A stretch of 64,000 nucleotides of DNA from Synechococcus sp. (GTDB taxonomy: Bacteria; Cyanobacteriota; Cyanobacteriia; Thermostichales; PCC-7336), in contig JBFRWN010000044.1 of assembly GCA_051439605.1 (NCBI GenBank), positions 96,249 through 160,248 of the forward strand, read 5' to 3'. Positions 1 to 64,000 of the stretch are shown one piece after another; the first letter of the stretch is position 1, and each line of letters begins with the position of its first letter. Under the pieces are notes generated by a model. It was not told where the DNA came from. It ran no database searches and saw nothing but the letters and a program-made list of their open reading frames with translations. Both the position numbers and the translations under genes were made by a program.

Positions 1-58
1 CCACCCAAGTGTCTAGCTCCTTGAGTAACTGGCGGCGAAAGCGCTGTTTTGCAGCCAT
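1..58 (-). CDS. 5' end of a gene running off the window, possibly a DUF2157-type membrane protein
   Basis: ATG at 58 with GGAGGAG about 8 nt upstream; translation MAAKQRFRRQLLKELDTWV resembles the 'FRRQL...W' start of cyanobacterial DUF2157 proteins. Only 19 codons are visible. Confidence 0.35.
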   Translation of the reverse strand, partial: MAAKQRFRRQLLKELDTWV

Positions 59-297
59 AGCAAAGCTCTCCTCCCGCATCGGGACTTGGACTGAGCCCAT
101 TGTGACTGCAGGACTGCCAGCTGTCTGGGAGGTGAGTGCCAATTTTCAAATTGGCCGTGTTTCAGAGGCAGAGTCCCTGAAGTCCTCGGATGGGAACCTC
201 GGTCGAGTGTTCGCTAGCCGCTCCCTTTAAAATCAATTTAGAGGCTATTGTGTTAAACGCTGGGTAGCCTTTTGGTTTGGCGACTGTGGGGATTTAG

Positions 298-1017
298 ATG
301 ATGGCAAAACTGAGAAGTATCAAACGCGGTGCCAGCACCATCCAGATGGTGGGTCTAGGCATGGGAGTTCTGGCGATCGCAGGGTTTGGGTTGCTGCCAT
401 TCCTGGGATCGAATGGGGGAAATCCATCGGGTCCACAAGCAGAAGAGCGGCAGGAACTGATCTCTCAATATCTCGAGGAGAATGGCTTTGCCGCGATCGT
501 GGGCGACTCCCCCCGTAAAGGGGCTGAAAATCCAAAAGTCATCCTATTTGAGTTTTCCGATTTCCAATGTCCCTTTTGTGCCCAAGCGGCACCAGCTGTT
601 GCGGAGTTGCTTGCAAAACATGGTGACACGGTCTTGGTGGTTTACAAGCATCTTCCACTCGCACAAATTCATCCCGAAGCTGTCCCCGCAGCCCGTGCTT
701 CTTGGGCGGCGGAACAACAGGGGAAGTTTTGGGAATATCACGATGCATTATTTGCCAATCAAGAAGCTCTAGGGGACGATCTCTACGTTCAGATAGCAGA
801 AGAACTGGAACTGGATATCGAGCGATTCAATGAAGATCGTGACAGTCGCGAATCTCGTGCTGCGATCGAGACAGACTTAGCGCTTACCCGCGAGCTGCAG
901 CTTAACAGTACCCCCACTTTTGTGATGAACAACGTCCTACTTCCCCCCGTTCTCCCTAGCCTGGAGCTATTTGAGGACGTCCTAGAGACGTTGGAAAATC
1001 AAGAGCCCAATAGTTAG
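298..1017 (+). CDS. DsbA-family thioredoxin-fold oxidoreductase with N-terminal membrane anchor
   Basis: EFSDFQCPFC (CxxC) motif, YKHLPL, STPTF cis-Pro loop, N-terminal hydrophobic segment. Confidence 0.9.
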   Translation: MMAKLRSIKRGASTIQMVGLGMGVLAIAGFGLLPFLGSNGGNPSGPQAEERQELISQYLEENGFAAIVGDSPRKGAENPKVILFEFSDFQCPFCAQAAPAVAELLAKHGDTVLVVYKHLPLAQIHPEAVPAARASWAAEQQGKFWEYHDALFANQEALGDDLYVQIAEELELDIERFNEDRDSRESRAAIETDLALTRELQLNSTPTFVMNNVLLPPVLPSLELFEDVLETLENQEPNS

Positions 1018-1079
1018 GTACTAGTGAATGACTGTTGGATAGACATCCCTTCTGTCTCTCATTGGGTAGCACTTCAGAT

Positions 1080-2585
1080 TTACAGCAGCCCCAGATCCGG
1101 CAACCAATCGCTAGCAAACGTTCGCGCTGTTCGGTTGAGAGATCGCAACAGCTCTACGTGAGGTTCATCCGGTTCAACAGGGATAATGTTGGCCTGCGTT
1201 CCCATCCCCATTCGATCGATCGCAAGGTTGGCCGCTTCAAGCCCCGTCACTAGAGCTTTTTCCTGCGACCAGGAACCGTGGCGATTGACGATCCAATCGC
1301 CACTCATAAATACATTCGGATAGCTGGTACGGGCAGACAACAAATGTTGATAGCTACCAGGGGCAAAGTGGGTTACCCCCCGCTGCACGCGGATGACTGT
1401 ACTGTCTATCACCCGAGCTGAGGCAAACTCTGGAACGCAGGTAGCCAAATCTTTGTGAACTTTCCGAACTATCTGCTCGTCGCTCATGGGTAGAAGCTGA
1501 TTGGCATGATAAAAATCTGCCTCAATGACACTACCGGGAGAGCCAGAAAATTCATCGTGGAGTTCGTTTAGATCGAAGAATGTCCAACCTGTGGTGTTAT
1601 CGAAGCCAAAACAGGCATTGGATGGCAGCGGTACGGACACTTTGCGATCGAACCACAGGCGAGTTGCCATCACGTCAATCGAACGCAGATTCATGACGTC
1701 TAAAAATTCCTGCCTTTGTCGCAGGCTCTGACTGCCCGAGATAATCGCCTGCATACCGCTGATGCCTACGGAAAAAATAACGGCATCGGCATCAAAGGTT
1801 GTCTCCCCACAAACCACCCCTTTAGCCTCGCCGCGATCGTCAAGAGCAATATCTGTCACCCGTTGCTGGGTGAGGACTTTCCCTCCTAAGTACTCAATTT
1901 TTTCCACAAGAGGCTGGAAAATCAGCTCACCAATCGTGCCCCGACACCACACCACATCAAAGTCAGACTGATGGGCAAGGATGAAGTAATAGAGCATCCC
2001 CAATGCCGCCGCTGCCGAGCATTGTTCTCCAGGGGCAAACAACCCCACCAACAACATAGGCTCAAATGCTGCTTTGTAGAGACGTTCCGAAACCCCATAC
2101 TGTTTAAAGAGTTCTCGGGCGGTCAGACAATCGTAGCGACGCCAGGCATCATCAGAATTATCGAAGTCAATTGCGGCGTATAGCAGAGGTAAAGCAGTGA
2201 GGCGATCGCTCAACGGTAATCGTTTGAAATCCGTATAAACGAATGTCCCCAGCGGGGCAGGCAAGCGAGGCATATCTTGAAACAGAGGAGACTCAACCTC
2301 TAGCCCAAGAGGAGAGTATTGAGAGGAGCGAGTGTAAGGAGTAAATGGCTTCAGACCCAGCTCGTCCACCAAGCTAAAAATATTGAAGTAGGGATACCAA
2401 AATCCGTGAATGCCCCCCTCCACCGATCGTCCATCAGGCGTTTTCCAACCAGCTGCTAGCCCCCCCGGCTGCTTGCTTGCCTCAAGAAGCGTGACATCGT
2501 ATCCCTGTTTAGCAAGATGAAACGTTGCTCCTAAGCCAGCCCATCCTGCACCAACCACAACGACTTTTGGTGGAAAGGTCATCAT
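1080..2585 (-). CDS. FAD-dependent oxidoreductase, amine oxidase/phytoene desaturase-like family
   Basis: VVVVGAGWAGL dinucleotide fold, LLEAS..PGG, GIHGFW and C-terminal SGDW..SQEKA motifs. Confidence 0.85.
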   Translation of the reverse strand: MMTFPPKVVVVGAGWAGLGATFHLAKQGYDVTLLEASKQPGGLAAGWKTPDGRSVEGGIHGFWYPYFNIFSLVDELGLKPFTPYTRSSQYSPLGLEVESPLFQDMPRLPAPLGTFVYTDFKRLPLSDRLTALPLLYAAIDFDNSDDAWRRYDCLTARELFKQYGVSERLYKAAFEPMLLVGLFAPGEQCSAAAALGMLYYFILAHQSDFDVVWCRGTIGELIFQPLVEKIEYLGGKVLTQQRVTDIALDDRGEAKGVVCGETTFDADAVIFSVGISGMQAIISGSQSLRQRQEFLDVMNLRSIDVMATRLWFDRKVSVPLPSNACFGFDNTTGWTFFDLNELHDEFSGSPGSVIEADFYHANQLLPMSDEQIVRKVHKDLATCVPEFASARVIDSTVIRVQRGVTHFAPGSYQHLLSARTSYPNVFMSGDWIVNRHGSWSQEKALVTGLEAANLAIDRMGMGTQANIIPVEPDEPHVELLRSLNRTARTFASDWLPDLGLL

Positions 2586-2667
2586 CGACTCCTAGGGGCA
2601 AAATTCAAACACTGTGGCAGCCTAACAAACAGCTGGAGGTCTTTGCTACGGCGACCACCAAGCTAAG

Positions 2668-2693
2668 AAAAAAGGCCCAGAGAACCGGGCCTT
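2668..2693 (-). terminator. Intrinsic terminator downstream of atpD
   Basis: AAGGCCC-N8-GGGCCTT hairpin followed on the minus strand by a T-run, about 37 nt after the atpD stop. Confidence 0.75.
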
Positions 2694-2730
2694 GCAACAT
2701 AAGAAGGTATGCTTTAACGTCTAAGGCAGC

Positions 2731-4242
<1,512 letters not shown>

Positions 4243-4354
4243 TCACCTCAAAGTAGTGTGGCTAAGCGTGCTCACCATTAGCCGCTGACTAGGCTATCAT
4301 CAGACGTTACCTCGGTAAACGTTCGGAAACCCAATCAGCAGCGAACGACAGGCC

Positions 4355-5374
4355 TTAGCCCTGCCACGTGGCAGCCATGTGCTCTGCCAAATCAACGACC
4401 CGCTGAGAATAACCCCACTCGTTGTCGTACCAAGCCATCAGCTTAACTAGATCGCCACCTAGAACCGAGGTCAGAGGGGCATCAACGACAGAAGAACAGT
4501 CTGCACGGCGGTAGTCAATGGAAACCAGGGGCAGTTCGGAATAGCCCAGAATACCGGACAGACCGTTTTCAGATGCTTCTTTCAGAGCACGATTGACTTC
4601 CTCTGCAATGACTTTCTTCTCAGTTTGAACCACCAAGTCAACCAGAGAAACGTTAGGGGTCGGAACGCGAACGGCCAAACCGCCCAGCTTGCCTTTCAGT
4701 TCGGGCAACACCAGTGCTACTGCAGTTGCAGCACCAGTGGTGGTGGGAACGATGCTCAAGGCAGCTGCACGAGCACGACGCAAGTCACGGTGGGTGTTAT
4801 CGAGCAGGCGCTGGTCACCCGTGTAGCTGTGGGTGGTGGTCATGGTGCCTCGAACAACACCGAACTTCTCCAGAATCACCTTCATGATGGGAGCGAGGCA
4901 GTTGGTGGTGCAGCTAGCGTTGCTAACAACAATGTCGCCAACGGGGTCGTAGTCAGTGTGATTAACTCCGTAGACGTAGGTAGAAACGTTCGAGCCTTTG
5001 GCAGGGGCAGTAATCATGACTTTCTTCGCGCCAGCTTCGATGTGGCGAGAAGCACTTTCGTAGGTTCGGAAAACGCCGGTAGATTCAATAATTAGGTCAA
5101 TGCCCATGTCCTTCCAAGGAAGGTTATTGGGGTTGCGATCGGACACAACAGGAATTGCCTTGTCGCCCAAGATGAGCTTGCCGTCTTTGGCTGCAATATC
5201 AATGCCTTCCAACTTGCCCAGGATAGAGTCATACTTCAGCAAGTGTGCACTAGTACTAGCGTCGCCAGTGTCATTGATGGCTGCAATTTCGATGCCAGAG
5301 TTCTCTCTGGATAACCAGCATCGTAAAAAGTTACGACCGATGCGACCAAATCCGTTAATGGCTACCTTAATCAC
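4355..5374 (-). CDS. gap2: Glyceraldehyde-3-phosphate dehydrogenase, cyanobacterial NAD(P)-dependent Gap2 type
   Basis: [25 protein letters not shown] catalytic motif, [23 protein letters not shown]-loop, [11 protein letters not shown]. Confidence 0.95.
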
Positions 5375-5817
5375 TGACCTTTTTCCTTACGTCTTATTAA
5401 TCGGCGTTGCTGTCCAGCACATCATATCGCAATCACCATGCAATCTATAGATTGAATTTGGGATCTTGATAGAGTGCATTCCGAGTATCTCGGAGTGACG
5501 ATTGCTCGTTAATGTCTTTGCTTGACTGGCTATTGACCATCAAGACACTGGAGATATTCTCTATTGCCAACTGCATTTAATCAAGATTTGTACCTATTGC
5601 GGAACGAACGCACATGTTGTGCTACCCAGCTTACTTTTCTTGACTGGTGCTCAAAGTCTAGATTGGGCTCCCCAAAGTCCGTATTTTGTCTGGTTTCTCT
5701 TCCCCGCCGGTTACTAGGTGTGGGACGTTCCATTAATCAGCCTATTCTGAAGCTAGTTCTAGCCGCTTTAACTGACTGGACATTGCTCGAAGACAATTTC
5801 TAATCATCCTCCACCTG

Positions 5818-5849
5818 TAAAAATGGCCGCCCAAGTTGACGGGCGACCA
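5818..5849 (-). terminator. Probable intrinsic terminator after leuA
   Basis: TGGCCGCCC-N8-GGGCGACCA imperfect hairpin with an A-run on the + strand (U-run on the minus transcript). Confidence 0.55.
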
Positions 5850-5872
5850 AGATACTCAAGCGCAGATGAGAC

Positions 5873-7528
5873 CTATACCTTTTGGGTGGCCGCCTCCCGT
5901 TGCGACTCGCTGGCGGGGGTGGAATTGAGTGCAAAGTAGAGACGGTTGAGAGCGTTCATATAGGCATTGGAGGACGCCACAATGATGTCGGTATTGGCGG
6001 CATGTCCGGAGAAGGTGCGGCCCAACTCTTCGTGATGCAGGCGAATGGTAACCTCACCGATAGCGTCAATACCAGCAGTAACCGACTGAACAGAATATTC
6101 GATCAAGCGGTTTGGAACTTGTACTAATCGATTGATGGCCTTGTAAACGGCATCCACAGGACCAGTGCCTACCGCTGCGTCGGTAAGTTCTTGGCCTCCA
6201 GGGGTTAATACCGTAACAGTGGCTGTAGGAATCTCGCGATCACCGCAACTTACCTGCACCCGCTCTAACTTAAACAGCTCGGGAATCTGGCGAATTTCGT
6301 CATTGACGATCGCCTCTAAATCTAAATCGCTGATTTCTTTTTTCTTATCCGCCAGCTCTTTGAAACGAATGAAAGCCTTGTTCAGGTCCTGTTCGGACAA
6401 ATCGAAGCCCAGCTCTTGCAGGCGGGTACGAAACGCATTGCGACCGGATAACTTGCCCAACACAATACTGTTGTTTTGCAACCCAATCGTCTGGGCATCC
6501 ATAATTTCGTAAGTTTGACGATGCTTGAGCACACCATCCTGATGAATGCCGGATTCGTGGGAGAAGGCATTAGCCCCCACAATCGCTTTGTTGGGCTGCA
6601 CCAACATCCCCGTTAGCTTCGACACCATCCGAGAGGTGCGATAAATTTCCTGGGTGCGGACATTGGTCAGAGGCTTCTCAGACTCGACCGGCAGACCGAA
6701 GTAGGGGTTGTAGTAAGGACGGCGAACGTGCAACGCCATGACTATCTCTTCCAAAGAAGCGTTTCCTGCCCTCTCTCCAATTCCATTAATGGTGCATTCC
6801 ACCTGACGGGCACCGTTTTTGATGGCTTCAAGGAAATTGGCTACCGCCACCCCTAAATCGTCATGACCGTGGACGGAAATAATCGCGTCATCGGCATTCG
6901 GGACATGCTCGCGAATACCGCGAATCAGACGGCCAAATTCTTCTGGCATCGTGTAGCCAACGGTATCGGGAATGTTGATGGTTTTAGCACCAGCTTGAAT
7001 GGCCGTATCTAATACCTGGTACAAAAATTCGGGGTCAGAGCGGCCCGCATCTTCGGGAGAAAACTCTACGTCGGGGATTAAGGACGCAGCGTGAGACACC
7101 ATTTCCTCTACCGTCGCCAATACCTCTAAACGAGACTTGCGCAGCTTGTACTGCATGTGGATATCAGAAGTGGCAATGAAGGTATGAATTCGCCCTTTAG
7201 CGGCAGGAGCAAGGGCTTTGGCTGCAGTTTCAATGTCGTGGCGGGTGGCACGGGCAAGACCGCAAATGGTAGGGCCATCTTCTTTGCCCACCTCTTCAGC
7301 AATAGCCTGGACGGCAGCAAAATCTCCAGGGCTTGCAAATGGAAAGCCCGCTTCGATAATGTCTACCCCCAGTCGAGCTAGCTGGCGGGCGATGGTTAGC
7401 TTTTCTTCCCCATTCAGGGTGGCCCCCGGAGATTGTTCCCCATCCCGAAGAGTCGTGTCAAAAATTAGGACTCGGTCCATCTCTGGGGGAGTTAAAACAT
7501 CACCGGGGTTGGCTACAGCTGGCTCCAT
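5873..7528 (-). CDS. leuA: 2-isopropylmalate synthase
   Basis: [46 protein letters not shown] and C-terminal regulatory domain GTGPVDA. Start taken at ATG 7528 rather than the ORF-track TTG at 7681. Confidence 0.96.
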
Positions 7529-7892
7529 ATCGAAATCATTCCGACTTTGAGTAGATTTGCTCCATTCTGACACGAACCTCTGGGGGGTGTCGCTAGGACT
7601 CCGGAAGGGGTTCAGTCTTACAACACGATAGCGCTTCAGCGCAAGGGGTGTAGTAAGCGGCATCGCAGTTGTCACAGTCAATTGTGGAGTCTGTGCCCAC
7701 CAAATTCACCTCAGTCACCTCAGGAAGTAGATATCAAGAGAAAGGCTCTGACTGGAATAACTTTCCACTGGTGAAATAAGCCTTAATCCAAGTTCAAGGC
7801 CCAGGCTGTATGCTGGCCTTAAGAGATTTAGCGCCACTGTTTTCCCTGGACTTTATCGCTTTGCTTGCATCAGTTGTTGTGTCTTTCTATCC

Positions 7893-8333
7893 ATGCATCT
7901 CCCCTCATTCATTTGGCTTTGGCGCATTGCCGCCTGGTCGATGGGTTGGACCATGTCCCTTTACCTCGGATTGTTGGTGGTGGGGCTACTTCTGAGGCGG
8001 CAAAGGCTCAATCGCTCTGTACCCTATCGCAAATGGCTACGTCAGCTTCATGTAGGAGCAGGTTTAGTCATGGTACTGCTGATAGTAGTGCTCCTGACAA
8101 TCGGTATCGTTGGCACCTTGGGACACTTTGGCAGTCTAGGGCATTCCTGGCACCTACCAGCTGGGCTAACAGTGGTGGGTCTTGCGATCGCCTCCGCCCT
8201 AACCGGACGTCGTATTAAACCCAAGCATCCCAATACTCGCACCATTCACCTCAGCGTTAACGGTGCATTGGCTTTTGCACTTCTATTAGTCCTGGCCAGC
8301 GGCTGGTCAGTGGTGCAAAAGTATTTGCCCTAG
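7893..8333 (+). CDS. DUF4079-family membrane protein
   Basis: MHLPSFIWLWRIAAWSMG start, four hydrophobic helices with conserved His (LH, GHSWH, IH). Confidence 0.75.
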   Translation: MHLPSFIWLWRIAAWSMGWTMSLYLGLLVVGLLLRRQRLNRSVPYRKWLRQLHVGAGLVMVLLIVVLLTIGIVGTLGHFGSLGHSWHLPAGLTVVGLAIASALTGRRIKPKHPNTRTIHLSVNGALAFALLLVLASGWSVVQKYLP

Positions 8334-8467
8334 CACTGACCGCCCTAAGCGTGTGTTCTAGCAGGATCTAAACTGTGCTAACCCCATTCATGGTTAAGAA
8401 GTCCCAGAGCCCAATAGGAACCTTCAAACATCTGCTTTAGGATGATTGCGGTTTAGCTTCTACGTAC

Positions 8468-9337
8468 ATGACCTATATCGAGTTATCTGGGATTCCCCAC
8501 TACTACGAATGGATCGGCGCGGATGGGGCAACTACCCCCAGCGGAGTTCGTCCCGTCATGGTATTTGTACATGGTTGGGGTAGCTCGGGTCGCTATTGGA
8601 GATCGACAGCTCGAGCACTGGCGGACATCTATGACTGCTTGCTTTACGATCTGCGAGGATTTGGGCGATCGTCGGCCCGCGCACAATCTATGCCGCTCCC
8701 CTTCGCAGACCCCCGCGACGAGGCCTATGCCCTCGAACGTTATGCCGAAGAACTCCTTACATTGCTAAATAACTTAAATCTCGCTCGCGTATCTATACAA
8801 GCCCATTCGATGGGATCTTCTATTGCCGCACTACTGTTGAGCAAAGCTCCCGATCGGGTGGAACGAGCTGTGTTTGCTTGTGGAGGAGTATTTGACTACA
8901 ACCCTGTCACCTTTGGTCTATTCCAAAAAATTGGCGGTTTCGTGGTCCAAATGCGTCCCGATTGGATAGCGCGAATTCCCGGCATGGATCGCATGACCAT
9001 CGCCCGTTTCGTCCACAAAATGCCAAATCGACCCATCCGGCAAGAGTTTTTAGAAGACTACATGTTGGCCGACATCACAGCAGGACTTGGCACTATGTAT
9101 ACCAGTGTCAGCAAACATGCCAGCATTGCCCAACCAGCAGCATTTGCCAAAATTCAGTGCCCTACGCTGATTGTTTCGGGTGAAAAAGATATCATTATCC
9201 CATCCGAACTCGGACAGAAAGCAGCAGCCCTGAATGAAAAGATTTCGCATGCTGAAATCAGCAATGTAGCCCACTTGCCTATGCTGGAGGCATCAGAAGC
9301 ATATCTTGCTATCGTGCGCGATTTTTTGCTGAGCTAG
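8468..9337 (+). CDS. Alpha/beta fold hydrolase
   Basis: FVHGWG, YDLRGFGRS, AHSMG nucleophile elbow, GEKD, AHLPMLE. Confidence 0.9.
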   Translation: MTYIELSGIPHYYEWIGADGATTPSGVRPVMVFVHGWGSSGRYWRSTARALADIYDCLLYDLRGFGRSSARAQSMPLPFADPRDEAYALERYAEELLTLLNNLNLARVSIQAHSMGSSIAALLLSKAPDRVERAVFACGGVFDYNPVTFGLFQKIGGFVVQMRPDWIARIPGMDRMTIARFVHKMPNRPIRQEFLEDYMLADITAGLGTMYTSVSKHASIAQPAAFAKIQCPTLIVSGEKDIIIPSELGQKAAALNEKISHAEISNVAHLPMLEASEAYLAIVRDFLLS

Positions 9338-9583
9338 ATTGCCCGGCCCAATCACAATCGTTGAAGCTCGATAAAGCAGTGTTTCGAATACAGCTTGAGG
9401 TCATGGAGGACCATTCGACGACACTCTATCTACTCGAAAACAACTACTTCCATATGCATCATGCGTTAGAACTGTTCTTTAGCTCACCCACAATCGCTCG
9501 GGACCTCAAAAAATAAAGGGCTAAAGAGTCTCCCACCTGAGATGGCCTTGTGAGACCGTGAAGGGTGAGGTTTTAGATGAACT

Positions 9584-11296
9584 ATGTCTCCAGTCCTGCG
9601 GAACATCAATCGCATGTGGCCTACGTTCAGAAGCATTATTCTAAGTTCTCTATCCGCATCCCTTGCGGCTCTGCTCTGGTCTGCGCCCCCTGTCACTGCT
9701 GCTACCGAAATTAGTGCCTCTCTCGGCCCTGTACAGCGGTCCATTGATGTATCGGACCTAGAAATTTTTATCGAGACTGGCGAAATTCCCCGCAGCCTTA
9801 GATGGTATGCCGATCGCTTTACTCCCGAACAGCTCGCCACACTGCGACAGCTCCTGCAGCAGCCCTTCGAGGTTGACGTGCTCACCATCGACCGGTTCAC
9901 CCGGCTCCCGGCGGGGGAAACGCTGCTGCGGCGGCTATTGGTGTTATTCAACACCGAAGATGCCGAAAGTACTTATAAGTCACTGCGTTCTGCGCTGGTG
10001 TTAGCCGCAGCGCAAGAGGATGGTTTCACGATGGCCAACGTCATTCGCAGCTACCCCCTCACTACCATTCGCATCAACGTCGACAACGTCCTGGCAGGCA
10101 TTGGACAGGCACGAGAACTACTGTTGGATGATGACGCAGCGATCGCCTATCTACAAACCTTAGATACCCAAGCAACAGATGCCCCAGCAACAGAGGCCTC
10201 CCCTAACGCACCGTCCGACTCTTCCGAGACTCGTATCGATCCAGCTGTATTGGCATCGCTGCCCAATCCCCTCGCATCCGGCCCTCTAGCCTGGATTCCC
10301 ACTGTCATCAAATTTAAGAATCCTTTGCGAACCGAAGAAAGTCAGCAGGAGGCCAATCTCTATCTACCGCAGGATGCTAGCCCCCCTGCCCCGCTCGTTG
10401 TCATCTCCCACGGAGTTGGCTCCAGCCGCAATACGTTTGATTATCTGGCTCGTCATCTAGCATCCAAGGGATATGCCGTCGCCACAGTCGAGCATTCAGA
10501 CACCAGTGCCACCCAAGTAGCCAACTACTTTGGAGGTTTTGCCGATCCCCCCTCTCCCGAGCTGTTCTATCAACGGCCGGCAGACATCACTGCTTTGCTC
10601 GATGCCATTGCCGTAGAGCCTGCCTTCGCCCAGCGAATTCGTCTAACAAACGTGGGTTTAGTCGGTCAATCTTTAGGAGGGTACACGGTTCTGGCATCAG
10701 CAGGAGCAGCTCTCGACTTTGCCTACGCAGGCCAGTCTTGCGATCGATTTGATGCGGAACTGCTCCCCTTTAATCTGTCACTGCTGCTTCAATGTAGCCT
10801 GCTGACAATCCCCATCAACGAAGTCCCAATTAAAGACGACCGCATAGGGGCCGTATTGGCAATCAATCCGGTTAGCAGCACTGTGTTTGGGCCTGCTGGT
10901 ATGGCGCAGTTAGACTTACCGGTGATGGTGGTAGCGGGCAATAACGACCTATTTGCTCCTGCAATTCCCGAACAGCTGTTTCCGTTCACTTGGATCGGCA
11001 GCGAGCGCAAGCACCTTGTGATGGTGGAGGGGGGAACCCACTTCTCGTTTTTGTCCGGATTCGAGGAAGGGGTGGTGCAATTGCCAGAGGCAATGATTGG
11101 GCCCAATCCCAACTTGGCCCATCCAGTACTCAATGGTCTGGCCACATCATTTTTTAATGCTTACATTGCAGATCGGCCTGAATTTATCGGATTTCTGGAT
11201 AACCCACCCATCCCTGCCAACAGCCCGTTTGAGTATTTCTTCTCCGATTCGTTATCCACTGCGGAACTTTTGGAGGCATTAGGGCGCAAACAGTAG
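9584..11296 (+). CDS. Secreted DUF1400 plus alpha/beta hydrolase (dienelactone hydrolase-like)
   Basis: Signal peptide ending VTA-A, N-terminal DUF1400-like region, ISHGVG, GQSLGG, GGTHFS. Confidence 0.85.
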   Translation: MSPVLRNINRMWPTFRSIILSSLSASLAALLWSAPPVTAATEISASLGPVQRSIDVSDLEIFIETGEIPRSLRWYADRFTPEQLATLRQLLQQPFEVDVLTIDRFTRLPAGETLLRRLLVLFNTEDAESTYKSLRSALVLAAAQEDGFTMANVIRSYPLTTIRINVDNVLAGIGQARELLLDDDAAIAYLQTLDTQATDAPATEASPNAPSDSSETRIDPAVLASLPNPLASGPLAWIPTVIKFKNPLRTEESQQEANLYLPQDASPPAPLVVISHGVGSSRNTFDYLARHLASKGYAVATVEHSDTSATQVANYFGGFADPPSPELFYQRPADITALLDAIAVEPAFAQRIRLTNVGLVGQSLGGYTVLASAGAALDFAYAGQSCDRFDAELLPFNLSLLLQCSLLTIPINEVPIKDDRIGAVLAINPVSSTVFGPAGMAQLDLPVMVVAGNNDLFAPAIPEQLFPFTWIGSERKHLVMVEGGTHFSFLSGFEEGVVQLPEAMIGPNPNLAHPVLNGLATSFFNAYIADRPEFIGFLDNPPIPANSPFEYFFSDSLSTAELLEALGRKQ

Positions 11297-11457
11297 CGGT
11301 TAACGACAGATTCGATAGACTTGCACAATCTAACTGCCACGCAACCCGCAGGTCTTCAATGCAAAGACGTATGAGTCCTGACTTATTAACCTTTCCTACA
11401 GAAGACGCTAAATCGCGTTCGAATTCCCTGCGTCGAGCCAACAGAAGGTAATCCGTT

Positions 11458-12129
11458 ATGGCCTATCGGTTTCAGTTTCAGGTGATTTGGGATAACTGGG
11501 GTCTTTTTCTGCAGGGGCTGCTCAACACAATTCAATTTTCTGCGCTGGCCATTCTATTGGGTCTAGGTCTAGGCACCGTAGGAGCATTATGCAGGACATC
11601 CAACAATCAGGTTCTTGGAGGGATTGCTACCACCTACGTTGAACTGATTCGCAACACCCCATTCCTCATTCAGCTGCTCTTTATCTTTTTTGGCATTTCC
11701 AGCCTGGGGCCAAGAATCACCTCCGATCGCGCAGCTCTAATCGCCTTGAGCATCAACTTTGGAGCCTATGCCACCGAAATTATTCGGGCTGGCATCAGTG
11801 GCATCGAGCGCGGTCAGCTAGAGGCCGGGCGGTCTTTGGGGCTAAGTCACCTGCAGGTATTCCGCCATGTGGTGCTCAAACCAGCGATTGCCAATAGTTA
11901 TCCTGCCCTCACCAGCCAAATGGTGCTGTTGATGTTGCTCTCCAGTGTCATTTCACAAATCTCGGTGGAGGAGTTGACCTACGTGGGCAATTTTTTGAGA
12001 TCGCGCACCTTTCGAGATTTCGAGATCTACATCGCGATCGCCATCATCTATATCTGTTTGACTCTGGTCTTCAAGCTGATCGCTCAACTACTTTACGGAC
12101 AACTATTTAAATTCACCCGGTACACCTAG
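11458..12129 (+). CDS. Polar amino acid ABC transporter permease
   Basis: YVELIRNTPFLIQL, AYATEIIRAG, GQLEAGRSLG (EAA loop). Confidence 0.93.
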   Translation: MAYRFQFQVIWDNWGLFLQGLLNTIQFSALAILLGLGLGTVGALCRTSNNQVLGGIATTYVELIRNTPFLIQLLFIFFGISSLGPRITSDRAALIALSINFGAYATEIIRAGISGIERGQLEAGRSLGLSHLQVFRHVVLKPAIANSYPALTSQMVLLMLLSSVISQISVEELTYVGNFLRSRTFRDFEIYIAIAIIYICLTLVFKLIAQLLYGQLFKFTRYT

Positions 12130-12153
12130 CGTTGTAGGCGCAAGCGAGCGATT

Positions 12154-12816
12154 GTGAGAGACTTCAGCAACTATCAAATTGTTGTGGCCTTGCTGTGGGC
12201 CACCCGCTGGACGTTACTGCTTTCTGGGGTCGCCTTTTTATGCGGGGGGGTGGCTGGATTTCTCCTGCTGTTAATGAGGATTTCCCCTCGCAAGCTGGTG
12301 CGCTGGCTGAGCCGAGGGTATTCCGAAATTGTGCAGGGGACGCCGTTACTGATTCAGTTTTTGATTACCTTTTTTGGCCTTAGCATTTTAGGGTTGGAAC
12401 TGACCCCTTGGTCAGCGGCAGCGATCGCTCTGACCATATTTACTAGCGCATTTTTGGGGGATATTTGGCGGGGATCGGTGGAAGCCATTCCAGAGGGGCA
12501 ATGGCAGGCCGCTCAGGCACTAAGTCTCAACTATTTTCAACAATTGCAACTGGTTATCTTCCCTCAAGCGTTGCGGCTCTCCATCGCACCAACGGTCGGA
12601 TTCCTAGCGCAAGTGGTGAAGGGAACATCCCTTGCTTCAGCGATCGGATTTGTGGAACTCTCTCGCTCTGCCAGCAATATTACCAACGTGACATTTGAAC
12701 CATTTTTTGTATATTTAACTACCGCATTAATCTATTTTTGTATTTGCTTTCCCCTCTCGTTTTTTAGTCGAAAGCTGGAGAAAAGGTTAGCCTATCCAGT
12801 CACCACAGCGATCTGA
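12154..12816 (+). CDS. Polar amino acid ABC transporter permease
   Basis: QGTPLLIQ, DIWRGSVEAIPEGQWQAAQAL, KGTSLAS. Confidence 0.93.
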   Translation: MRDFSNYQIVVALLWATRWTLLLSGVAFLCGGVAGFLLLLMRISPRKLVRWLSRGYSEIVQGTPLLIQFLITFFGLSILGLELTPWSAAAIALTIFTSAFLGDIWRGSVEAIPEGQWQAAQALSLNYFQQLQLVIFPQALRLSIAPTVGFLAQVVKGTSLASAIGFVELSRSASNITNVTFEPFFVYLTTALIYFCICFPLSFFSRKLEKRLAYPVTTAI

Positions 12817-12899
12817 GATACATTAACCCCTTAGCGAACTAAGTAGGGTCTTTATGCCCTGCCTTTTTGATTTCAGTTCAAGTTTAGGGACATCTTAAT

Positions 12900-13757
12900 A
12901 TGCGTCTTTCTATGGTTAAAAGACGGTGGTTTCTGGCAGCACTCATCACTTTTGTCACAGGCCTGTTTTACCTGGCGGCGTTTTCTGGGTCGGGCATCGG
13001 TCACTACAGCAGGGCACATGCCCAATCTACGGCAGCATCCAGCCTGGATAGCATCATCGAATCGGGGATAGTTAGAATCGCTGTCCCCCAAGATTTTGCT
13101 CCCTTCGGCTCTGTGGACATTAACGGTAATCTAGAGGGGTACGACATTGATGTGGCAACCCTGCTAGCCAAAGATTTAGGGGTGGAATTGGACCTACTTC
13201 CCGTCACTAGTGATAACCGCATCCCCTTCTTGCAAACGAACAAGGCAGACTTGGTTATTTCTAGCATGGGGGCCAATCCCGAGCGGGCAAAGTCGATCTT
13301 TTTCTCGATTCCCTACGCACCGTTTTTCTCAGGCATCTATGGTGCCGCAGCTCTCGGGGATATCGAAAACTTTGGAGATTTAGGTGGCTACACCGTCGGG
13401 GTCACCCAAGGTACCTTAGAGGATTTGGAACTCACCGATGCTGTTGGCGATGACGTGCAGATCGAGCGATTTGCCGACAACAGCCTCACTGCAGCCTCGC
13501 TCATTTCTGGCCAAGTGGACTTGATTGCCACGGGTAACGTGGTGGCAGCCGAACTATCGAAGAATAATCCCGACAAGCAGATTGAAGGAAAATTCATTAT
13601 CAAAGAGTCCCCCGCCCACATCGGTCTACGTCGCGGCGAATTGGATCTGCTGCAGTGGGTGAATACGTTTATCTACCACAAGCGATTGGGGGGAGATTTA
13701 AACGACTTTTCCCAAAAATGGTTCGGTCAGCCCCTACCCCCTCTACCTGCTTTCTAG
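12900..13757 (+). CDS. Polar amino acid ABC transporter substrate-binding protein
   Basis: Signal peptide; VPQDFAPFG, GYDIDVA, NRIPFLQTNKADLVIS (SBP family 3). Confidence 0.93.
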   Translation: MRLSMVKRRWFLAALITFVTGLFYLAAFSGSGIGHYSRAHAQSTAASSLDSIIESGIVRIAVPQDFAPFGSVDINGNLEGYDIDVATLLAKDLGVELDLLPVTSDNRIPFLQTNKADLVISSMGANPERAKSIFFSIPYAPFFSGIYGAAALGDIENFGDLGGYTVGVTQGTLEDLELTDAVGDDVQIERFADNSLTAASLISGQVDLIATGNVVAAELSKNNPDKQIEGKFIIKESPAHIGLRRGELDLLQWVNTFIYHKRLGGDLNDFSQKWFGQPLPPLPAF

Positions 13758-13803
13758 CAGCAATAAACCTCCTGTCGTCTTGCCCCCCTCTAAGTCTCAC
13801 TGT

Positions 13804-13893
13804 TATGACGACCGTGAAGTCGTTTAGGAAATCTCAGCTATCAGAGCTCCTACTGGGCATAAATTTGTTTGCCGTGGCTGAGATGACCCAAGC
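13804..13893 (+). repeat. Structured dispersed repeat, copy 1 (variant hairpin ACGAC-CGTGAA-GTCGT)
   Basis: Aligns by eye with copies at 20627, 31503 and 53725; second inverted pair ATCTCAGC/GCTGAGAT. Confidence 0.75.
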
Positions 13894-13920
13894 TAATAGA
13901 TGGGGATTTTGATAAATGGA

Positions 13921-16900
13921 TTAGGTCTCTACTGCTCCTAAAGTCTTCAGCACTGACTTTTGCGCTTGACTCAATCCCGTCACACCATCGATCGCCATCC
14001 CTTCGTAGGGGCGATCGGCGCGCAGCCGCTGCAGACAGTCCCCCGTCTCCACATCCCATATAGCAATGGTGGCATCTCGACTGCCGCTAATCAGGCGATC
14101 GCCCGAAGGCGTCAGGGCCATGGTTTGGACCCAATTGCTGTGGGCAGGCCAATTGGCCACCTGCTTTCCAGAAGATACATCCCACCACTGCACGCTGCCA
14201 TCGTTGCTGGCGATCGCCAACCGCTCTCCGCTGGGGCTAAACACGAGCGACCACACCCAACCGCTGTCCACCGCCCAGGTTTGCAAGCAGTCTCCTGATT
14301 CGATGTCCCAAATCCTTACGGTTTCATCTGTGCTCCCACTGGCGATCAGACGCCCGTCGGGGCTACAGGCTAAGGCATACACCCACCGACTGTGGCCGTT
14401 CAAGACCGCTAATTCTTCCCCGGTTGCAGTATCCCAGATGCGCACCGTTTTATCTTTGCTACAGCTGATCAGCCGCTGGCCATCGGGGGTGAAGCGAAGG
14501 TCACGCACCCAGTTTTTGTGATTCTGCAATACGCACCGAGTTTGTCCGGTGGCCACATCCCAGAGGCGGATCGTTCGATCGGTGGAACCGCTGGCCAGTA
14601 AGGAGCCGTCATGGTTCCAGGCTACAGCAATCACCCAGTTGGAATGTCCCTTCAGAACGCGGGCCACTCGACCGCTATTCACATCCCACAGCTGCACATC
14701 GGGTCCATCGCTGCCACTGGCTAAATACCGGCCATCCGGTTTCCAAGCCACGCATTGCTCTCGGTGAGCGTGGCCGGGGAGAGTACGCACTACCTGACCG
14801 GTGGCAAGGTCCCAAAGCTTGAGGGTGTAATCGGTGTGGCTGCTGACTAATAGAGTGCCGGCTGGGTTGAGTGCCACTGCCTGTACCCAGTTGGTGAAAC
14901 CATGCCATGTCTTGAGGGTGCGACCGGAGGCGGTTTCCCAGAGCTTCACGGTGTGACCTTCGCAACCGCTAGCTAGCCTTCGACCATCGGGGTTCCAGGC
15001 TACCGTCCGCACGCAGTTTGTATGACCCGGTAACGTCCTGCAGATCTCTCCGGTGGCCACTGTCCAAAGATTTATGGTGCGATCGTCGCTACCGCTGGCC
15101 AACAGGGAACCATCAGGACTCAAGCTGACAGAGCGCACCCAATGTCGGTGCCCCTTCAAAATACGAATCGGTTGCCCCGTCCTAGCATCCCAGAGGCGTA
15201 TGGTGCGATCGTCGCCACAGGAGGCAAGGAAGCGACCTTCTGGGCTGTAGCTGACAGAGCGCACCCAGCCCTGGTGCCCCTGCAGTGTTTGCTTGAGCTG
15301 ACCGGATTCGACATCCCAAAATCGTACCGTACAGTCTTCACCAGCACTGGCGAGGGTCTTACCATCGGGGCTGAACTTTACCACTCGGACGGAACGGGTA
15401 TGACCCTCCAGAACCCTCAGCAGCTCGTAGGTCCTGGGATTCCACAAACGCACCGTGGTGTCTTCACTGGCACTGGCCAACAACGTAACGGCGGGATTAA
15501 ATACAACCGATCTCACGGTGTCGGTATGGCTGCGCAGCGTCGCCAAAGTATTGCAGCTGGAAGCATGCCACAGTTTCACCGTACGATCCGCACTGGCACT
15601 GGCCAATAGGTAAGGTGCAGTATCCCCCGGACGACCTATTTTCATGGGGGCAAAGGTGACCCCCCAAATGTAATTGGCATGGCCCTGCAGGATGGCGTAT
15701 TGCTCGTTAGTACGAGTATTCCACAGGCGAATCTCGGCATTATTATCGGAAGTGGCGAGATAGTTTCCGTCGGGGGAAAAGCTCACCGAAAGAATGCTGC
15801 CAAAGGTGTTGGTAAAAACCGAGTGGGACAGATTGCAATGACTGAAATTGCTCTGTTGCAAATTAGCTTGGCGGAAATCTGCATGCCAAATGGTCAACTT
15901 AGAAAAATCATAACCAGCCAGGCTAATGCCTAAAACACTGCAAAGGTTAATCACATTCCCTGCACCGTATCCCGAACGATAGGCCACATCATTTCTCAAC
16001 CAATCAAATACCTGCAACAGTTTTTGAGTAATCGCCTGCAAAGAACCACCAGTGGACGTTAACTGGTCTGCAATCGGTTTCAGGATGAGCAGCTTCTGGA
16101 CGTCGCGGATGTATTCTGCTGCTGTAGCTTTGGTCAGGGCGACACTTTGCAGCAGAGGTAGCCCGGCAATCTCGTCCAAGTTCCCGGATAATTCTATGGA
16201 TAGGTGTTGAACGAGACGATCGGTAACATATTCCATCACAACTGGCTGTTGGGTGTAACCTCCCTCCTCCTGCTCAATCAGCGATCGCCAAGTGAGGGAT
16301 TCTAAGGTCTGCAAGACAGTGGCCCGAGACACCGCAGGCACTAAGTCCTCTGCTAGTTGTGTCAGCATGACCGGCTCGCGGGCAGTCGCCAGCCAATACA
16401 TCACGCTTTGTTCGAGAGGGGACAGGCGGATAAACTGCTGATCCAGCAATTGTCGAATCGTGTTGAACAGGGTGATGTCCTGTTCGAGGAAGGTGGCAAC
16501 ATTACCGTCGAACAAAGTTTGGATGGAGGTGGCTACAATTTTTAACGGTAGCGGGCTATTTCCGTAGCGATCGCACAGCATTTCGAGCTGTGCCTCAGTG
16601 CCCTCCAACCCCCCTCGGTGCAGCAACTCCATCGCCATATCCGCACAGCCTCCCAATTGGAGGGAACGAACGGACAAGCCCACCCCTTCCAAGGCCGCAA
16701 TTTGAGCGGGTTTCTCGCGACTGGTTAATGCAACGCAACTTTGGTGAGAGGTTTCTCCCACTAAGCGAAATAGCTTGCCATACAGCTCGTACTCCGGACG
16801 ATACCGTCCCGCTTGGCCCGCCTGCAGAAGAGTCTCAATATTGTCCAAAACAACCAGGCAACGCTGCTTGCGAAGATGATGAATGGCCCGATCTACCGTG

Positions 16901-17496
16901 GCTTCTTTATCCTGACCGTTCGACAAAAAATCAACTAACTCTATGAGGAGATCGTCCAGGGGGGGACCATTACGCAACGATCGCCAGAAAACACAATCAA
17001 ACTGCGAAGCGATTTGTTGACCTAGCTTAATGGTGAGGGAGGTTTTGCCCATCCCCGCCATCCCGAACAAGCCCACCAGCCGGCACCGATCGCCCACAAT
17101 CCACTGCTGCAGTTGCTGCAGCTCTTGCGAACGGCCATAGAACATCGAGACATCGGCAGCATCCCCCCAATCTTGGCGGCTGACGTCATTGTCGCGGGCC
17201 ACATGCATTGGGGGGGTCTCATCTGGCCGCACGTAATCGACCGCCTCAAGAGTTAGTCCAAACGCCTTAAAAAAAAACTCAATGGTTTGTCGATCGACCG
17301 GCACCCGTCGAGCCGTCACTTTTGTCAACGTGTTGGGACTGAGTCCCGTACGCTCGCTTAGCTCCTCAAGCGTAAACGAACGGCTGTAGTTGTCCCGCAA
17401 CTCAACCGCCTCGCGCGCCTGCTGCAATTTTTGCCACCCTCTTGGGCTTAAAATTACGCCCCTTTTGCGTCGAGTGCGCTTGACAGCTCCGGTCAT
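13921..17496 (-). CDS. HTH(XRE-like)-NB-ARC STAND NTPase-pentapeptide-WD40 protein
   Basis: N-terminal [33 protein letters not shown] Walker A, LVVLDNIE Walker B, TSRE, pentapeptide stretch, 14 countable WD40 repeats, C-terminal RPYEGM..GVTGL. ATG 17496 preferred over GTG 17541. Confidence 0.93.
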
Positions 17497-17552
17497 TTTG
17501 TTCTCAAGTCGCAGTTTGCAATCTATTTTGCATATTTCCACACAAATTTCTG

Positions 17553-17576
17553 CTTAAGTTGGGATCTTAAGTTGGG
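17553..17576. promoter_or_regulatory. Direct repeat CTTAAGTTGGG x2, candidate operator
   Basis: Two exact 11-mers at 13-bp spacing, each containing the palindrome CTTAAG, about 57-80 nt upstream of the HTH-STAND start. Confidence 0.4.
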
Positions 17577-17955
17577 TTTTTTGCGTATTGTTATCTTTCT
17601 TTGCAGTTGCGAATACAAGAGTTAGGAGGGGGACAAACAAAATCGCCCGCTGTCCATAAAAAATACTACAAAAAATAAATATTTTGGCATAAATCAACAC
17701 CAGTGGACGCAAAATAGATGAGAAAAAGTCGAGTTTCTCTCATTGATGAAATCTTGGGTAATACAAGCTGTTATCTCGCCTTAAATAGCCCTCTTGTGGA
17801 GTTTGGGCACCTACAGATCTAGGTATCTCTAGCGCCTCTGTTGGTATGCGCTGTCGCAGCAGGCAAGTTTTAGCAAGCACAACGAACCAACCCGATCTGC
17901 TGCGGCCTAATACACCGAATTCTGTAGGCCATACTATTGCCCCAATCGGAAGGAT

Positions 17956-18480
17956 TCACATACCCTTGAGGTAATCGCGGTAGCCCACCTGCTGCAATCG
18001 TGCATCTTTACCCGCAACCATTTGCCGCAATTCCTGTCGGTAAGCCAACACTTGTACCTGCAATTCTGGCTGGTGGCTGGCCAGGATTTGCACAGCCAAT
18101 AGGCCAGCATTTTGGGCATTGCCAATGGCTACGGTGGCCACAGGAATTCCACGCGGCATTTGGACAATGGAATAAAGAGAATCCACTCCACTTAACGTGC
18201 TGGTTTTAACCGGCACACCAATTACGGGCAGCGGTGTCAAAGAGGCCATCATGCCGGGTAAATGGGCCGCCCCGCCTGCCCCTGCCACGATTGCTTTATA
18301 GCCTTTTGCATGGGCGGTTTTGGCAAAGTCCACCATGCGATCGGGGGTGCGGTGGGCGCTGAGGATATGAACGCTGTACGGGACCTCAAATCGATCGCAA
18401 ATATCGCAGGCTGCCGCCATTGTGGGCAGATCGGAATCGCTTCCCATGGCGATCGCAATGACAGGGGCAATATCGGTCAC
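17956..18480 (-). CDS. purE: N5-carboxyaminoimidazole ribonucleotide mutase
   Basis: MGSDSDLP, SAHRTP, AGAGGAAHLPGM, SIVQMPRGIPVATVAI. Confidence 0.98.
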   Translation of the reverse strand: MTDIAPVIAIAMGSDSDLPTMAAACDICDRFEVPYSVHILSAHRTPDRMVDFAKTAHAKGYKAIVAGAGGAAHLPGMMASLTPLPVIGVPVKTSTLSGVDSLYSIVQMPRGIPVATVAIGNAQNAGLLAVQILASHQPELQVQVLAYRQELRQMVAGKDARLQQVGYRDYLKGM

Positions 18481-18631
18481 AGGTTATCCCGCCAAAACAA
18501 CTACTTTCACAGCCCCTCCTCAGTCACTCCAGTGTCTTGCTGCTGGCGCACAGGAAGAGAGCAAAGCCATCGCTAATTTATCCAAAAACGAGGCGAGGGA
18601 AAATTGCTCAGCTCAAGTGACGTGACATACC

Positions 18632-18675
18632 AAACAAACACCTCCCCCGAGCCAAACTGGCAATCAAGGGAGGTG
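18632..18675 (-). terminator. Possible terminator after htpG
   Basis: CACCTCCC...GGGAGGTG stem with internal GCCA/TGGC pairing, then a T-rich tract on the minus strand. Confidence 0.45.
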
Positions 18676-18716
18676 AACGGAGTTGATGAGAGGGAGTTGA
18701 GCAAATACCGATCGAC

Positions 18717-20594
18717 TTAGGCCAAAGCCTTCTCAGTCAGCTTGGTCAACACATCGTTAGACCGCTGGAGGAAAGACTGCATCGTGTCTGCATCGGGGCT
18801 GCGCTGCGCCATCATGGCCAGATCGTAAATATGGTTGCAAATCAGACCCGTTAGGTCGTCACTACCCACCACTTGCCCTTTGGAAAGCTCCTGCAGGTTT
18901 TGCACCAATGGGTGGGAGGTATTCACCACCAGCGTGTGCTCGTCAGGTAGCTGAAACGCTGAGGTGTCCTGCTGCATCACCGCCGCCATTTCCTGCATGC
19001 GGCGCATAGCCTCGGGGAGAAGAATCATGGCGGGAACCGCTGCAGACTTGAGCGCCTGCGCCTTTACATCCAGTCTGTCTTTACCCAACGCTGACTTGAA
19101 CATATCCTGCAGGGTCTCGGTGCGGGTCTTGTTGGTGGTGGGATCGACAATGTCTCCGGCACTGTCCTCATCCACCAGCTTGTCATCAAGCTCGGAGTCC
19201 ACCCGCTTGAATTGGACCTCACTGTTTTCCCGCTCCAAAAAGCCGGTGAAGTGACTATCAATAAAACCATCCAGCAGCAGAACCTCAAGCCCTTGGCTCT
19301 TGTGCAGTTCGATGTAGGCACTCTGAGCAGATTCGTCGTTGGAATAGTAAACGGTCTTGTCCTGTTTCTCGCTATTGCGCTCTAAATAGTCCGCCAGGGT
19401 GACGTAGGGCTTTTGCTCCTCTGCTTCAGCCTCTAACGTGGTTTTGAACACCAAAATGTCCTTCACCCGCTGGTAGAACTTGTCGCTGTTCATGACGCCG
19501 AACTTCACGAACAGGCTAATATCAGGCCACACCTCCAGATATCGGTCATAGTCCTCTTGGTAAAGGTCGTTGAGGCGATCGCCCACTTTCTTGGCAATGT
19601 GGTCGGAGATGCGCTGGACTTTGCGATCGTTGTGTAGGTAGCTGCGAGAAACGTTGAGGGGAATGTCATTGCCGTCTACATCAATCACGCCGCGCAGGGG
19701 CATAAGGAATTTGGGAATGACTTCCTCAGCGTTGTCGGTGACGTACACCTGATCGCAGAAAAGTTTGATTTGTCCGCGGTTGGGGTCAATGTCGGGACGC
19801 AGTTTGGGGAAGTAGAGAATCCCTTTGACGATCACCGGGTAATCGGTGTTGATGTGAATCCAGAACAGTGGCTCTTCTTGGAATGGATACAGATACCGAT
19901 AAAACTCAAGATAATCCTCATCCTTGAGATCTGAAGGAGACTTGGCCCACAGCGGCTCCTGTTTGTTGACAACAGAATCACCAAAGTGGATGGGCACCTG
20001 CAAGAAATCGCAGTACTTGGTAATCAGCTGACGAATGCGAGACTCTTCTAAAAATTCATCATCCTCTTCGGTGAGGGTCAACGTAATGGTGGTGCCGATG
20101 TCGGTGCGATCGGAGTCATCCAAAGTGAATTGGGTCGAGCCATCGCAGGACCAGTGCACTGCCGCTTCATCTTGTTGATAAGACTTGGTGTCGATCTCCA
20201 CCAAGGAGGACACCATAAAGGACGAATAGAAGCCCAAACCAAAGTGACCGATAATGCCCTGTTCGTTACCATCCCCTTTGTATTTCTCGATAAATTCTTC
20301 AGCGCTGGAGAAGGCAACCTGGTTGATGTAGTTCCTCACTTCATCAGCGGTCATGCCTAAACCGCTATCGGTGATGCTGAGCTGACGCTTTTCCTTATCG
20401 ATGGCCACCGTAATCTTAGGCTCGGGCATCTCTGGGATATCTTCCCGATAGCCAATCCACTTCAGCTTGGAGATGGCATCAACCCCATTCGAAATCAATT
20501 CCCGCAGGAAAATCTCCCGGTCCGAGTACAGGGACTTTTTAATAATCGGAAAAATATTTTCGGTATGGATGCTGATATTGCCTTGTTCGTGCAT
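18717..20594 (-). CDS. htpG: Molecular chaperone HtpG (Hsp90)
   Basis: EQGNISIHTENIFPIIKKSLYS, FLRELISN, DSGLGMT, IGHFGLGFYS, IPLNVSRS. Confidence 0.98.
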   Translation of the reverse strand: MHEQGNISIHTENIFPIIKKSLYSDREIFLRELISNGVDAISKLKWIGYREDIPEMPEPKITVAIDKEKRQLSITDSGLGMTADEVRNYINQVAFSSAEEFIEKYKGDGNEQGIIGHFGLGFYSSFMVSSLVEIDTKSYQQDEAAVHWSCDGSTQFTLDDSDRTDIGTTITLTLTEEDDEFLEESRIRQLITKYCDFLQVPIHFGDSVVNKQEPLWAKSPSDLKDEDYLEFYRYLYPFQEEPLFWIHINTDYPVIVKGILYFPKLRPDIDPNRGQIKLFCDQVYVTDNAEEVIPKFLMPLRGVIDVDGNDIPLNVSRSYLHNDRKVQRISDHIAKKVGDRLNDLYQEDYDRYLEVWPDISLFVKFGVMNSDKFYQRVKDILVFKTTLEAEAEEQKPYVTLADYLERNSEKQDKTVYYSNDESAQSAYIELHKSQGLEVLLLDGFIDSHFTGFLERENSEVQFKRVDSELDDKLVDEDSAGDIVDPTTNKTRTETLQDMFKSALGKDRLDVKAQALKSAAVPAMILLPEAMRRMQEMAAVMQQDTSAFQLPDEHTLVVNTSHPLVQNLQELSKGQVVGSDDLTGLICNHIYDLAMMAQRSPDADTMQSFLQRSNDVLTKLTEKALA

Positions 20595-20626
20595 GCGTTT
20601 CAACTCCCGATCTCGCTCGTCAGTAG

Positions 20627-20712
20627 TATTGCGACCGTCAAGTCGCTAAGGATTGTCACCAGCCAAATCCCGTTACAGGCCTGGATCTAGTTGCCCAAAC
20701 TGAACTGGCTAC
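20627..20712 (+). repeat. Structured dispersed repeat, copy 2
   Basis: TATTGCGACCGTCAAGTCGCTAAGG...GATCT...CCAAACTGAA, about 33 nt upstream of the htpG start. Confidence 0.75.
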
Positions 20713-20946
20713 GTCCATCAACAAAACTTTGGTTGAACGCACTCAGGTGAATAGCATGCAACACAAATTGGTCAGAGATAGACGATATGAATAATTTCTC
20801 GGCAACTCAGGTTAGCACCCCTATTCCTGCCATCAGGGTGAAATGCCCACCCAGAACCGTAGAAAATCCCGAACCCCTAACCCCTGTCGGTATCCCACAG
20901 TACGGTTTGCTAAAATAGGAATTAGCCGACGTAGAGACTTTCGCCT

Positions 20947-21396
20947 GTGCTAACTATTCTGAGAAAGCCGGTTAAACACCGCTCAGCTTATACCCTTAGC
21001 TTTGTCTCCACACTCTATGTCAGACCGATACTCGAACTCCTAACATTAGAGGTGCCTCCATGTTGGCAGGCGGAGGTTCAGCTGGGTCTTCAAGAAGCTT
21101 TAGTCAACGCAGTTGCCCACGGCAATCAATTCGATACCAGTAAGCGCGTCACGGTCACCGTATCTTGTCATGCACCGCTCTATCAGTGGACGATCGTCGA
21201 CGAAGGCTGTGGGTTTGCCAGCCAGCACTGCTGCGATCGCCAACCCAATGCCGGTATCGACGACCGTGACGAATGCGGTCGTGGAGTTTTTATTCTCAAT
21301 CAAATTTTTGACCGCGTGGAATGGAACGAAAGCGGTAACGAACTCTGCCTGATGAAGGCAATCCATCAGACTCGTACAGACCCTCTTATTCCCTAA
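20947..21396 (+). CDS. pmgA: Anti-sigma-factor-like HATPase, PmgA-like
   Basis: LSFVSTLYVRPILELL, LGLQEALVNAVAHGN (N box), DEGCGF, ECGRGVFILNQIFD, typical of cyanobacterial PmgA. Confidence 0.8.
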   Translation: MLTILRKPVKHRSAYTLSFVSTLYVRPILELLTLEVPPCWQAEVQLGLQEALVNAVAHGNQFDTSKRVTVTVSCHAPLYQWTIVDEGCGFASQHCCDRQPNAGIDDRDECGRGVFILNQIFDRVEWNESGNELCLMKAIHQTRTDPLIP

Positions 21397-21439
21397 TCGG
21401 TCTGCTTAACGGGTTAGATACGGCTACTGGAAGTGTGCT

Positions 21440-21465
21440 CCCACTGACTAGCGGTAGTCAGTGGG
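21440..21465. terminator. Perfect 11-bp hairpin between convergent genes
   Basis: CCCACTGACTA-GCGG-TAGTCAGTGGG; no clear U-tract. Confidence 0.55.
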
Positions 21466-21732
21466 GGAGTAACGAGCGAAACAATCTAGAAAATACCAAT
21501 CAAAATTAGGGCGGTGAACAGGCAGAATAGACCGATTGAAATGGCGATCGCCCAAAAGAAGCCCTCTTCAAACGTATTTCTAGGAATTTTGGCAGGAAAA
21601 CCCATATTAGTTGCCTCATACTCATCAGTTTGCGATGACGCTCCGTTATGTCTATTGTAGAGAGTTTGTTCGGCAGAACGTAGAGACAGGAAAAACTATA
21701 GCAATCGTTTAGCCTAGGGCTGATGGACAAAC

Positions 21733-23562
21733 CTACCTAAGACGGGCCAAGCGATAAGCTCCGGCCTCCGCAATTGTTTCATAGGTGTTTGGCCCTAAGC
21801 CAAAATCATCAAAGACGTCCGTTTCCCCTAGAAGCAGTGCAGAAGGGATAGGATTGGCAGCATTTTCTGGGTTCAAGGCGCGCTCAAACTGCGAGCGCCC
21901 CGACAAGTACTGGACATTCTGTCGCATGTAAAAAGTCACGCTGGGCTTCATGAAACCAATCATGAGCATCGGTTCGTTAGACTGAATTTCTTCTGCTGCC
22001 AGCCAAGACAATTGCCTCAGGGGCAGTTGCCGCTGCCCATCCATCAGGGGAAAGGCCACAGAAACAACCACAATGACACAGGCCAGCATGCCGCCGGTAT
22101 TGGCTAAACATAGCCACTTCAAGCGATTGGTGAACACTAGTCCCACCGCCACGATCGCCGTCGTGCCCCAAATTACTCCTCCCAGTAGTGGCAGATGGGC
22201 TGCTTGAATAGCCTCCGGCAAATCTGGGGCAGAGGAGTCAGCCCCCAAAAAACTCGTCAGCATTAGGCTGCCGATGGCTAGTGCCACAAAGAACAGGATG
22301 TTGCAGACAGTTTGAATCCACATCCCAATCGAGGGCTTAGTCTGTGTTAACTCCGAAGTGCGATTGGAACTTGAAATACGATCCGACCACAGCAGCGCCA
22401 CCATAATCGCAGCAGCGGGCAACAGCGGCAGGATATAGCTGGGTAGCTTAGTCACCGAAACAGTAAAAAATCCAAAGATGGAAATGAACCACCAAAAAGC
22501 GAACAACCCCAGTTGATAGGGGCGCGATTGCTGTCTCCAAGCTCCCAATCGCCAAACTTGCAGTTGCCCAATCGCCCCAGGAAGCTCGAAGGAAAACGGA
22601 GCAAAGCCCCCCAGAACAATGAGGAAATAAAAGTACCACGGGGCCGAGTGTTTGTTCACCACACTCGTGAACCGCTCAAAGTTGTGGTAGCCAAAAAAAG
22701 TATCAATGTAGTCTGAGCCATGAATGGTACTCACCGCCAAGAACCACGGAACCGTCAAGGCGGCGATCGTCACCACCCCCCTCACTGGCAGTGCCTCACG
22801 CAGCACCTCTACCAAACGACCGGCAAACAGCAAAAACGCAACGATGGCCAATCCAGGTAACACGATCGCCACCGGGCCTTTGGTCAAAATCCCCAGACCA
22901 ATAAAGGTATAGAAGGCTAAATACCAGCACCGTTGCTTGGAACGATTTCCCTGGCACGCATAGGCATTGAAAAACGACAGCATCGAGCCAGTCATGCAAG
23001 CAGTCAGCAGCATATCCGAGACCCCCGTTCTCCCCCAGGCGACGATCAGAGGGGTGAGGGCAACAATGCAAGCCCCCAGCCAAGCTGCTGACCAATTATC
23101 TGCTGGCGGGAGCACTTGTTCTGAAGTGCGTTGAGAAAGGTCTCCCTCAACGCACTCGATGTCCCCCCGAGAGAACCCAGACCGATAGCCAAATTTGAGC
23201 AGCGAGAACGCCACCAGCACCACTACCGAAATCGCAGATAGTGCGGAGGGGAGGCGCACTCCCCATTCGTTCACCCCCACCAGCTGGTAGGCGATCGCCA
23301 TCAACCAGTAAATCAAAGGGGGTTTGTCAAAACGAGTTTCCCCGTTGAAATAGGGGGTAATCCAATCGCCAGTGACAACCATTTGCCGTGCGGCTTCGGC
23401 GAACAGCGGTTCAGTTTCGTCCACCAATCCAACCGTTCCCAGCTGCCATAGGTAGCTCACCCCACCCAGCCCAGTCACCAACGCAATTGAAATCCCCCAC
23501 AAAAAAACGGAGCTGTGGAGGAAATGGCTGGATTTGTTACGATCGCCAGCGTCAAATACCAT
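21733..23562 (-). CDS. ArnT/PMT-family (GT39/GT83-like) membrane glycosyltransferase
   Basis: LVDETEPLFAEAARQM..GDWITP, RFDKPPLIYW, RLPSA, LTKGPVA, TKLPSYILP; many TM helices. Confidence 0.9.
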   Translation of the reverse strand: MVFDAGDRNKSSHFLHSSVFLWGISIALVTGLGGVSYLWQLGTVGLVDETEPLFAEAARQMVVTGDWITPYFNGETRFDKPPLIYWLMAIAYQLVGVNEWGVRLPSALSAISVVVLVAFSLLKFGYRSGFSRGDIECVEGDLSQRTSEQVLPPADNWSAAWLGACIVALTPLIVAWGRTGVSDMLLTACMTGSMLSFFNAYACQGNRSKQRCWYLAFYTFIGLGILTKGPVAIVLPGLAIVAFLLFAGRLVEVLREALPVRGVVTIAALTVPWFLAVSTIHGSDYIDTFFGYHNFERFTSVVNKHSAPWYFYFLIVLGGFAPFSFELPGAIGQLQVWRLGAWRQQSRPYQLGLFAFWWFISIFGFFTVSVTKLPSYILPLLPAAAIMVALLWSDRISSSNRTSELTQTKPSIGMWIQTVCNILFFVALAIGSLMLTSFLGADSSAPDLPEAIQAAHLPLLGGVIWGTTAIVAVGLVFTNRLKWLCLANTGGMLACVIVVVSVAFPLMDGQRQLPLRQLSWLAAEEIQSNEPMLMIGFMKPSVTFYMRQNVQYLSGRSQFERALNPENAANPIPSALLLGETDVFDDFGLGPNTYETIAEAGAYRLARLR

Positions 23563-23769
23563 ACACACCTTTATCAGATGACAACTGTTCTTAGCGATGC
23601 TGTGCAATTCTTGAGCACATCATGAGACAGGCCAGCCATCAATGGTCAGCCATAAAACAGGATCGGTGGGCCACACCCATTAGTCAATGCACTGGAAGAA
23701 AAAAAACAGCGTTGCCATCCCCCCGTTTATAAAGTAGGAGCTACAAAGTAAGAGCTACTGTGACCGTGA

Positions 23770-24999
23770 TTGAACGTCAACACGATACTGCCGGAAAAGG
23801 AAAGTCGAGTGGGTTTAGATTGGCAGCGAGCTAGGCGAGAGACTCCGGGGTGCGATCGTGTGCTGCACTTTAATAATGCAGGGGCAGCCTTGATGCCAGC
23901 CCCCGTGGTAGATGCCACCATTGAGCATCTACGTCTGGAAGCTCAAATCGGTGGCTATGAGGCAGCTGCAATGGCAAGCGATGCCGTGAATCGGGTCTAC
24001 GATGCCACCGCAACCCTCTTGGGATGCACCGCTAGCGAAATCGCCATTGTTGAAAACGCCACTCGCGCTTGGGACATGGCCTTCTACTCCATTCCCTTTC
24101 AACCGGGCGATCGCATCTTGACAGCAGTATCCTCCTACGCCAGCAACTACATTGCCTTTTTACAGATTGCTCAAAAATATGGAGTTGATATTCAAGTCAT
24201 TCCTAACGATGAGGTTGGGCAAATCTCCATTACGGCCCTATCGAAGGCGATCGACGATCGCGCCAAACTCATTGCCCTCACCCACGTCCCCACCAATGGA
24301 GGTCTGGTGAATCCCGCGGCGGCGGTGGGCAAATTGGCTCGTGCCGCTAACGTGCTGTATCTACTAGATGCCTGCCAGTCGGTGGGGCAAATGCCCACTA
24401 ATGTGAAAGAAATCGGCTGCGACTTTCTGTCTGCCACGGGGCGAAAGTACCTTCGCGGTCCCAGGGGAACGGGTTTCCTATATGTGGATCGCAAGCGAAT
24501 CGAGCAGTTTGAGCCTCCGTTCCTAGACATGATGGCGGCGGCGTGGGTGGAAAGGAATCGATACCAAGTCAGATCGGATGCCCGTCGCTTTGAAACCTGG
24601 GAAACCAACTATGCAGGCAAGATCGGACTGGGAGTGGCAATTGACTACGCCCTGCAATGGGGGCTGGAGAATGTCGAGAGTCGCATCCGGCACCTGGCCC
24701 AACGGCTGCGGCAGCAACTGTCCGAGATTCCTGCTGTCACCGTTCACGATTTAGGGCAAATCCAATGCGGCATTGTGACGTTTACGGTGGCCAACCATGC
24801 AGCGACGGCGATCGCCCATCAGTTGCGTGCGGCAGCTATGAATACCTCCGTATCAGTCCTCTCCTCCACCCGCTTGGATATGGAAACCCGCCAACACACC
24901 GAGTTTGTTCGGGCTTCCGTCCACTACTTCAACAGCCATTCTGAAGTCGATAGCTTCTGCGAGCATCTGGAAACCCTGACGTCTACAAGCCACCTTTAG
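23770..24999 (+). CDS. Class V PLP-dependent aminotransferase (cysteine desulfurase/C-S lyase-like)
   Basis: HFNNAGAAL, ENATRAW, LDACQSVGQ, SATGRKYLRGPRGTG (PLP lysine), VRASVHYFN. Confidence 0.9.
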   Translation: MNVNTILPEKESRVGLDWQRARRETPGCDRVLHFNNAGAALMPAPVVDATIEHLRLEAQIGGYEAAAMASDAVNRVYDATATLLGCTASEIAIVENATRAWDMAFYSIPFQPGDRILTAVSSYASNYIAFLQIAQKYGVDIQVIPNDEVGQISITALSKAIDDRAKLIALTHVPTNGGLVNPAAAVGKLARAANVLYLLDACQSVGQMPTNVKEIGCDFLSATGRKYLRGPRGTGFLYVDRKRIEQFEPPFLDMMAAAWVERNRYQVRSDARRFETWETNYAGKIGLGVAIDYALQWGLENVESRIRHLAQRLRQQLSEIPAVTVHDLGQIQCGIVTFTVANHAATAIAHQLRAAAMNTSVSVLSSTRLDMETRQHTEFVRASVHYFNSHSEVDSFCEHLETLTSTSHL

Positions 25000-25185
25000 G
25001 TATACGGACCTGTGAAAATTGCCCTCTCTCTTCATCGCGCTCTCTATCTAGCCACATTGAACTATCTGTAGTGCATTAAGTTCATACTAAAAAATATTTC
25101 CCACCACATATGGTGTAAAGGAGCTATTATTGGCATCAAGTGCTCCCGAACGCACTGTTTTGCCAATTGATTGTTGAAGCAACTT

Positions 25186-26475
25186 ATGGCACCAAACGAC
25201 CCCAACCTAGAGGCCCTCAAGACTCGCGTCCATCAGCAGGCGCAGGCATTAGCGGAGTCAGAGTCGCTTGCCATGCAAAACATGCAATATGCAGCCGAGT
25301 TGGAACAACAACTCAATAGTTGCCAAGCTATGTTAAACACCCAAGACGTAACTGATGACAACATCAGCCTTTTGCAAACCCAGCTAACCGCCAGCAAACA
25401 GCAGTTGGAGCACCTCCAAGCTGATGTTGAGCGGGTGGTAGGGGAGCGAGATCGTCTAAGGCAAGACTTTGATACCGCACAACAGCGGTGCCAGCAACTG
25501 GAGCAATCGGCGAATAAAATTGCCAAACTCCAAAGCATTGCCGCCACCTTGAAGGTGGAACGGGACGAGCTAGCCCAGAAGCTTGAACAGGCTAAAACTG
25601 CGGTTGCGAACGTGCACTCAACAGAGCGCACGCTACAGCAAGTTCAGCAAAGCCAAGCAGAGCTAAAAGATCGAACACAACAGGTCACCCACGAGCGAGA
25701 TACCATGGCCAAACAGCTAGAGGAACTACAAGCTCAACTTGAGGGGGGAGAGTCAGAGCAGTTGAAGGCTGCTCAAAGGCGGCAAGAGGTCGCCGAGGCC
25801 CATCACTACGTTCTCAAACGTCAGTACGAATCATTGCAAGAGCGGGTCAAAGAGCTGGAGAAGGAATGCGCCCAAGCCCATGCCCAGGCTCAAGAGTGCG
25901 ATCGTGAAATGGCTCAGATCGAGCGCGCCAAAATCGAACTATTGGATCGATGCGATCGCCTTGAGGCGAACAATCAAACTCTACAGGCGAACAATCAAAC
26001 TCTGCAGACTCAGCTCGACAGCCTCCATCAAGAAACAAGTCCTACACACACAACCCCAGAGCCCCTCTCAGTCGATTTTGTGCAACTGGAAAATGCCAAA
26101 CAAGTTCTGCAGCAGGAACTGGTGGCACTGAGAGCCGAGAACCAAGCCCTGCAAGCCCAATTAGACGAACATCGCGATCGGGGAAGCGAGGAGAAAAAGG
26201 AGGCGACAACTGACGAACCCACAGATAAATCGTTCGTGCAATCTGTACGGGAAGCCACGGCTAGCTGCGACGTTCCTCCTAGCCCTAGCATCTATGATGC
26301 TAAGTTACCCTCCATTCCTCCACTGGAGATAATGGATCGCACTGTACCCAGTTCCAAGAATTTCGACCGCAGGGTGTTTAACCTAGCAGCTGCTTCAGCA
26401 GAATCAGTCACCCCCAACAATACTATTGTTCGGCCCAAAGTCGTAGAACTGCCCGCATTCGTGCGGAGACGGTAG
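25186..26475 (+). CDS. Long coiled-coil hypothetical protein
   Basis: Q/E/L-rich heptad sequence and C-terminal VELPAFVRR motif. Confidence 0.75.
   Translation: MAPNDPNLEALKTRVHQQAQALAESESLAMQNMQYAAELEQQLNSCQAMLNTQDVTDDNISLLQTQLTASKQQLEHLQADVERVVGERDRLRQDFDTAQQRCQQLEQSANKIAKLQSIAATLKVERDELAQKLEQAKTAVANVHSTERTLQQVQQSQAELKDRTQQVTHERDTMAKQLEELQAQLEGGESEQLKAAQRRQEVAEAHHYVLKRQYESLQERVKELEKECAQAHAQAQECDREMAQIERAKIELLDRCDRLEANNQTLQANNQTLQTQLDSLHQETSPTHTTPEPLSVDFVQLENAKQVLQQELVALRAENQALQAQLDEHRDRGSEEKKEATTDEPTDKSFVQSVREATASCDVPPSPSIYDAKLPSIPPLEIMDRTVPSSKNFDRRVFNLAAASAESVTPNNTIVRPKVVELPAFVRRR
25964..26005 (+). repeat. In-frame 21-bp tandem duplication (one heptad)
   Basis: AGGCGAACAATCAAACTCT(A/G)C x2, encoding ANNQTLQ ANNQTLQ. 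Confidence 0.9.
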
Positions 26476-26552
26476 AGAGCAGCGCAGTGGCTAGTTGGAT
26501 CGGCCAGTACGTGCGAACTTTAACTAGCGACGACCCGTTTGTGTTTGCCCTC

Positions 26553-26576
26553 AGATCCCCCGTATTTGGGGGATCT
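26553..26576 (+). terminator. Hairpin after the coiled-coil gene
   Basis: AGATCCCCC-GTATTT-GGGGGATCT followed by TCTCTATTCT. Confidence 0.55.
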
Positions 26577-26684
26577 TCTCTATTCTGAGCTTAGGGCCTA
26601 GTTGCTTGCAGGCTTTTCCAGGTAAGGGCTGAGCAGCATATGCTATCTCTGCTGGTCGTAGAAATTGGTATGTAAGGAGTCTAC

Positions 26685-27983
26685 GTGAAGCGACCGATTG
26701 CAGTCGATCTGTTCGCCGGAGCTGGGGGAATGAGCTTGGGATTCGAGCAAGCTGGGTTTGAGGTCTTGGCAGCGGTGGAAATTGATCCCATCCATTGCGC
26801 CGTGCACGAATTTAATTTCCCTTTTTGGCGGATGTTTTGCCGCAGCGCAGCAGACATTACCGGAAGGGAGATTCGTGAAGATTCCGCCATTGGCGATCGC
26901 TCCATCGATGTTGTGTTTGGTGGTCCACCCTGTCAAGGATGCTCCACCATTGGCAAGCGGGCGTTAAACGATCCCCGCAATGGGTTGATGCTCCACTTCC
27001 TAAGGTTAGTGCTGGAACTTCAACCCCGCTATTTCGTAATGGAAAACGTCAGAGGGCTGACAATCGGTCGCCATCGCCAGCTGCTCAAGGAGCTGATAGC
27101 AAGCTTCGCAGACAGCGGCTATCAGATCGTGCAGCAGTACCAAGTCTTAAATGCAGCCCATTTTGGAGTACCGCAGGATCGACAGCGCTTGTTTCTGATG
27201 GGGGCACGAGCGGGTGAACCTTTGGCCCAATATCCCAATCCCACTGTCCTCCCTGCCCGACCCATCCATAATGCAGGATTTCAGGAGGGAGCGACTTCGG
27301 AAGAGCTACCCAACGGCCCGACGGTGGCGGATGCCATTGCCGATCTCCCCGATATCGAACAATATGACGTACTGTTCCAGCAGGATTGGATGGGGGTGGG
27401 CCTCGCCCCGGAAGCCAGCAACTATGCCAAACTTTTGCGCGGCGATCTCCACTCCCCACAAGATTTCTCTTACCGACGTCAGTCTCCCTACACGGGGTTA
27501 ACTTGCAGCGGTCGCACCCGCCACAGCGTTGCCACCATCGAGCGCTTCCGCCGCACCGAGCCCGGCACGGTAGATCGCGTCAGTCGCTTTCTCAAACTGC
27601 ATCCCGATGGCCTTTGTAATACCTTGCGGGCGGGAACCCCCAGCAGTCGAGGGGCGTTTACATCTCCTCGTCCCATTCATCCATTCACCCCCCGCTGCAT
27701 CACCGTCCGCGAAGCAGCTAGGCTCCATTCATACCCTGATTGGTTCCGCTTCCACTCCACAAAGTGGCATGGCTTTCGCCAAATTGGTAATTCTGTGCCG
27801 CCGCTACTGGCGCGGGCGGTGGCCTCCCAGGTGATACAGGCCTTGAACATCTGCCCTCGGCGACCTCGCAAAATATATCCTTTAGGGGACCCTCAACTGC
27901 TACATCTCAAAATGACTCAAGCATCTGCCCGCTACAACGTCAGCAAACACACCATTGCCCCGCGACAGCGAATTGAAGTCTAA
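26685..27983 (+). CDS. Orphan C5 DNA cytosine methyltransferase, probably the HIP1-core CGATCG type
   Basis: DLFAGAGG (motif I), GGPPCQG (IV), MENV (VI), VPQDRQR (VIII), TVREAARLHSYPD, QIGNSVPP (X). The TLRAGT...FTSPRPIHP region resembles the M.Ssp6803I/DmtC family from memory. No adjacent endonuclease. Confidence 0.9.
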   Translation: MKRPIAVDLFAGAGGMSLGFEQAGFEVLAAVEIDPIHCAVHEFNFPFWRMFCRSAADITGREIREDSAIGDRSIDVVFGGPPCQGCSTIGKRALNDPRNGLMLHFLRLVLELQPRYFVMENVRGLTIGRHRQLLKELIASFADSGYQIVQQYQVLNAAHFGVPQDRQRLFLMGARAGEPLAQYPNPTVLPARPIHNAGFQEGATSEELPNGPTVADAIADLPDIEQYDVLFQQDWMGVGLAPEASNYAKLLRGDLHSPQDFSYRRQSPYTGLTCSGRTRHSVATIERFRRTEPGTVDRVSRFLKLHPDGLCNTLRAGTPSSRGAFTSPRPIHPFTPRCITVREAARLHSYPDWFRFHSTKWHGFRQIGNSVPPLLARAVASQVIQALNICPRRPRKIYPLGDPQLLHLKMTQASARYNVSKHTIAPRQRIEV

Positions 27984-28445
27984 CACTTCTGATCTGGGGC
28001 TCGCTGTCACAAACTCCCAGTCCCGCGTCAGGGGATTGAGGTGGCCTGCAAGGTGAAACGGAGCCAGGGACGGGGGGTGCAGCGCCGCAAGCCTGAACAT
28101 CCCTACACCGCCCTCTCACCCAAATCGGAGGTCCATGCCAACCATTGCGAGGCTCACAACAGCAGTATTTGTCCACGCTGGAGTGCCTATCGACGACGCC
28201 AAAACCACTACGCCAAACATCAGGCAGGGTTGAACCCAGCCATAACGGCCCTTCCCCTCATTCATAACTGGGCGAGAATTCATCCCTCTCTACCCAGAGC
28301 AACCACCCCGGCCATGGCGATCGGCTTCATTGACAAATCACTCAAGCTCTCAGAAATATGCTCCTGTCGAGGATTTCATGACTTACAGTAATTTCTGTCC
28401 AGTGCCCAAGATTATCCGTGATGAGTACTAGAAAGGGGTATTGCC

Positions 28446-29588
28446 ATGACGATTGTGCGATCGACATTGACCTATTACTGGAATGAATGGTTCTGTAAGC
28501 TAACCGGACGATTTCGGGCCCATCCCCCCGATCGGCCGGACTATAACGGCGTCTATATTTCTCATGACTACGACCTAAAAAAGAGGGGGGATTGCGATCG
28601 CGGTTCTTACATCGAGATCTATTCACCCAAGCTAGTGTATTCGGAGAATGATACTCCTCCTCGTGTCGTGATTTATCTACATGGCTTTGATTTGGGGGCA
28701 TCGCAGATTTACCGCAGCCATATTGAACACTTGGTTAAGCAGGGCTTCTATGTCTTTTATCCCAACTTTCAAACGGGATTCTGCAGTTTTCCCGATTCAA
28801 CGAATTCAAGGAATGACTTCTTTGAATCGGTGGAAGAGCTGATTCAATCCACCATTGGAGAGGGGTTAATTGCCCCTCAAGGGGAATGGATGGAGAACGC
28901 CTTGGATAGCGTGGAATCAGCCTATTCTTTGGTGTTTGGGGAATCGAATCCCGTAGACACCTACCTTTTCGGACATTCTCTGGGGGGCTTGTTTGCCCTC
29001 AGTTGGGCCTATTACGTCGATACAGAAAATCGCGATCCAAGATTGCGGCCCAAGCAGGTGGTCGCGGCAGATCCGGTGACGGATACGGAAACGATTAACT
29101 TCCCTGGTAAGCTCGGAAAAATCATCGATAAGTTCACTGATAAGGTGGACATTCGCACCACTGGCAGCCATTTAGACGTGCCGGTGGCGATCGTGCATGG
29201 CAATGACGATGTCATCGTGCCGAAGGCGAAGTGGAATGGTCCATTTGAGGCGATCGCCACCGAACACAAAGCGATGTTTTTGTCGTTTTCGGATGCTTAC
29301 GGCTGTCCGGCAATGTATGCCAACCACGAGCAAGCCACCACCGATACAAGCTTTTTTCCCCGGTTTTTGGCGCTGACGATTTTGGATGGGGTGGGGGCTG
29401 AGAACGATTTGGACTGGCGCTACATTTGGCATGCGTTGGACTATGCCGTGCGTGGAGGCGATACCGTTAAGGTCAATCATGTTTGCTTCGAGATGGGGAA
29501 TTGGTCCGACGGTCACCCGGTGATTCCCATTCAGCGCTATCTCCCCGTGACGACAGAGATTGAACCAGAGAAAAGGATGTTGGGTTAG
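28446..29588 (+). CDS. Alpha/beta hydrolase
   Basis: IYLHGF, FGHSLGG nucleophile elbow, VHGNDD. Confidence 0.8.
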   Translation: MTIVRSTLTYYWNEWFCKLTGRFRAHPPDRPDYNGVYISHDYDLKKRGDCDRGSYIEIYSPKLVYSENDTPPRVVIYLHGFDLGASQIYRSHIEHLVKQGFYVFYPNFQTGFCSFPDSTNSRNDFFESVEELIQSTIGEGLIAPQGEWMENALDSVESAYSLVFGESNPVDTYLFGHSLGGLFALSWAYYVDTENRDPRLRPKQVVAADPVTDTETINFPGKLGKIIDKFTDKVDIRTTGSHLDVPVAIVHGNDDVIVPKAKWNGPFEAIATEHKAMFLSFSDAYGCPAMYANHEQATTDTSFFPRFLALTILDGVGAENDLDWRYIWHALDYAVRGGDTVKVNHVCFEMGNWSDGHPVIPIQRYLPVTTEIEPEKRMLG

Positions 29589-29703
29589 GGAGATTATTTT
29601 AGAAAGGGGGATTGCCTGGAGGATTACTAACTGTATAGAAGGATGCGGAATTTTCAGGAAACCCGTTTAGACTGGTTCCAATTCGGTCAGGCCAGTCCTC
29701 ATC

Positions 29704-30165
29704 ATGCCGCGATACGCCACTGTTGCTGACCATCTCACCCAAGTGGAATTAAAGCGCCGTTACCAAAAGGCCACCGACCCAGTGGAGGGTCGGCGGTATC
29801 ACTTGATGTGGCTGGTTAAGGGGGGACGATCGCTGAAGCAGGCAGCTGAGGTGGTGGGACTAAACTACGACTATGCCAAGGACTTGCTCAAAGCCTATAA
29901 CAGCCAAGGACCCGAGGCGTTGAGCAATGGTCGCAAACGTCCCTATCGCAGGGGACGACCAACATTGCTCAACGACGAGCAGCTGCAGCTGCTTCGATCG
30001 ACCCTCACGCAGCCTCCTAAGGATGGTGGCAATTGGACAGGTCCAAAGGTGGCCAAGTGGATCGAAAAGCTAACGGGAAAAAGGGTGTGGCCTCAGCGGG
30101 GTTGGGAGTACTTGAAACGCTGTGGCTACGAGCTGAAGCGATCTCACGATCGGCAAACGAATTAA
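29704..30165 (+). CDS. HTH plus winged-HTH protein equivalent to the N-terminal half of an IS630-family transposase, without a DDE domain
   Basis: HLTQVELKRRY, AAEVVG...YNSQGPEAL, GRPTLL, PPKDGGNWTGPKVAKWI, QRGWEYLKR; stop directly after, no catalytic ORF follows. Confidence 0.75.
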   Translation: MPRYATVADHLTQVELKRRYQKATDPVEGRRYHLMWLVKGGRSLKQAAEVVGLNYDYAKDLLKAYNSQGPEALSNGRKRPYRRGRPTLLNDEQLQLLRSTLTQPPKDGGNWTGPKVAKWIEKLTGKRVWPQRGWEYLKRCGYELKRSHDRQTN

Positions 30166-30286
30166 CACAATGCCGGACCAACCTTGAACGCTTTGTAGAT
30201 TATTTCTTCAATCTATAAGTTCAGCCAGGGTAACTGACTCTGCATGTAAGAATACTAGGGCCGAGTCGCGACCTGGAGGGGTGACG

Positions 30287-31441
30287 ATGAAAGACAAGCT
30301 CCAACTCATGATTCCCGGGCCTACCCCAGTGCCCGAAAGCGCTTTGCTGGCTTTGGCAAAGCATCCTGAAGGACACCGCAGCCCTAGCTTCTCAGCTGTT
30401 GTTGCAGACGTTTCCGACAAACTACGCTGGCTGCACCAAACCCAAAATGATGTGTTTATTCTCTCCGCTAGCGGCACCGGTGCGATGGAAGCTGGCCTCG
30501 TCAATGTCCTCAGCCCCGGCGATCGCGTTTTGTGCGGCGTTAACGGCAAGTTCGGTCAACGGTGGGCGGATATGGCCGACGTGTTTGGCCTTCAGTGCGA
30601 GCGCATCGAATCCGAATGGGGCATTCCCTACCCTGTTGAAACCTTCGCCGAGAAATTAAGGTCGGATACCGGCAAGACCATCAAGGCCGTCATCCTCACC
30701 CACAGCGAAACCTCCAGTGCCGTCCTGAATGACGTACAGGCCATCGCCGAACTCGTCAAAGAGCACGGTGAAGCGCTCACCATCGTGGATGGCGTCACCA
30801 GCGTCGGAGCCACCAGCGTGCCAATGGACGAATGGGGCCTAGATATCGTCGCCTCCGGTTCCCAAAAGGGCTATATGATTCCCCCCGGTTTGGGCTTTGT
30901 AGCAGTCAGCGAACGGGCCATGTCCGCCGTCGCCACCTCCAAACTGCCGAAGTACTACTGGAGCTTTGCCATGGCTAAAAAGAGCCTCGGCAAAAACACC
31001 ACCCCCTTCACCCCTGCCGTAAACATGATTTACGCGCTGCAAGCCAGCCTCGACATGATGAAAGAGGAAGGGCTGGAGAACATTTTTACCCGCCATCTAA
31101 AACTGCGAGACGCCACCCGTGCCGGAGCCAAAGCCCTCGGTCTGGGCCTGCTGGCGGCTGACGACAGCTCCGCCAGCACCGCCGTCACCGCGATTGTCGC
31201 CCCCGATGGTATCAATGCCGAAGATATCCGTGCCATTATTTCGAAACGATTTGACATCGCCCTCGCCGCAGGTCAAGACTCTTACAAAGGCAAAATCTTC
31301 CGTGTCGGTCACTTGGGCTTCATCTGCGATCGCGACATCTTGACCACTTTTACGGCCATTGAAGCAGCCCTTGCGGAGTTGGGCTATCGCTTCACTCCCG
31401 GTGCCGGAGTAACTGCAGCCTCTAAAGTTCTAGCTGGCTAA
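30287..31441 (+). CDS. Alanine/serine-glyoxylate aminotransferase family (cyanobacterial 'soluble hydrogenase 42 kDa subunit' type)
   Basis: LMIPGPTPVP, SGTGAME, HSETS, VDGVTS, SGSQKGYMIPPG, FRVGHLG. Confidence 0.93.
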   Translation: MKDKLQLMIPGPTPVPESALLALAKHPEGHRSPSFSAVVADVSDKLRWLHQTQNDVFILSASGTGAMEAGLVNVLSPGDRVLCGVNGKFGQRWADMADVFGLQCERIESEWGIPYPVETFAEKLRSDTGKTIKAVILTHSETSSAVLNDVQAIAELVKEHGEALTIVDGVTSVGATSVPMDEWGLDIVASGSQKGYMIPPGLGFVAVSERAMSAVATSKLPKYYWSFAMAKKSLGKNTTPFTPAVNMIYALQASLDMMKEEGLENIFTRHLKLRDATRAGAKALGLGLLAADDSSASTAVTAIVAPDGINAEDIRAIISKRFDIALAAGQDSYKGKIFRVGHLGFICDRDILTTFTAIEAALAELGYRFTPGAGVTAASKVLAG

Positions 31442-31461
31442 CCCCCATTAAACGCATACGC

Positions 31462-31503
31462 TTGCTCGCTGATTCCGCAATGGGGTGTCGGCGAGTGATT
31501 TTT
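31462..31503 (+). terminator. Intrinsic terminator after the aminotransferase gene
   Basis: CTCGCTGA...TCGGCGAG stem followed by TGATTTTT. Confidence 0.6.
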
Positions 31504-31590
31504 ACAGCGACCGTCAAGTCGCTGAGGTCATCTCAGATGCCCAGAACCCAGACTGGGAATAGATCTTGCTGTTCTAGCGGACATAGCAAC
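31503..31590 (+). repeat. Structured dispersed repeat, copy 3
   Basis: TACAGCGACCGTCAAGTCGCTGAGGTCATCTCAG...CTGGGAATAGATCT. Confidence 0.8.
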
Positions 31591-31719
31591 ACCGAATAGG
31601 TGACGAGCGAATCCCCTCAAGCAATTGATAAGACAATGACTTGAAATCCTGAGGGATGCATAAAACCCACGCCATCATGAACCTATTAAGACAGACCGAG
31701 AAATCTCACTGATAAACTC

Positions 31720-32316
31720 ATGATTAAAAACGATCGCTGGATTACCACCCAGTCGATAAAAGGAATGCTCGATCCCTTCGAGCCCCAACTGGTCCGGCAG
31801 GTGGAATCCCCCAACGCTGTCCCCCGCCAAGTCCTCAGCTACGGACTTTCCTCCTACGGCTACGACATTCGCCTGTCCCCTGCCGACTTCCGCATCTTCC
31901 GTCACATCCCAGGCACGGTGGTAGACCCCAAACACTTCAACCCCGACAATCTAGAATCCACCCCACTCCATTCGGACGACAGTGGCGATTTTTTCATCTT
32001 GCCAGCTCACTCCTATGGTTTGGGGGTGGCGATCGAACGGCTGGAAGTGCCCCCCAATATCACCACGATCTCAATTGGAAAGAGTACCTACGCCCGTTGC
32101 GGCATCATCGCCAACCTCACCCCGGCAGAAGCTAGCTGGCGCGGTCACCTCACCCTTGAATTTTCTAATGCCTCCAGTGCCGATTGCCGTATCTATGCCA
32201 ACGAAGGAGTCGTACAACTCTTATTCTTAGAAGGAGAACCCTGCGCCACAACCTACGCCGATCGCGCGGGCAAATATCAAGATCAACCCCAACAGGTGAT
32301 TGTGGCTCGGGTATAA
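31720..32316 (+). CDS. dcd: dCTP deaminase
   Basis: MIKNDRWI, SYGLSSYGYDIRL, GKSTYARCG, TPAEASWRGHLTLE, YANEGVVQ, GKYQDQ. Confidence 0.97.
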   Translation: MIKNDRWITTQSIKGMLDPFEPQLVRQVESPNAVPRQVLSYGLSSYGYDIRLSPADFRIFRHIPGTVVDPKHFNPDNLESTPLHSDDSGDFFILPAHSYGLGVAIERLEVPPNITTISIGKSTYARCGIIANLTPAEASWRGHLTLEFSNASSADCRIYANEGVVQLLFLEGEPCATTYADRAGKYQDQPQQVIVARV

Positions 32317-32560
32317 CGACAGCCGCGCAATCCTGGCAGTCCTCCGATCTGTCACGGAGGATGCACCCACGGAATTCCTTACGATTGCCAGCATGAATCC
32401 GATTTCCATAAAGAATTCGTACCCAAACACTAAACTCCATAGGCACCTATGAATGGATACTTTAGAGTGGGGATGGGAAAATTCCAGTACTCCAGCACAC
32501 GATACTTTGTGTCCGTCCGGATCCCGCCCCGCATATTTCGGAGCATTGCAGCGGTAGGTA

Positions 32561-34876
32561 GTGAAAGCGAGCAGACGTGATTTTTTAGTCAGAAGCCTCT
32601 TGGGGACAGCCGGGATCGCCGTTGCCCCCCAGATCGAAGCAGCAGCCCAACGCATATTGGGCCAATCTCAAACCTGGGGATCGGCTATGGCCGCCACCGC
32701 GGGTCGCAAATTTGCATTGTTGGTCGGGGTCGATCGCTACAGCAACGGCCTCGACCCCCTACAGGGATGTGCCACGGATGTCACTTTGCAGCAGGAGGTA
32801 CTGGAACATCGGTTTGGGTTTTCCAACATTGCCACCCTGATCGACGAAGCTGCCACACGCGCAGCGATCGAACAAACATTCATTGACCATCTCATCGAGC
32901 AGGTGGGACCCAACGATTCCGTTGTTGTTCACTTTAGTGGCTACGGACGGACTCTTCCCGATGGCAGTCCGCTATTGATGTCAGCCGATGCTCAGGCTAA
33001 TCCTGCTGGTGGGGAAATTACCGATCTGCCTCTAGAAACTCTCTACCAGCTGGTTCAAGCCCTCAACACCAGATTAGTCACCGTTGTTTTAGATTGCGGC
33101 TTCGCTACAGAAACCACCGCAGAATTAGGCAATTGGCGGGTGCGATCGCCGCTACCTCTTGCGAGCTTAGAAGTGGCTGATGGAGATGACTCTGATAGTT
33201 ATCGCCATCCAGATTACCGATATGCAAAAGCGGTACTAGAGCGGCAAACTAGCATCCACGAGAAATACCGCACTAGCCCCCCCCCTGGAAGCTTTAGCTA
33301 CGGCCTCATCAGTCGAGCGCAGGGCAACTGGATAATGGCAGCGGCCCCTGGCCAAGCTGCGGCAGAGGGCTTTTGGAATGGATTTAGTGCCGGCTTGCTG
33401 ACCTACCTCTTGACCCAGTCCCTGTGGGAAATGGGGGGCGTCGATGATTGGCAACAGCTCTATCAACTGACCAGCGCAAAAGCCCAGCAAGCGGCGGTTC
33501 CTGACGAGCGGCCCATTTTGCAAGGGAAAGGCAATAGCCCCAATCGCCCTTATTCCCCGGATCCGATCGCGATCGGTCCAGCAGGGGCTTCGGGGGTTAT
33601 CCATGCGGTGCAAGATGACCGCACTGACATCTGGTTGGGAGGAATCTCCCCAACTGTCCTGCCTTTTTTGAAGCCAGGGACCCGGTTTAAGGATTGGAAC
33701 GACGGTAAAGAGTGGGTGCTGAAATCCCGGGAACGGCTTACCGCTCGTGTAGAGCCAGCCGAGGATCTTTCCCCGCCCACCCCCCTGTCCTCAGAGGACG
33801 CTGCCACCCAGCAGCCCGCCAGTCAGCTGCCTGCTATCCCAGCAGCCGCCTCCACTGGTGGGGCAGCTTCTCAGAGAACGGCATCCCCCCTAGGAGCTCT
33901 GGTAACGGAAGTCCAACGGGTTATTCCATTGGCGCGGTTAGCCATTGCCCTCGATAACAGTTTGCAGCGGATTGAAAAAGTTGATGTCAGCAGCGTCCTG
34001 TCCAACGCGAATCTGGCCGGAGAACTGCATGCGCTCGAAACCGCTCAATTGCAGGAGCGTGCGGTGGACTGTTTGTTTGGCCGCATGACACCCGATTTAC
34101 AGGCACAACTGACTCTGGAGAACCCTCCAGAAGTCGGCAGCTACGGCCTGATGTGGTCCGGTCGCGTTCCTCTCTACGATTCCTTCGGCAATGCTGGCGA
34201 AGCCCCCAAAAGCGCTATCAAACGGCTCATTCCCCGGCTGCAGCATCTACTAGCGGTTAAACGCCTGCGCGCAACTCTGAACGACAATGTTTCCCAGCTC
34301 TCGGTGGTGCTAGAGATTGGCAGTGGTGAAACTACCTGGCAAGCGGGAACCGCTCCTGCCGCCACCCAAACCCCCCTTGTCCGCAAGCTGAAACGAGGTC
34401 GAGTGGGCATTCCGCAACTCAAGGTGGGAGCACCATTGGTTTACACCCTTGAAAACCGAGGAAACACCCCCATTTATGTGGTTTTAGCTGTCCTCGATCG
34501 CCTCGGACGATTGTGCGTGTTAGCGAACCAAGGGGGAGATAACGCAGGAGCTTCCATAACGATTGCCTCCCACAGCAAGGTGGATCTGGGGCAAGCCTTG
34601 GGGATCGGTTTCGCAGTGCGCGCGCCACAAGGACTGACCGAGGTGTTTGCGATCGCTAGCAGTAACCCGATGCCTGCATCGGAAGATGCCCTCCAAACTG
34701 TCGCGCAAGCGATGGGGATCCGCAGCGGATTTGTTATGCTCCCCCAGCCCATAGACTTTGCCCAAACCGTATTGGCGGATCTGACGTCCCCTGGAACAGC
34801 CGAAGGGACCCGGCTACTCGATCACGCCCAAAGTGCCACGATTGGACTAGCCTACACCGTAGTCCAATCTGTCTGA
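32561..34876 (+). CDS. Peptidase C14 (orthocaspase)-like protein with Tat signal, degenerate catalytic dyad and C-terminal DUF4384-like domain
   Basis: SRRDFL twin-arginine motif; KFALLVGVDRY, LQGCATDV, ATRAAI; HFSGYG and VLDCG at the dyad positions. Confidence 0.85.
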   Translation: MKASRRDFLVRSLLGTAGIAVAPQIEAAAQRILGQSQTWGSAMAATAGRKFALLVGVDRYSNGLDPLQGCATDVTLQQEVLEHRFGFSNIATLIDEAATRAAIEQTFIDHLIEQVGPNDSVVVHFSGYGRTLPDGSPLLMSADAQANPAGGEITDLPLETLYQLVQALNTRLVTVVLDCGFATETTAELGNWRVRSPLPLASLEVADGDDSDSYRHPDYRYAKAVLERQTSIHEKYRTSPPPGSFSYGLISRAQGNWIMAAAPGQAAAEGFWNGFSAGLLTYLLTQSLWEMGGVDDWQQLYQLTSAKAQQAAVPDERPILQGKGNSPNRPYSPDPIAIGPAGASGVIHAVQDDRTDIWLGGISPTVLPFLKPGTRFKDWNDGKEWVLKSRERLTARVEPAEDLSPPTPLSSEDAATQQPASQLPAIPAAASTGGAASQRTASPLGALVTEVQRVIPLARLAIALDNSLQRIEKVDVSSVLSNANLAGELHALETAQLQERAVDCLFGRMTPDLQAQLTLENPPEVGSYGLMWSGRVPLYDSFGNAGEAPKSAIKRLIPRLQHLLAVKRLRATLNDNVSQLSVVLEIGSGETTWQAGTAPAATQTPLVRKLKRGRVGIPQLKVGAPLVYTLENRGNTPIYVVLAVLDRLGRLCVLANQGGDNAGASITIASHSKVDLGQALGIGFAVRAPQGLTEVFAIASSNPMPASEDALQTVAQAMGIRSGFVMLPQPIDFAQTVLADLTSPGTAEGTRLLDHAQSATIGLAYTVVQSV

Positions 34877-35027
34877 CCTAACGGGGTTCGTCATCGCCCA
34901 TAATAAGGAAATACACTAAGTGTAAGATTCGATCGCACTTGCACGGGAAGAAGTCTCCTGCTGTCGCTTCTCCCCTCGAGCTGGATAACCCCCTTCGCTT
35001 GCAAGTCACTCTGGAGGTTTTTAACTA

Positions 35028-35645
35028 GTGTTCTCAGACATACCGACGATGGATCAACGGGAAGTGATGCGCCTCAAGGAGCTTCTCCCCGCCAGCAGTC
35101 GGGAGGACATTGAGGTGCTAGGCGCCTCCATCAGCCAAACCGAAGTCATTCGCGGTCGGCGTCTGTTCCCTTGGCAAAAACAGCTCAAAATTACCATCAA
35201 ACCCCGCGATTGGGAACAGTTCAGCCCCAACCAACGCTCGACCATTTTTCTACACACCGTTGGGTATTTCAGTCCCTCTCTGACTCGCAGCTTAGATTTC
35301 TACGCCGCGCTGGCTGGTCTGGGGGGAGTCAGCCTCATGGTTGAAGGGGTGCAAAAGGACCCAGTAGGAATTGCGGTATCCGGTAGCTTGGGGGGATTGG
35401 CAATATGGCAGTTAATCAAAGATCGCAATAGCGATCGCCGCCTCCTAGCCGCCGATGCCTATGCCGTCGATCGCCTAGTTCTGCGCGGGCTAGACCGCAT
35501 TCAAGCAGTGGAAGCATTGGGACAAGCCCTACATCTCGAAGCCCGCCTTGTGGGGCGATGGGGAAACGATGTGGTGGATGTTTTGCGCTACAAAAATCTC
35601 AAACGACTGGCTCAGCGCCCAGCAGAAGATATTACCTTAAGTTAG
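35028..35645 (+). CDS. DUF3318-family membrane protein
   Basis: EVMRLKELLPAS start, two hydrophobic segments, LAADAYA; GGAGG RBS before the GTG. Confidence 0.75.
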   Translation: MFSDIPTMDQREVMRLKELLPASSREDIEVLGASISQTEVIRGRRLFPWQKQLKITIKPRDWEQFSPNQRSTIFLHTVGYFSPSLTRSLDFYAALAGLGGVSLMVEGVQKDPVGIAVSGSLGGLAIWQLIKDRNSDRRLLAADAYAVDRLVLRGLDRIQAVEALGQALHLEARLVGRWGNDVVDVLRYKNLKRLAQRPAEDITLS

Positions 35646-35737
35646 TTGAACTCTTAAGGTCAGAGCTGCATCAGCAAATTTAAGGTCACAGATCGTAGGT
35701 AGCAGGATATGGTTATGTAGCTGAATGGTGCAGGCAA

Positions 35738-36433
35738 GTGGAACAGCTACCGCTGGGGGACAGACTGAGGGATGTCGATCCTTTGGAGTATCCCGAATGC
35801 CGGGAGTACGACGGTGAGTTTGTCACGCTGCGTCCCCTGCATGCCGAACAGGACACCGATGCTCTGTTCGCAGTGTCCCACGGCGATAAAGAAATCGAAA
35901 AATTGTGGACCTATATGCCCGTTGGCCCATTCGCCGATCGCGACGCCATGCAGGCTTGGCTGCAGCAACTGGAGTCAGATGACGAGATTATCCCCTTTGC
36001 GGTCTATTCCAAGGCATTGCAAAAGTTGGTGGGCACCATTGCCTATCGGGCAATCGCCCCAGACATGCAGCGGCTAGAAATCGCGTACATTTGGTATACC
36101 CCGGAAGCGCAACGCACCCAAGTCAATACAGAAGCCGTGTATCTGTTGTTGAAAGAAGCCTTTGGAGAAAAGCGCTATCGGCGGGTGGAATGGAAGTGCG
36201 ATGCCCTCAATCTCAAATCACGCAATGCAGCGCTGCGTCTTGGATTTAGCTACGAAGGAACCTTCAAACAACATATGGTCGTCAAAGGGCGGAATCGGGA
36301 CACCGCTTGGTTTGGCATGCTCGATGACGATTGGCTCAAGCTGCAAGACCACATGGAAAAGTGGTTGTACAGCGGTGAAGAATGCTCGTTATTTGCCCTC
36401 AATCAACCGCAACTGCGGCGTGCTGTTTTCTGA
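35738..36433 (+). CDS. GNAT acetyltransferase, RimJ/RimL family
   Basis: LWTYMPVGPF, EIAYIWY, YRRVEWKCDALN..SRNAALRLGFSYEG, KGRNRDTAWF. Confidence 0.92.
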   Translation: MEQLPLGDRLRDVDPLEYPECREYDGEFVTLRPLHAEQDTDALFAVSHGDKEIEKLWTYMPVGPFADRDAMQAWLQQLESDDEIIPFAVYSKALQKLVGTIAYRAIAPDMQRLEIAYIWYTPEAQRTQVNTEAVYLLLKEAFGEKRYRRVEWKCDALNLKSRNAALRLGFSYEGTFKQHMVVKGRNRDTAWFGMLDDDWLKLQDHMEKWLYSGEECSLFALNQPQLRRAVF

Positions 36434-36527
36434 AGGTAAAAGCATTCTTGCAAACAGGTCAGACTGACGCCTTCCAGATCATTATTCCACATAATTTATT
36501 ACGATATAGCCTTTGCATCGGCATAGC

Positions 36528-36944
36528 ATGATGGCGGTATTAGGTGATAGTCGTTGCACCGTTGCTCTGTCTGTCGGAGCAGGTCGCTGAATGGGGTTGG
36601 GGTTCGTCAAACACTTGCTCAATTACGAGCAATTTGCCACCATTTATGCCACCTATCGCTCCGTCGATCGCATCTCAGAAGCCGCACTGAATATGCCGAT
36701 CGAAACCGCCTCGATTGAATACCACCGTAAGAGCCCCCAGACCATCCTGCTTGCCTTGCATCCCGGTACCACTAACACCGATTTATCTAAATCGTTTCAA
36801 GCGAGTGTCCCCCCCGAAAAACTGTTTTCGGTCGATCACATCGTCGCGCAATTGTTGGACGTAATTGCCCAAGTGGGACCGGACAACAGCGGCGAGTTTT
36901 TCAACTGGGATGCCCCCTCCCCTGGTAAGTGCCTGCTTGGGTGA
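36528..36944 (+). pseudogene. SDR oxidoreductase (C-factor/CsgA-like) pseudogene
   Basis: VGAGR*MGLGFV: the glycine-rich NAD motif has an in-frame TGA at 36588. After TYRSV the sequence jumps to AALNM...ALHPGTTNTDLS...SGEFFNWD, so the central part is deleted and YxxxK has become DRISE. Confidence 0.8.
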
Positions 36945-36999
36945 CTGATGTGGCGTCGCAGTAGTAGCGATGCTGTTGCGTGCTCTGAAATAGCTTGAC

Positions 37000-37365
37000 T
37001 TAGAGTGTTCCCCCAAACTCGCGAAACACCGACACAAACGCTATCAGCATCACAACGAGGGGAAACACCACTCCAAGAAAGCCTATAACCCCTAGAAAAC
37101 GAGCCCACCAAAATCGGATGGTTCTCTTGCTAGAATCCGGAATGTTGCGCGCTACGAGCACAACTTTAGCGGAATAGGCCAAAATCAGCGCACCGATGGG
37201 ACCCAATACCAAACTGGGCAAAAACCAAACCTGGACGAATTCAAAAGGGTAAACCTTTACTAGCGGCATTGCAGCAAAGCATAAGCCTTCCAAGATCAAC
37301 CACGTGAACAGGCTGTGCTTAAAATCTCGATAAATGACAGTTTTGTGGGCAGTCATCGGAATCAT
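37000..37365 (-). CDS. Hypothetical membrane protein (about 3 TM helices)
   Basis: 121-aa ORF with three hydrophobic segments in an otherwise unassigned gap. Confidence 0.65.
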   Translation of the reverse strand: MIPMTAHKTVIYRDFKHSLFTWLILEGLCFAAMPLVKVYPFEFVQVWFLPSLVLGPIGALILAYSAKVVLVARNIPDSSKRTIRFWWARFLGVIGFLGVVFPLVVMLIAFVSVFREFGGTL

Positions 37366-37628
37366 TGGGCTTAAGCACTATCCAATTTATTCCTAAATAT
37401 CCATTGAGGAAACTTGGGGAACAAAAAAACAAATAAAGTTTGGTAAATTTTAACGAATTCGAGATCGCAGAATGGAGCAATTGTGTCCTTGGAGCGATAG
37501 CGGAAAACCCCCTGTAGTAGTGAGATCGGCAACAAACTCAGACTGGAGTGAGAGTTGCTATCCGAATTGAAGCTTCCACAGTTATGCCATCGATTGTTAA
37601 GCGGAGTAGAGCTGAGCAGACTCAGAAC

Positions 37629-38384
37629 TTATGCTGTTTGTCTGGCAGGCGGGGACTCTTCTGCTGGGAATACCGCACTCACGGCTAAATCCATGTAGAA
37701 CTCCTCTTGATGCAGGCGCACCTGAGATCGCGACGCCATCATCAACAAAGCCCAAAACACCGTCGCCAGACTGGCTTTCCCCGGATACAGCTCCTCCTGT
37801 AGCGCAACCAAAGCCTCGAAGGTGAGGGAAGCGGCAGTTTGCCAAGCATTCGCCAAAATAGGCTCGAGTAAAGATACCGTCTCGGCCAAATTTTCCGGGT
37901 GCGACAGCTGAGAAATGCTTGTAATTCTCTCCCCTTTTACTGCTTTGTTACGCACCTTGCGGGGTTTGCCTGCTCGTTCCTGCACCGCCTGCTCTAGCAC
38001 TTGGAACTGCGCAATAATTTCTTTGAGAGTAACGGGGCGGGTTCGCTGAATGCGTGCGACCGGACGGGGACGCAACGTTTGCTCTAGCGGGATGCTGGGC
38101 AGCGGCTCAATTTCTCCCTCAAAAGGAGCCTCATCAAAATCTTCCTCTTCTTCCTCAAGTTCTGCTTCCGCTAGGGCCAATGCCTTGAGATAAACCAGCA
38201 TTGAGGCATATAAAAACGCTTGACCGGATTCAGATAAATCGCGGGTGTTGGCAGTAGGGGCTAATTTCATCAAAAACCGATCGATCACGTCGATGACTTG
38301 CACGTCCCACGGATCGATTTCTCCCCGTTCGGCTAACTCAATCAGAAGGGCGATCGCCTCTTCTGCCAGCGAAACTGCCAACAC
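37629..38384 (-). CDS. scpA: Segregation and condensation protein A (SMC kleisin)
   Basis: LIELAERGEIDPWDVQVIDVIDRFL, SGQAFLYASMLVYLK, RPVTLKE, C-terminal FWALL...LHQEEFY. Confidence 0.9.
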   Translation of the reverse strand: MLAVSLAEEAIALLIELAERGEIDPWDVQVIDVIDRFLMKLAPTANTRDLSESGQAFLYASMLVYLKALALAEAELEEEEEDFDEAPFEGEIEPLPSIPLEQTLRPRPVARIQRTRPVTLKEIIAQFQVLEQAVQERAGKPRKVRNKAVKGERITSISQLSHPENLAETVSLLEPILANAWQTAASLTFEALVALQEELYPGKASLATVFWALLMMASRSQVRLHQEEFYMDLAVSAVFPAEESPPARQTA

Positions 38385-38577
38385 TACTATCCCTAACTGC
38401 CATCACAATACTCGACACAGCTCGATAGGGCAGAGTTAAATCGCAGTTTCAATAAAAATTTGCGTAAGCTTGTCAAGCAAGATACTCCCGACAGAATGGA
38501 GGATATCGGGCAAGGAAAAAAATCGGGATGCGATCGCGGAATAAATCTTCCTGCAAATCTAGATTGCTCTGGTAGGC

Positions 38578-38799
38578 TTAATTGGCCTTCATATGTTCGC
38601 GGTAGTGAGCATCTAACCAACACTTCGGCAATGCCTCGCCAGAGGGAAATTCTAGATGAGCTTTAGTGAAATATTCTGCATCCTGCATTTCTTGGCCAGC
38701 ATGGAAACGACCCATCACTTTGGCCTGATTCGGATCGAATAAAGTATCCATAGAGAGAATTTCGACAAGAGCCCCGTTGGAATGGTGTTGAAGAAACAT
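38578..38799 (-). CDS. Conserved small cyanobacterial protein (often auto-annotated 'acetyltransferase')
   Basis: MFLQH..LVEIL..LFDP..GRFHAGQEMQD..LEFPSGEALPKCWLD; GGAGG RBS before ATG 38799. Confidence 0.8.
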   Translation of the reverse strand: MFLQHHSNGALVEILSMDTLFDPNQAKVMGRFHAGQEMQDAEYFTKAHLEFPSGEALPKCWLDAHYREHMKAN

Positions 38800-38964
38800 A
38801 CAACCTCCCAGGTTCAATCACTCTTCCAAACACAGATATAGCATTTGTGGCAGGAGCCCGAGAAGGAGAAGTAACTATATTTGCCTTGATATTTGTAACG
38901 ATCGGAAATCAACTGCTTTGGGGCCTCGATTCTGAGGAAGCGAATCTGGTATTCCAGTCGCTCG

Positions 38965-39953
38965 TTACAAGCTGATTAACGATGAAACTGCCTCCTGTGC
39001 CATTGCAGCAATCGTTTCATCAGTTGCTCTGGGTAAGCAGTAGTAATTTCCATTTGCCTGCAAAGCCAGCTCCCGTGCAAATCCTGCCGAGACAAACTTG
39101 CGATCGGTGTCAATGAGCAATAGTTGCATGCCCAGGGCGCGAATTCTGGCCGCAATCTCCAGCAGTTCCTGTTTGATATCGGGCTGTTCTGCATTCGATT
39201 CGGAAACATGGGCTTGACGTAACGACCTCGATCCTGCGAAAAAATTAGGTTTCCCCCGCCAGCTTTGCCTCGGCGACGGCGAGTCAGCCGGGCAAAGTTT
39301 AGCAGAGTCGGATCGATCTCCATCGGTTTGGGGGGGATCTCAAACTCCTCTGGCAACGTTTCACCATCCTTCGCCAGTTCCACCCCCACCTGCAAATCCT
39401 CAGCATTGACGATCGTTCGCCCCGATAGGGCCGCACGGGCCTTGGCAACCCATACTGCGCACAATTCCCCCCGGTGGCCCTCCACTTGGGCTCGCTCGGC
39501 TTCAGAGACTAAATAAGCGATCTGGTGCCTGGCGATGGCGACACCAGGCAGTAACTGCCGGGCAAGGGCAACTTGCAATTGCAGATTCTCAACGTCAGCC
39601 GCGTATCGTTCCAGAAAAGCTTGAGGGTTGTCTTTGTCAGCGATCGCCCGATTTATCCCCTCAATCCGTTGCTCTACTGTTAGTGGGCGATCTCTGCCGA
39701 CAAACCCATGGCAAATAGGTCGAACAAGCGAGAGCGCAACTGTTTTTCTTCAGGATTGTAGGTGGCGATAAAGAGGGGCTTGCAAGGATGTTCGAAGCTA
39801 TTGCCTTCCCGCTCGATGCGATTTCGCCCCTCCGTCAAGATGGTTAGCAGCAGATTGGCAATGCTGTCCTCCAGCACATCCAGTTCGTCGACGTAAACTA
39901 CGCCGCGATGGGCTGCGGCTAAAAGCCCCGGTTGGAAAACGGTTTCATCCTGC
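38965..39953 (-). pseudogene. chlD: Magnesium chelatase subunit ChlD pseudogene
   Basis: [64 protein letters not shown] and a frameshifted C-terminal [25 protein letters not shown]. The N-terminus is missing, there is an internal stop at 39680, and the Pro-rich linker and most of the vWA domain are deleted. Confidence 0.88.
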
Positions 39954-39955
39954 TG

Positions 39956-40111
39956 TCATGTTCCTAGCATAAGAAGGAGACCGTGATACCCACTGGTGTA
40001 AGCCATGATTCGCAGACTTACAACTTGGACATTTCGGATTGAACGTGACGGCACGACGTAGCTCGCGAATTCCTAACCTTCACAATTGGAGGGCTACCCA
40101 TGTCCAGATAA
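39956..40111 (+). mobile_element. Possible left non-coding end of an IS110-family element (remnant)
   Basis: Begins where chlD homology stops and ends in GGAGG-N7-ATG TCC AGA TAA. The sequence AAGGAGACCGTGATACC..GATTCGCAGACTTA.AACTTGG..GCGAATTC resembles, from memory, leaders of cyanobacterial IS110 transposases. Confidence 0.35.
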
Positions 40112-40233
40112 AGTTCATTTACGATGTCGTCAGATTGTCTGACTCACAAATCAAAGCAACTTTACTTATGAAGTGGCTATTCCAGATGGCTTAACACAAA
40201 CCTGTTACTGTCCTGTCTCAAAGCGAGGGCAAT

Positions 40234-41466
40234 ATGCTGAATCATCCAAAACACCAAGCTTGTCTTTGTGGGAGCAATGCAGAAGTCGTTAAAGCACTGA
40301 CAGAAACAGAGAAAATAGTAATAGGAAGGGCTCTAGACTGCCAGATTATTTTCGACGCTCCCCAGGAGGATGTCAGCGTCTCCAGACACCATGCAGAAGT
40401 GCGCCCTCTGGCCGAGTCAGAGGATTGGGAAATTTGCGACCTCAACAGTGCTAACGGAACCTTCGTTAACGGACAACAATTGCATGGATGTTTAAGATTG
40501 ACTCCGGGCGATCGCCTAACTTTTGGCCAGAGTCCACGGGAATTAGTTTTTGAAGTCCAAACGCTCCCGGCTATAGAGACGGGAACGGAAGTTTCTTCTC
40601 CGGGACAGAAAGGTCCTTTGTCGAGGCCAACAAATCATCACCGTAGTATTCTCTCTCCTGGAAGCTGGTTTCCACCGTTACGATCCCCCATTCAAAGCTC
40701 TGACTCAAAACCACGCTCAAGCTGGCAAGAGCTGTGGGAAAAAGGCAGATTCTCGTCGGTATTTATCTACTTAATACTATGTTTGATCGCAGTTTCGGTA
40801 TCAGATCGAGGCATTTCTAACGCACTTTTTACTGGATGCCTGCTAAGCATAGCCATTGCAACCATTTCTAGATTATGTGGCAAGTATAAGCCTTGGTGGC
40901 TGATCTTAGGATTAGCCTCAATCACTGCGGGTTTAACAGTTGTGGGACATGACTTGTTACCCGATATCCTAGCTGTAAAAAACGGTATATCTATTGTAAG
41001 GCAGTTGATTAAGGCTCCTACAAAAGAGATAATCAAAGCACTACCTGTGCTAAGCATCTATTCTATGGGCAGAATGCTGCCTCGCGCTTTACAGAAGAGA
41101 ATCAGAATTGTCGATCCTCTGGATGGAGTCTTATTAACAATTGCTTCAGCAATTGGGCTCGTAGTTGTTGAAAGTTATCATAAAGATCTTGCTCTCATTA
41201 TTGCTGGAATTTTGCCCAATACTGCCGGGGATTTAGCTTATAGTGGAGTTTTTGGCTACTACATTGGCCTGAGCGCAATGAAGAGTCCTCGTCACCGTTG
41301 GAAAATAATCGGATTTGGTTTTTTGCTGACGTCAGTGCTTCATTTTGTTCTAAATCTCAGATTTTTTCCAGTCGAGATTAGGATTTTGCTATCAATTTTA
41401 GAATATAGTCTGTTGATAACCTGTATTCTTAAAGGAATAGATGAAGCAGAAAAAATGAGAGCATAG
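40234..41466 (+). CDS. FHA domain plus PrsW-family intramembrane protease-like protein with degenerate catalytic motifs
   Basis: FHA: IGRALDCQI, VSRHHAEV, DLNSANGTFVNG. PrsW-like: LCGKYKPWW, KEIIKALP, DPLDGVLL, AYSGVFGYYIGL, LH..LN. Confidence 0.85.
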   Translation: MLNHPKHQACLCGSNAEVVKALTETEKIVIGRALDCQIIFDAPQEDVSVSRHHAEVRPLAESEDWEICDLNSANGTFVNGQQLHGCLRLTPGDRLTFGQSPRELVFEVQTLPAIETGTEVSSPGQKGPLSRPTNHHRSILSPGSWFPPLRSPIQSSDSKPRSSWQELWEKGRFSSVFIYLILCLIAVSVSDRGISNALFTGCLLSIAIATISRLCGKYKPWWLILGLASITAGLTVVGHDLLPDILAVKNGISIVRQLIKAPTKEIIKALPVLSIYSMGRMLPRALQKRIRIVDPLDGVLLTIASAIGLVVVESYHKDLALIIAGILPNTAGDLAYSGVFGYYIGLSAMKSPRHRWKIIGFGFLLTSVLHFVLNLRFFPVEIRILLSILEYSLLITCILKGIDEAEKMRA

Positions 41467-41586
41467 ATCTGGCTTAAAATTCACGATTGCAGAATCAGGC
41501 AAGCATGCTTTAGATACATTAGCTCGCTTGTAATCAGTTTAGGCTTGATGTTCTCACGCTACTAAGCAGCACTCATTTTGAGAATA

Positions 41587-42741
41587 TTACCGTTTCTTAA
41601 GATGTAAAGAGACATGGATGATTTGCTGAAGAGATTCGGGAACTTCTAAATAGATTGCATTCGCAATCTCTCCGAAAATAGTTGCTAAAGAACCAGGATA
41701 TATCATAATTGACAAGCCATATTTAACAAGACAAGCAGTCAGAGCAAGCTCTTCGATTAAATATTGGCGAGACAATTCTACAAAGTTTTCGAAATTGTCA
41801 GCATTCCGTTCGATGTGCCGAAGTGTAAAGTCATCGGCACAAGCTTTAACTGAAAGGGCAAATCTGCTATCTTGGGCAACTAAATCTTCTATTCGCTTGA
41901 GATTTTTATAATACTCATCTGAATTTTCGATCTCTGAAGCACAGATCGTATCGATATGGCAGGTGTCTGCATGTCGTTCAAAGATGCCGCTTGACTTGTC
42001 TATGAATTCTCTCCCGAGAAGCAGTGCTTTGGTACGTGCTCGCCTTTCGCCAATACCTCTGTGGATTTGCAATGTATATTGATGAATGCTATCAGCAATA
42101 AATACCGTGCATCTCTTGTAATGATTTGCGATCCAATCTACTGTTGCTATCAACCTTGGCATTGAAAATTTTTTGTTTTCTAAACTTACTCCTAAAAAGC
42201 AATGTTCGTTCTGATTAAGCTTTTTCCGAGCAGTATTCGGAATAACATTGCTCACCAGTGCGCGATATCTAGAGCGAGTTAAAAAGGATATTTCCTGTCG
42301 CGGTTTTATCAGCTTTTCGTATTCTCTATACTCCATTCTCAAGAGATGTCGGTAAGACCCTAGATAACAGGAAATTTCTTGATTTTGGAGCAAATCTTGC
42401 GCAAGTATGGTTTCCATCTGATAGATATTTCCGAAGGGGGGGATGGTACCATACTCGCACCCGGGAAATAACTGGCTAGCTTCTTGTCGATCGATCAACC
42501 TAACCTGGGTTGTCCCTAAAGCTTTTTGAAGAGATCCCAAATTAATTGCTAAACTCGCGGGGATCACCACCATAGCTTTGTGATGATGTTCGATTTCTAC
42601 GATTACAGCTTCAATTAGCTCCATTCCTAACATGGATTTATAGTCCGAAAGTTCCTGCTCTGTACAAGCTGGTGAATGTTCGATCGTTATATATTTGATC
42701 TTGTTCTGATTTAAAACATCCTGGACTTTCTGAATCATCAT
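41587..42741 (-). CDS. Fusion of a YbaK/ProX aminoacyl-tRNA editing domain to a tRNA-dependent cyclodipeptide synthase (XYP subfamily, BcmA-like)
   Basis: Residues about 1-148: HSPACTEQE, MVVIPAS..INL..L, FPGCEYGTIPPFGNIY (GxxxP loop). Residues about 158-384: HCFLGVSLEN (catalytic Ser), CTVFIADSIH, ALLLGREF, SRQYLIEELA (Tyr/Glu), MIYPGS, VSLHLKKR. Confidence 0.88.
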   Translation of the reverse strand: MMIQKVQDVLNQNKIKYITIEHSPACTEQELSDYKSMLGMELIEAVIVEIEHHHKAMVVIPASLAINLGSLQKALGTTQVRLIDRQEASQLFPGCEYGTIPPFGNIYQMETILAQDLLQNQEISCYLGSYRHLLRMEYREYEKLIKPRQEISFLTRSRYRALVSNVIPNTARKKLNQNEHCFLGVSLENKKFSMPRLIATVDWIANHYKRCTVFIADSIHQYTLQIHRGIGERRARTKALLLGREFIDKSSGIFERHADTCHIDTICASEIENSDEYYKNLKRIEDLVAQDSRFALSVKACADDFTLRHIERNADNFENFVELSRQYLIEELALTACLVKYGLSIMIYPGSLATIFGEIANAIYLEVPESLQQIIHVSLHLKKR

Positions 42742-42753
42742 GACCGATAAATT

Positions 42754-45700
42754 CTATATGTCGTGACAGACTTCTAGTTCTTTTTTGGCTTCGGGATGCG
42801 TGGCTAGATAATCCTTTAGCCAATTGCATCCCTTGTCTATGAGTTCCTCGTAGCTGGCAATTGGCCACAGATAAGCAATTCCATTGGCTGAAGCAGTGAC
42901 TATCTGTTCTCCATCGGGACTGAAGCTGGCGCTATGGACTGCATCGCCTTGATGATCCGTAAAAAGAGGGAATAGTTTGCCCTGCAAGTCCCACTGGCGA
43001 ACGGAGCCATCTGCCGAGCCAGTGAGCAAATGCTTCCCATCGTGACTGAAACTGACGCTATGGACTGCACCTTCGTGGCCAGCGAATTCTTCTTGCAGTT
43101 GATTGGTCTTTAAGTTCCACAGGCGAGCAGTTTTATCCGCCGATCCAGTCAATAGATAGTCTCCTTCAGGACTAAAGCTAACGCTCCAGATCCAGCCTGT
43201 ATGGCCTGGGAATTCTTGCACTTGATTGCCCTGCAAGTCCCACAGTCGTGCCGTGCCGTCAGCCGATCCTGTCGCAACCTGCTGCCCGTCAGGACTGAAT
43301 TGTACACTCCATACCTCAGTCTTCTCGCCGACGACAGTTGCGAGTTCTATCACGTCTGCAACGTCTATAACCTCCCCTTGTGGACGATCTGGCAAGTCAT
43401 AGATACGAACCGTGCCGTCAGACGAGCCAGTGACTAACTGCTGACCGTTGGGGCTAAAATCGACCCCCCAGACCCAATCCTTGTGACCAATAAATGTGGC
43501 TAGCTGATTCCCTTCTAAGTCCCACAAGCGGGCGCTACCATCTGCCGATCCGGTTGCAAGCTGCAGTTCGTTGGGGCTAAAACTCACCTCCAGTACCGTT
43601 CCCTCATGGCCGATAAAATTCGCTTGCTGATTCCCCTGCAAGTCCCATAAACGAGCGGTGCTATCTGCCGAACCTGTGGCTAGTTGCTGCCCGTTGGGGC
43701 TGAAACTGGCGCTATAGATGAGACCCGAATGACCGATGAACTTAACCTGCTGCATATTCTTCAAGTTCCACAGTCGAGCAATGCCATCGGTCGAACCCGT
43801 TGCAAGCTGCTCTCCATTGGGACTGAACTCAACGCTCCAAACTTGGCCACGATGCCCTCTAAATTCTTCAAGTTGATCTCCCCGTAAGTTCCACAGGCGA
43901 GCTGTGCCGTCTTCCGAGCTTGTCACTAATTGCTGGCCATCCGAGCGGAACCGGATGTTATAAACCGGCCCACGGTGACCTCTCAATTCTTTCACTAGAG
44001 CACCCTGTAAATTCCACAGGCGAGCTCTTCCATCTTCTGCGCCGGTTGCTAACTGTTGCCCATCGGGACTGAAATTCACACTGTAGACTGCACCTTCGTG
44101 GCCTGTAAATTCGATCGAGCGATCGCCCTCGATATCCCACAGACGGGCGGTGCCACCTGCCGAACCCGTTGCGAGATACTTTCCATCGGGACTAAAGTTG
44201 ACACTCCAAATCCAGCCGTTGCTATCTGAGTATTCATGCAGGAGGTTGCCCTCTAAGTCCCACAGACAAGCTGTACCGTTATCCGAACCGGTAGCCCACT
44301 GCTGACCATCGGGGCTAAAACTAATGCTCAAGACTTTGCCCTGAAGGTCCTTAGTGAATTGAATCAATCGATCGCCCTGTAAGTCCCACAGGCGAGCCGT
44401 ACCATCCCACGATCCAGTCGCTAGGTACTGACCATCGGGACTGAAACTGACAGTCTGGACTCTGTCCAGATGGCCTTCTAACTCTCGCAGTAGATTGCCC
44501 CGTAAATCCCATAAGCGGGCCACACCATCTTGCGAGCCGGTAGCCAGCTGCTGACCATCGGGACTGAAACTGACACTCCAGATTTCACTCTCAAGGGGTT
44601 GAAATTGATTGCGTTCTTCAATCCCGTAAAGAATTTTCCCCAGTGCCATCACAACCGTCGGTGCTTGTGCAAGTAGATTTTTTCCTTCACCCATTCTTTG
44701 TGCAGACTGCATTGACATCAGCAAGGCTTTTAACTGTGAAGAGGTCTCGAACTCGCGCAAAGCCTCTAACCCCTCCCGTTCCAGTTTCAATGCGCGCAGT
44801 CTAGATTGACTTTCCCTAAAGACCAGTCCTCCGACTATGGTTGAGACTGTCAGACCGATCAAGAGTACTGCCGTCGCTTGTTGAAGCCGCTGCTTTGCCT
44901 TGCGAGAAGCATTATTGACGTGTTCTAGTGTTTTATTCGCTTGTTCCAGGCTTTGGTTGACTCGTTCCAGTTTTTGATTGGCTTTTTCTACTTTTTCCTT
45001 AGCGTGGCGTAATTTCTCTTTCGCATCTTGTTCCGCCTTCTTTGCTCGACGCTCGCTCTTCAACGCTGTTTCAATGTCCTGTTTCTCTCGTTCCCGACTG
45101 GCATCTAAAAACTGATTGTCGTCATCGCTCAAGCTTTTCCCCTTTGCCCATACCTTCGCCTGCTGCAATGCCTCGCCCCGCAACAGACAGGTATCATCCT
45201 GGCGGTTGGAGGCAAGCCAAGCATTGAGGAATGCAGCATAGGGGCGCAGGTTCGCCAATTCCCCTGCCACCCAGTCCAAGTCAAAAATGGCCTGGTAGAT
45301 AGGATTGCGGGAGCGGATTTTATCCCGATCCTTCACCACCAACCCCGACAGGCGCAGGTCAATCTCCTCCAGACTTTCCGTAGCGCTAACTTCCCCCTGT
45401 TGCAGCACCCGTTCGTAAAGAGCCAGGATGCGCCCTTTACGGGGGTTAGGATTGCTCAAATCCTCTCTTAGCAGGCGATCGCGAATAGTCTTCAGGTGCT
45501 CGGGAACATCCTGTGCCTCCCACTTGTAAAGGATGCGATCGCGCACCAATTGGGCTACCCGGTCTAGCTCTTCCCCAGCAGCGATGGGGGACTCGGACGA
45601 TTGAACCAACCAGCATAGCTTCTGAACGAGGAACGGCTGTCCCCCCGTCCAGGCCAAAATCTCTCGCAACACCGCTTCGGGATTGGCCGCTTTCCCCCTC

Positions 45701-46398
45701 AATCCCTTTTTCAGGGGTTCCTGAACCTCCTCAAACGTAAAGCCAGCTAGATCGATCGCCCGCCCGATGTTGAAGGGGGTACGCGCCTTATCCTGAATCA
45801 AGTCCGACGGATTAGCTACACCAATGAGGGCAAAGGTGAGGCGGCGGAAGGCGGGCTTGTCCGTGCGCGCGTTATAGCAAGAGCGGATGAAGGCAAAGAA
45901 GTCATCCCGCGAGAAGCCCTTTAGGCTGAGAACGCTATCGATTTCATCGATGAAAATGGCGATGGGCTGCTGCACTTCCACCAGCAGTACCGTTTCGATA
46001 AAGCAGCCTAAAAGTTCCACCAGGGTGAAAGAGTCCCTCTCCCTAAGCCAACTACGAAGGTTAATCTTCTCCCCCAAATCAAAACTCCTCGTTAGGTGGC
46101 GAATGACCGCCGAGTACCATTTTTTGGGGGTTACGTCCTGACTGCTACCGATACTGCTGAGGTCGATTGCCGCACAGGCTACCCCCTCCCGTTGCAGCCG
46201 TTGCATCACCTGCACCCGCACGCTCGATTTCCCCATCTGGCGAGAGTTGAACAGGTAGCAGAACTTCCCGGCCCTGACTGTTTCGTAGAGCTCTCGATCC
46301 GCCTGTCGTTCGACGTAGGTGGGATCGTCTGCCAGCAAGCTACCCCCGACATGGTAGTCAACTGAAGGAGGGGAAGGATAAATGGCGGGAAAATTCAT
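42754..46398 (-). CDS. AAA_35-type STAND NTPase-coiled coil-TM-14xWD40 protein
   Basis: [27 protein letters not shown] Walker A, IFIDEIDS Walker [16 protein letters not shown], coiled coil, TM helix [18 protein letters not shown], 14 countable WD40 repeats. Confidence 0.93.
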
Positions 46399-46475
46399 CG
46401 TTCTCAAACAAGGGTAGGGAATTGAACGCTGTGTTTGGGAGCAAGGGATGTCTCAGTTCGTCTTGAACCTATTCC

Positions 46476-48395
46476 CTACGTCCGACTTGCTAGGCGCTCG
46501 CGGAAGTACTGCCGATACAGTTCGGAGCGAGGCGAAACTTCGTTGCCTTCAAAATTGACCAATCCCAGACGATTCAGCTTGAATTCAAATTCGGGCTCTA
46601 AGCAAACAGGCTCAGAAGCCGTGACTACTGTTTGCATTGCTGCCAGCAAATCGGGATGCCTTTTAAGATTTCGAAGATGTCGTCTGAGATGATTTCCATA
46701 GAGTCCTGCATCTGTTGAGGCAGTCTCTAGCAGTTGGTCAAAGTTGAGCCCTTGGCATGCAAGATGGTAAAGGGCAACTCGAATCAGATAAGGATGTCCG
46801 CCAATCACCGCCATCAGGCGATCGACCTGCTCGCTTGTCCAATTGAGTCCGTATCGATGGGCTAAATCCAACACTTGCTCGGGGGTGAATTCAGGTAAAG
46901 AAATTTCGATTCCTACGTTAAAAGGGGAGGAGTTGGTGTCCATCACAACATAGACTTCTGTGGAATAGGCGAGGATTAATCTCACTTTGGACCAGATGCT
47001 ATGTGTTTTAGATTGCTCGTGCCAGTAACGAAGCAGTTTGAGAAAATCTTTAGCGACTCGGTGTTGGTAGAAAAGACTATCAATATCGTCAAGAGCTAAT
47101 ACCAGAGGACCGTCAACTTTTGGAAGCAGACATTCCTCAAAGTATTGCGAACAGTTGACATTGGGACCAAAGAATTCTTCATCCCAATATTCGTTGATTT
47201 TCTTAGGAGAGATACCCAGTTCTCGACTCACTAACGCACAGAAGCGGCGCAGAAGTTGGTTGAGATTCGAACATACGCTCTCTTCAAATTGAGTGAAAGA
47301 CAGTAAAATAGTGCGATAGCCTTGCTTTTGCGCATAGTCAAGAATCCTGACCATTAAAGATGTTTTGCCCATATCGAGGGGGGCTTTTAGCCGAATCAGA
47401 GCTGCTCGCTTGACAATCTCTCGATAGCAGCGGTTTTCAAGCTCCGCTCGCGCGAGGTAAAACGCTGATCCTAAGGCTACGTGCCCTCTGGGATCGTCCT
47501 GACAAAACTCGTTGGGGGATGGAATGGGGAAAACGGTTTCCTCGGCGGAACGAGCGATCGCATCCCGAACAGCTTGTAGAGCTTCAGCCGCAGTCTGGTA
47601 TCGCTGGCGGTAGTCCTGGCGCACCATCTTGTCTAGAATCGCGGCCAGTCCGGGGGAAATGACAGCCCGTTCTTTTAACAGCGCACACCGATATTCCTGC
47701 GTCTCTGGGGTCTGGGGGAAATTATTCGGAGTCAAGCCAGTTAGAGCTTGCAAGCAGACCAGTCCCGCAGCGTACAGATCGCTGCTGTAGTGGGGATTGC
47801 CCATCAATTGCTCCCTCGGTGTATAGCCGGGGGAGCCTATGGGAACAGACCGTTGGGACGCTCCATTACCATTGGTGCCAAGGTTTTGGAGATCTTTGAC
47901 TGCCCCAAAATCGATCAGGACAATTTTGCCATCACTGGCTCGCCGAATGAGATTGCTGGGCTTGATGTCTCGGTGAATGGCGTTCTGGGAGTGGACAAAT
48001 ACCAACACCTGCAAAATATCTTCGAGGAGAGCGATCGCCGCCTGCTGACTGAGTGGCTCTCCTTCTACCAGTTCCCGAGCCAGGGGGTGTCCCCGCACGT
48101 AATCCTCCACGAGATAGAAATTCCCCGATTCCTCAAAGTGAGCTAGAAGTCTCGGAATTTGGTCGTGCTCTCCCAACCGGTAAAGGCTTTTCGCCTCATC
48201 ATCAAATTTGCGCTTCGCCAGATCGAAGACTTTGGGTTCTTTGGGTTTGAGTTTCTTGACAACACAGAAAGGGTTGCCTGGTAAGTGGCGGTCTTTCGCA
48301 ATATACGTTTGCCCAAAGCCCCCTGCGCCTAACTGTTTGACAATTTCGTAACGATTAGCCAGTACTTCAACCATAGAATTCTTACCATTTGTCAA
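46476..48395 (-). CDS. Pkn2-type Ser/Thr protein kinase fused to an AAA_35-type STAND domain
   Basis: LGAGGFGQTY, VVKKL, HRDIKPSN, DFG, SDLYA; then GHVALGSAFY, KAPLDMGKTS, LALDDID, SPFNVG, GGHPYL. Alternative start ATG 48374. Confidence 0.93.
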   Translation of the reverse strand: MTNGKNSMVEVLANRYEIVKQLGAGGFGQTYIAKDRHLPGNPFCVVKKLKPKEPKVFDLAKRKFDDEAKSLYRLGEHDQIPRLLAHFEESGNFYLVEDYVRGHPLARELVEGEPLSQQAAIALLEDILQVLVFVHSQNAIHRDIKPSNLIRRASDGKIVLIDFGAVKDLQNLGTNGNGASQRSVPIGSPGYTPREQLMGNPHYSSDLYAAGLVCLQALTGLTPNNFPQTPETQEYRCALLKERAVISPGLAAILDKMVRQDYRQRYQTAAEALQAVRDAIARSAEETVFPIPSPNEFCQDDPRGHVALGSAFYLARAELENRCYREIVKRAALIRLKAPLDMGKTSLMVRILDYAQKQGYRTILLSFTQFEESVCSNLNQLLRRFCALVSRELGISPKKINEYWDEEFFGPNVNCSQYFEECLLPKVDGPLVLALDDIDSLFYQHRVAKDFLKLLRYWHEQSKTHSIWSKVRLILAYSTEVYVVMDTNSSPFNVGIEISLPEFTPEQVLDLAHRYGLNWTSEQVDRLMAVIGGHPYLIRVALYHLACQGLNFDQLLETASTDAGLYGNHLRRHLRNLKRHPDLLAAMQTVVTASEPVCLEPEFEFKLNRLGLVNFEGNEVSPRSELYRQYFRERLASRT

Positions 48396-48860
48396 AATCG
48401 CAATATCCTACTTTCACAATGAAGTTTATTTTGATCGTCACCGTCCAAGAAATCTTCGCTCTAAAGTCGGTCTCAAACCCATTCAATTACCAAATTTTGC
48501 ATGGTTTCAGAAGCAAAAACTTCTCGTATAGAATAGGATTGTCCTGCTAAAAACAATAATAAATGATTTGAAATTCAAAAGCTGACTATACATGGATCAT
48601 TACGCAAAGAAAGTTTTCTCCTGGAGGTTTCTTGGACTAAGCAATGTCTTTCGAAGTGTTGAAGTGTCTTCACTCCATCAAAAGAGAGATACCTCTAGTA
48701 TCGCCTAGCCTCTAAGCCGAGCAATTTAAATCATACAAATTGAAATCTTTTAATCTTTGCTCCTACTTATGTCAATCCCCTAATGCGTTGCTGGAACCAA
48801 ATTTTCCCTGTCCAACCAGCCAGGGCTCGTTGGACGATCGAACAACAGCGTTCTAGCGAA

Positions 48861-49763
48861 TCATTTGGCTAAGGCTTCAAACCCTCCCACAATATCGAGC
48901 AGTTCGGCTGTAATCGAATTTTGCCGTTGGCGGTGATATTGAGTTTTCAAATCAGAGAGACGCTCTTCGATATTCTTTTCCGCAGACTGCATCGCAAACA
49001 TGCGACTAGCATTTTCACTGGCTAAAGACGCTGCGAATGCCCGGTACAGACTGACAAAGAAATACTCCCGAATTAACTCGGAGAATAGCTGTCCGCGCTC
49101 CATTGTAAATGTGGGGATGGTTTGGGAATGCCACTCCTGTTCTTGCAAGTGATGCAGCCAGCTCGAATCAATGGGAAACAACTGCAAAGAGGAGGGTTGA
49201 TAGGTTGCTGCTGTCAGGGGATGGTTGTAGAACAGCAAAATCCGTTCGAGCTGCAGCTGCGATCGCCATCGCTCGATACAAAACAGCAGATCCTGTACTG
49301 CTGGCATAATTTCTGTGACTGAGTTCGGTACCGCAAACGTCTCCGCCACCGTATACCCCCGCTGTTCCAGAGGGGCGTGGACTCTTGCTCCCACAGCAGC
49401 GATCGACACCTGCATCGGGACTAAGTTAAATAGGTTCAACCGTTCTGTTGTGAAGGTGGCGATCCGCTCATCAAATTGACCGCACAGCCCCCGATCGGAT
49501 CCCCAAACAATAGCCCCCACTTTTCCTGCCGCTACAGCGCTAAGGGGTAACGACTCCGCTCTAGCTTGCTCGGAAAATCGTTGTTCCTGGAGCACAATTT
49601 GGAGTCCCATTTCCACCGTGCAGCCGTAATCCTGGAGGGATTCCACCGCCTTGCGGTACTGCAGGATGCTGACAGATGCCAGCGCCTTCATCGTTTTGAC
49701 AATAGCTTGCAAGTCTTCAACACTCTCGATCTTGGCTTGTAGCGCTTCTGGCGTCAGTCCCAT
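48861..49763 (-). CDS. atpG: N-ATPase F1 subunit gamma
   Basis: DLQAIVKTMKALA, GSDRGLCGQF, SLASENASRM.AMQSAEKNI, RQNSITAELLDIVGGFEAL. Confidence 0.95.
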   Translation of the reverse strand: MGLTPEALQAKIESVEDLQAIVKTMKALASVSILQYRKAVESLQDYGCTVEMGLQIVLQEQRFSEQARAESLPLSAVAAGKVGAIVWGSDRGLCGQFDERIATFTTERLNLFNLVPMQVSIAAVGARVHAPLEQRGYTVAETFAVPNSVTEIMPAVQDLLFCIERWRSQLQLERILLFYNHPLTAATYQPSSLQLFPIDSSWLHHLQEQEWHSQTIPTFTMERGQLFSELIREYFFVSLYRAFAASLASENASRMFAMQSAEKNIEERLSDLKTQYHRQRQNSITAELLDIVGGFEALAK

Positions 49764-49769
49764 CTCTCC

Positions 49770-51347
49770 CTAACCTCCCTTGCCCTTGGGTTCAAACGGG
49801 GTAACTGCTTTGCGGGCTCGTTCAAGGAGCTGTTGACGATCGTCATGCTCCAGAGGATGGCCCGCCTCGATCCGATCGCAAAGCTGAGGGAGTTGCTCGA
49901 TGACGGCCTTGCTGGTAGCAGCAGCAGCGGCATCAACTCGATCGAGAGGAATGCGATCGAACACCCCTGTGCTAGCGGCCAAGAGGATCGCGATTTGCGC
50001 CTCCGCAGACAGCGGTTGAGATTGGGGTTGCTTCAGCACCTCTCGCACCCGTCGTCCCCGTTCTAACCTGTGACGGGTTTCTGTATCCAGTTGGGTGCCG
50101 AAGCGAGCAAAGACTTCCACCTCTTGGAATTGGGAGTAGGACAGGCGCAAGTTGCCAGCAAAAGCGCGATAGGCAGGCAGTTGGGTTTTTCCACCCACCC
50201 GCGAGACGGACTTGCCCACATCGATCGCTGGCAAAATCCCCTGTTGAAATAGCTCGGGGGACAAATAGAGTTGACCGTCAGCGATCGAAATCAGATTAGT
50301 GGGAATATAGGCCGCAATATTCTGGGCCTGCGTTTCTGCAATGGGTAATGCAGTTAGCGACCCCCCTCCTAACTCCTCTTTGAGTCGGGTGGAGCGCTCC
50401 AGCAATCGGGAATGCAAGTAGAAAACATCCCCCGGATAGGCTTCTCGACCCGGAGGACGGCGCAGCAGTAGGGACAGCTCGCGATAGACCCAGGCATGTC
50501 GAGTTAAGTCGTCGTAGACAATCAGTACATCCCGCCCTCGCTCCATAAAGTACTCAGCCATACTGGTGGCAGCGTAAGGGGTGATGTATTGCAGACCGGG
50601 CGGGTCTTCGCCGGTGGCGACTACCGCCGTGCAATAGTCCATTGCTCCGCGATCGCGCAGATCGGCGATCGCTTTGGCAACACTCGACGACCGTTGGCCG
50701 ATGGCGCAATAGACGCAGATCACATCCTTGTGCCTTTGGTTAATGATGGTGTCCAACGCCACCGCTGTCTTACCGGTTTGGCGATCGCCCACAATCAGCT
50801 CCCGCTGGCCTCGACCGATGGGAATGAGGGCATCCACCACCTTGAGTCCGGTTTGCAGGGGCACTTGAACGGGAGCCCGATCCATAAACGGTGGAGCGGG
50901 TTGTTCGGAGGGGCGGCGGAACTGTGCTTTCAGCGGTCCCAAATTGTCCAGCGGGCGACCGAGGGCATCCACTACTCGACCCAAGAGTGCTTCACCGACG
51001 GGAACATCCAAGATGCGGCCGGTGCGCTGCACCTTGTCCCCAACGGCGAGGGTATCGCTTGGCCCCAGCAATACAGTCCCCAAACTGTCTGCATCAAAGT
51101 TAAAGGCAATGCCGTAGATATTATTGGGAAAGCGCACTAGCTCGTCAGCTTTGACATTCGGTAACCCGGAAACCGTGACCACCCCCTCCCCAACAGACTG
51201 GATGCTGCCAACTTCCCGCGAGGTCAGAACCGGTTGATAGCTCTGCAGCGATTGCCGCATTAGCCCGACAGTTTCTTCAAGGGTCGCTTGCAACGGCTGA
51301 CCTTTGCGATCTTTTATTTCATTTGTGTCTTTATATTCCATTGGCAT
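49770..51347 (-). CDS. atpA: N-ATPase F1 subunit alpha
   Basis: [56 protein letters not shown] (N-ATPase-type). Confidence 0.96.
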
Positions 51348-51350
51348 CCT

Positions 51351-52133
51351 TCATCCCATGTCCAGTGCCTCTCGACGAGCGGCCAAACTGGTGGAGAAGC
51401 GGTCTTCTAAGCTCTCTAAGTAGGACTCCAAACTCCAGGCAATAACGCGATCGCCCACCTGCAATTCAACGCCCGCAATTAACTCGGGGGCGATCGAAAA
51501 TTGCACACCACTGTCCCCAAGCATCTGATGTGCTTGCAGAGCATCGAGCAAGGACTGACGCGTTTTGGAGGACAGCTGGAAGCTACTGCGGATGGCAAGA
51601 TGTCGACCGGGTTCCCGCACGGAGTCTTGCAGCAGCGTTTGCTCGCGCTCGTCCAACATCGCCAGGCGCTCCAGAAAAACCTCTACCACCCGCTGTTCGA
51701 TGTCAACATTGGCAGTGTCTTGTAATGCTCGCCGGGCAATCTCCCAAGCCTCGCGGGCAATCCGTTCCTTCAACGTGACAAGGAATTCATCCCGATCCCG
51801 TTCGAGGGTCTGTTGCCATTCGGCCTGGAGGCGATCGACATCTAGATGTACTTGCTTGACTAAATCCTGGCGCACTTCCTCTGCTGCGGCTTTTGCCTCG
51901 GACAACAGCGTTTTCTGCTGTCGTTCCAAGATTTTCTGTTGCTGGCGGTAATGCTCCGCCTGTCGCTGTGCCTCCACTTTCTGTTGCTCTGCCTCCTGCC
52001 AGCGGGCATCAATGCGGTTCTGGCGCTCTTGCATCGTATGGAGAATGGGACCGTAGAGGAATCGTTTGAGCAATAACACTAAAATAATAAAATTTACGAT
52101 CTGAGCGCAAAATGTGAACCAGTCAATTGCCAC
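51351..52133 (-). CDS. atpF: N-ATPase subunit b (b/delta fusion)
   Basis: IDWFTFCAQIVNFIILVLLLKRFLYGPI anchor, coiled coil, delta-like C-terminus (PELIAGVEL..IAWSLESYL); GTG start at 52133. Confidence 0.92.
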   Translation of the reverse strand: MAIDWFTFCAQIVNFIILVLLLKRFLYGPILHTMQERQNRIDARWQEAEQQKVEAQRQAEHYRQQQKILERQQKTLLSEAKAAAEEVRQDLVKQVHLDVDRLQAEWQQTLERDRDEFLVTLKERIAREAWEIARRALQDTANVDIEQRVVEVFLERLAMLDEREQTLLQDSVREPGRHLAIRSSFQLSSKTRQSLLDALQAHQMLGDSGVQFSIAPELIAGVELQVGDRVIAWSLESYLESLEDRFSTSLAARREALDMG

Positions 52134-52137
52134 AGCA

Positions 52138-52416
52138 TTACCCCACTGACTGTTCCAAGAAATGATTCCAAAAAGGGTTAGCAAACAGCAGAATCATTGA
52201 CACCACAAAACAATAGATTGCCGTGGATTCTACTAGGGCCAAACCAACAAACAGGGTGCGGGTAATGGTATTAGCGCGATCGGGTTGCTGGGCCAAAGCC
52301 CCTAAGGCGCGCGCGAGGGCCAATCCTTCGCCAATCGCAGGAGCGATGGAGCCAATCGCGATCGTTGCCCCCGCAACAATAATTGAGACAATTCCAACTA
52401 ATCCTAGGTTATCCAT
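52138..52416 (-). CDS. atpE: N-ATPase subunit c with Na+-binding signature
   Basis: GSIAPAIGEG, AQQPD, TLFVGLALVESTAIY, FANPFW. Confidence 0.96.
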   Translation of the reverse strand: MDNLGLVGIVSIIVAGATIAIGSIAPAIGEGLALARALGALAQQPDRANTITRTLFVGLALVESTAIYCFVVSMILLFANPFWNHFLEQSVG

Positions 52417-52461
52417 GTAAGACTTACCTTTATAGACTGCTGAAGACCGAGACTCTTTCAT

Positions 52462-53139
52462 CTATTCCGACATTCGTTGGGTGCGCATCCCGGAGGCTAT
52501 GTAGACCGTTGCCAAAATAGCAAAGACATAGGCTTGGATGACTCCGATTAGCAGTCCAAATGCTTGCATGATAGGTGGAATGAATAACGGTACGAGGGAC
52601 ACCAAAATGGCTACCAGTAAATTGCCACTCATGATGTTTCCAAACAGGCGAATGGCTAGCGATGCTGTCCGCGTCACTTCACCTATCAGGGTGAAGGGCA
52701 GCATCAGTGGGGTAGGCTGCAAGTAGTTCTTGAGATAGTTCAGCAATCCTACTTTTTGGATGCCAAATAGGGGCACCGCTACAAAAACGCAGATCGCCAA
52801 GGCCGACGTAGTGGAGAGGGAGGCGGCGGGAGAGATGTAAAACGGTACGATCGCCAATAGGTTGGCCACTGCAATAAATAGGAAAAGGGTGCCGATAAAC
52901 GGCAGATAAGGTTTCGGCTCTTCGGCGATCGCATCGCGAATTTGTCCGGAGAGCGCCTCCACGATGATTTCCAGCAGATTTTGCCAGTTCGAGAGTGTCG
53001 ATTCTACAGACAGATTGCGCGTGATTAGCCGCGAGCCAATGACGAGAACCGCCATCACCAACCATGTGAAGCAGAGTGTGGCATTGAAACCGATATCTCC
53101 CACTTGCAACAACAGGATATTGTCCGGATTAATTTCCAT
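52462..53139 (-). CDS. atpB: N-ATPase subunit a
   Basis: NATLCFTW, WQNLLE, YLPFIGTLFLFI, SLSTT.ALA, LAIRLFGNIMSG, IQAYVFAILA.VYI. Confidence 0.95.
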   Translation of the reverse strand: MEINPDNILLLQVGDIGFNATLCFTWLVMAVLVIGSRLITRNLSVESTLSNWQNLLEIIVEALSGQIRDAIAEEPKPYLPFIGTLFLFIAVANLLAIVPFYISPAASLSTTSALAICVFVAVPLFGIQKVGLLNYLKNYLQPTPLMLPFTLIGEVTRTASLAIRLFGNIMSGNLLVAILVSLVPLFIPPIMQAFGLLIGVIQAYVFAILATVYIASGMRTQRMSE

Positions 53140-53437
53140 GCTGTGCTTCTCCCACGTCAGTATCTAAATCTTGGGGTTTCAGGCGATGGGTAAGTAACCA
53201 GCGGGCCAACAGAATGCCTGCGAGGCAAACGAGCGTTGGGGCCCACTGTCCGTCCGCTACCCAATAAATCCCGAGTAGAACCACTGCCATGCGACCCACA
53301 AAACTGCCGACAAACAATCGCGCTGGCCACTGCGTGCTGGGTAGTTGTTTCACTGTCAGCCACAGCATTCCGAAATAGAAATAGCCGAGTCCGAAGCCGA
53401 AGGGTAAAGCAATGAGCAGATGCCATTGGGGAGTCAT
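53129..53437 (-). CDS. atpR: N-ATPase accessory subunit AtpR
   Basis: GYFYFGMLWLTV..LP, SFVGRM; overlaps the atpB start; GAGGTGG RBS before ATG 53437. Confidence 0.85.
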   Translation of the reverse strand: MTPQWHLLIALPFGFGLGYFYFGMLWLTVKQLPSTQWPARLFVGSFVGRMAVVLLGIYWVADGQWAPTLVCLAGILLARWLLTHRLKPQDLDTDVGEAQHGN

Positions 53438-53724
53438 AACCACCTCTCTGAACAAGACTTGGGATGGCAGTTCGCCACCGATAAGCCCCCACGAACGACT
53501 CCTTGCCCTAATTGTGCGAGTAGAGGAGACTCGACTGACAGACTATGCCAGGAGATGGTGAGGTCTTGGGAGCTAACGCAGCTAGCGAGTAAGGGGCAGC
53601 GGGAATCAATCGGCAATTCTGGAGGACGATTCGATCTCGCACCCCTGTTTTTAGTGTCGTAGCTATTCCAATTGACATGGTTATATCAACAGGAAACCTT
53701 CCAGACCGCGATCGGTGTTTTAGC

Positions 53725-53819
53725 TATAGCGACCGTCAAGTCGCTTAGGACATTTCAGCTAACCCAATCCCTGGCTGAGCATAGATCTCTCTGTCCAAAC
53801 TGAAATGTCAAGAGCTATA
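53725..53819 (+). repeat. Structured dispersed repeat, copy 4 (best preserved)
   Basis: TATAGCGACCGTCAAGTCGCTTAGGACATTTCAG...CTGAAATGTCAAGAGCTATA; inverted GACATTTCAG/CTGAAATGTC and terminal TATAGC/GCTATA. Confidence 0.85.
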
Positions 53820-54028
53820 TTGCGTCACTGTTCAAAGACGGGTCAGACTTTTGGTCAATCATCAAAACTCCAAACCCACGACTCAATCAGGGTTTGTACG
53901 ATCTGACATCTATGCAACGTGTCACCCCGATGGCTTACGTGTTTGAACCAGGTCCATTCTGATTCCCGAGCGAGTTGGCAGCGGGATTGCATTACCCGGT
54001 CCGTCCAGGATCGATCGGTCGGGAATGG

Positions 54029-54198
54029 TTAGGAGCGGGATGGTAATTGGCTTTTCTCGAATACCTGTTGGCGATCGCCACAGCCAATCACAGAACCATG
54101 GGCAGCCATTGAGTAGGGGAAATCTAGTTCGGGATAAAACTTCGTGGCGTAGAGTAGCATATGGTTGGAATTCCACCAAGCAAACTTCGGAATCGGGA
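54029..54198 (-). pseudogene. Frameshifted fragment duplicating the 3' end of the 56210-57757 gene
   Basis: PDSEVCLVEFQP then, in another frame, LYATKFYPELDFPYSMAA..GCGDRQQVFEKS, versus PDSEVCLVEFQPSTFLYAAKFHPELDFTYSVAA..GCGDRQQVFVKS. Confidence 0.85.
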
Positions 54199-54513
54199 CG
54201 TTTCTCAAATGCCTCGGCATTAGAGTAACACTCTAATCGGGGTTCGAATAACATACAAGGCTGATTTGGTAAGGGCCAGAGGCTTTGATGTGCAATTGAA
54301 ACTGTTACCCTAACTCGAGCCATGCGTATTTTAGGGACTCTTAATAAGCAGAAATTCAAAAAGTTGACGGCCATAGATTACCTTACATATCCTATATTCC
54401 CTGCCCTGAAATGCTTCTGGAATTTAACCATACTGAACCAGTCCTGCAGATTTTACAATTGATTTAGGGCTGCTATAGGTATTGTTGAGGGCGGAAAATC
54501 CGCATTATGAGCT

Positions 54514-56001
54514 ATGTCTGTAAACCCCCTAGCTGAGATCCGCTCGAAGAGTGAACTAATTCTGAAAGGAGTGGCTTTTATTGCACTTTTATCTTTATTT
54601 CTGAAGGCCATTATTGATATTGACCAGGCGTTTGATACGTGGTGGTATCACATCCCCTTTGCCGCGCGATTGTGGAATCTCGTTCCTGCCGATCGATATA
54701 CTAACTTCGTTAAAGAAGAGTTTAGATATCTCGGATTCCCCCTACTGATTGAATATTTGAGTGGCTTTTTATGGTGGGCGACCCGGCACGTACAAGCTGG
54801 AAATCTGGTTAACTACTTTTGCTTGATTCTCTACTGTGTATTTCTGCAGGCTTACTTTAAGGTTCCCTTCTATCTAAGTAGTCTGGCACTGTTAGCAGTG
54901 CCTCTGGTGCAAATTCATGCGTCTACCTATTATGTTGATTTGCCTGGAGCGGTTTTTCTATCCGGTGTTGTTCTGCTGACTTATCGTCTGTTTGTTCTTG
55001 ATGGAAATGATGCCGATACGCCTAAAGATTTGCTGCTGATAATCATACTGTCTACTATGGCAGTCAATACTAAATTTCAATTCATCCCATTAGTAGCGTT
55101 TGTGCTGGCGATCGCCCTGGCTCGGATTGTTTGGATTCGCTGGAAGTTGTTTCGAGGCCAGGAAAAGACGCTACGACATTTACTGACATTGCTGCCGACA
55201 ACTATTTTGGGAGGGGCACTGATTTTTGCGACGCCTCTCAAAAATCTCGCTATTTACGGCAATCCATTTTACCCAATTCGCTTTGAGGTGGCGGGAATTG
55301 TTCTCAACCACGATATTGGATTCTACCAACATGCTGCCGATTCTGTGGCTGAAGTTCCGCAGGTGCAGCGGTGGCTTTATTCCATTTTGGAAGTGAGGAG
55401 TCCACTGTGGAATATCGACCAATGGAGTCCCGATCCATCGTTAAGTCGGCTGGGGGGATTTTTTGGTGCCTATGTCATCTTTAATCTGCTGCTGTTGGTG
55501 TATCTGTGTTGGCACCACCGATCTCGCGCATCATTCATGGCGATCGCAGTTTTGGTCATCATGTCAGCCGTTACAGCGTTGGCCCCACAGTCCCACGAGC
55601 TGCGATACTACATGTATTGGATGGTGACGCTGGTTTCTCTGAATCTGTTGCTGCTTGCCGCTCTCGAGCGATCGCCCCAACCTTCTCGATGGCTCAATTT
55701 TTCGTCAATAGGGATTGCTTGCGTAGCGTTTTTATTGATTGTGATAGTTCGGACGAATTTTGCTTACATTGCTCCGACTTTCCATACCCTCGATACCCAT
55801 TTTAAATACTTTTTCGACCCGAATATACTGGCGCAGATTCAACCCGATGAAGACGTCTGTTTAATTAATCGTAGCCAGCAGTATCGAAAGACTTTCCTTT
55901 ACGCACCCATTTTTCATCGTGACCTAGGCTATACCTATTCCATTCGAGCTGCTCTCGAACCGGAAGAATGTGGCGATCTTCGTCAAATAGAAGTCCCCTA
56001 A
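54514..56001 (+). CDS. Multi-TM membrane protein, putative GT-C-fold glycosyltransferase; paralog of 56210-57757
   Basis: DTWWYHIPFAA in the first loop, HASTYYVDLP, GNPFYP, PQSHELRYYMYW; many TM helices. Confidence 0.75.
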   Translation: MSVNPLAEIRSKSELILKGVAFIALLSLFLKAIIDIDQAFDTWWYHIPFAARLWNLVPADRYTNFVKEEFRYLGFPLLIEYLSGFLWWATRHVQAGNLVNYFCLILYCVFLQAYFKVPFYLSSLALLAVPLVQIHASTYYVDLPGAVFLSGVVLLTYRLFVLDGNDADTPKDLLLIIILSTMAVNTKFQFIPLVAFVLAIALARIVWIRWKLFRGQEKTLRHLLTLLPTTILGGALIFATPLKNLAIYGNPFYPIRFEVAGIVLNHDIGFYQHAADSVAEVPQVQRWLYSILEVRSPLWNIDQWSPDPSLSRLGGFFGAYVIFNLLLLVYLCWHHRSRASFMAIAVLVIMSAVTALAPQSHELRYYMYWMVTLVSLNLLLLAALERSPQPSRWLNFSSIGIACVAFLLIVIVRTNFAYIAPTFHTLDTHFKYFFDPNILAQIQPDEDVCLINRSQQYRKTFLYAPIFHRDLGYTYSIRAALEPEECGDLRQIEVP

Positions 56002-56209
56002 ATGCTCGTCACAAGCATATTATCAAATTGTAAGTGTCTACATGGTTAACTACGATTTACCTGCAAACTGTTAACCCGGCAAAGCAATCGTGAGGCACAC
56101 TCCCACCGAATCCAAAGAATACTTTGCCAACAATGGAAAAGCTTGCCGAACGGCGTTATCAGTTCGTGGATCAATTAAATTAAGAGCGACCTGTTGGTCG
56201 CCTCAGAAA

Positions 56210-57757
56210 TCATTTTGGGGTTTCGGATATGGTTGAACAATACCAGCTGTTATCCCACTCGATCGGACATGTTTGTGTGAAGGGGGATAAATGACTTTTA
56301 ACGAAGACTTGCTGGCGATCGCCACAGCCATCCACAGAAATATTGGCTGCCACAGAGTAGGTAAAATCTAATTCGGGATGGAACTTTGCGGCGTAGAGAA
56401 ATGTAGAGGGTTGAAATTCCACCAGGCAAACTTCGGAATCGGGTTCGATTCGATCGATCACATCTTGGCGCACGGTGTAGCCAATCAAATCATTGAGACT
56501 CAAAAAACTGGGTTTGATGTAGTGAGCATTCGTACCGAAGATGACAGCAATGACTGCTGCCACGCCCACCAACCCCACCCATTGAGGTTTGAGCGTTTTA
56601 AGTGGACCTGGCGATTGGGCTAAGCGGCAAACGGTGACCAGATTCAGCGACACCAGCGTCACCATCCAATATATGTAGTATCGCAGCTCGTGGGATTGAG
56701 GCAAGATCGAGGCAATCGCCGACATTCCTAAGGCAGTGGCAGCAGCAGCGAGAGTTTCCCGCGACCGATCGCGCACGATAGTCACAACCAACAGCACCAA
56801 ATTGAAAATCACGTAGACTCCGTTAAAGCCTCCCATGCGGTTCTTTTCAGGGTTTTGACTCCATTGATCGATAGTCCAGGGGGCGCTGTTAATTTCCAAG
56901 ACCGAAACAGCCCATCGTTGCGGGCGCGGCACTGACTCTAGATGGGGTGGAGCCGCGTTGTAGAGAGGCATGTCGTGGTTGAGGACGTGACCCGCAATCT
57001 CGATCCTCACCGGATAAAACGGGTTCCGATACAGAATCGTGTTCTTGATCGGGGTGGCGAAGATGATTAAGCCCGCAAGAACAGCGGTCAGCAACACTGG
57101 GGCAATCCTTTTAGTCTGAATCTGATGGGCCCGAATGCTAGCGGAGAAGACCCAGAGCAGTCTTGCGGCGATAACCACCAGAATGACAAAGGTGAGCGGA
57201 ATCAGCTGAGGCTTGGAATTGGCGGCAAAGGCAGCTGCAGTGAAGATCGTCAGTAGGTGAGCTCGGGTGGGCCGCCCCTTCCAAGTGAACAGACGATAGA
57301 CCATTATGACCAGCACGGCAATGCCGATGTTAGCAGGCAAATCGACGTAGCAGGAAGTGGCGTGGCTCTGTACCAACGGAATACCGAACAGTGTCAGCAG
57401 CGACAAATAAAGCGGCACCGCAAACGTCGCTCTAAGGAACAGACTAAAAATGATGACGCTGCCCCAGCCGACTAAATTCGCGGCCTGTACCCGCTGCGTT
57501 ACGAACCAAAACATCCCCTGGAAAAATTCCACCAGAATGGGAAACCCTTTGTAGCGAGCTTGCTCGTGGGGTTCGGTGAAGTACATCGGTTCTGGCACGA
57601 TGTTCCACAACTTAGCGGCAAAAGGGAGATGATAGTTCCAGGTATCCCAGGTATCATCGACATCGATAATCCCCCGCAAAAAGATCGATATCGCGACAGC
57701 ACCAGCGATCGCCACTAACAGCGTTTCCAACCCCAGTTTGTGGTTTCCAACTTTCAT
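56210..57757 (-). CDS. Multi-TM membrane protein, putative GT-C-fold glycosyltransferase; paralog of 54514-56001
   Basis: DTWNYHLPFAA, HATSCYVDLP, RNPFYP, PQSHELRYYIYW. Confidence 0.75.
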   Translation of the reverse strand: MKVGNHKLGLETLLVAIAGAVAISIFLRGIIDVDDTWDTWNYHLPFAAKLWNIVPEPMYFTEPHEQARYKGFPILVEFFQGMFWFVTQRVQAANLVGWGSVIIFSLFLRATFAVPLYLSLLTLFGIPLVQSHATSCYVDLPANIGIAVLVIMVYRLFTWKGRPTRAHLLTIFTAAAFAANSKPQLIPLTFVILVVIAARLLWVFSASIRAHQIQTKRIAPVLLTAVLAGLIIFATPIKNTILYRNPFYPVRIEIAGHVLNHDMPLYNAAPPHLESVPRPQRWAVSVLEINSAPWTIDQWSQNPEKNRMGGFNGVYVIFNLVLLVVTIVRDRSRETLAAAATALGMSAIASILPQSHELRYYIYWMVTLVSLNLVTVCRLAQSPGPLKTLKPQWVGLVGVAAVIAVIFGTNAHYIKPSFLSLNDLIGYTVRQDVIDRIEPDSEVCLVEFQPSTFLYAAKFHPELDFTYSVAANISVDGCGDRQQVFVKSHLSPFTQTCPIEWDNSWYCSTISETPK

Positions 57758-57762
57758 TTCGC

Positions 57763-58992
57763 TTAGCTACTCGAAGGAGAGATGAGTGACTGAAAAAGGT
57801 TCACATATCGATCGGCGCAGCCCTGCCAACTCCAGTGCTCACGGGCAAAGGAGGCTACTTGAAGGCGCAAATCCGCAAGCATCCGATCGCGGTCTTGCAA
57901 AATAGTTGTCAACCGGTCCGACCATGTGGAAACGGCATCAGTTTCCACATCCGCTACCAAGATGAGGGGGCGAGCAGCACTGTAGGCCGAAGCTGTTTCG
58001 GGACTGACCATGGCAGGGGTGCCACAGGCCATTGCCTCTTGCACCACCAGTGGAAAGCCTTCGCCTTTGCTGGGCAATACCAGTAAATCGGCAACTTGGT
58101 AGAGGGGGGTCAGTTGGGGGCCTCGACGATCGCGAAATACTCGCACGTTAGGCATGTCCCAGGTATCTGGGTCGAGCGGTCCCCATCCAGCAAAGAGCCA
58201 GGACACCGAGGGGAATCGTTGGGCCACATCTTTGAGAATGGACAGGCCTTTTTTCTCGACGAACCGTCCTACAAACAAAAATATCGGTTTGTCCTTCGGT
58301 AGATCTAAGTCCTGCCGAACTAGCTCTCGCTTAGAGGGCTCGATCGGAATGTAAACCTCGGTGTCTACTCCGTTCGGAATCAGCATTGCTGGAGTCCGAA
58401 ACCATGTCTGGCGGTTGAAGTAGGCTTGCACCCCTTCACTGATAAATACAGTGCGGTCAGCTTGTCCCAATACTAGCGAACCCAAGGTGCGATTTAATAT
58501 CGACAAGATGCTGCGGAGCAGTGCACTGTCGTAGGGGATAAACCCAATGTGCTGGGTGACGACAACTGGTTTGCCACAAAGCTTGGCAAACAGGAATGCC
58601 GCCATATTTCCCATATACAAATAATCGTGCACGTGCACGACATCAGCTGCTCGCACCTCTTTCCACAGCCGGACTAACGACGGCAAGCTCCACAGCGGAT
58701 ACGGCAGTTGCAGCTTGTCTTCGACAATATTGCACGCGCGGGCTGGTATACACTTTAGACCGTCAACTCCTTCGGAAGCTGGGGTAACGTCGCTTGCCAT
58801 CCACCGCACGGTCACGTCACCAGTACTGGCTAAGAACTTGGCCAATGTACCGGCAACAATTTCTATGCCGCCACGGTGAGTGGAATAGAAGTGAGACACC
58901 AATAGTACGGTGATTGGGGCGGAGGGGCCGGATACAGACATCAAAAGTGGCTCCGTGCGGCGAGCAGAGTTCTGGATGGAGGAGAAAGGCAC
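57763..58992 (-). CDS. Glycosyltransferase family 4
   Basis: GGIE, IPNGVD, FVGRFVEKKG, PSKGEGFPLVVQEAMACGTP (Ex7E). Alternative ATG at 58941. Confidence 0.93.
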   Translation of the reverse strand: MPFSSIQNSARRTEPLLMSVSGPSAPITVLLVSHFYSTHRGGIEIVAGTLAKFLASTGDVTVRWMASDVTPASEGVDGLKCIPARACNIVEDKLQLPYPLWSLPSLVRLWKEVRAADVVHVHDYLYMGNMAAFLFAKLCGKPVVVTQHIGFIPYDSALLRSILSILNRTLGSLVLGQADRTVFISEGVQAYFNRQTWFRTPAMLIPNGVDTEVYIPIEPSKRELVRQDLDLPKDKPIFLFVGRFVEKKGLSILKDVAQRFPSVSWLFAGWGPLDPDTWDMPNVRVFRDRRGPQLTPLYQVADLLVLPSKGEGFPLVVQEAMACGTPAMVSPETASAYSAARPLILVADVETDAVSTWSDRLTTILQDRDRMLADLRLQVASFAREHWSWQGCADRYVNLFQSLISPSSS

Positions 58993-58999
58993 AAACTAA

Positions 59000-60013
59000 T
59001 CACAATTGAGAGGTTTCCTCGTTTGGTTTGGGCTGTACAAATAGTTTGGGGATGACAACCAGTCCTGCGTAAAATAGACCGATGGCAACAGTGCCGACAA
59101 AGAAGAGAATGCGCTGAACAATGGCATAATTGGCTGCCACCGTGCTAGATACTCCAAAGAGCTGCAAACTGCCGATCCAGGTCCATTCCATGAGACCGAG
59201 GTTGGCTGGGGTAAAACCCACAATCATTGACAGATAGACAAGCGGATTGGTGAAGACTATGGCCCACGAGCCTATCTGAAATCCTCCGGCCATGACGATA
59301 AATAAGCTGCGCAGAATCATGTTGCCGTAACGAAAAATCGCCAGCCAAAAGAGCCATAGGGTAAAGCGGGACTTGAAGACGGGGGCATTGTAGAAAAATG
59401 TATGGAGGTCGACCGCTGGCTGTTGGCGAAAAAGCCGCTGTTTAACAGCAATGTAAAACTTGACGAAAGCCAAAATAGCAGGCTGACTCCAGCCCCGAAT
59501 CAGAAAGGGGACAATGAACAAGGTCATCAGGGTCAGAAACAGGGCAATGGGTTCTGAGATCTGGTTGATGGCCAGAAGAAGCGCGGGTGGAATCACCAGT
59601 ACTGGCACAATCAAGTTGAAAACTTGATCGTAAAACACTGCAAACACGCTTTTTCTGAGTGAGCTCAGCCCGTGGAACTTCATGGCAAAGCTCTGTACGG
59701 CCATCATGCTGAGCTGCTGCGGTACGAGCTGACCGAGCATGGCCCCAAAGGTGATGTAGGGCATATAAAAATCTCGGTTTCCGGCATCCTCACCGGCAAC
59801 CTTGCGCGAAATCACCTTCCACTTATAGGCGCTTAGCCACAGGTGGAGCCAAGTAGTAACGAGTACCATGAAAGCATAGAAGGGGTTGAGCTGCCGCAAT
59901 GACTCGACAACTTCTGGCATGCCGATCCCGGTCAACTTGAGAACCAACCCTAGGAGGAAGATGCCCAAGCCGAGCGACAGAATGCTGAAAATGGCTTTTT
60001 TTGGGGTCAGCAT
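59000..60013 (-). CDS. Lysylphosphatidylglycerol synthase TM/UPF0104 flippase-like membrane protein
   Basis: Multiple TM helices, AYKWK, GQLVP, TPANLGLME, QR motif. Confidence 0.75.
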   Translation of the reverse strand: MLTPKKAIFSILSLGLGIFLLGLVLKLTGIGMPEVVESLRQLNPFYAFMVLVTTWLHLWLSAYKWKVISRKVAGEDAGNRDFYMPYITFGAMLGQLVPQQLSMMAVQSFAMKFHGLSSLRKSVFAVFYDQVFNLIVPVLVIPPALLLAINQISEPIALFLTLMTLFIVPFLIRGWSQPAILAFVKFYIAVKQRLFRQQPAVDLHTFFYNAPVFKSRFTLWLFWLAIFRYGNMILRSLFIVMAGGFQIGSWAIVFTNPLVYLSMIVGFTPANLGLMEWTWIGSLQLFGVSSTVAANYAIVQRILFFVGTVAIGLFYAGLVVIPKLFVQPKPNEETSQL

Positions 60014-60174
60014 AGCAAGGCGCCAGAGAATAAATATCGCAGGAGCGGGCAATAGCACCAATCGAAGCAATTGACGATCGCCAACGCAATGCATGCATCT
60101 AGTCCGATGGCCCATCCTTCACAGGTGGCAGACACAACACCATCAGTTCCGCGATAGAGAGCAGCAGCTACCAT

Positions 60175-61110
60175 TTACAGTCGGTCGTAACCCCATTTAG
60201 ATGTCAGATCGATATCCATATAGCTGGATATTTTCTCTACTTCTGGCTTGAACTTGTACATTAACTGTTGACGCAGTTCTGCGGGGACAAATGTTTGTCG
60301 GTTGTCCTTTTTCCACAAAATCGGTTCGACTACATGTTCCCGCATCCACTCGTACATTTCGGGGGTAAAGACAGCTTGATAGACCTTACGCAACACTGGA
60401 TGGTAGATAACATTAGTTAACCCGGCAAACCGCACAGTGGTGCGAGAGTTAACGGGTCGGAATTCGGCAGCAAATTTGGGATCGATTTCCAAGAAGTTCA
60501 ACACATCCCGGTAGGTTGCCATGTTGTCAGAGCGGAAATCTTCGGAGATCACGACTTTGATTTGCGAAGCATCGAATACGTCATAGAAACGTTTCACCTG
60601 GTTGTAATAATCGATCCGCTCGGTGTAGTAGAGCCATGACGGGCAGCGAACTCGGGGGGCAATATGCTGGCCTTGCTTGCGCAGGGGCTCTAGCTCGATG
60701 GCTTTGGAAAAGTCTTTAACGTCATCTGTGGTGGTATTGACGTACAAGTTGTGTAGCGAGTTCAGCCAATCGACCGGACTCCGCAGCATAATAATGATGC
60801 GAGCATCGGGGTTGAACTTGTGAATCTCCTCAGCCACGACTTCTGAGGATAGGTATTCGGCGGACGCTTCGCCAAGCCACTTTTCAGCGCCAGCTTTTGA
60901 GAATAATTCGAGATAGGATTTCTCGTCACGGAACTGGTAGAACATCTGGCTGCCGTGAAAGCGATCGCTCTCGGTATGGAAGTCTTTGCAGAAGTAATGA
61001 GGCTCTTTGACCGGGGTCATATAAATGTCGGGATGCTCGCCAAGGAAGCGGTGGAGAGCAGTCGTACCCGTTTTGGCATGGCCGACAATAAATAAGTTTG
61101 GTTTCCTCAT
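60175..61110 (-). CDS. Sulfotransferase
   Basis: PNLFIVGHAKTGTTAL (5'-PSB loop), HPDI..KEPHYF, GEASAEYL, IIIMLRSP (3'-PB). Confidence 0.92.
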   Translation of the reverse strand: MRKPNLFIVGHAKTGTTALHRFLGEHPDIYMTPVKEPHYFCKDFHTESDRFHGSQMFYQFRDEKSYLELFSKAGAEKWLGEASAEYLSSEVVAEEIHKFNPDARIIIMLRSPVDWLNSLHNLYVNTTTDDVKDFSKAIELEPLRKQGQHIAPRVRCPSWLYYTERIDYYNQVKRFYDVFDASQIKVVISEDFRSDNMATYRDVLNFLEIDPKFAAEFRPVNSRTTVRFAGLTNVIYHPVLRKVYQAVFTPEMYEWMREHVVEPILWKKDNRQTFVPAELRQQLMYKFKPEVEKISSYMDIDLTSKWGYDRL

Positions 61111-61296
61111 AGAACACTCCTATAGACTCTCTTCCAGCCCAATTGAACAAAAAACATCAACTGCAAAATCTATAAAATAAATGCGCTACTGCGTTGCTAG
61201 GGCGTACATCAAGACATTGGGGCACCCACTGGGTCTATCCTCCAAACGTGGAAGGGTGGGAGCGGCCTTAGGCCCTCTTCAACCCAATCAGCCTCG

Positions 61297-62373
61297 TCAG
61301 TACAACACGTTCTGGCGGTCAATAACATCGTGCTGCATTGTCAATACCCTTAAGGCATCGTTGGGACCAACATCAGAAGGCTCTTTCCCCGTTCTCACAG
61401 CCTCTGCAAAGCGACCAAACACGGTGTCGTTACCGTAGCGTAATTTGCCAGTAATGTGCTTGATGCCACTGGTAAAATGCTGGGCCCAGTGCTGCCAGGT
61501 TGTCAGGGCAGAAGTACGAATCACTGTACTGGTGGTATGCAAACCGTCGTTGGGCAGTCGCACGTAAATATCGCGAAAAATATCAACATCGCCGAGGAAA
61601 TACTCGCCGTACACCGTCAGGTGCCACTCGCTAACTGGTGCTTCGAAGTTCATGTTGACCGTCACCGGAATGGTGCCATTGGCCTCGCTGTCGCAACGGT
61701 ATTGTATGGCGATCGCTCCAGGGGTGTTATCGCCAAAGGTACTGGGATACACGTCAGAACGCAGCAATTCGAGTGGTCCGGGAGACAGTCGCGATATGAG
61801 ATAGAAAAAGTGCGGACTTTCGTCGTAAAACAGGCCCAACGGTAGCTCTTCGTACCAGGAGGGTAGGCGCCGATTGGGGTTGCTCAGCTGTTGAGCCGCG
61901 ATAGACTTAATCTTGCCAAAGCGGCCATCTTTCATATCCTTCAGCAGCTTCTGAGTTGACGAGGCAAACTGGAAGTTATGGACAATGCTGAGAATCAAAC
62001 CTTGCTCTCGAGCCAGGGACACTAGCTCGGTCCCCTCTTCTACGGACATGGCAAACGGTTTTTCGGTTAAGACATGCTTGCCCAGTTTGAGGGCCGACTT
62101 AATCAAGGTGTAATGGGTGTGGGGGCAAGTGCCGATCGTTATGGCATCGACCTCATCGAGCCAGGGCACATCCTCCAAACAATCACCCTCGTGGAACTTC
62201 GCGTAGCCACGCTCTTGGGCCACTTCCTCGGCCCGGCCGGGACGACGATCGACCACTCCCACAACCGTAAAGTTGGGATCGTCATCCATCGTGACTAGAT
62301 GGCGGTTCGTTGTTACCCACCCAAGGCCAACCGAGGCAACCCTCAATGGCATTGACACTTGATTTTGACTCAT
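61297..62373 (-). CDS. Gfo/Idh/MocA family oxidoreductase
   Basis: VGLGWV, GKHVLTEKP, HNFQF, DESPH. Confidence 0.9.
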   Translation of the reverse strand: MSQNQVSMPLRVASVGLGWVTTNRHLVTMDDDPNFTVVGVVDRRPGRAEEVAQERGYAKFHEGDCLEDVPWLDEVDAITIGTCPHTHYTLIKSALKLGKHVLTEKPFAMSVEEGTELVSLAREQGLILSIVHNFQFASSTQKLLKDMKDGRFGKIKSIAAQQLSNPNRRLPSWYEELPLGLFYDESPHFFYLISRLSPGPLELLRSDVYPSTFGDNTPGAIAIQYRCDSEANGTIPVTVNMNFEAPVSEWHLTVYGEYFLGDVDIFRDIYVRLPNDGLHTTSTVIRTSALTTWQHWAQHFTSGIKHITGKLRYGNDTVFGRFAEAVRTGKEPSDVGPNDALRVLTMQHDVIDRQNVLY

Positions 62374-62439
62374 TCGGAAACCGGCAATGAAGAATTAGAT
62401 GAGGATGTCTGGAGCAAACGATGGCTTGAAATCACGCAA

Positions 62440-63606
62440 CTAGCGGCGCTTCAAACCGAGCACGCTTAAAAAGAAGCTCGAGAAAATTGTCTGAAATCCC
62501 ATAGCCAAGCAGGTGACCGACGGAATCACAATTTTCATGACTTGCACAGGGTCGAGTGAGCCGAACAAGTTGTTCTCCCAGATAGAAAAGGCCGCAATCG
62601 AGCCAATCGAGCCCATGACCAACAGGGTCAGTCCAGTCAGCAAACCCACCTCAAGATTGAGGTATCGGAACACCTTCTTCCAGATGGGTTCTGCGGGTAG
62701 CAGGCCCTCGCTGATGCCGAAGTACTTCGTAAACAGTGCAAACAGAACAGTCTGGAAGCCAATCGCGATCGCCGTGACAGAGTACAGCAAGGTATGGACT
62801 CTGGAACCAGGTAAAAACCAGAGGGCAGTAAGCAGACCAGCCGCCATCAAGAACAGCCCAGGATACAAAAATAGCCAGCGTGGACTGTAAAGCAACAAAA
62901 ATCTTAAGTGTCGCCAACCATCGCGCCAACTCCGAAGATGGGGCGGTCGGCTGCGGCCATCGGGAGAGAGGGTAGTGGGTACCTCGGCTATTTTGAGGTC
63001 ATTAAGTGTGGCCTTAACCACCATTTCACTGGCAAACTCCATGCCAGTCGTCCGCAAGCTCAGCTTTTCGATTGCGGCTTTACTAAAACCGCGCAGACCG
63101 CAGTGAAAATCTTTGCAGGGGCTGTCAAACAGCAAGCGACCAATCCAGGTGAGAACTGGGTTACCCAGATACTTGTGGAGGGGCGGCATAGCCCCAGGAG
63201 CAATACCACCTCGGAAACGATTGCCCATCACGAGGTCGTAGCCTTCCCTCAATTTATTAAGGAAGGGGGTTAACCGCGCAAAATCGTAGCTGTCATCCGC
63301 ATCGCCCATAATGACGAAACGGCCTCGGGCACCGGCAATCCCCCCTCGAAGGGCACTACCGTAACCTGGTTCTGCCACTGAAATAACACGGGCTCCAAGC
63401 CCGCGAGCAATGTCTTGGGAGCCGTCAGTACTGCCATTATCGGCAATGACCACTTCGCCAGAAACGTTGTGGCGTTCTAAATACTCTTTGGCTTTGCGAA
63501 TGCATGTTGCCAAGGTCTCTGCCTCGTTCAGACAAGGCATCACAATCGATAATTCGAGGAGTGAGGTTGAACTGTTAGCCAGCGCTTCCACATTACGGGT
63601 AAGCAT
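62440..63606 (-). CDS. GT2 polyprenol-phosphate glycosyltransferase (DPM1/GtrB-like) with C-terminal TM helices
   Basis: SIVMPCLNE, ADNGSTDGS, GYGSAL, MGDADDSY, DLVMGNR, DFHCGLR, GMEFASEM. Confidence 0.93.
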   Translation of the reverse strand: MLTRNVEALANSSTSLLELSIVMPCLNEAETLATCIRKAKEYLERHNVSGEVVIADNGSTDGSQDIARGLGARVISVAEPGYGSALRGGIAGARGRFVIMGDADDSYDFARLTPFLNKLREGYDLVMGNRFRGGIAPGAMPPLHKYLGNPVLTWIGRLLFDSPCKDFHCGLRGFSKAAIEKLSLRTTGMEFASEMVVKATLNDLKIAEVPTTLSPDGRSRPPHLRSWRDGWRHLRFLLLYSPRWLFLYPGLFLMAAGLLTALWFLPGSRVHTLLYSVTAIAIGFQTVLFALFTKYFGISEGLLPAEPIWKKVFRYLNLEVGLLTGLTLLVMGSIGSIAAFSIWENNLFGSLDPVQVMKIVIPSVTCLAMGFQTIFSSFFLSVLGLKRR

Positions 63607-63757
63607 ACTTTTCCAACACTTAAGCGTAACTACTGATTGTTGCTATCTATGAAGAATGGTATCAACAGCTGGCACTTTTTTATTACGGGTAAGCATAGTT
63701 CTGCTGCGTTTAAGCGTAACTCTGATTGTTGCTATCTGAGAAAAGAAGGTATCAACA
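63592..63757. repeat. Diverged tandem duplication (90-bp period) of the GT2 start and leader
   Basis: ATTACGGGTAAGCATA...TTAAGCGTAACT..CTGATTGTTGCTATCT...GGTATCAACA at 63592-63667 and 63682-63757. Confidence 0.9.
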
Positions 63758-64000
63758 ACATGTGAAATTCCGGCGTGCATTTTGTTTGCATCATCTCATC
63801 ATAGATTGAGTTCAAACATTGGGAACAAATGGTTCAATGCTTGCTTTGACTGGGCCGCACTTTAATTACGACAAATTGGGACATCATTTAAAGGGCGAAC
63901 AGCTCCTCTAGCCTTTTGAAGGAGCATAATATATACAGCTTTTTGTATCTTATGCTGCTGATTTTTAGCTCAGCTTGCCAGAGTATATTCCGATTTGCTT

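Follow-up and report, generated by a model that had tools for sequence, protein, structure and literature searches.

Cyclodipeptide synthases (CDPSs) are usually regarded as the enzymes that open diketopiperazine natural-product pathways. The window analyzed here, a 64,000-nucleotide stretch of a Synechococcus sp. contig, carries a CDPS gene whose product begins with a domain of the YbaK/ProX aminoacyl-tRNA editing type, and the locus raises the question of what such a domain does in front of this enzyme. We hold with moderate confidence that the protein combines an active BcmA-like CDPS with a YbaK-fold module that binds tRNA or another ligand without hydrolyzing it, and that it works as the output of an operon of the STAND type, with a role in conflict or signalling. 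The open reading frame and its parts are as follows.

41587..42741, minus strand: whole ORF, 384 amino acids plus stop; YbaK-fold domain, short linker and cyclodipeptide synthase (Pfam, NCBIfam and PDB matches; AF2)
42298..42741, minus strand: N-terminal YbaK/ProX-fold domain of the 3op6/lpg1207 type, residues 1–148 (PF04073, 3op6_A, Foldseek)
42277..42297, minus strand: linker, residues 149–155, with residues 151–158 predicted to lie against the N-domain (AF2, split-domain model)
41590..42276, minus strand: BcmA-like XYP cyclodipeptide synthase domain, residues 156–384 (PF16715, TIGR04539, 9j61)

The ORF opens with ATG and has no internal stops. Pfam PF04073 (tRNA_edit) matched residues 22–144 (E 8.1e-16, 58.7 bits against a cut-off of 25.5), PF16715 (CDPS) matched residues 171–334 (E 9.2e-16, 58.7 bits against a cut-off of 27), and the NCBIfam model TIGR04539 scored 103.1 bits against a cut-off of 45. 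A first-pass annotation made from the letters alone had read this stretch as one 384-residue ORF with a YbaK/ProX half and a CDPS half, and both profiles bear it out. Every motif it quoted is present (FPGCEYGTIPPFG, HCFLGVS, YLIEE, YPG, FLGVSLEN, DSIH, LGREF and VSLHLK), and the checks it had proposed gave the same picture: profile searches and structure prediction recovered both halves and both folds, and a search of other genomes for the fused architecture recovered it at 19 further loci. Because two-domain proteins of 373–394 residues that match residues 1–384 recur in other cyanobacterial assemblies and in metagenomes, the fusion is not an artefact. An assembly error or frameshift is ruled out by the identical architecture at those 19 loci, which with the window make 20, all of them in cyanobacteria. 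The YbaK-CDPS fusion is real and old.

Our literature search found neither this fusion nor a linkage of CDPS and STAND genes described anywhere, so the first-pass remark that a characterized YbaK-CDPS fusion lacks precedent holds for the searchable literature; likewise, the passages on described multi-domain CDPS proteins name no YbaK-CDPS fusion. In public annotation, the free-text names of the fused proteins are solely “tRNA-dependent cyclodipeptide synthase”. Since that name covers the CDPS alone, the architecture is invisible to genome mining.

The best PDB sequence match of the C-terminal half was 9j61 (E 3.8e-42, residues 147–384). This is SsBcmA, and BcmA is the cyclo(L-Ile-L-Leu) synthase of bicyclomycin biosynthesis (PMC11580168). 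The likeness to BcmA put forward in the first reading thus proved correct. Foldseek aligned the AF2 model to 9j61 with a target-normalized TM of 0.93–0.97 and 36–37% identity over about 225 residues. The predicted structure has the Rossmann-type CDPS fold, with a TM of 0.85–0.87 against 5ocd. The residues expected to carry out catalysis are encoded here:

42184..42186, minus strand: catalytic Ser186, codon AGT (SsBcmA S43, AlbC S37; alignment to 9j61)
41695..41763, minus strand: stretch with Tyr327 (41761–41763), Glu331 (41749–41751) and the Tyr348-Pro349 XYP pair (41695–41700)

The equivalence of Ser186 was mapped by hand from the 9j61 alignment onto the numbering of PMC11580168. Residues S186, Y327, E331 and Y348 correspond to SsBcmA S43, Y185, E189 and Y206 and to AlbC S37, Y178, E182 and Y202. 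Ser186, Tyr327, Glu331, Tyr348 and Pro349 are invariant in all 34 fused proteins. The XYP criterion, Tyr-Pro at AlbC positions 202–203, corresponds to Y348-P349 (34/34), with N189 (SsBcmA N46) at the X position. The intact catalytic set and the XYP assignment of the first reading therefore stand, and our best reading of these residues is that the C-terminal half would be an active tRNA-dependent CDPS of the BcmA-like XYP clade.

Its product is a separate matter. The Leu-type P1 pocket of SsBcmA consists of F, G, L, G, C, I, F and M, and the majority residue of the fused family agrees at all eight positions. The window protein has F182, G184, F214, A216, A268, L334, T335 and M346, and matches SsBcmA at three of the eight (F182, G184 and M346). 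Because the other five differ (F214, A216, A268, L334, T335), the product of the window enzyme need not be cIL. We also considered a bicyclomycin cluster or a BcmA orthologue and ruled this out on the missing tailoring genes and the P1 pocket.

The genes around the fusion bear on its likely role. Three of them matter here:

42754..46407, minus strand: upstream gene, 1217 amino acids; AAA_35 P-loop NTPase (residues 22–375) followed by 14 WD40 repeats
46476..48395, minus strand: first gene of a three-gene module, 639 amino acids; Ser/Thr protein kinase plus AAA_35 NTPase (also in locus L043)
40234..41466, plus strand: convergent neighbour, 410 amino acids; FHA domain plus PrsW-type membrane protease; syntenic in L043, membership in the module uncertain

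The AAA_35-WD40 gene ends 12 nt before the start codon of the fusion, an arrangement that recurs in L043. There was no terminator-like site in this gap, and a promoter and terminator scan of positions 41300–49000 gave nothing above shuffled expectation. The G+C content of the fusion gene is 0.39–0.41, versus 0.53 for the upstream gene, and the two could have been joined recently. Within about 10 kb, a Pfam search of 46 further ORFs of the window turned up neither a P450 nor a 2OG dioxygenase or methyltransferase, and the closest transporters, ABC permeases, are encoded at 11458–13754. Both results agree with the earlier statement that tailoring and transporter genes are lacking nearby. A second WD40 NTPase is encoded at 13924–17541. 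The NTPases of the window are of the AAA_35 type rather than nSTAND1, the fusion’s own operon has the protein kinase, and there is no SIR2 or TIR gene in the window. On another contig, the same genome has a second module consisting of an unfused CDPS, a SIR2+TIR protein and an nSTAND1-WD40 protein. PADLOC had no model matching the fusion; its neighbours matched generic kinase, WD40, phosphoesterase and TIR models only.

This context recurs among relatives. At 15 of the 20 fused loci, an NTPase-WD40 gene on the same strand either borders the fusion or is separated from it by a single gene. Five gene orders and two types of NTPase are represented, and the loci come from Nostocales, Prochloraceae, Leptolyngbyaceae and a Synechococcus. 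The NTPase-WD40 gene is usually accompanied by a gene for a SIR2, TIR or phosphoesterase protein, and such genes occur in 13 related loci. NTPase, WD40, SIR2 and kinase queries matched none of 44 unfused CDPS loci from public collections. Two fused loci, L009 and L014, have unrelated neighbours. The 15 loci do not represent 15 independent events, because filamentous cyanobacteria commonly carry WD40 NTPase genes and several of the Nostocales loci have a common ancestry. That the fusion closes a conserved operon containing NTPase-WD40 genes was the strongest contextual clue at this locus, and it had been overlooked in the first-pass annotation.

The best surviving alternative is that this is an ordinary secondary-metabolite CDPS that makes a hydrophobic diketopiperazine, with an N-domain that only improves the capture of aminoacyl-tRNA and NTPase-WD40 neighbours that are unrelated and present by chance or shared ancestry. 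We consider this unlikely. The closest characterized enzyme does belong to an antibiotic pathway, the family majority keeps the Leu pocket, and the G+C contrast with the upstream gene would suit a chance neighbour, as would the abundance of WD40 NTPases in cyanobacteria, of which the second one in the window is an example. However, genes for tailoring, export or resistance are lacking in the vicinity, and the upstream gene is separated by only 12 nt. Nor would chance readily explain an adjacency that persists through so many gene orders, both NTPase types and several cyanobacterial groups and is missing from the unfused CDPS loci, or the second, unfused CDPS of the same genome in the same kind of operon.

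The role proposed for the N-terminal half in the preferred reading, that of a non-hydrolytic module in such an operon, depends on its ancestry and its residues. Its best PDB match was 3op6_A (E 1.4e-25 over residues 1–148; Foldseek TM 0.89), and Foldseek gave a TM of 0.77 against Haemophilus influenzae YbaK (1dbu). We identified 69 free-standing relatives of 151–193 residues that are 32–45% identical to the N-half. The label “Ala-tRNA(Pro) deacylase” that JGI attaches to these relatives is an automatic name. The YbaK equivalog models scored far below their cut-offs (TIGR00011, 36 bits against 153; NF007951, 14.5 bits against 243), which rules out membership in YbaK proper or ProXp-ala at the equivalog level. 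Our best reading is that the domain descended from a free-standing YbaK/ProX-type deacylase.

The catalytic lysine of the superfamily has been replaced:

42610..42612, minus strand: Glu44, codon GAA, at the superfamily catalytic-lysine position (H. influenzae YbaK K46; alignments, DNA read)

Across the 34 fused proteins, this site is E in 22, K in 4 (P0104, P0109, P0110 and P0112), N, D and R in 2 each, and A and S in 1 each. It is K in 16/16 free-standing relatives, in which H22, N105, G128 and H130 are likewise invariant. The family lysine aligns with K46 of H. influenzae YbaK as well as with the ProRS INS-domain lysine; K46 was critical by mutagenesis according to the passages of PMC3532385 that deal with it. 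In the fused proteins, Tyr has mostly taken the place of His22 and His130 of the free-standing family. The GXXXP loop is present (G98-T-I-P-P102), with G98 in 26/34 and P102 in 31/34 fused proteins. Mean pairwise identity among 16 crown-group proteins was 63.1% for the N-domain versus 61.6% for the CDPS domain. Eight N-extended CDPS relatives matched the N-domain profile weakly (E 1e-3 to 1e-9).

With the catalytic lysine replaced by Glu44, proofreading by hydrolysis is unlikely, and we infer from these residues that the N-domain no longer hydrolyzes aminoacyl-tRNA. The first-pass suggestion that the extra domain could proofread by hydrolysis is not supported, given this residue, its counterparts in most fused proteins and the two histidines that are mostly replaced. 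Since 4/34 fused proteins keep the lysine, some members may still hydrolyze. A different catalytic arrangement is possible in the Glu44 forms, and a glutamate at a site that normally contacts substrate could perhaps disfavour nucleic-acid binding altogether.

Structure prediction placed the two halves firmly together. The AF2 model of the two-domain chain had a mean pLDDT of 96.3 and a pTM of 0.93. When the domains were modeled as separate chains, the median ipSAE of three runs was 0.69, versus 0.00 for the best of three controls. That mark is reached by 116/157 solved complexes and 2/215 mismatched pairs, counts that are rough because our own alignment was used. At least 87% of contacts were common to the runs, with a partner pLDDT of at least 86. 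The predicted interface includes residues 188–198 and 245–253. Its part at residues 151–158 is a trivial outcome of chain connectivity. The contact list of this model is also the sole basis for placing the old pocket relative to the CDPS active site. The two domains are thus predicted to pack rigidly, with the N-domain docked beside the loop after Ser186 and the end of the long helix 232–255. Of the roles first proposed for the extra domain, recruiting or channeling aminoacyl-tRNA and regulating the CDPS all fit this docking near the catalytic loop.

A quick tree of the CDPS domain (131 rows) grouped 26 crown fused proteins into one clade together with three short, probably truncated proteins (SH-aLRT 91). 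The lysine-keeping fused proteins fell on deep, poorly supported branches among plain CDPSs. Well-supported branches of the tree require at least three changes of the fused/unfused label. The wider group is large: BcmA-like CDPSs gave 2179 hits at E ≤ 1e-3 in the library searched. Sister CDPSs of the same clade carry other domains: a C-terminal cNMP_binding domain in 9/9 checked (417–452 residues) and, in one protein, an N-terminal receiver domain.

Such sisters would be in keeping with an N-domain that acts as an allosteric sensor and switches the CDPS on or off, much as the extra domains of the sisters may do, with or without the NTPase system. What it senses might be the cyclodipeptide made by the enzyme, a free amino acid or the 3′ end of an uncharged tRNA. 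The old pocket has been remodeled to Glu and Tyr rather than lost, and the docking predicted next to the catalytic loop is also consistent with a switch. We nevertheless rate this below the metabolite alternative: this branch of the YbaK fold has no known ligand, and our results fit a sensor and a substrate-holding site equally, and the idea overlaps with the preferred reading instead of competing with it. Least probable, and in our view very doubtful, is a working deacylase that clears the substrate pool or mis-loaded intermediates so that one defined cyclodipeptide is made; the intact fold, the retained GXXXP loop, the four lysine-keeping proteins and the strong constraint on the domain would suit it, but Glu44 here and the non-Lys residues in 30/34 at a site critical in YbaK, the Tyr residues in place of both histidines, the weak profile matches of the N-extended relatives, which suggest further decay rather than maintained chemistry, and the substrate that a hydrolase would waste when joined to an enzyme needing the same ester all argue against it.

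In the preferred reading, a non-hydrolytic module joined to an active CDPS, the enzyme would make a cyclodipeptide from aminoacyl-tRNAs. The N-domain, which has lost the catalytic lysine and other residues invariant in the free-standing family but kept strong constraint, is probably a built-in module that binds or gates either a small ligand or the aminoacylated acceptor end. The fusion gene closes an operon shared with P-loop NTPase-WD40 genes and belongs to no diketopiperazine antibiotic cluster. Given such an operon, which in relatives includes SIR2, TIR or phosphoesterase genes, cyclodipeptide synthesis or the resulting consumption of aminoacyl-tRNA is most likely the output of a STAND/NLR-like conflict or signalling system. 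To our knowledge, CDPSs are not among the known STAND effector classes. The words cyclodipeptide, CDPS and YbaK are absent from the main texts of PMC7159879 and PMC8195603.

A broader proposal, which we put forward tentatively and consider less likely than the reading above, is that BcmA-like CDPSs are a class of output, so far unrecognized, of the NLR-like immune or conflict systems that multicellular cyanobacteria build around STAND NTPase-WD40 proteins. Once the sensor fires, the CDPS would either deplete charged tRNAs so that translation stalls or make a diketopiperazine that serves as an alarm or second messenger to SIR2/TIR NADase-type proteins encoded alongside it. Holding or gating the aminoacyl-tRNA end would fall to the disabled editing domain, and the cNMP-binding and receiver fusions would be the same enzyme wired to other signalling inputs.

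At this locus, an aminoacyl-tRNA editing fold that has lost its catalytic lysine has become part of an enzyme that depends on an intact aminoacyl ester. If the domain is a pseudo-enzyme, it offers a natural case for studying how an acceptor end is handed over between sites. The gene linkage, in turn, points to cyclodipeptide synthesis or aminoacyl-tRNA consumption as a STAND/NLR-like output. Gondry et al. (2018, PMC5816076) noted a fungal, cyanobacterial or metagenomic origin for many of the XYP CDPSs that showed no activity in E. coli. The family described here may account for this: such enzymes may depend on their added domain, on native tRNAs or on partner proteins that activate them.

Among known systems, BcmA is closest to the C-terminal half: both are XYP CDPSs with the same catalytic Ser, Tyr, Glu and Tyr-Pro and with Asn at X. 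However, BcmA has no N-terminal domain, whereas the fusion has a 148-residue YbaK-fold domain in front, and the BcmA gene is clustered with oxidative tailoring enzymes that the fusion gene lacks as neighbours. In the passages describing multi-domain CDPS proteins, the partner domains are C-terminal and modify or export the product; here the partner is N-terminal and of the aminoacyl-tRNA editing type. By sequence and by fold alike, the N-half is nearest to the lpg1207 type of free-standing YbaK-fold protein (PDB 3op6, Legionella pneumophila). Proteins of this type keep Lys, His22, Asn105, Gly128 and His130, whereas residues 44, 126 and 130 of the window protein are Glu, Tyr and Tyr, and its chain continues into a CDPS. 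The trans-editing deacylases of the YbaK/ProXp/ProRS-INS group (1dbu; E. coli YbaK, 2dxa) share the fold and the GXXXP loop with the N-half but have the catalytic lysine that it is missing, and nothing ties the N-half to tRNA-Pro. For the operon, the closest parallel is the STAND NTPase conflict systems of multicellular bacteria, in which nSTAND proteins with WD40 or TPR arrays are combined with SIR2, TIR, caspase or other effectors (PMC7159879). The window differs from these in its AAA_35 NTPases and protein kinase, but the operon partners in its relatives are of just this kind, namely nSTAND1-WD40 proteins with SIR2_2, TIR_2 and calcineurin-like phosphoesterase domains.

The fused gene is a single 384-aa ORF, uninterrupted by any internal stop, on the minus strand of the window (41587–42741). 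Pfam places a tRNA_edit domain (PF04073) at residues 22–144 and a cyclodipeptide synthase (CDPS) domain (PF16715) at residues 171–334, each scoring 58.7 bits and above the cut-off; the NCBIfam match to TIGR04539 scores 103 bits. This confirms the two-domain ORF described in the first-pass annotation, and every motif quoted there is found in the protein. In a search against solved structures, residues 147–384 matched PDB 9j61 (E 3.8e-42) and residues 1–148 matched PDB 3op6 (E 1.4e-25). The former is SsBcmA, which according to excerpts of PMC11580168 makes cyclo(Ile-Leu) in the bicyclomycin pathway. The latter is Legionella pneumophila lpg1207, a structural-genomics entry; a literature search for '3OP6' found no paper. 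An AF2 model built from 102 aligned sequences had a mean pLDDT of 96.3 and a pTM of 0.93. Foldseek aligned it to 9j61 (TM 0.93–0.97), to 3op6 (TM 0.89) and to H. influenzae YbaK 1dbu (TM 0.77), with no single solved chain among the matches listed covering both halves. Profile matching and structure prediction, two of the checks that the annotation had proposed, recovered both domains.

The fusion is a genuine one, both old and rare. A word-indexed search gave 27 matches, about 20 of them two-domain proteins of 346–391 aa from Nostoc, Prochloraceae, Leptolyngbyaceae and Nostocales; where these carry a name it is 'tRNA-dependent cyclodipeptide synthase', so the architecture has so far sat in databases under a generic name only. 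An exhaustive library search returned 2179 matches at E ≤ 1e-3, including full-length ones down to 29% identity. Of 145 fetched proteins matching the CDPS-domain profile, 131 were placed in a tree, and 35 of these also reach at least 90 bits against the N-domain profile. Thirteen of 38 loci from a genome-collection scan cover query residues 1–384 (11 assemblies, cyanobacteria in every case), and a metagenome scan added 6 fused loci among 25. Among 401 evenly sampled cyanobacterial genomes, a full-length match occurred in the window's genome alone, and two others had CDPS-only matches. No free-standing YbaK gene was found in the window's genome, whose one other tRNA_edit match falls within an ORF of 627 aa that is probably prolyl-tRNA synthetase.

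The main new finding is the gene context. The fused gene ends a same-strand series just downstream of the ATP synthase operon:

Ahead of the NTPase–WD40 gene, minus strand: Ser/Thr kinase–AAA_35 gene, 639 aa
42754–46407, minus strand: AAA_35 NTPase–WD40 gene, 1217 aa, ending 12 nt before the fusion start
41587–42741, minus strand: fused gene

We gathered 20 loci around fused and 44 around unfused CDPS genes. One fused locus (L043, fusion 61% identical to the window's) has the same gene order as the window, including a convergent FHA–PrsW gene. Other orders were as follows.

Gene orders at other fused loci
L002–L008: Metallophos+SIR2_2 (~720 aa), nSTAND1–WD40 (~1300 aa), fusion
L001 and L045: SIR2_2, nSTAND1–WD40, fusion
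L044: nSTAND1–WD40, fusion
L010: fusion, SIR2_2–nSTAND1–WD40
L012: fusion, SIR2_2+TIR_2, nSTAND1–WD40
L046: WD40 gene broken off at the contig end, then fusion

An NTPase–WD40 gene adjoins the fusion, or lies one gene off, on the same strand at 15 of the 20 fused loci. Two of the other five (L011, L047) end at contig ends, L048 retains the SIR2 part beside a TnpB-like gene (the SIR2–NTPase gene, at 3865–6010, ends after that part), and L009 and L014 have unrelated neighbours. L001 and L010 recur as L045 and L048, and the Nostocales loci are related by descent, so what counts as independent is about five gene orders and not the full 15 loci. Seven tblastn control queries (NTPase, WD40, kinase, SIR2 and SIR2–TIR proteins and a conserved 170-aa neighbour) matched none of the 44 unfused loci at E ≤ 1e-6. 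At five unfused cyanobacterial loci, Pfam instead showed a P450-like gene, TerB genes or housekeeping genes.

The window's genome carries a second CDPS module (L068, contig C93, 1–9483):

Minus strand, broken by the contig end: TIR–nSTAND1–WD40 gene, divergent from the CDPS gene
3562–4416: CDPS, 284 aa, without a YbaK domain and with one internal insertion
Next: SIR2_2+TIR_2 gene, 531 aa
Next: nSTAND1–WD40 gene, 1098 aa

Its CDPS motifs (CILGISLEN, YLLEE, YPGS) are intact. Because this CDPS is unfused, the link to STAND operons belongs to this CDPS clade and extends beyond the fused form. No PADLOC model covers the fusion. The fused gene has a G+C content of 0.39–0.41 versus about 0.53 for the upstream NTPase–WD40 gene, and recent transfer may have brought the two together.

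Several other features of these loci were recorded. A conserved ~170-aa protein (L002 11319–11816, with counterparts in L003–L008) lies upstream or downstream of the Nostoc-type operon at seven loci and has no Pfam or PADLOC match; L002, L006 and L008 have an additional 382-aa protein with weak trypsin-like matches. At L046 (2530–3678), next to an IS605 OrfB-type gene, the fused gene reads as two ORFs of 83 and 293 aa, reflecting either a sequencing error or a disrupted copy. At L014 (Symploca sp. MAG), a divergent 880-aa bacterial major vault protein homologue (7169–9808; Vault repeat, MVP_shoulder and Vault_2/3/4 matches, E down to 3e-64) adjoins the fused gene. In cyanobacteria, TerB-domain genes adjoin BcmA-like CDPS genes at two unfused loci (L019 12342–12836, L028 11001–12958) and at one fused locus (L014 11279–11776), and the gene immediately after the L019 CDPS is weakly P450-like. 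The window itself also encodes three other conflict-type proteins: a second WD40 protein (13924–17541, 1206 aa) with HTH and pentapeptide segments and weak N-part matches to NB-ARC, NACHT and nSTAND1 models, a 771-aa caspase-domain protein (32561–34873) and a C-5 cytosine DNA methylase (26685–27980).

The first-pass annotation suggested that the extra domain could proofread, recruit or channel aminoacyl-tRNA, or regulate the CDPS. The N-domain is 32–45% identical to 69 free-standing relatives of 151–193 aa. In the 16 of these that were aligned, the lysine of an 'aKT' motif is unvarying, as are H22, C95, N105, G128 and H130. The profile of this family pairs that lysine with K46 of H. influenzae YbaK (position counted in the printed alignment) and with lysines of E. 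coli YbaK, APE2540 and one ProRS INS domain. Excerpts of PMC3532385 report K46 to be critical by mutagenesis, and excerpts of PMC9425024 describe the lysine and a GXXXP loop as conserved across trans-editing domains. Alignment puts a glutamate at this site in the fusion:

42610–42612, minus strand: GAA codon for Glu44

Among 34 fused proteins the site is E in 22, K in 4, N, D and R in 2 each, and A and S in 1 each. Tyr occupies the position of free-standing H130 in 18 of them (His in 1), that of N126 in 19, and that of H22 in 19 (His in 5). The GXXXP loop is retained. With Glu44 at the lysine site and Lys in just 4 of 34, the proofreading reading is not supported: the editing chemistry appears to be lost and hydrolytic proofreading is unlikely, while recruitment or regulation is possible. 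In the crown group of fused proteins the N-domain is not decaying: mean pairwise identity among 16 of them is 63.1% for the N-domain and 61.6% for the CDPS domain. We conclude from these comparisons that it is under constraint in a new role.

In eight related CDPSs (P0117, P0124, P0126, P0130, P0137, P0149, P0164, P0182), an N-terminal extension of roughly 130 aa matches the fused N-domain profile weakly (E 1e-3 to 1e-9). Pfam, run on the first seven, found no match; each extension is probably a highly divergent version of the same YbaK-fold domain. Six N-domain relatives (P0132, P0162, P0183, P0196, P0211, P0240) have architectures other than the CDPS fusion: three or two tandem tRNA_edit, Usp+tRNA_edit, tRNA_edit+SnoaL-like and tRNA_edit+eRF1 domain 3.

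The two domains are predicted to pack as a single rigid unit: at a pTM of 0.93 for the whole chain, the placement of one relative to the other is modelled with confidence. When the halves were folded as separate chains, the median ipSAE of three runs was 0.69, with at least 87% of contacts in common and partner pLDDT of at least 86; the best of three controls scored 0.00. The ipSAE mark is attained by 116 of 157 solved complexes versus 2 of 215 mismatched pairs, rates that are only approximate here because our own alignment was the input. Predicted contacts on the CDPS side are residues 151–158, 188, 190, 193–195, 198, 245, 249–250, 252–253 and 384. Residues 151–158 form the linker strand and so touch the N-domain partly through connectivity; 188–198 come just past catalytic Ser186. 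The N-domain side includes 36–42, directly ahead of Glu44, and 60–67. Predicted interface residues are not conserved above the remaining residues. The models support a fixed interface between the domains, a result with no bearing on tRNA.

Residues of the CDPS half were placed by hand, via alignment to 9j61, on the SsBcmA numbering in excerpts of PMC11580168:

S186 (SsBcmA S43): catalytic Ser
N189 (SsBcmA N46): X position
Y327 (SsBcmA Y185): catalytic Tyr
E331 (SsBcmA E189): catalytic Glu
Y348–P349 (SsBcmA Y206–P207): Tyr-Pro signature

S186, Y327, E331, Y348 and P349 are unchanged in all 34 fused proteins, and the CDPS half looks active. Excerpts of the family overview PMC5816076 trace many inactive XYP enzymes to fungi, cyanobacteria or metagenomes. 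Among other CDPS architectures, all nine proteins of 417–452 aa that were checked (P0134, P0141, P0163, P0168, P0176, P0177, P0178, P0181, P0190) join a BcmA-like CDPS to a C-terminal cyclic-nucleotide-binding domain, an arrangement that by analogy recalls cyclic-nucleotide-gated effectors; 17 C-extended CDPS rows group in one 27-row tree clade. Two long proteins have the CDPS domain at the C-terminus, P0139 (697 aa) with an N-terminal receiver domain and P0165 (713 aa) with no Pfam match anywhere.

Full-text searches found, among the matches listed, no paper that describes a YbaK–CDPS fusion or places a CDPS in a defence or STAND setting. The words 'cyclodipeptide', 'CDPS' and 'YbaK' are absent from the main texts of the conflict-system surveys PMC7159879 and PMC8195603. 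The CDPS fusions named in excerpts of PMC5816076 are to a C-terminal methyltransferase, P450 or ABC. Against the SsBcmA Leu pocket of PMC11580168, as given in excerpts (F, G, L, G, C, I, F, M), the fused-family majority is the same at all eight P1 positions, and for this reason the family overall is probably of cyclo(Leu-X) type. The window protein keeps just F182, G184 and M346 and is unlike SsBcmA at the other five (F214, A216, A268, L334, T335); for its own product we offer 'hydrophobic' and no finer prediction. The fused ORF is confirmed, and its best-supported reading is an active BcmA-like CDPS joined to a disabled, rigidly docked YbaK-fold module, a fusion whose gene would serve as an output gene of STAND-type NTPase operons.

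Follow-up and report, generated by a model that had tools for sequence, protein, structure and literature searches.

The 64,000-nt stretch of Synechococcus sp. DNA analysed here (the window) carries three co-oriented minus-strand genes, encoding a Pkinase-AAA_35 protein, an AAA_35 protein with a hydrophobic segment and 14 WD40 repeats, and a fusion of a YbaK-like domain to a cyclodipeptide synthase (CDPS). The reading put forward, tentatively and with a probability of about 45%, is that this locus represents one form of a modular NLR-like (STAND) conflict operon that recurs in cyanobacteria and in which a BcmA-related CDPS, usually with a probably degenerate YbaK-like domain at its N-terminus, acts as a conserved accessory of the STAND-WD40 sensor and as its small-molecule arm. 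An immune or conflict role of the operon is suggested by domain content and genomic context.

Genes were called with a purpose-written ORF script and not with a gene finder (Table 1). The three co-oriented genes with short gaps of about 77 and 12 nt, as claimed in an earlier note on this DNA, were borne out by ORFs and Pfam domains, the intergenic distances being 77 nt between genes 1 and 2 (taking the gene 2 ATG at 46398) and 12 nt between genes 2 and 3. The AT-rich leader at 48400-48860 described there was likewise recovered, with a GC content of 0.37-0.39 versus 0.513 for the genome. No ORF of at least 80 aa was found in 48396-48860 by ORF scan, and a consensus promoter scan of the leader gave a site count not above that of shuffled sequences. 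The related locus L023 likewise features about 680 nt without a substantial ORF upstream. Both flanks named in the note fit the data as well: ATP synthase gamma, alpha, b/delta, c and a subunit genes with AtpR (53129-53455) show the gene order of an N-ATPase operon (AtpR followed by a, c, b, alpha and gamma), with no beta or epsilon subunit gene seen directly upstream, and Mg-chelatase pieces in different frames at 38965-39955 are consistent with a chlD pseudogene. The span treated in the note left out a convergent gene for an FHA-PrsW membrane protease. A counterpart with 45% identity lies at the same place in L023, the gene beyond it being different (porphobilinogen deaminase in L023 versus the chlD pieces in the window), and the FHA-PrsW gene is probably a fourth member of the kinase version.

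Table 1. Features of the locus, in window coordinates
Feature	Position	Strand	Evidence
Gene 1, Pkinase-AAA_35	46476-48395	-	639 aa ORF
Kinase domain of gene 1, residues 16-274	47574-48350	-	Pkinase E 2e-33 (Pfam)
AAA_35 NTPase of gene 1, residues 302-633	46497-47492	-	PF14516, 451 bits, E 2.3e-135
Gene 2, AAA_35-hydrophobic segment-14xWD40	42754-46407	-	1217 aa ORF
AAA_35 NTPase of gene 2, residues 22-375	45283-46344	-	PF14516, E 2.3e-29, 103 bits
Hydrophobic, TM-like segment of gene 2, residues 512-530	44818-44874	-	mean Kyte-Doolittle 2.18 (19-mer)
WD40 double-propeller sensor region of gene 2, residues 601-1217	42757-44607	-	14 WD40 stretches, E 5.6e-159
Gene 3, YbaK-like-CDPS fusion	41587-42741	-	384 aa ORF
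YbaK/ProX-like domain, residues 1-150	42292-42741	-	profile match 3op6, E 2e-39
XYP-type CDPS domain, residues 160-384	41590-42264	-	profile match 9j61 (SsBcmA), E 1e-77
AT-rich non-coding leader, 5' of gene 1	48396-48860	-	GC, ORF scan
FHA-PrsW membrane protease gene, convergent	40234-41466	+	FHA E 9e-18, PrsW E 8e-11

The N-terminal domain of gene 1 is a predicted Hanks-type Ser/Thr kinase with the Gly-rich loop (GAGGFG 23), the VAIK-type Lys (VVK 45), HRD (141) and DFG (162) all present. Both genes 1 and 2 encode STAND NTPases of the AAA_35 family (PF14516), featuring a family match together with Walker A (GKT 343 and GKS 59, respectively) and Walker B (DDID 436 and DEID 154). Gene 1 shares 72.5% identity with its L023 counterpart, and its AAA_35 part 60% with a Metallophos-AAA_35 protein on contig C1 of the same genome. 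A second AAA_35 gene pair occurs on C1, and AAA_35 is present in 131 of the 401 sampled genomes of the phylum, often in many copies, which agrees with the statement of the note that paired AAA_35 genes are common in cyanobacteria. In gene 2, NTPase and WD40 region are joined by a coiled-coil/hydrophobic linker. The 19-residue Kyte-Doolittle peaks reach 2.18 in gene 2, 1.92 in its L023 counterpart and 2.83 in an AAA_35-TPR paralog on C1, compared with at most 1.26 in the nSTAND1-WD40 partners of CDPS fusions (L001-L006, L009 and L021). Should the segment be membrane-spanning, it would place the WD40 region outside the cytoplasm, unlike its orthologs.

CDPSs are starter enzymes of diketopiperazine natural-product pathways. 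The assignment of gene 3 to this family (XYP subfamily) is based on sequence and fold, with scores above the curated cut-offs for PF16715 (58.7 bits, cut-off 27; Pfam CDPS at residues 171-334, E 9.2e-16) and NCBIfam TIGR04539 (103.1 bits, cut-off 45). In Foldseek comparisons of the AF2 model (pLDDT 81.8, pTM 0.80), the CDPS domain reached a TM of 0.92-0.96 over SsBcmA (PDB 9j61), an enzyme of the bicyclomycin pathway, which is also the best solved-structure match at 36-37% identity and which is a cyclo(Ile-Leu) synthase. In the tree, the cyanobacterial CDPS clade (13 rows, support 96/90) comprises all cyanobacterial fusions and the second CDPS of this genome, with the BcmA clade as its sister (support 100/99). 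The residues S186, Y327, E331, Y348 and P349 show no variation among the 18 aligned family sequences; the catalytic Ser, Tyr and Glu align with S43, Y185 and E189 of SsBcmA, and the Tyr-Pro signature is common to both enzymes. Catalytic roles are assigned to S37, Y178, E182 and Y202 of AlbC, with P replacing H203 in XYP enzymes, in the residue descriptions of PMC11580168. The alignment thus indicates intact catalytic residues and a predicted cyclodipeptide-forming enzyme. The residues of the BcmA P1 pocket are largely shared by the nSTAND1-type relatives in a by-eye mapping onto the residue list of PMC11580168, but the window carries F214, A216, L334 and T335 in place of L71, G73, I192 and F193, so that its product may differ from that of BcmA. 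Further differences from BcmA are the YbaK-like fusion and the position in a STAND-WD40 operon. No tailoring genes were seen beside any cyanobacterial clade member examined; the sister-clade locus L010 features three 2OG oxygenases and a P450, all absent beside the window CDPS.

The N-terminal domain of gene 3 shows the YbaK fold (Foldseek TM 0.69-0.81 over targets) and retains the GxxPPxG loop, in which G98, P102 and G104 are invariant. Pfam tRNA_edit covers residues 22-144 (E 8.1e-16; PF04073 58.7 bits), and further profile matches include YbaK 2dxa and 1dbu as well as ProRS 5znj. The domain thus shares fold and sequence family with YbaK/ProX deacylases and with the uncharacterised single-domain protein lpg1207 (3op6), but differs from the deacylases by its fusion to a CDPS and by Glu44, which occupies the catalytic Lys position of 1dbu, 2dxa, 5znj ('KT') and 3op6. 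This is the position of K46 of H. influenzae YbaK, presumably a conserved and essential catalytic Lys. The Lys-equivalent position is Glu in 16 of 18 family members, Ala in one and Asn in one; among 12 loci it is Asp in L025, and Lys is kept only in the distant L028. Because of this replacement and of a score of 36 bits for the NCBIfam YbaK equivalog TIGR00011, below its cut-off of 153, the domain was not filed as a trans-editing deacylase; it is probably catalytically degenerate. The claim of the note that both domain families of gene 3 discharge aminoacyl-tRNA is accordingly not supported for the YbaK-like half.

The link of the CDPS to STAND genes was traced across its relatives. Within the cyanobacterial clade, the CDPS lies directly downstream of a STAND-WD40 gene (1064-1354 aa) on the same strand in 10 of the 12 evaluable loci (the window, L023, L001-L006, L009 and L021), a count that overstates its statistical weight since the linked loci are kin; L008 is cut upstream and stands outside the 12. 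The CDPS of L007 is unlinked to STAND-WD40. The second CDPS of this genome (L052, on contig C93) features the order CDPS, SIR2-TIR, nSTAND1-WD40, and a TIR-nSTAND1-WD40 gene adjoins this cluster. The window belongs to the same recurrent family, as a clade CDPS adjoins a gene for a STAND protein whose WD40 double propeller is orthologous, but it differs from most relatives, which carry nSTAND1 instead of AAA_35 and a Metallophos-SIR2 gene instead of the kinase. Since most relatives do without kinase-AAA_35, phosphorylation is not a family-wide coupling. Distant YbaK-CDPS fusions (L025 and L028) show no STAND linkage. In addition, SIR2/nSTAND1-WD40 pairs homologous to the CDPS partners occur without a CDPS (L056; L057 and L058), and the CDPS is therefore dispensable for the core. 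In 5 of 6 Myxococcota-like CDPS loci, a gene for a Pkinase-nSTAND1-like-WD40 protein follows in the same orientation at a distance of 0.4-3.8 kb, a possible parallel to the cyanobacterial linkage. The linkage may have arisen independently two or three times, namely in type A (from which B derives), in type C and in the Myxococcota loci. From the overall reading of the earlier note, which proposed a neighbourhood test of YbaK-CDPS homologs that proved positive here, the wiring of the CDPS to STAND/NLR-like genes instead of a tailoring cluster was upheld, and the dual discharge of aminoacyl-tRNA and the kinase as general activator of the CDPS were not.

Gene 2 itself is, on sequence comparison, a chimera of two lineages. 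Its full-length WD40 region shares 49-64% identity with the WD40 regions of STAND proteins neighbouring CDPS fusions elsewhere, compared with at most 42% for the best paralogs of its own genome; these regions are evidently orthologous across the CDPS-linked loci. Residues 1-400, by contrast, share 71% identity with the C1 paralog and 76% with L023, and no similarity to the nSTAND1 partners was detected. As the WD40 region is closest to that of the partners and the NTPase to the own paralog, the 5' half of the operon was swapped with WD40 and CDPS kept together. In the tree, the window and L023 nest inside the nSTAND1/SIR2 type (support 100/99). Both the NTPase class and the upstream effector gene can thus be exchanged, the window having kinase-AAA_35 and other loci nSTAND1 with Metallophos-SIR2, SIR2 or SIR2-TIR. 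That WD40 and CDPS were retained together may reflect no more than that they lie side by side and were carried along by one recombination event.

For the conflict-operon reading, the following course of events is proposed. The WD40 double propeller would detect a cue, whereupon the two AAA_35 NTPases would co-assemble and switch on the kinase, and the resulting phospho-Thr marks would be read by the FHA-PrsW membrane protease. In parallel, the YbaK-like-CDPS would take aminoacyl-tRNAs and release a small, membrane-permeant cyclodipeptide, proposed to be hydrophobic as the P1 pocket resembles that of the Leu-using BcmA; the dead YbaK-like domain may serve in holding the acceptor end or in regulation. 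The cyclodipeptide would thereby form a diffusible arm, acting as alarm or messenger or as chemical defence, and not as a means of translation starvation. That it is the dedicated messenger or alarm of an NLR-like immune system, with the dead YbaK domain gating access to aminoacyl-tRNA, with release upon activation or sensing by WD40, and with coupling to interchangeable kinase, SIR2, TIR or phosphoesterase effectors, is considered unlikely.

The swap left the sensor domain together with the CDPS, and this retention is as compatible with an input role as with an output. Accordingly, the YbaK-like-CDPS or its cyclodipeptide may be monitored by the WD40 region as a reporter of the aminoacyl-tRNA pool or as a guarded target, the sensor then firing the attached effectors. 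The free variation of these effectors (kinase, SIR2, TIR, Metallophos) argues for this rather improbable alternative, and a membrane-permeant dipeptide could reach the WD40 region whether it lies inside or outside the cytoplasm, so that a TM-like segment in the AAA_35 versions and none in the nSTAND1 versions would be compatible. Nevertheless, the adjacency of WD40 and CDPS allows one recombination event to explain their co-retention, the CDPS lies at the other end of the operon in the C93 cluster, and homologous pairs do without it.

Cyclodipeptides are widely discussed as signals. The same wiring might hence serve a developmental, stress or kin-signalling circuit and not immunity, with the cyclodipeptide as a quorum-like signal and the STAND-WD40/kinase pair as its regulator or receptor. 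The pairing of the kinase version with an FHA-PrsW protease, pointing to a regulatory rather than lethal output, and the lack of any copy in the phage and plasmid collections searched favor such a circuit, but domains typical of conflict systems (SIR2, TIR, Metallophos and CHAT) are found in the more frequent versions, and the TIR-nSTAND1-WD40 neighbor on C93 weighs in the same direction; it is thus judged quite unlikely.

Still a little less probable is a lack of any functional coupling, the CDPS being an ordinary gene of natural-product synthesis or physiology that stands alone and owes its synteny with abundant STAND and WD40 genes to descent. AAA_35 and WD40 STAND genes indeed abound in the phylum, the linked loci are related among themselves, and CDPS genes occur outside STAND clusters in L007, L025, L028, G026 and G344. 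However, the genes have stayed adjacent although their proteins share 45-64% identity and the flanks change (UPF0182, PRC, AAA_34 or transposase), even across the swap of NTPase class, and the second CDPS of the same genome shows the linkage again with another gene order. As CDPS genes are rare, with Pfam matches in 3 of the 401 sampled genomes, two chance placements in this one genome, both in STAND-WD40 clusters, are unlikely.

The aminoacyl-tRNA depletion proposed in the earlier note, in which the activated fusion would strip aminoacyl-tRNAs by CDPS turnover and YbaK hydrolysis until translation arrests, is the weakest of the readings: both domains of gene 3 stem from aminoacyl-tRNA-handling families and the CDPS adjoins abortive-infection-type effectors such as SIR2 and TIR, but the Lys (K46 of YbaK; 'KT' of the ProRS INS) is replaced by Glu in nearly all members, recharging by aaRS would oppose depletion, and the routine overexpression of CDPSs including BcmA and many mutants in E. 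coli for in-vivo product assays, as given in the assay descriptions of PMC11580168, argues against strong toxicity.

Three scans with PADLOC-DB v2 matched single-protein models and no defined system. These were generic kinase models (PD-T4-6, mad6 and MkoA) and a HEAT-ARM model on the WD40 region, PD-T4-6 being best for the kinase domain with E 3.6e-90, a match generic for Hanks kinases; the CDPS had no match in PADLOC. The literature searched yielded no published description of a CDPS tied to STAND-WD40 sensors, and the terms 'Cyclodipeptide' and 'YbaK' have zero occurrences in the main text of PMC7159879 and PMC8195603. Since the CDPS clade is devoid of tailoring genes and co-inherited with STAND-WD40 through swaps, a physiological role of the unmodified cyclodipeptide, or of aminoacyl-tRNA sensing, in a cell-fate circuit is indicated. 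If true, bacterial immune-like signalling would gain either a small molecule of a kind new to it or a new connection with the translation apparatus, and the degenerate YbaK-like domain would be given a functional context.

STAND/NLR-like proteins are infection or stress sensors with protein- or nucleotide-directed effectors, and the antiphage STANDs Avs and bNACHT feature a similar architecture. Compared with such conflict systems, the present family places its effectors in trans, as separate genes, and includes a tRNA-dependent peptide-bond-forming enzyme as a conserved member; the window additionally features two AAA_35 NTPase genes as a pair. There is a close likeness in design to the conflict systems for which Kaur et al. 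(2021, PMC8195603) name the nSTAND1 family and list effector classes, with a P-loop STAND NTPase, a C-terminal repeat sensor and swappable kinase, SIR2, TIR, calcineurin-like or CHAT effectors. The domains met in CDPS-linked or homologous clusters are SIR2, TIR, Metallophos, CHAT and Trypco2. Small-molecule-signalling immune systems are represented by Thoeris, CBASS, Pycsar and type III CRISPR. They use nucleotides, whereas the molecule here is a predicted aminoacyl-tRNA-derived diketopiperazine, for which no receptor domain was identified. Should the cyclodipeptide be a messenger, the logic would be alike, with enzymatic synthesis of a small cyclic compound and the action of an effector (SIR2, TIR or other). 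Immune signals would then include a chemical class new to them, through which the substrates of translation are tied to decisions on cell fate in cyanobacteria and, possibly, Myxococcota.

The linkage of a cyanobacterial CDPS clade to STAND-WD40 operons is recurrent, and the window carries the kinase version of such an operon: gene 1 joins Pkinase to AAA_35, gene 2 joins AAA_35 to WD40 repeats across a hydrophobic segment, and gene 3 fuses a YbaK-like domain to a CDPS domain. The three co-oriented genes with gaps of 77 nt and 12 nt described in the earlier note were borne out by ORFs (all on the minus strand), Pfam matches and motifs, with gene 2 taken to begin at its ATG at 46398. The kinase of gene 1 features GAGGFG, VVK, HRD and DFG motifs and its NTPase Walker A (GKT343) and Walker B (DDID436), and in gene 2 the NTPase is followed by a coiled-coil stretch, a hydrophobic 19-mer from residue 512 (mean KD 2.18) and 14 WD40 repeats. 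Gene 3 reaches 103 bits against TIGR04539 (cut-off 45). The 465-nt leader 5' of gene 1 has a GC content of 0.37-0.39, at 0.513 for the genome. A scan of 41000-49200 for consensus promoters and terminators returned the same site counts as shuffles, and the 77-nt gap shows no more folding than its own shuffles (z -0.94). Domain matches on both sides likewise agreed with the flanks named before, i.e., an N-ATPase operon, in which AtpR is followed by subunits a, c, b/delta, alpha and gamma, and Mg-chelatase pieces in differing frames, consistent with a chlD pseudogene. The beta and epsilon genes were not found at their usual place in the N-ATPase operon, which may be incomplete, and two ORFs upstream of it (150 aa, minus; 495 aa, plus) have no Pfam match. 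Besides, the window encodes a GT4 glycosyltransferase with an additional match (E 2.9e-12) to PF20706, named "Family 4 glycosyltransferase in conflict systems".

Features of the window and of homologous loci (prefix L: loci from genome and metagenome collections and from other contigs of the window's own genome)
Feature	Position	Strand	Details
Gene 1	46476-48395	minus	639 aa ORF
Gene 1, Pkinase	residues 16-274		Pfam, E 2e-33
Gene 1, AAA_35	residues 302-633		Pfam, E 2.3e-135
Gene 2	42754-46407	minus	1217 aa ORF
Gene 2, AAA_35	residues 22-375		E 2.3e-29; GKS59, DEID154
Gene 3	41587-42741	minus	384 aa ORF
Gene 3, tRNA_edit and CDPS	residues 22-144 and 171-334		Pfam
FHA-PrsW gene	40234-41466		convergent, between putative chlD pseudogene and gene 3
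N-ATPase operon	53129-56001		marked by AtpR
GT4 glycosyltransferase	57763-58992	minus
L023 genes			Pkinase-AAA_35 645 aa; AAA_35...WD40 1222 aa; fusion; convergent FHA-PrsW
Hydrophobic 165-177 aa protein	L003:2609-3130, L004:2961-3473, L006:3199-3732, L009:2927-3424		directly upstream of Metallophos-SIR2
AAA_35 pair, own-genome contig C1	L050:4132-9483
Second CDPS cluster, own-genome contig C93	L052:3562-7998; L055
CDPS-less relative of the core, with radical SAM gene	L057:7793-15667
CDPS-TerB pairs	L016:9822-11303, L017:8968-10449

A word-indexed protein search returned 27 proteins, and both domains were present in 20 clusters including the window's own, whose source names are all cyanobacterial (Nostoc, Prochloraceae, Leptolyngbyaceae, Nostocales). 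Locus scans covered 17 loci from the genome collection and 29 from the metagenome collection, with ORFs called by an in-house script and neighbours scanned against Pfam. In seven loci (L001-L006, L009), the fusion lies directly 3' of an nSTAND1 + WD40 gene (1100-1354 aa) on the same strand, at gaps of 18-189 nt. The gene before encodes Metallophos + SIR2_2 (718-736 aa) in L002-L006 and L009 and SIR2_2 only (458 aa) in L001. L023 repeats the architecture of the window exactly, its fusion being 61% identical, and in L021 an nSTAND1-WD40 gene was seen before the contig ends. The fusion of L007 is unlinked to STAND genes, its neighbours being UPF0182 and a malic-enzyme fragment, and in L008 the sequence breaks off 97 nt before the fusion gene. 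Left out of the counts were L022 (duplicate of L001), L027 (partial copy) and L024 (98% identical to the window; C-terminal 131 aa only). Thus, the gene-neighbourhood analysis of YbaK-CDPS homologs revealed the recurrent linkage anticipated in the earlier note: 10 of 12 evaluable clade members directly follow a STAND-WD40 gene, one (C93) shares a cluster with it at one gene's distance, and one is unlinked. Two distant fusions, L025 (35% identity) and L028 (30%), have no STAND linkage and lie among nif/NnrS genes and beside a racemase with an MCP gene, respectively. One Leptolyngbyaceae MAG contains both a STAND-linked (L004) and an unlinked (L007) copy; by branch length, the former is nearly identical to L003, a copy from Nostocaceae, hinting at transfer or a mixed bin. 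A search of 3172 candidates for Rosetta-stone fusions of the CDPS domain to STAND, SIR2 or WD40 gave none at E <= 0.001, which is weak evidence. The full-length fusion was not found by tblastn in 72,556 plasmids and 50,697 phage records; single-domain matches occurred in 11 plasmid records and in no phage record.

CDPS genes are rare in the phylum: Pfam matches occur in 3 of 401 sampled genomes, one being the window's own, and those of G026 and G344 lie outside STAND contexts. A search of the window's own genome revealed, on contig C93, a further CDPS (284 aa, without YbaK-like domain), which is 34-42% identical to the CDPS domains of the fusions. Here, the order on one strand is CDPS, SIR2_2-TIR (531 aa) and nSTAND1-WD40, unlike that of the window and of the nSTAND1/SIR2-type operons, with a divergent TIR-nSTAND1-WD40 gene upstream of the CDPS; the N-terminal part of SIR2_2-TIR, which contains the SIR2_2 domain, shares 36% identity with residues 339-716, the C-terminal half, of the Metallophos-SIR2 proteins. 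Both CDPS genes of this genome are accordingly located in STAND-WD40 clusters. In a maximum-likelihood tree of 38 CDPS domains (duplicates L049 and L042 and truncated L041 and L053 dropped), all cyanobacterial fusions and the C93 CDPS form a 13-row clade (support 96/90). The window and L023 pair at 100/99, nested among nSTAND1/SIR2-type rows and weakly sister to L001 (84/64). The sister clade (100/99) comprises actinobacterial and proteobacterial CDPSs, among them L010, which is regarded as bicyclomycin-like because three 2OG oxygenases and a P450 lie alongside. Tailoring genes are clearly absent from the operons studied here. Another CDPS setting without tailoring was observed in L016, L017 and L049, where a cyanobacterial stand-alone CDPS (303 aa) lies directly 5' of a TerB-domain gene (161 aa). 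In every locus examined (window, L001, L002, L004, L023, L052), GC and GC3 of the CDPS gene are below those of its operon neighbours; in the window, GC is 0.39-0.41 vs 0.53 in the WD40 region and 0.513 in the genome, and GC3 is 0.34-0.43 vs 0.52 in the WD40 region.

The AF2 model of gene 3 is confident (pLDDT 81.8, pTM 0.80), and its YbaK-like domain matches 3op6 (E 2e-39) and YbaK itself. The Lys of 1dbu (K46, counted from the alignment), which is conserved in 2dxa, 5znj and 3op6, aligns with Glu44; in YbaK, this Lys is essential for deacylation. Of 18 family members, 16 have E there, one has A and one N; an alignment of 12 loci shows D in L025 and retains K in none but the distant L028. Because of this replacement, the domain is probably no active deacylase, and its site is with good confidence predicted to be degenerate. 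The CDPS active site is with equal firmness predicted to be intact, S186, Y327, E331, Y348 and P349 being invariant in 18/18 sequences. Among solved structures, 9j61 comes closest (36-37% identity, profile E 1e-77, Foldseek TM 0.92-0.96 over the target). It is SsBcmA, described in PMC11580168 as a cyclo(Ile-Leu) synthase of the XYP type whose catalytic residues S43, Y185 and E189 are the counterparts of S37, Y178 and E182 in AlbC. The P1 pocket was mapped by eye from a profile alignment onto the residue list in PMC11580168. F39, G41, C125 and M204 of BcmA are kept as F182, G184, C267 and M346, whereas L71, G73, I192 and F193 correspond to F214, A216, L334 and T335; many nSTAND1-type relatives keep L/V, G, I/V and F at the latter positions. 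From this likeness, a hydrophobic, Leu-type cyclodipeptide would be a reasonable guess for the product.

The origin of gene 2 was approached by running its three parts by tblastn against the whole own genome and all loci. The NTPase (residues 1-400) is 76% identical to that of L023 and 71% to the C1 paralog, without tblastn similarity to nSTAND1 proteins. The WD40 part (601-1217) shares full-length identity with CDPS-linked loci, namely L023 (64%), L001 (58%), L005 (55%), L002 (54%), L006 and L021 (53%), L003 and L009 (51%) and L004 (49%), the best own-genome paralogs reaching 42% (C71; C93 nSTAND1-WD40) and 35% (C55). On contig C1, a Metallophos-AAA_35 gene (729 aa; its AAA_35 60% identical to that of gene 1) is paired with AAA_35-hydrophobic segment-TPR, which runs to at least 1027 aa before the contig ends, and no relative of the NTPase modules of the window is closer than this pair (60-71% identity). 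Since the NTPase is near C1 and the WD40 part near the CDPS-linked loci, an nSTAND1/SIR2-type operon exchanged its 5' half for that of an AAA_35 pair. In this modular swap, effector gene and NTPase formed the exchanged unit, and the WD40 sensor and YbaK-CDPS were kept together. A TM-like segment lies between NTPase and WD40 in the AAA_35 versions; the orthologous nSTAND1 versions have none. The swap shows that the CDPS works, or at least is retained under selection, with either NTPase/effector set. As the WD40 region and the CDPS gene also adjoin each other, a single recombination event suffices, and the swap alone is no proof of interaction; a complex prediction of the WD40 region with YbaK-CDPS scored 0.00 vs a mark of 0.32, which counts neither for nor against interaction.

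The partner domains, i.e., SIR2, TIR, calcineurin-like phosphoesterase and, in the CDPS-less L057 and L058, CHAT with Trypco2, are stock components of prokaryotic conflict systems; nSTAND1 is named and such effectors are listed in PMC8195603. Homologous SIR2 + nSTAND1-WD40 pairs without CDPS (L056; L057 and L058) mark the CDPS as an add-on to a core able to stand alone. In L057 and L058, which stem from the same genus, Trypco2, CHAT-SIR2, nSTAND1-WD40, a 91-aa ORF and a radical SAM enzyme (392 aa) follow each other. The enzyme of L057 is anSME/SPASM-like, and its four PDB matches do not include viperin; the cassette may be peptide-modifying and takes the position of the CDPS in other loci. In four nSTAND1/SIR2-type loci, a hydrophobic protein (73-96% identity, no Pfam match) precedes Metallophos-SIR2, its place being taken in L002 and L005 by a weakly trypsin-like 382-aa protein. 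Metallophos-SIR2 had no match among PDB sequences (phmmer), and PADLOC gave no match to the model set of one defined system and no system-level assignment. Beyond the FHA-PrsW gene, L023 carries porphobilinogen deaminase and the window chlD pieces, and the flanks show no other similarity; FHA-PrsW thus accompanies the kinase version in both of these settings. The FHA domain beside a Hanks kinase suggests, on the basis of two related loci, a phospho-Thr relay to a membrane protease.

Kinases of this kind are abundant in Myxococcota. In a GC-rich (0.67-0.72) Myxococcota-like CDPS clade (L014, L015, L035, L036, L038, L040), five of six loci encode, on the same strand and 0.4-3.8 kb 3' of the CDPS, a large protein whose N-terminal kinase domain matches that of gene 1 (phmmer E 1e-9 to 4e-21). 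The protein adds an nSTAND1-like NTPase and WD40 repeats in L015, L038 and L040, and in the two loci examined for it (L036, L040) a large protein that ends in an OmpA domain adjoins the CDPS. Being close kin, these loci amount to one independent and suggestive case.

From these contexts, we infer a conflict or immune-like role for the operon and a small-molecule role for the cyclodipeptide. The reading ranked first, which includes the claims on the architecture, holds the cyclodipeptide to be the output, i.e., an alarm, a messenger or a chemical defence, and is given a probability of roughly 0.45. An input-side role of the CDPS comes next and is rather unlikely. Signalling outside immunity is a still fainter prospect, and just behind it ranks the absence of any coupling of the CDPS to the STAND genes. 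Least probable is a drain of aa-tRNA, put forward earlier as an alternative output and now weakened by the loss of the YbaK Lys and by the routine overexpression of CDPSs in E. coli for in-vivo assays, as described in PMC11580168. Full-text searches, subscription journals being outside their scope, yielded no paper that describes YbaK fused to a CDPS or a STAND operon with a CDPS gene, and on cyanobacterial AAA_35 only a sigma-factor survey listing it as an accessory domain. The terms "cyclodipeptide" and "YbaK" are absent from the main text of Kaur et al. (PMC7159879, PMC8195603). By kind, the parts are already known; what appears to be new is how they are combined, with a tRNA-dependent peptide synthase holding a conserved place among them.
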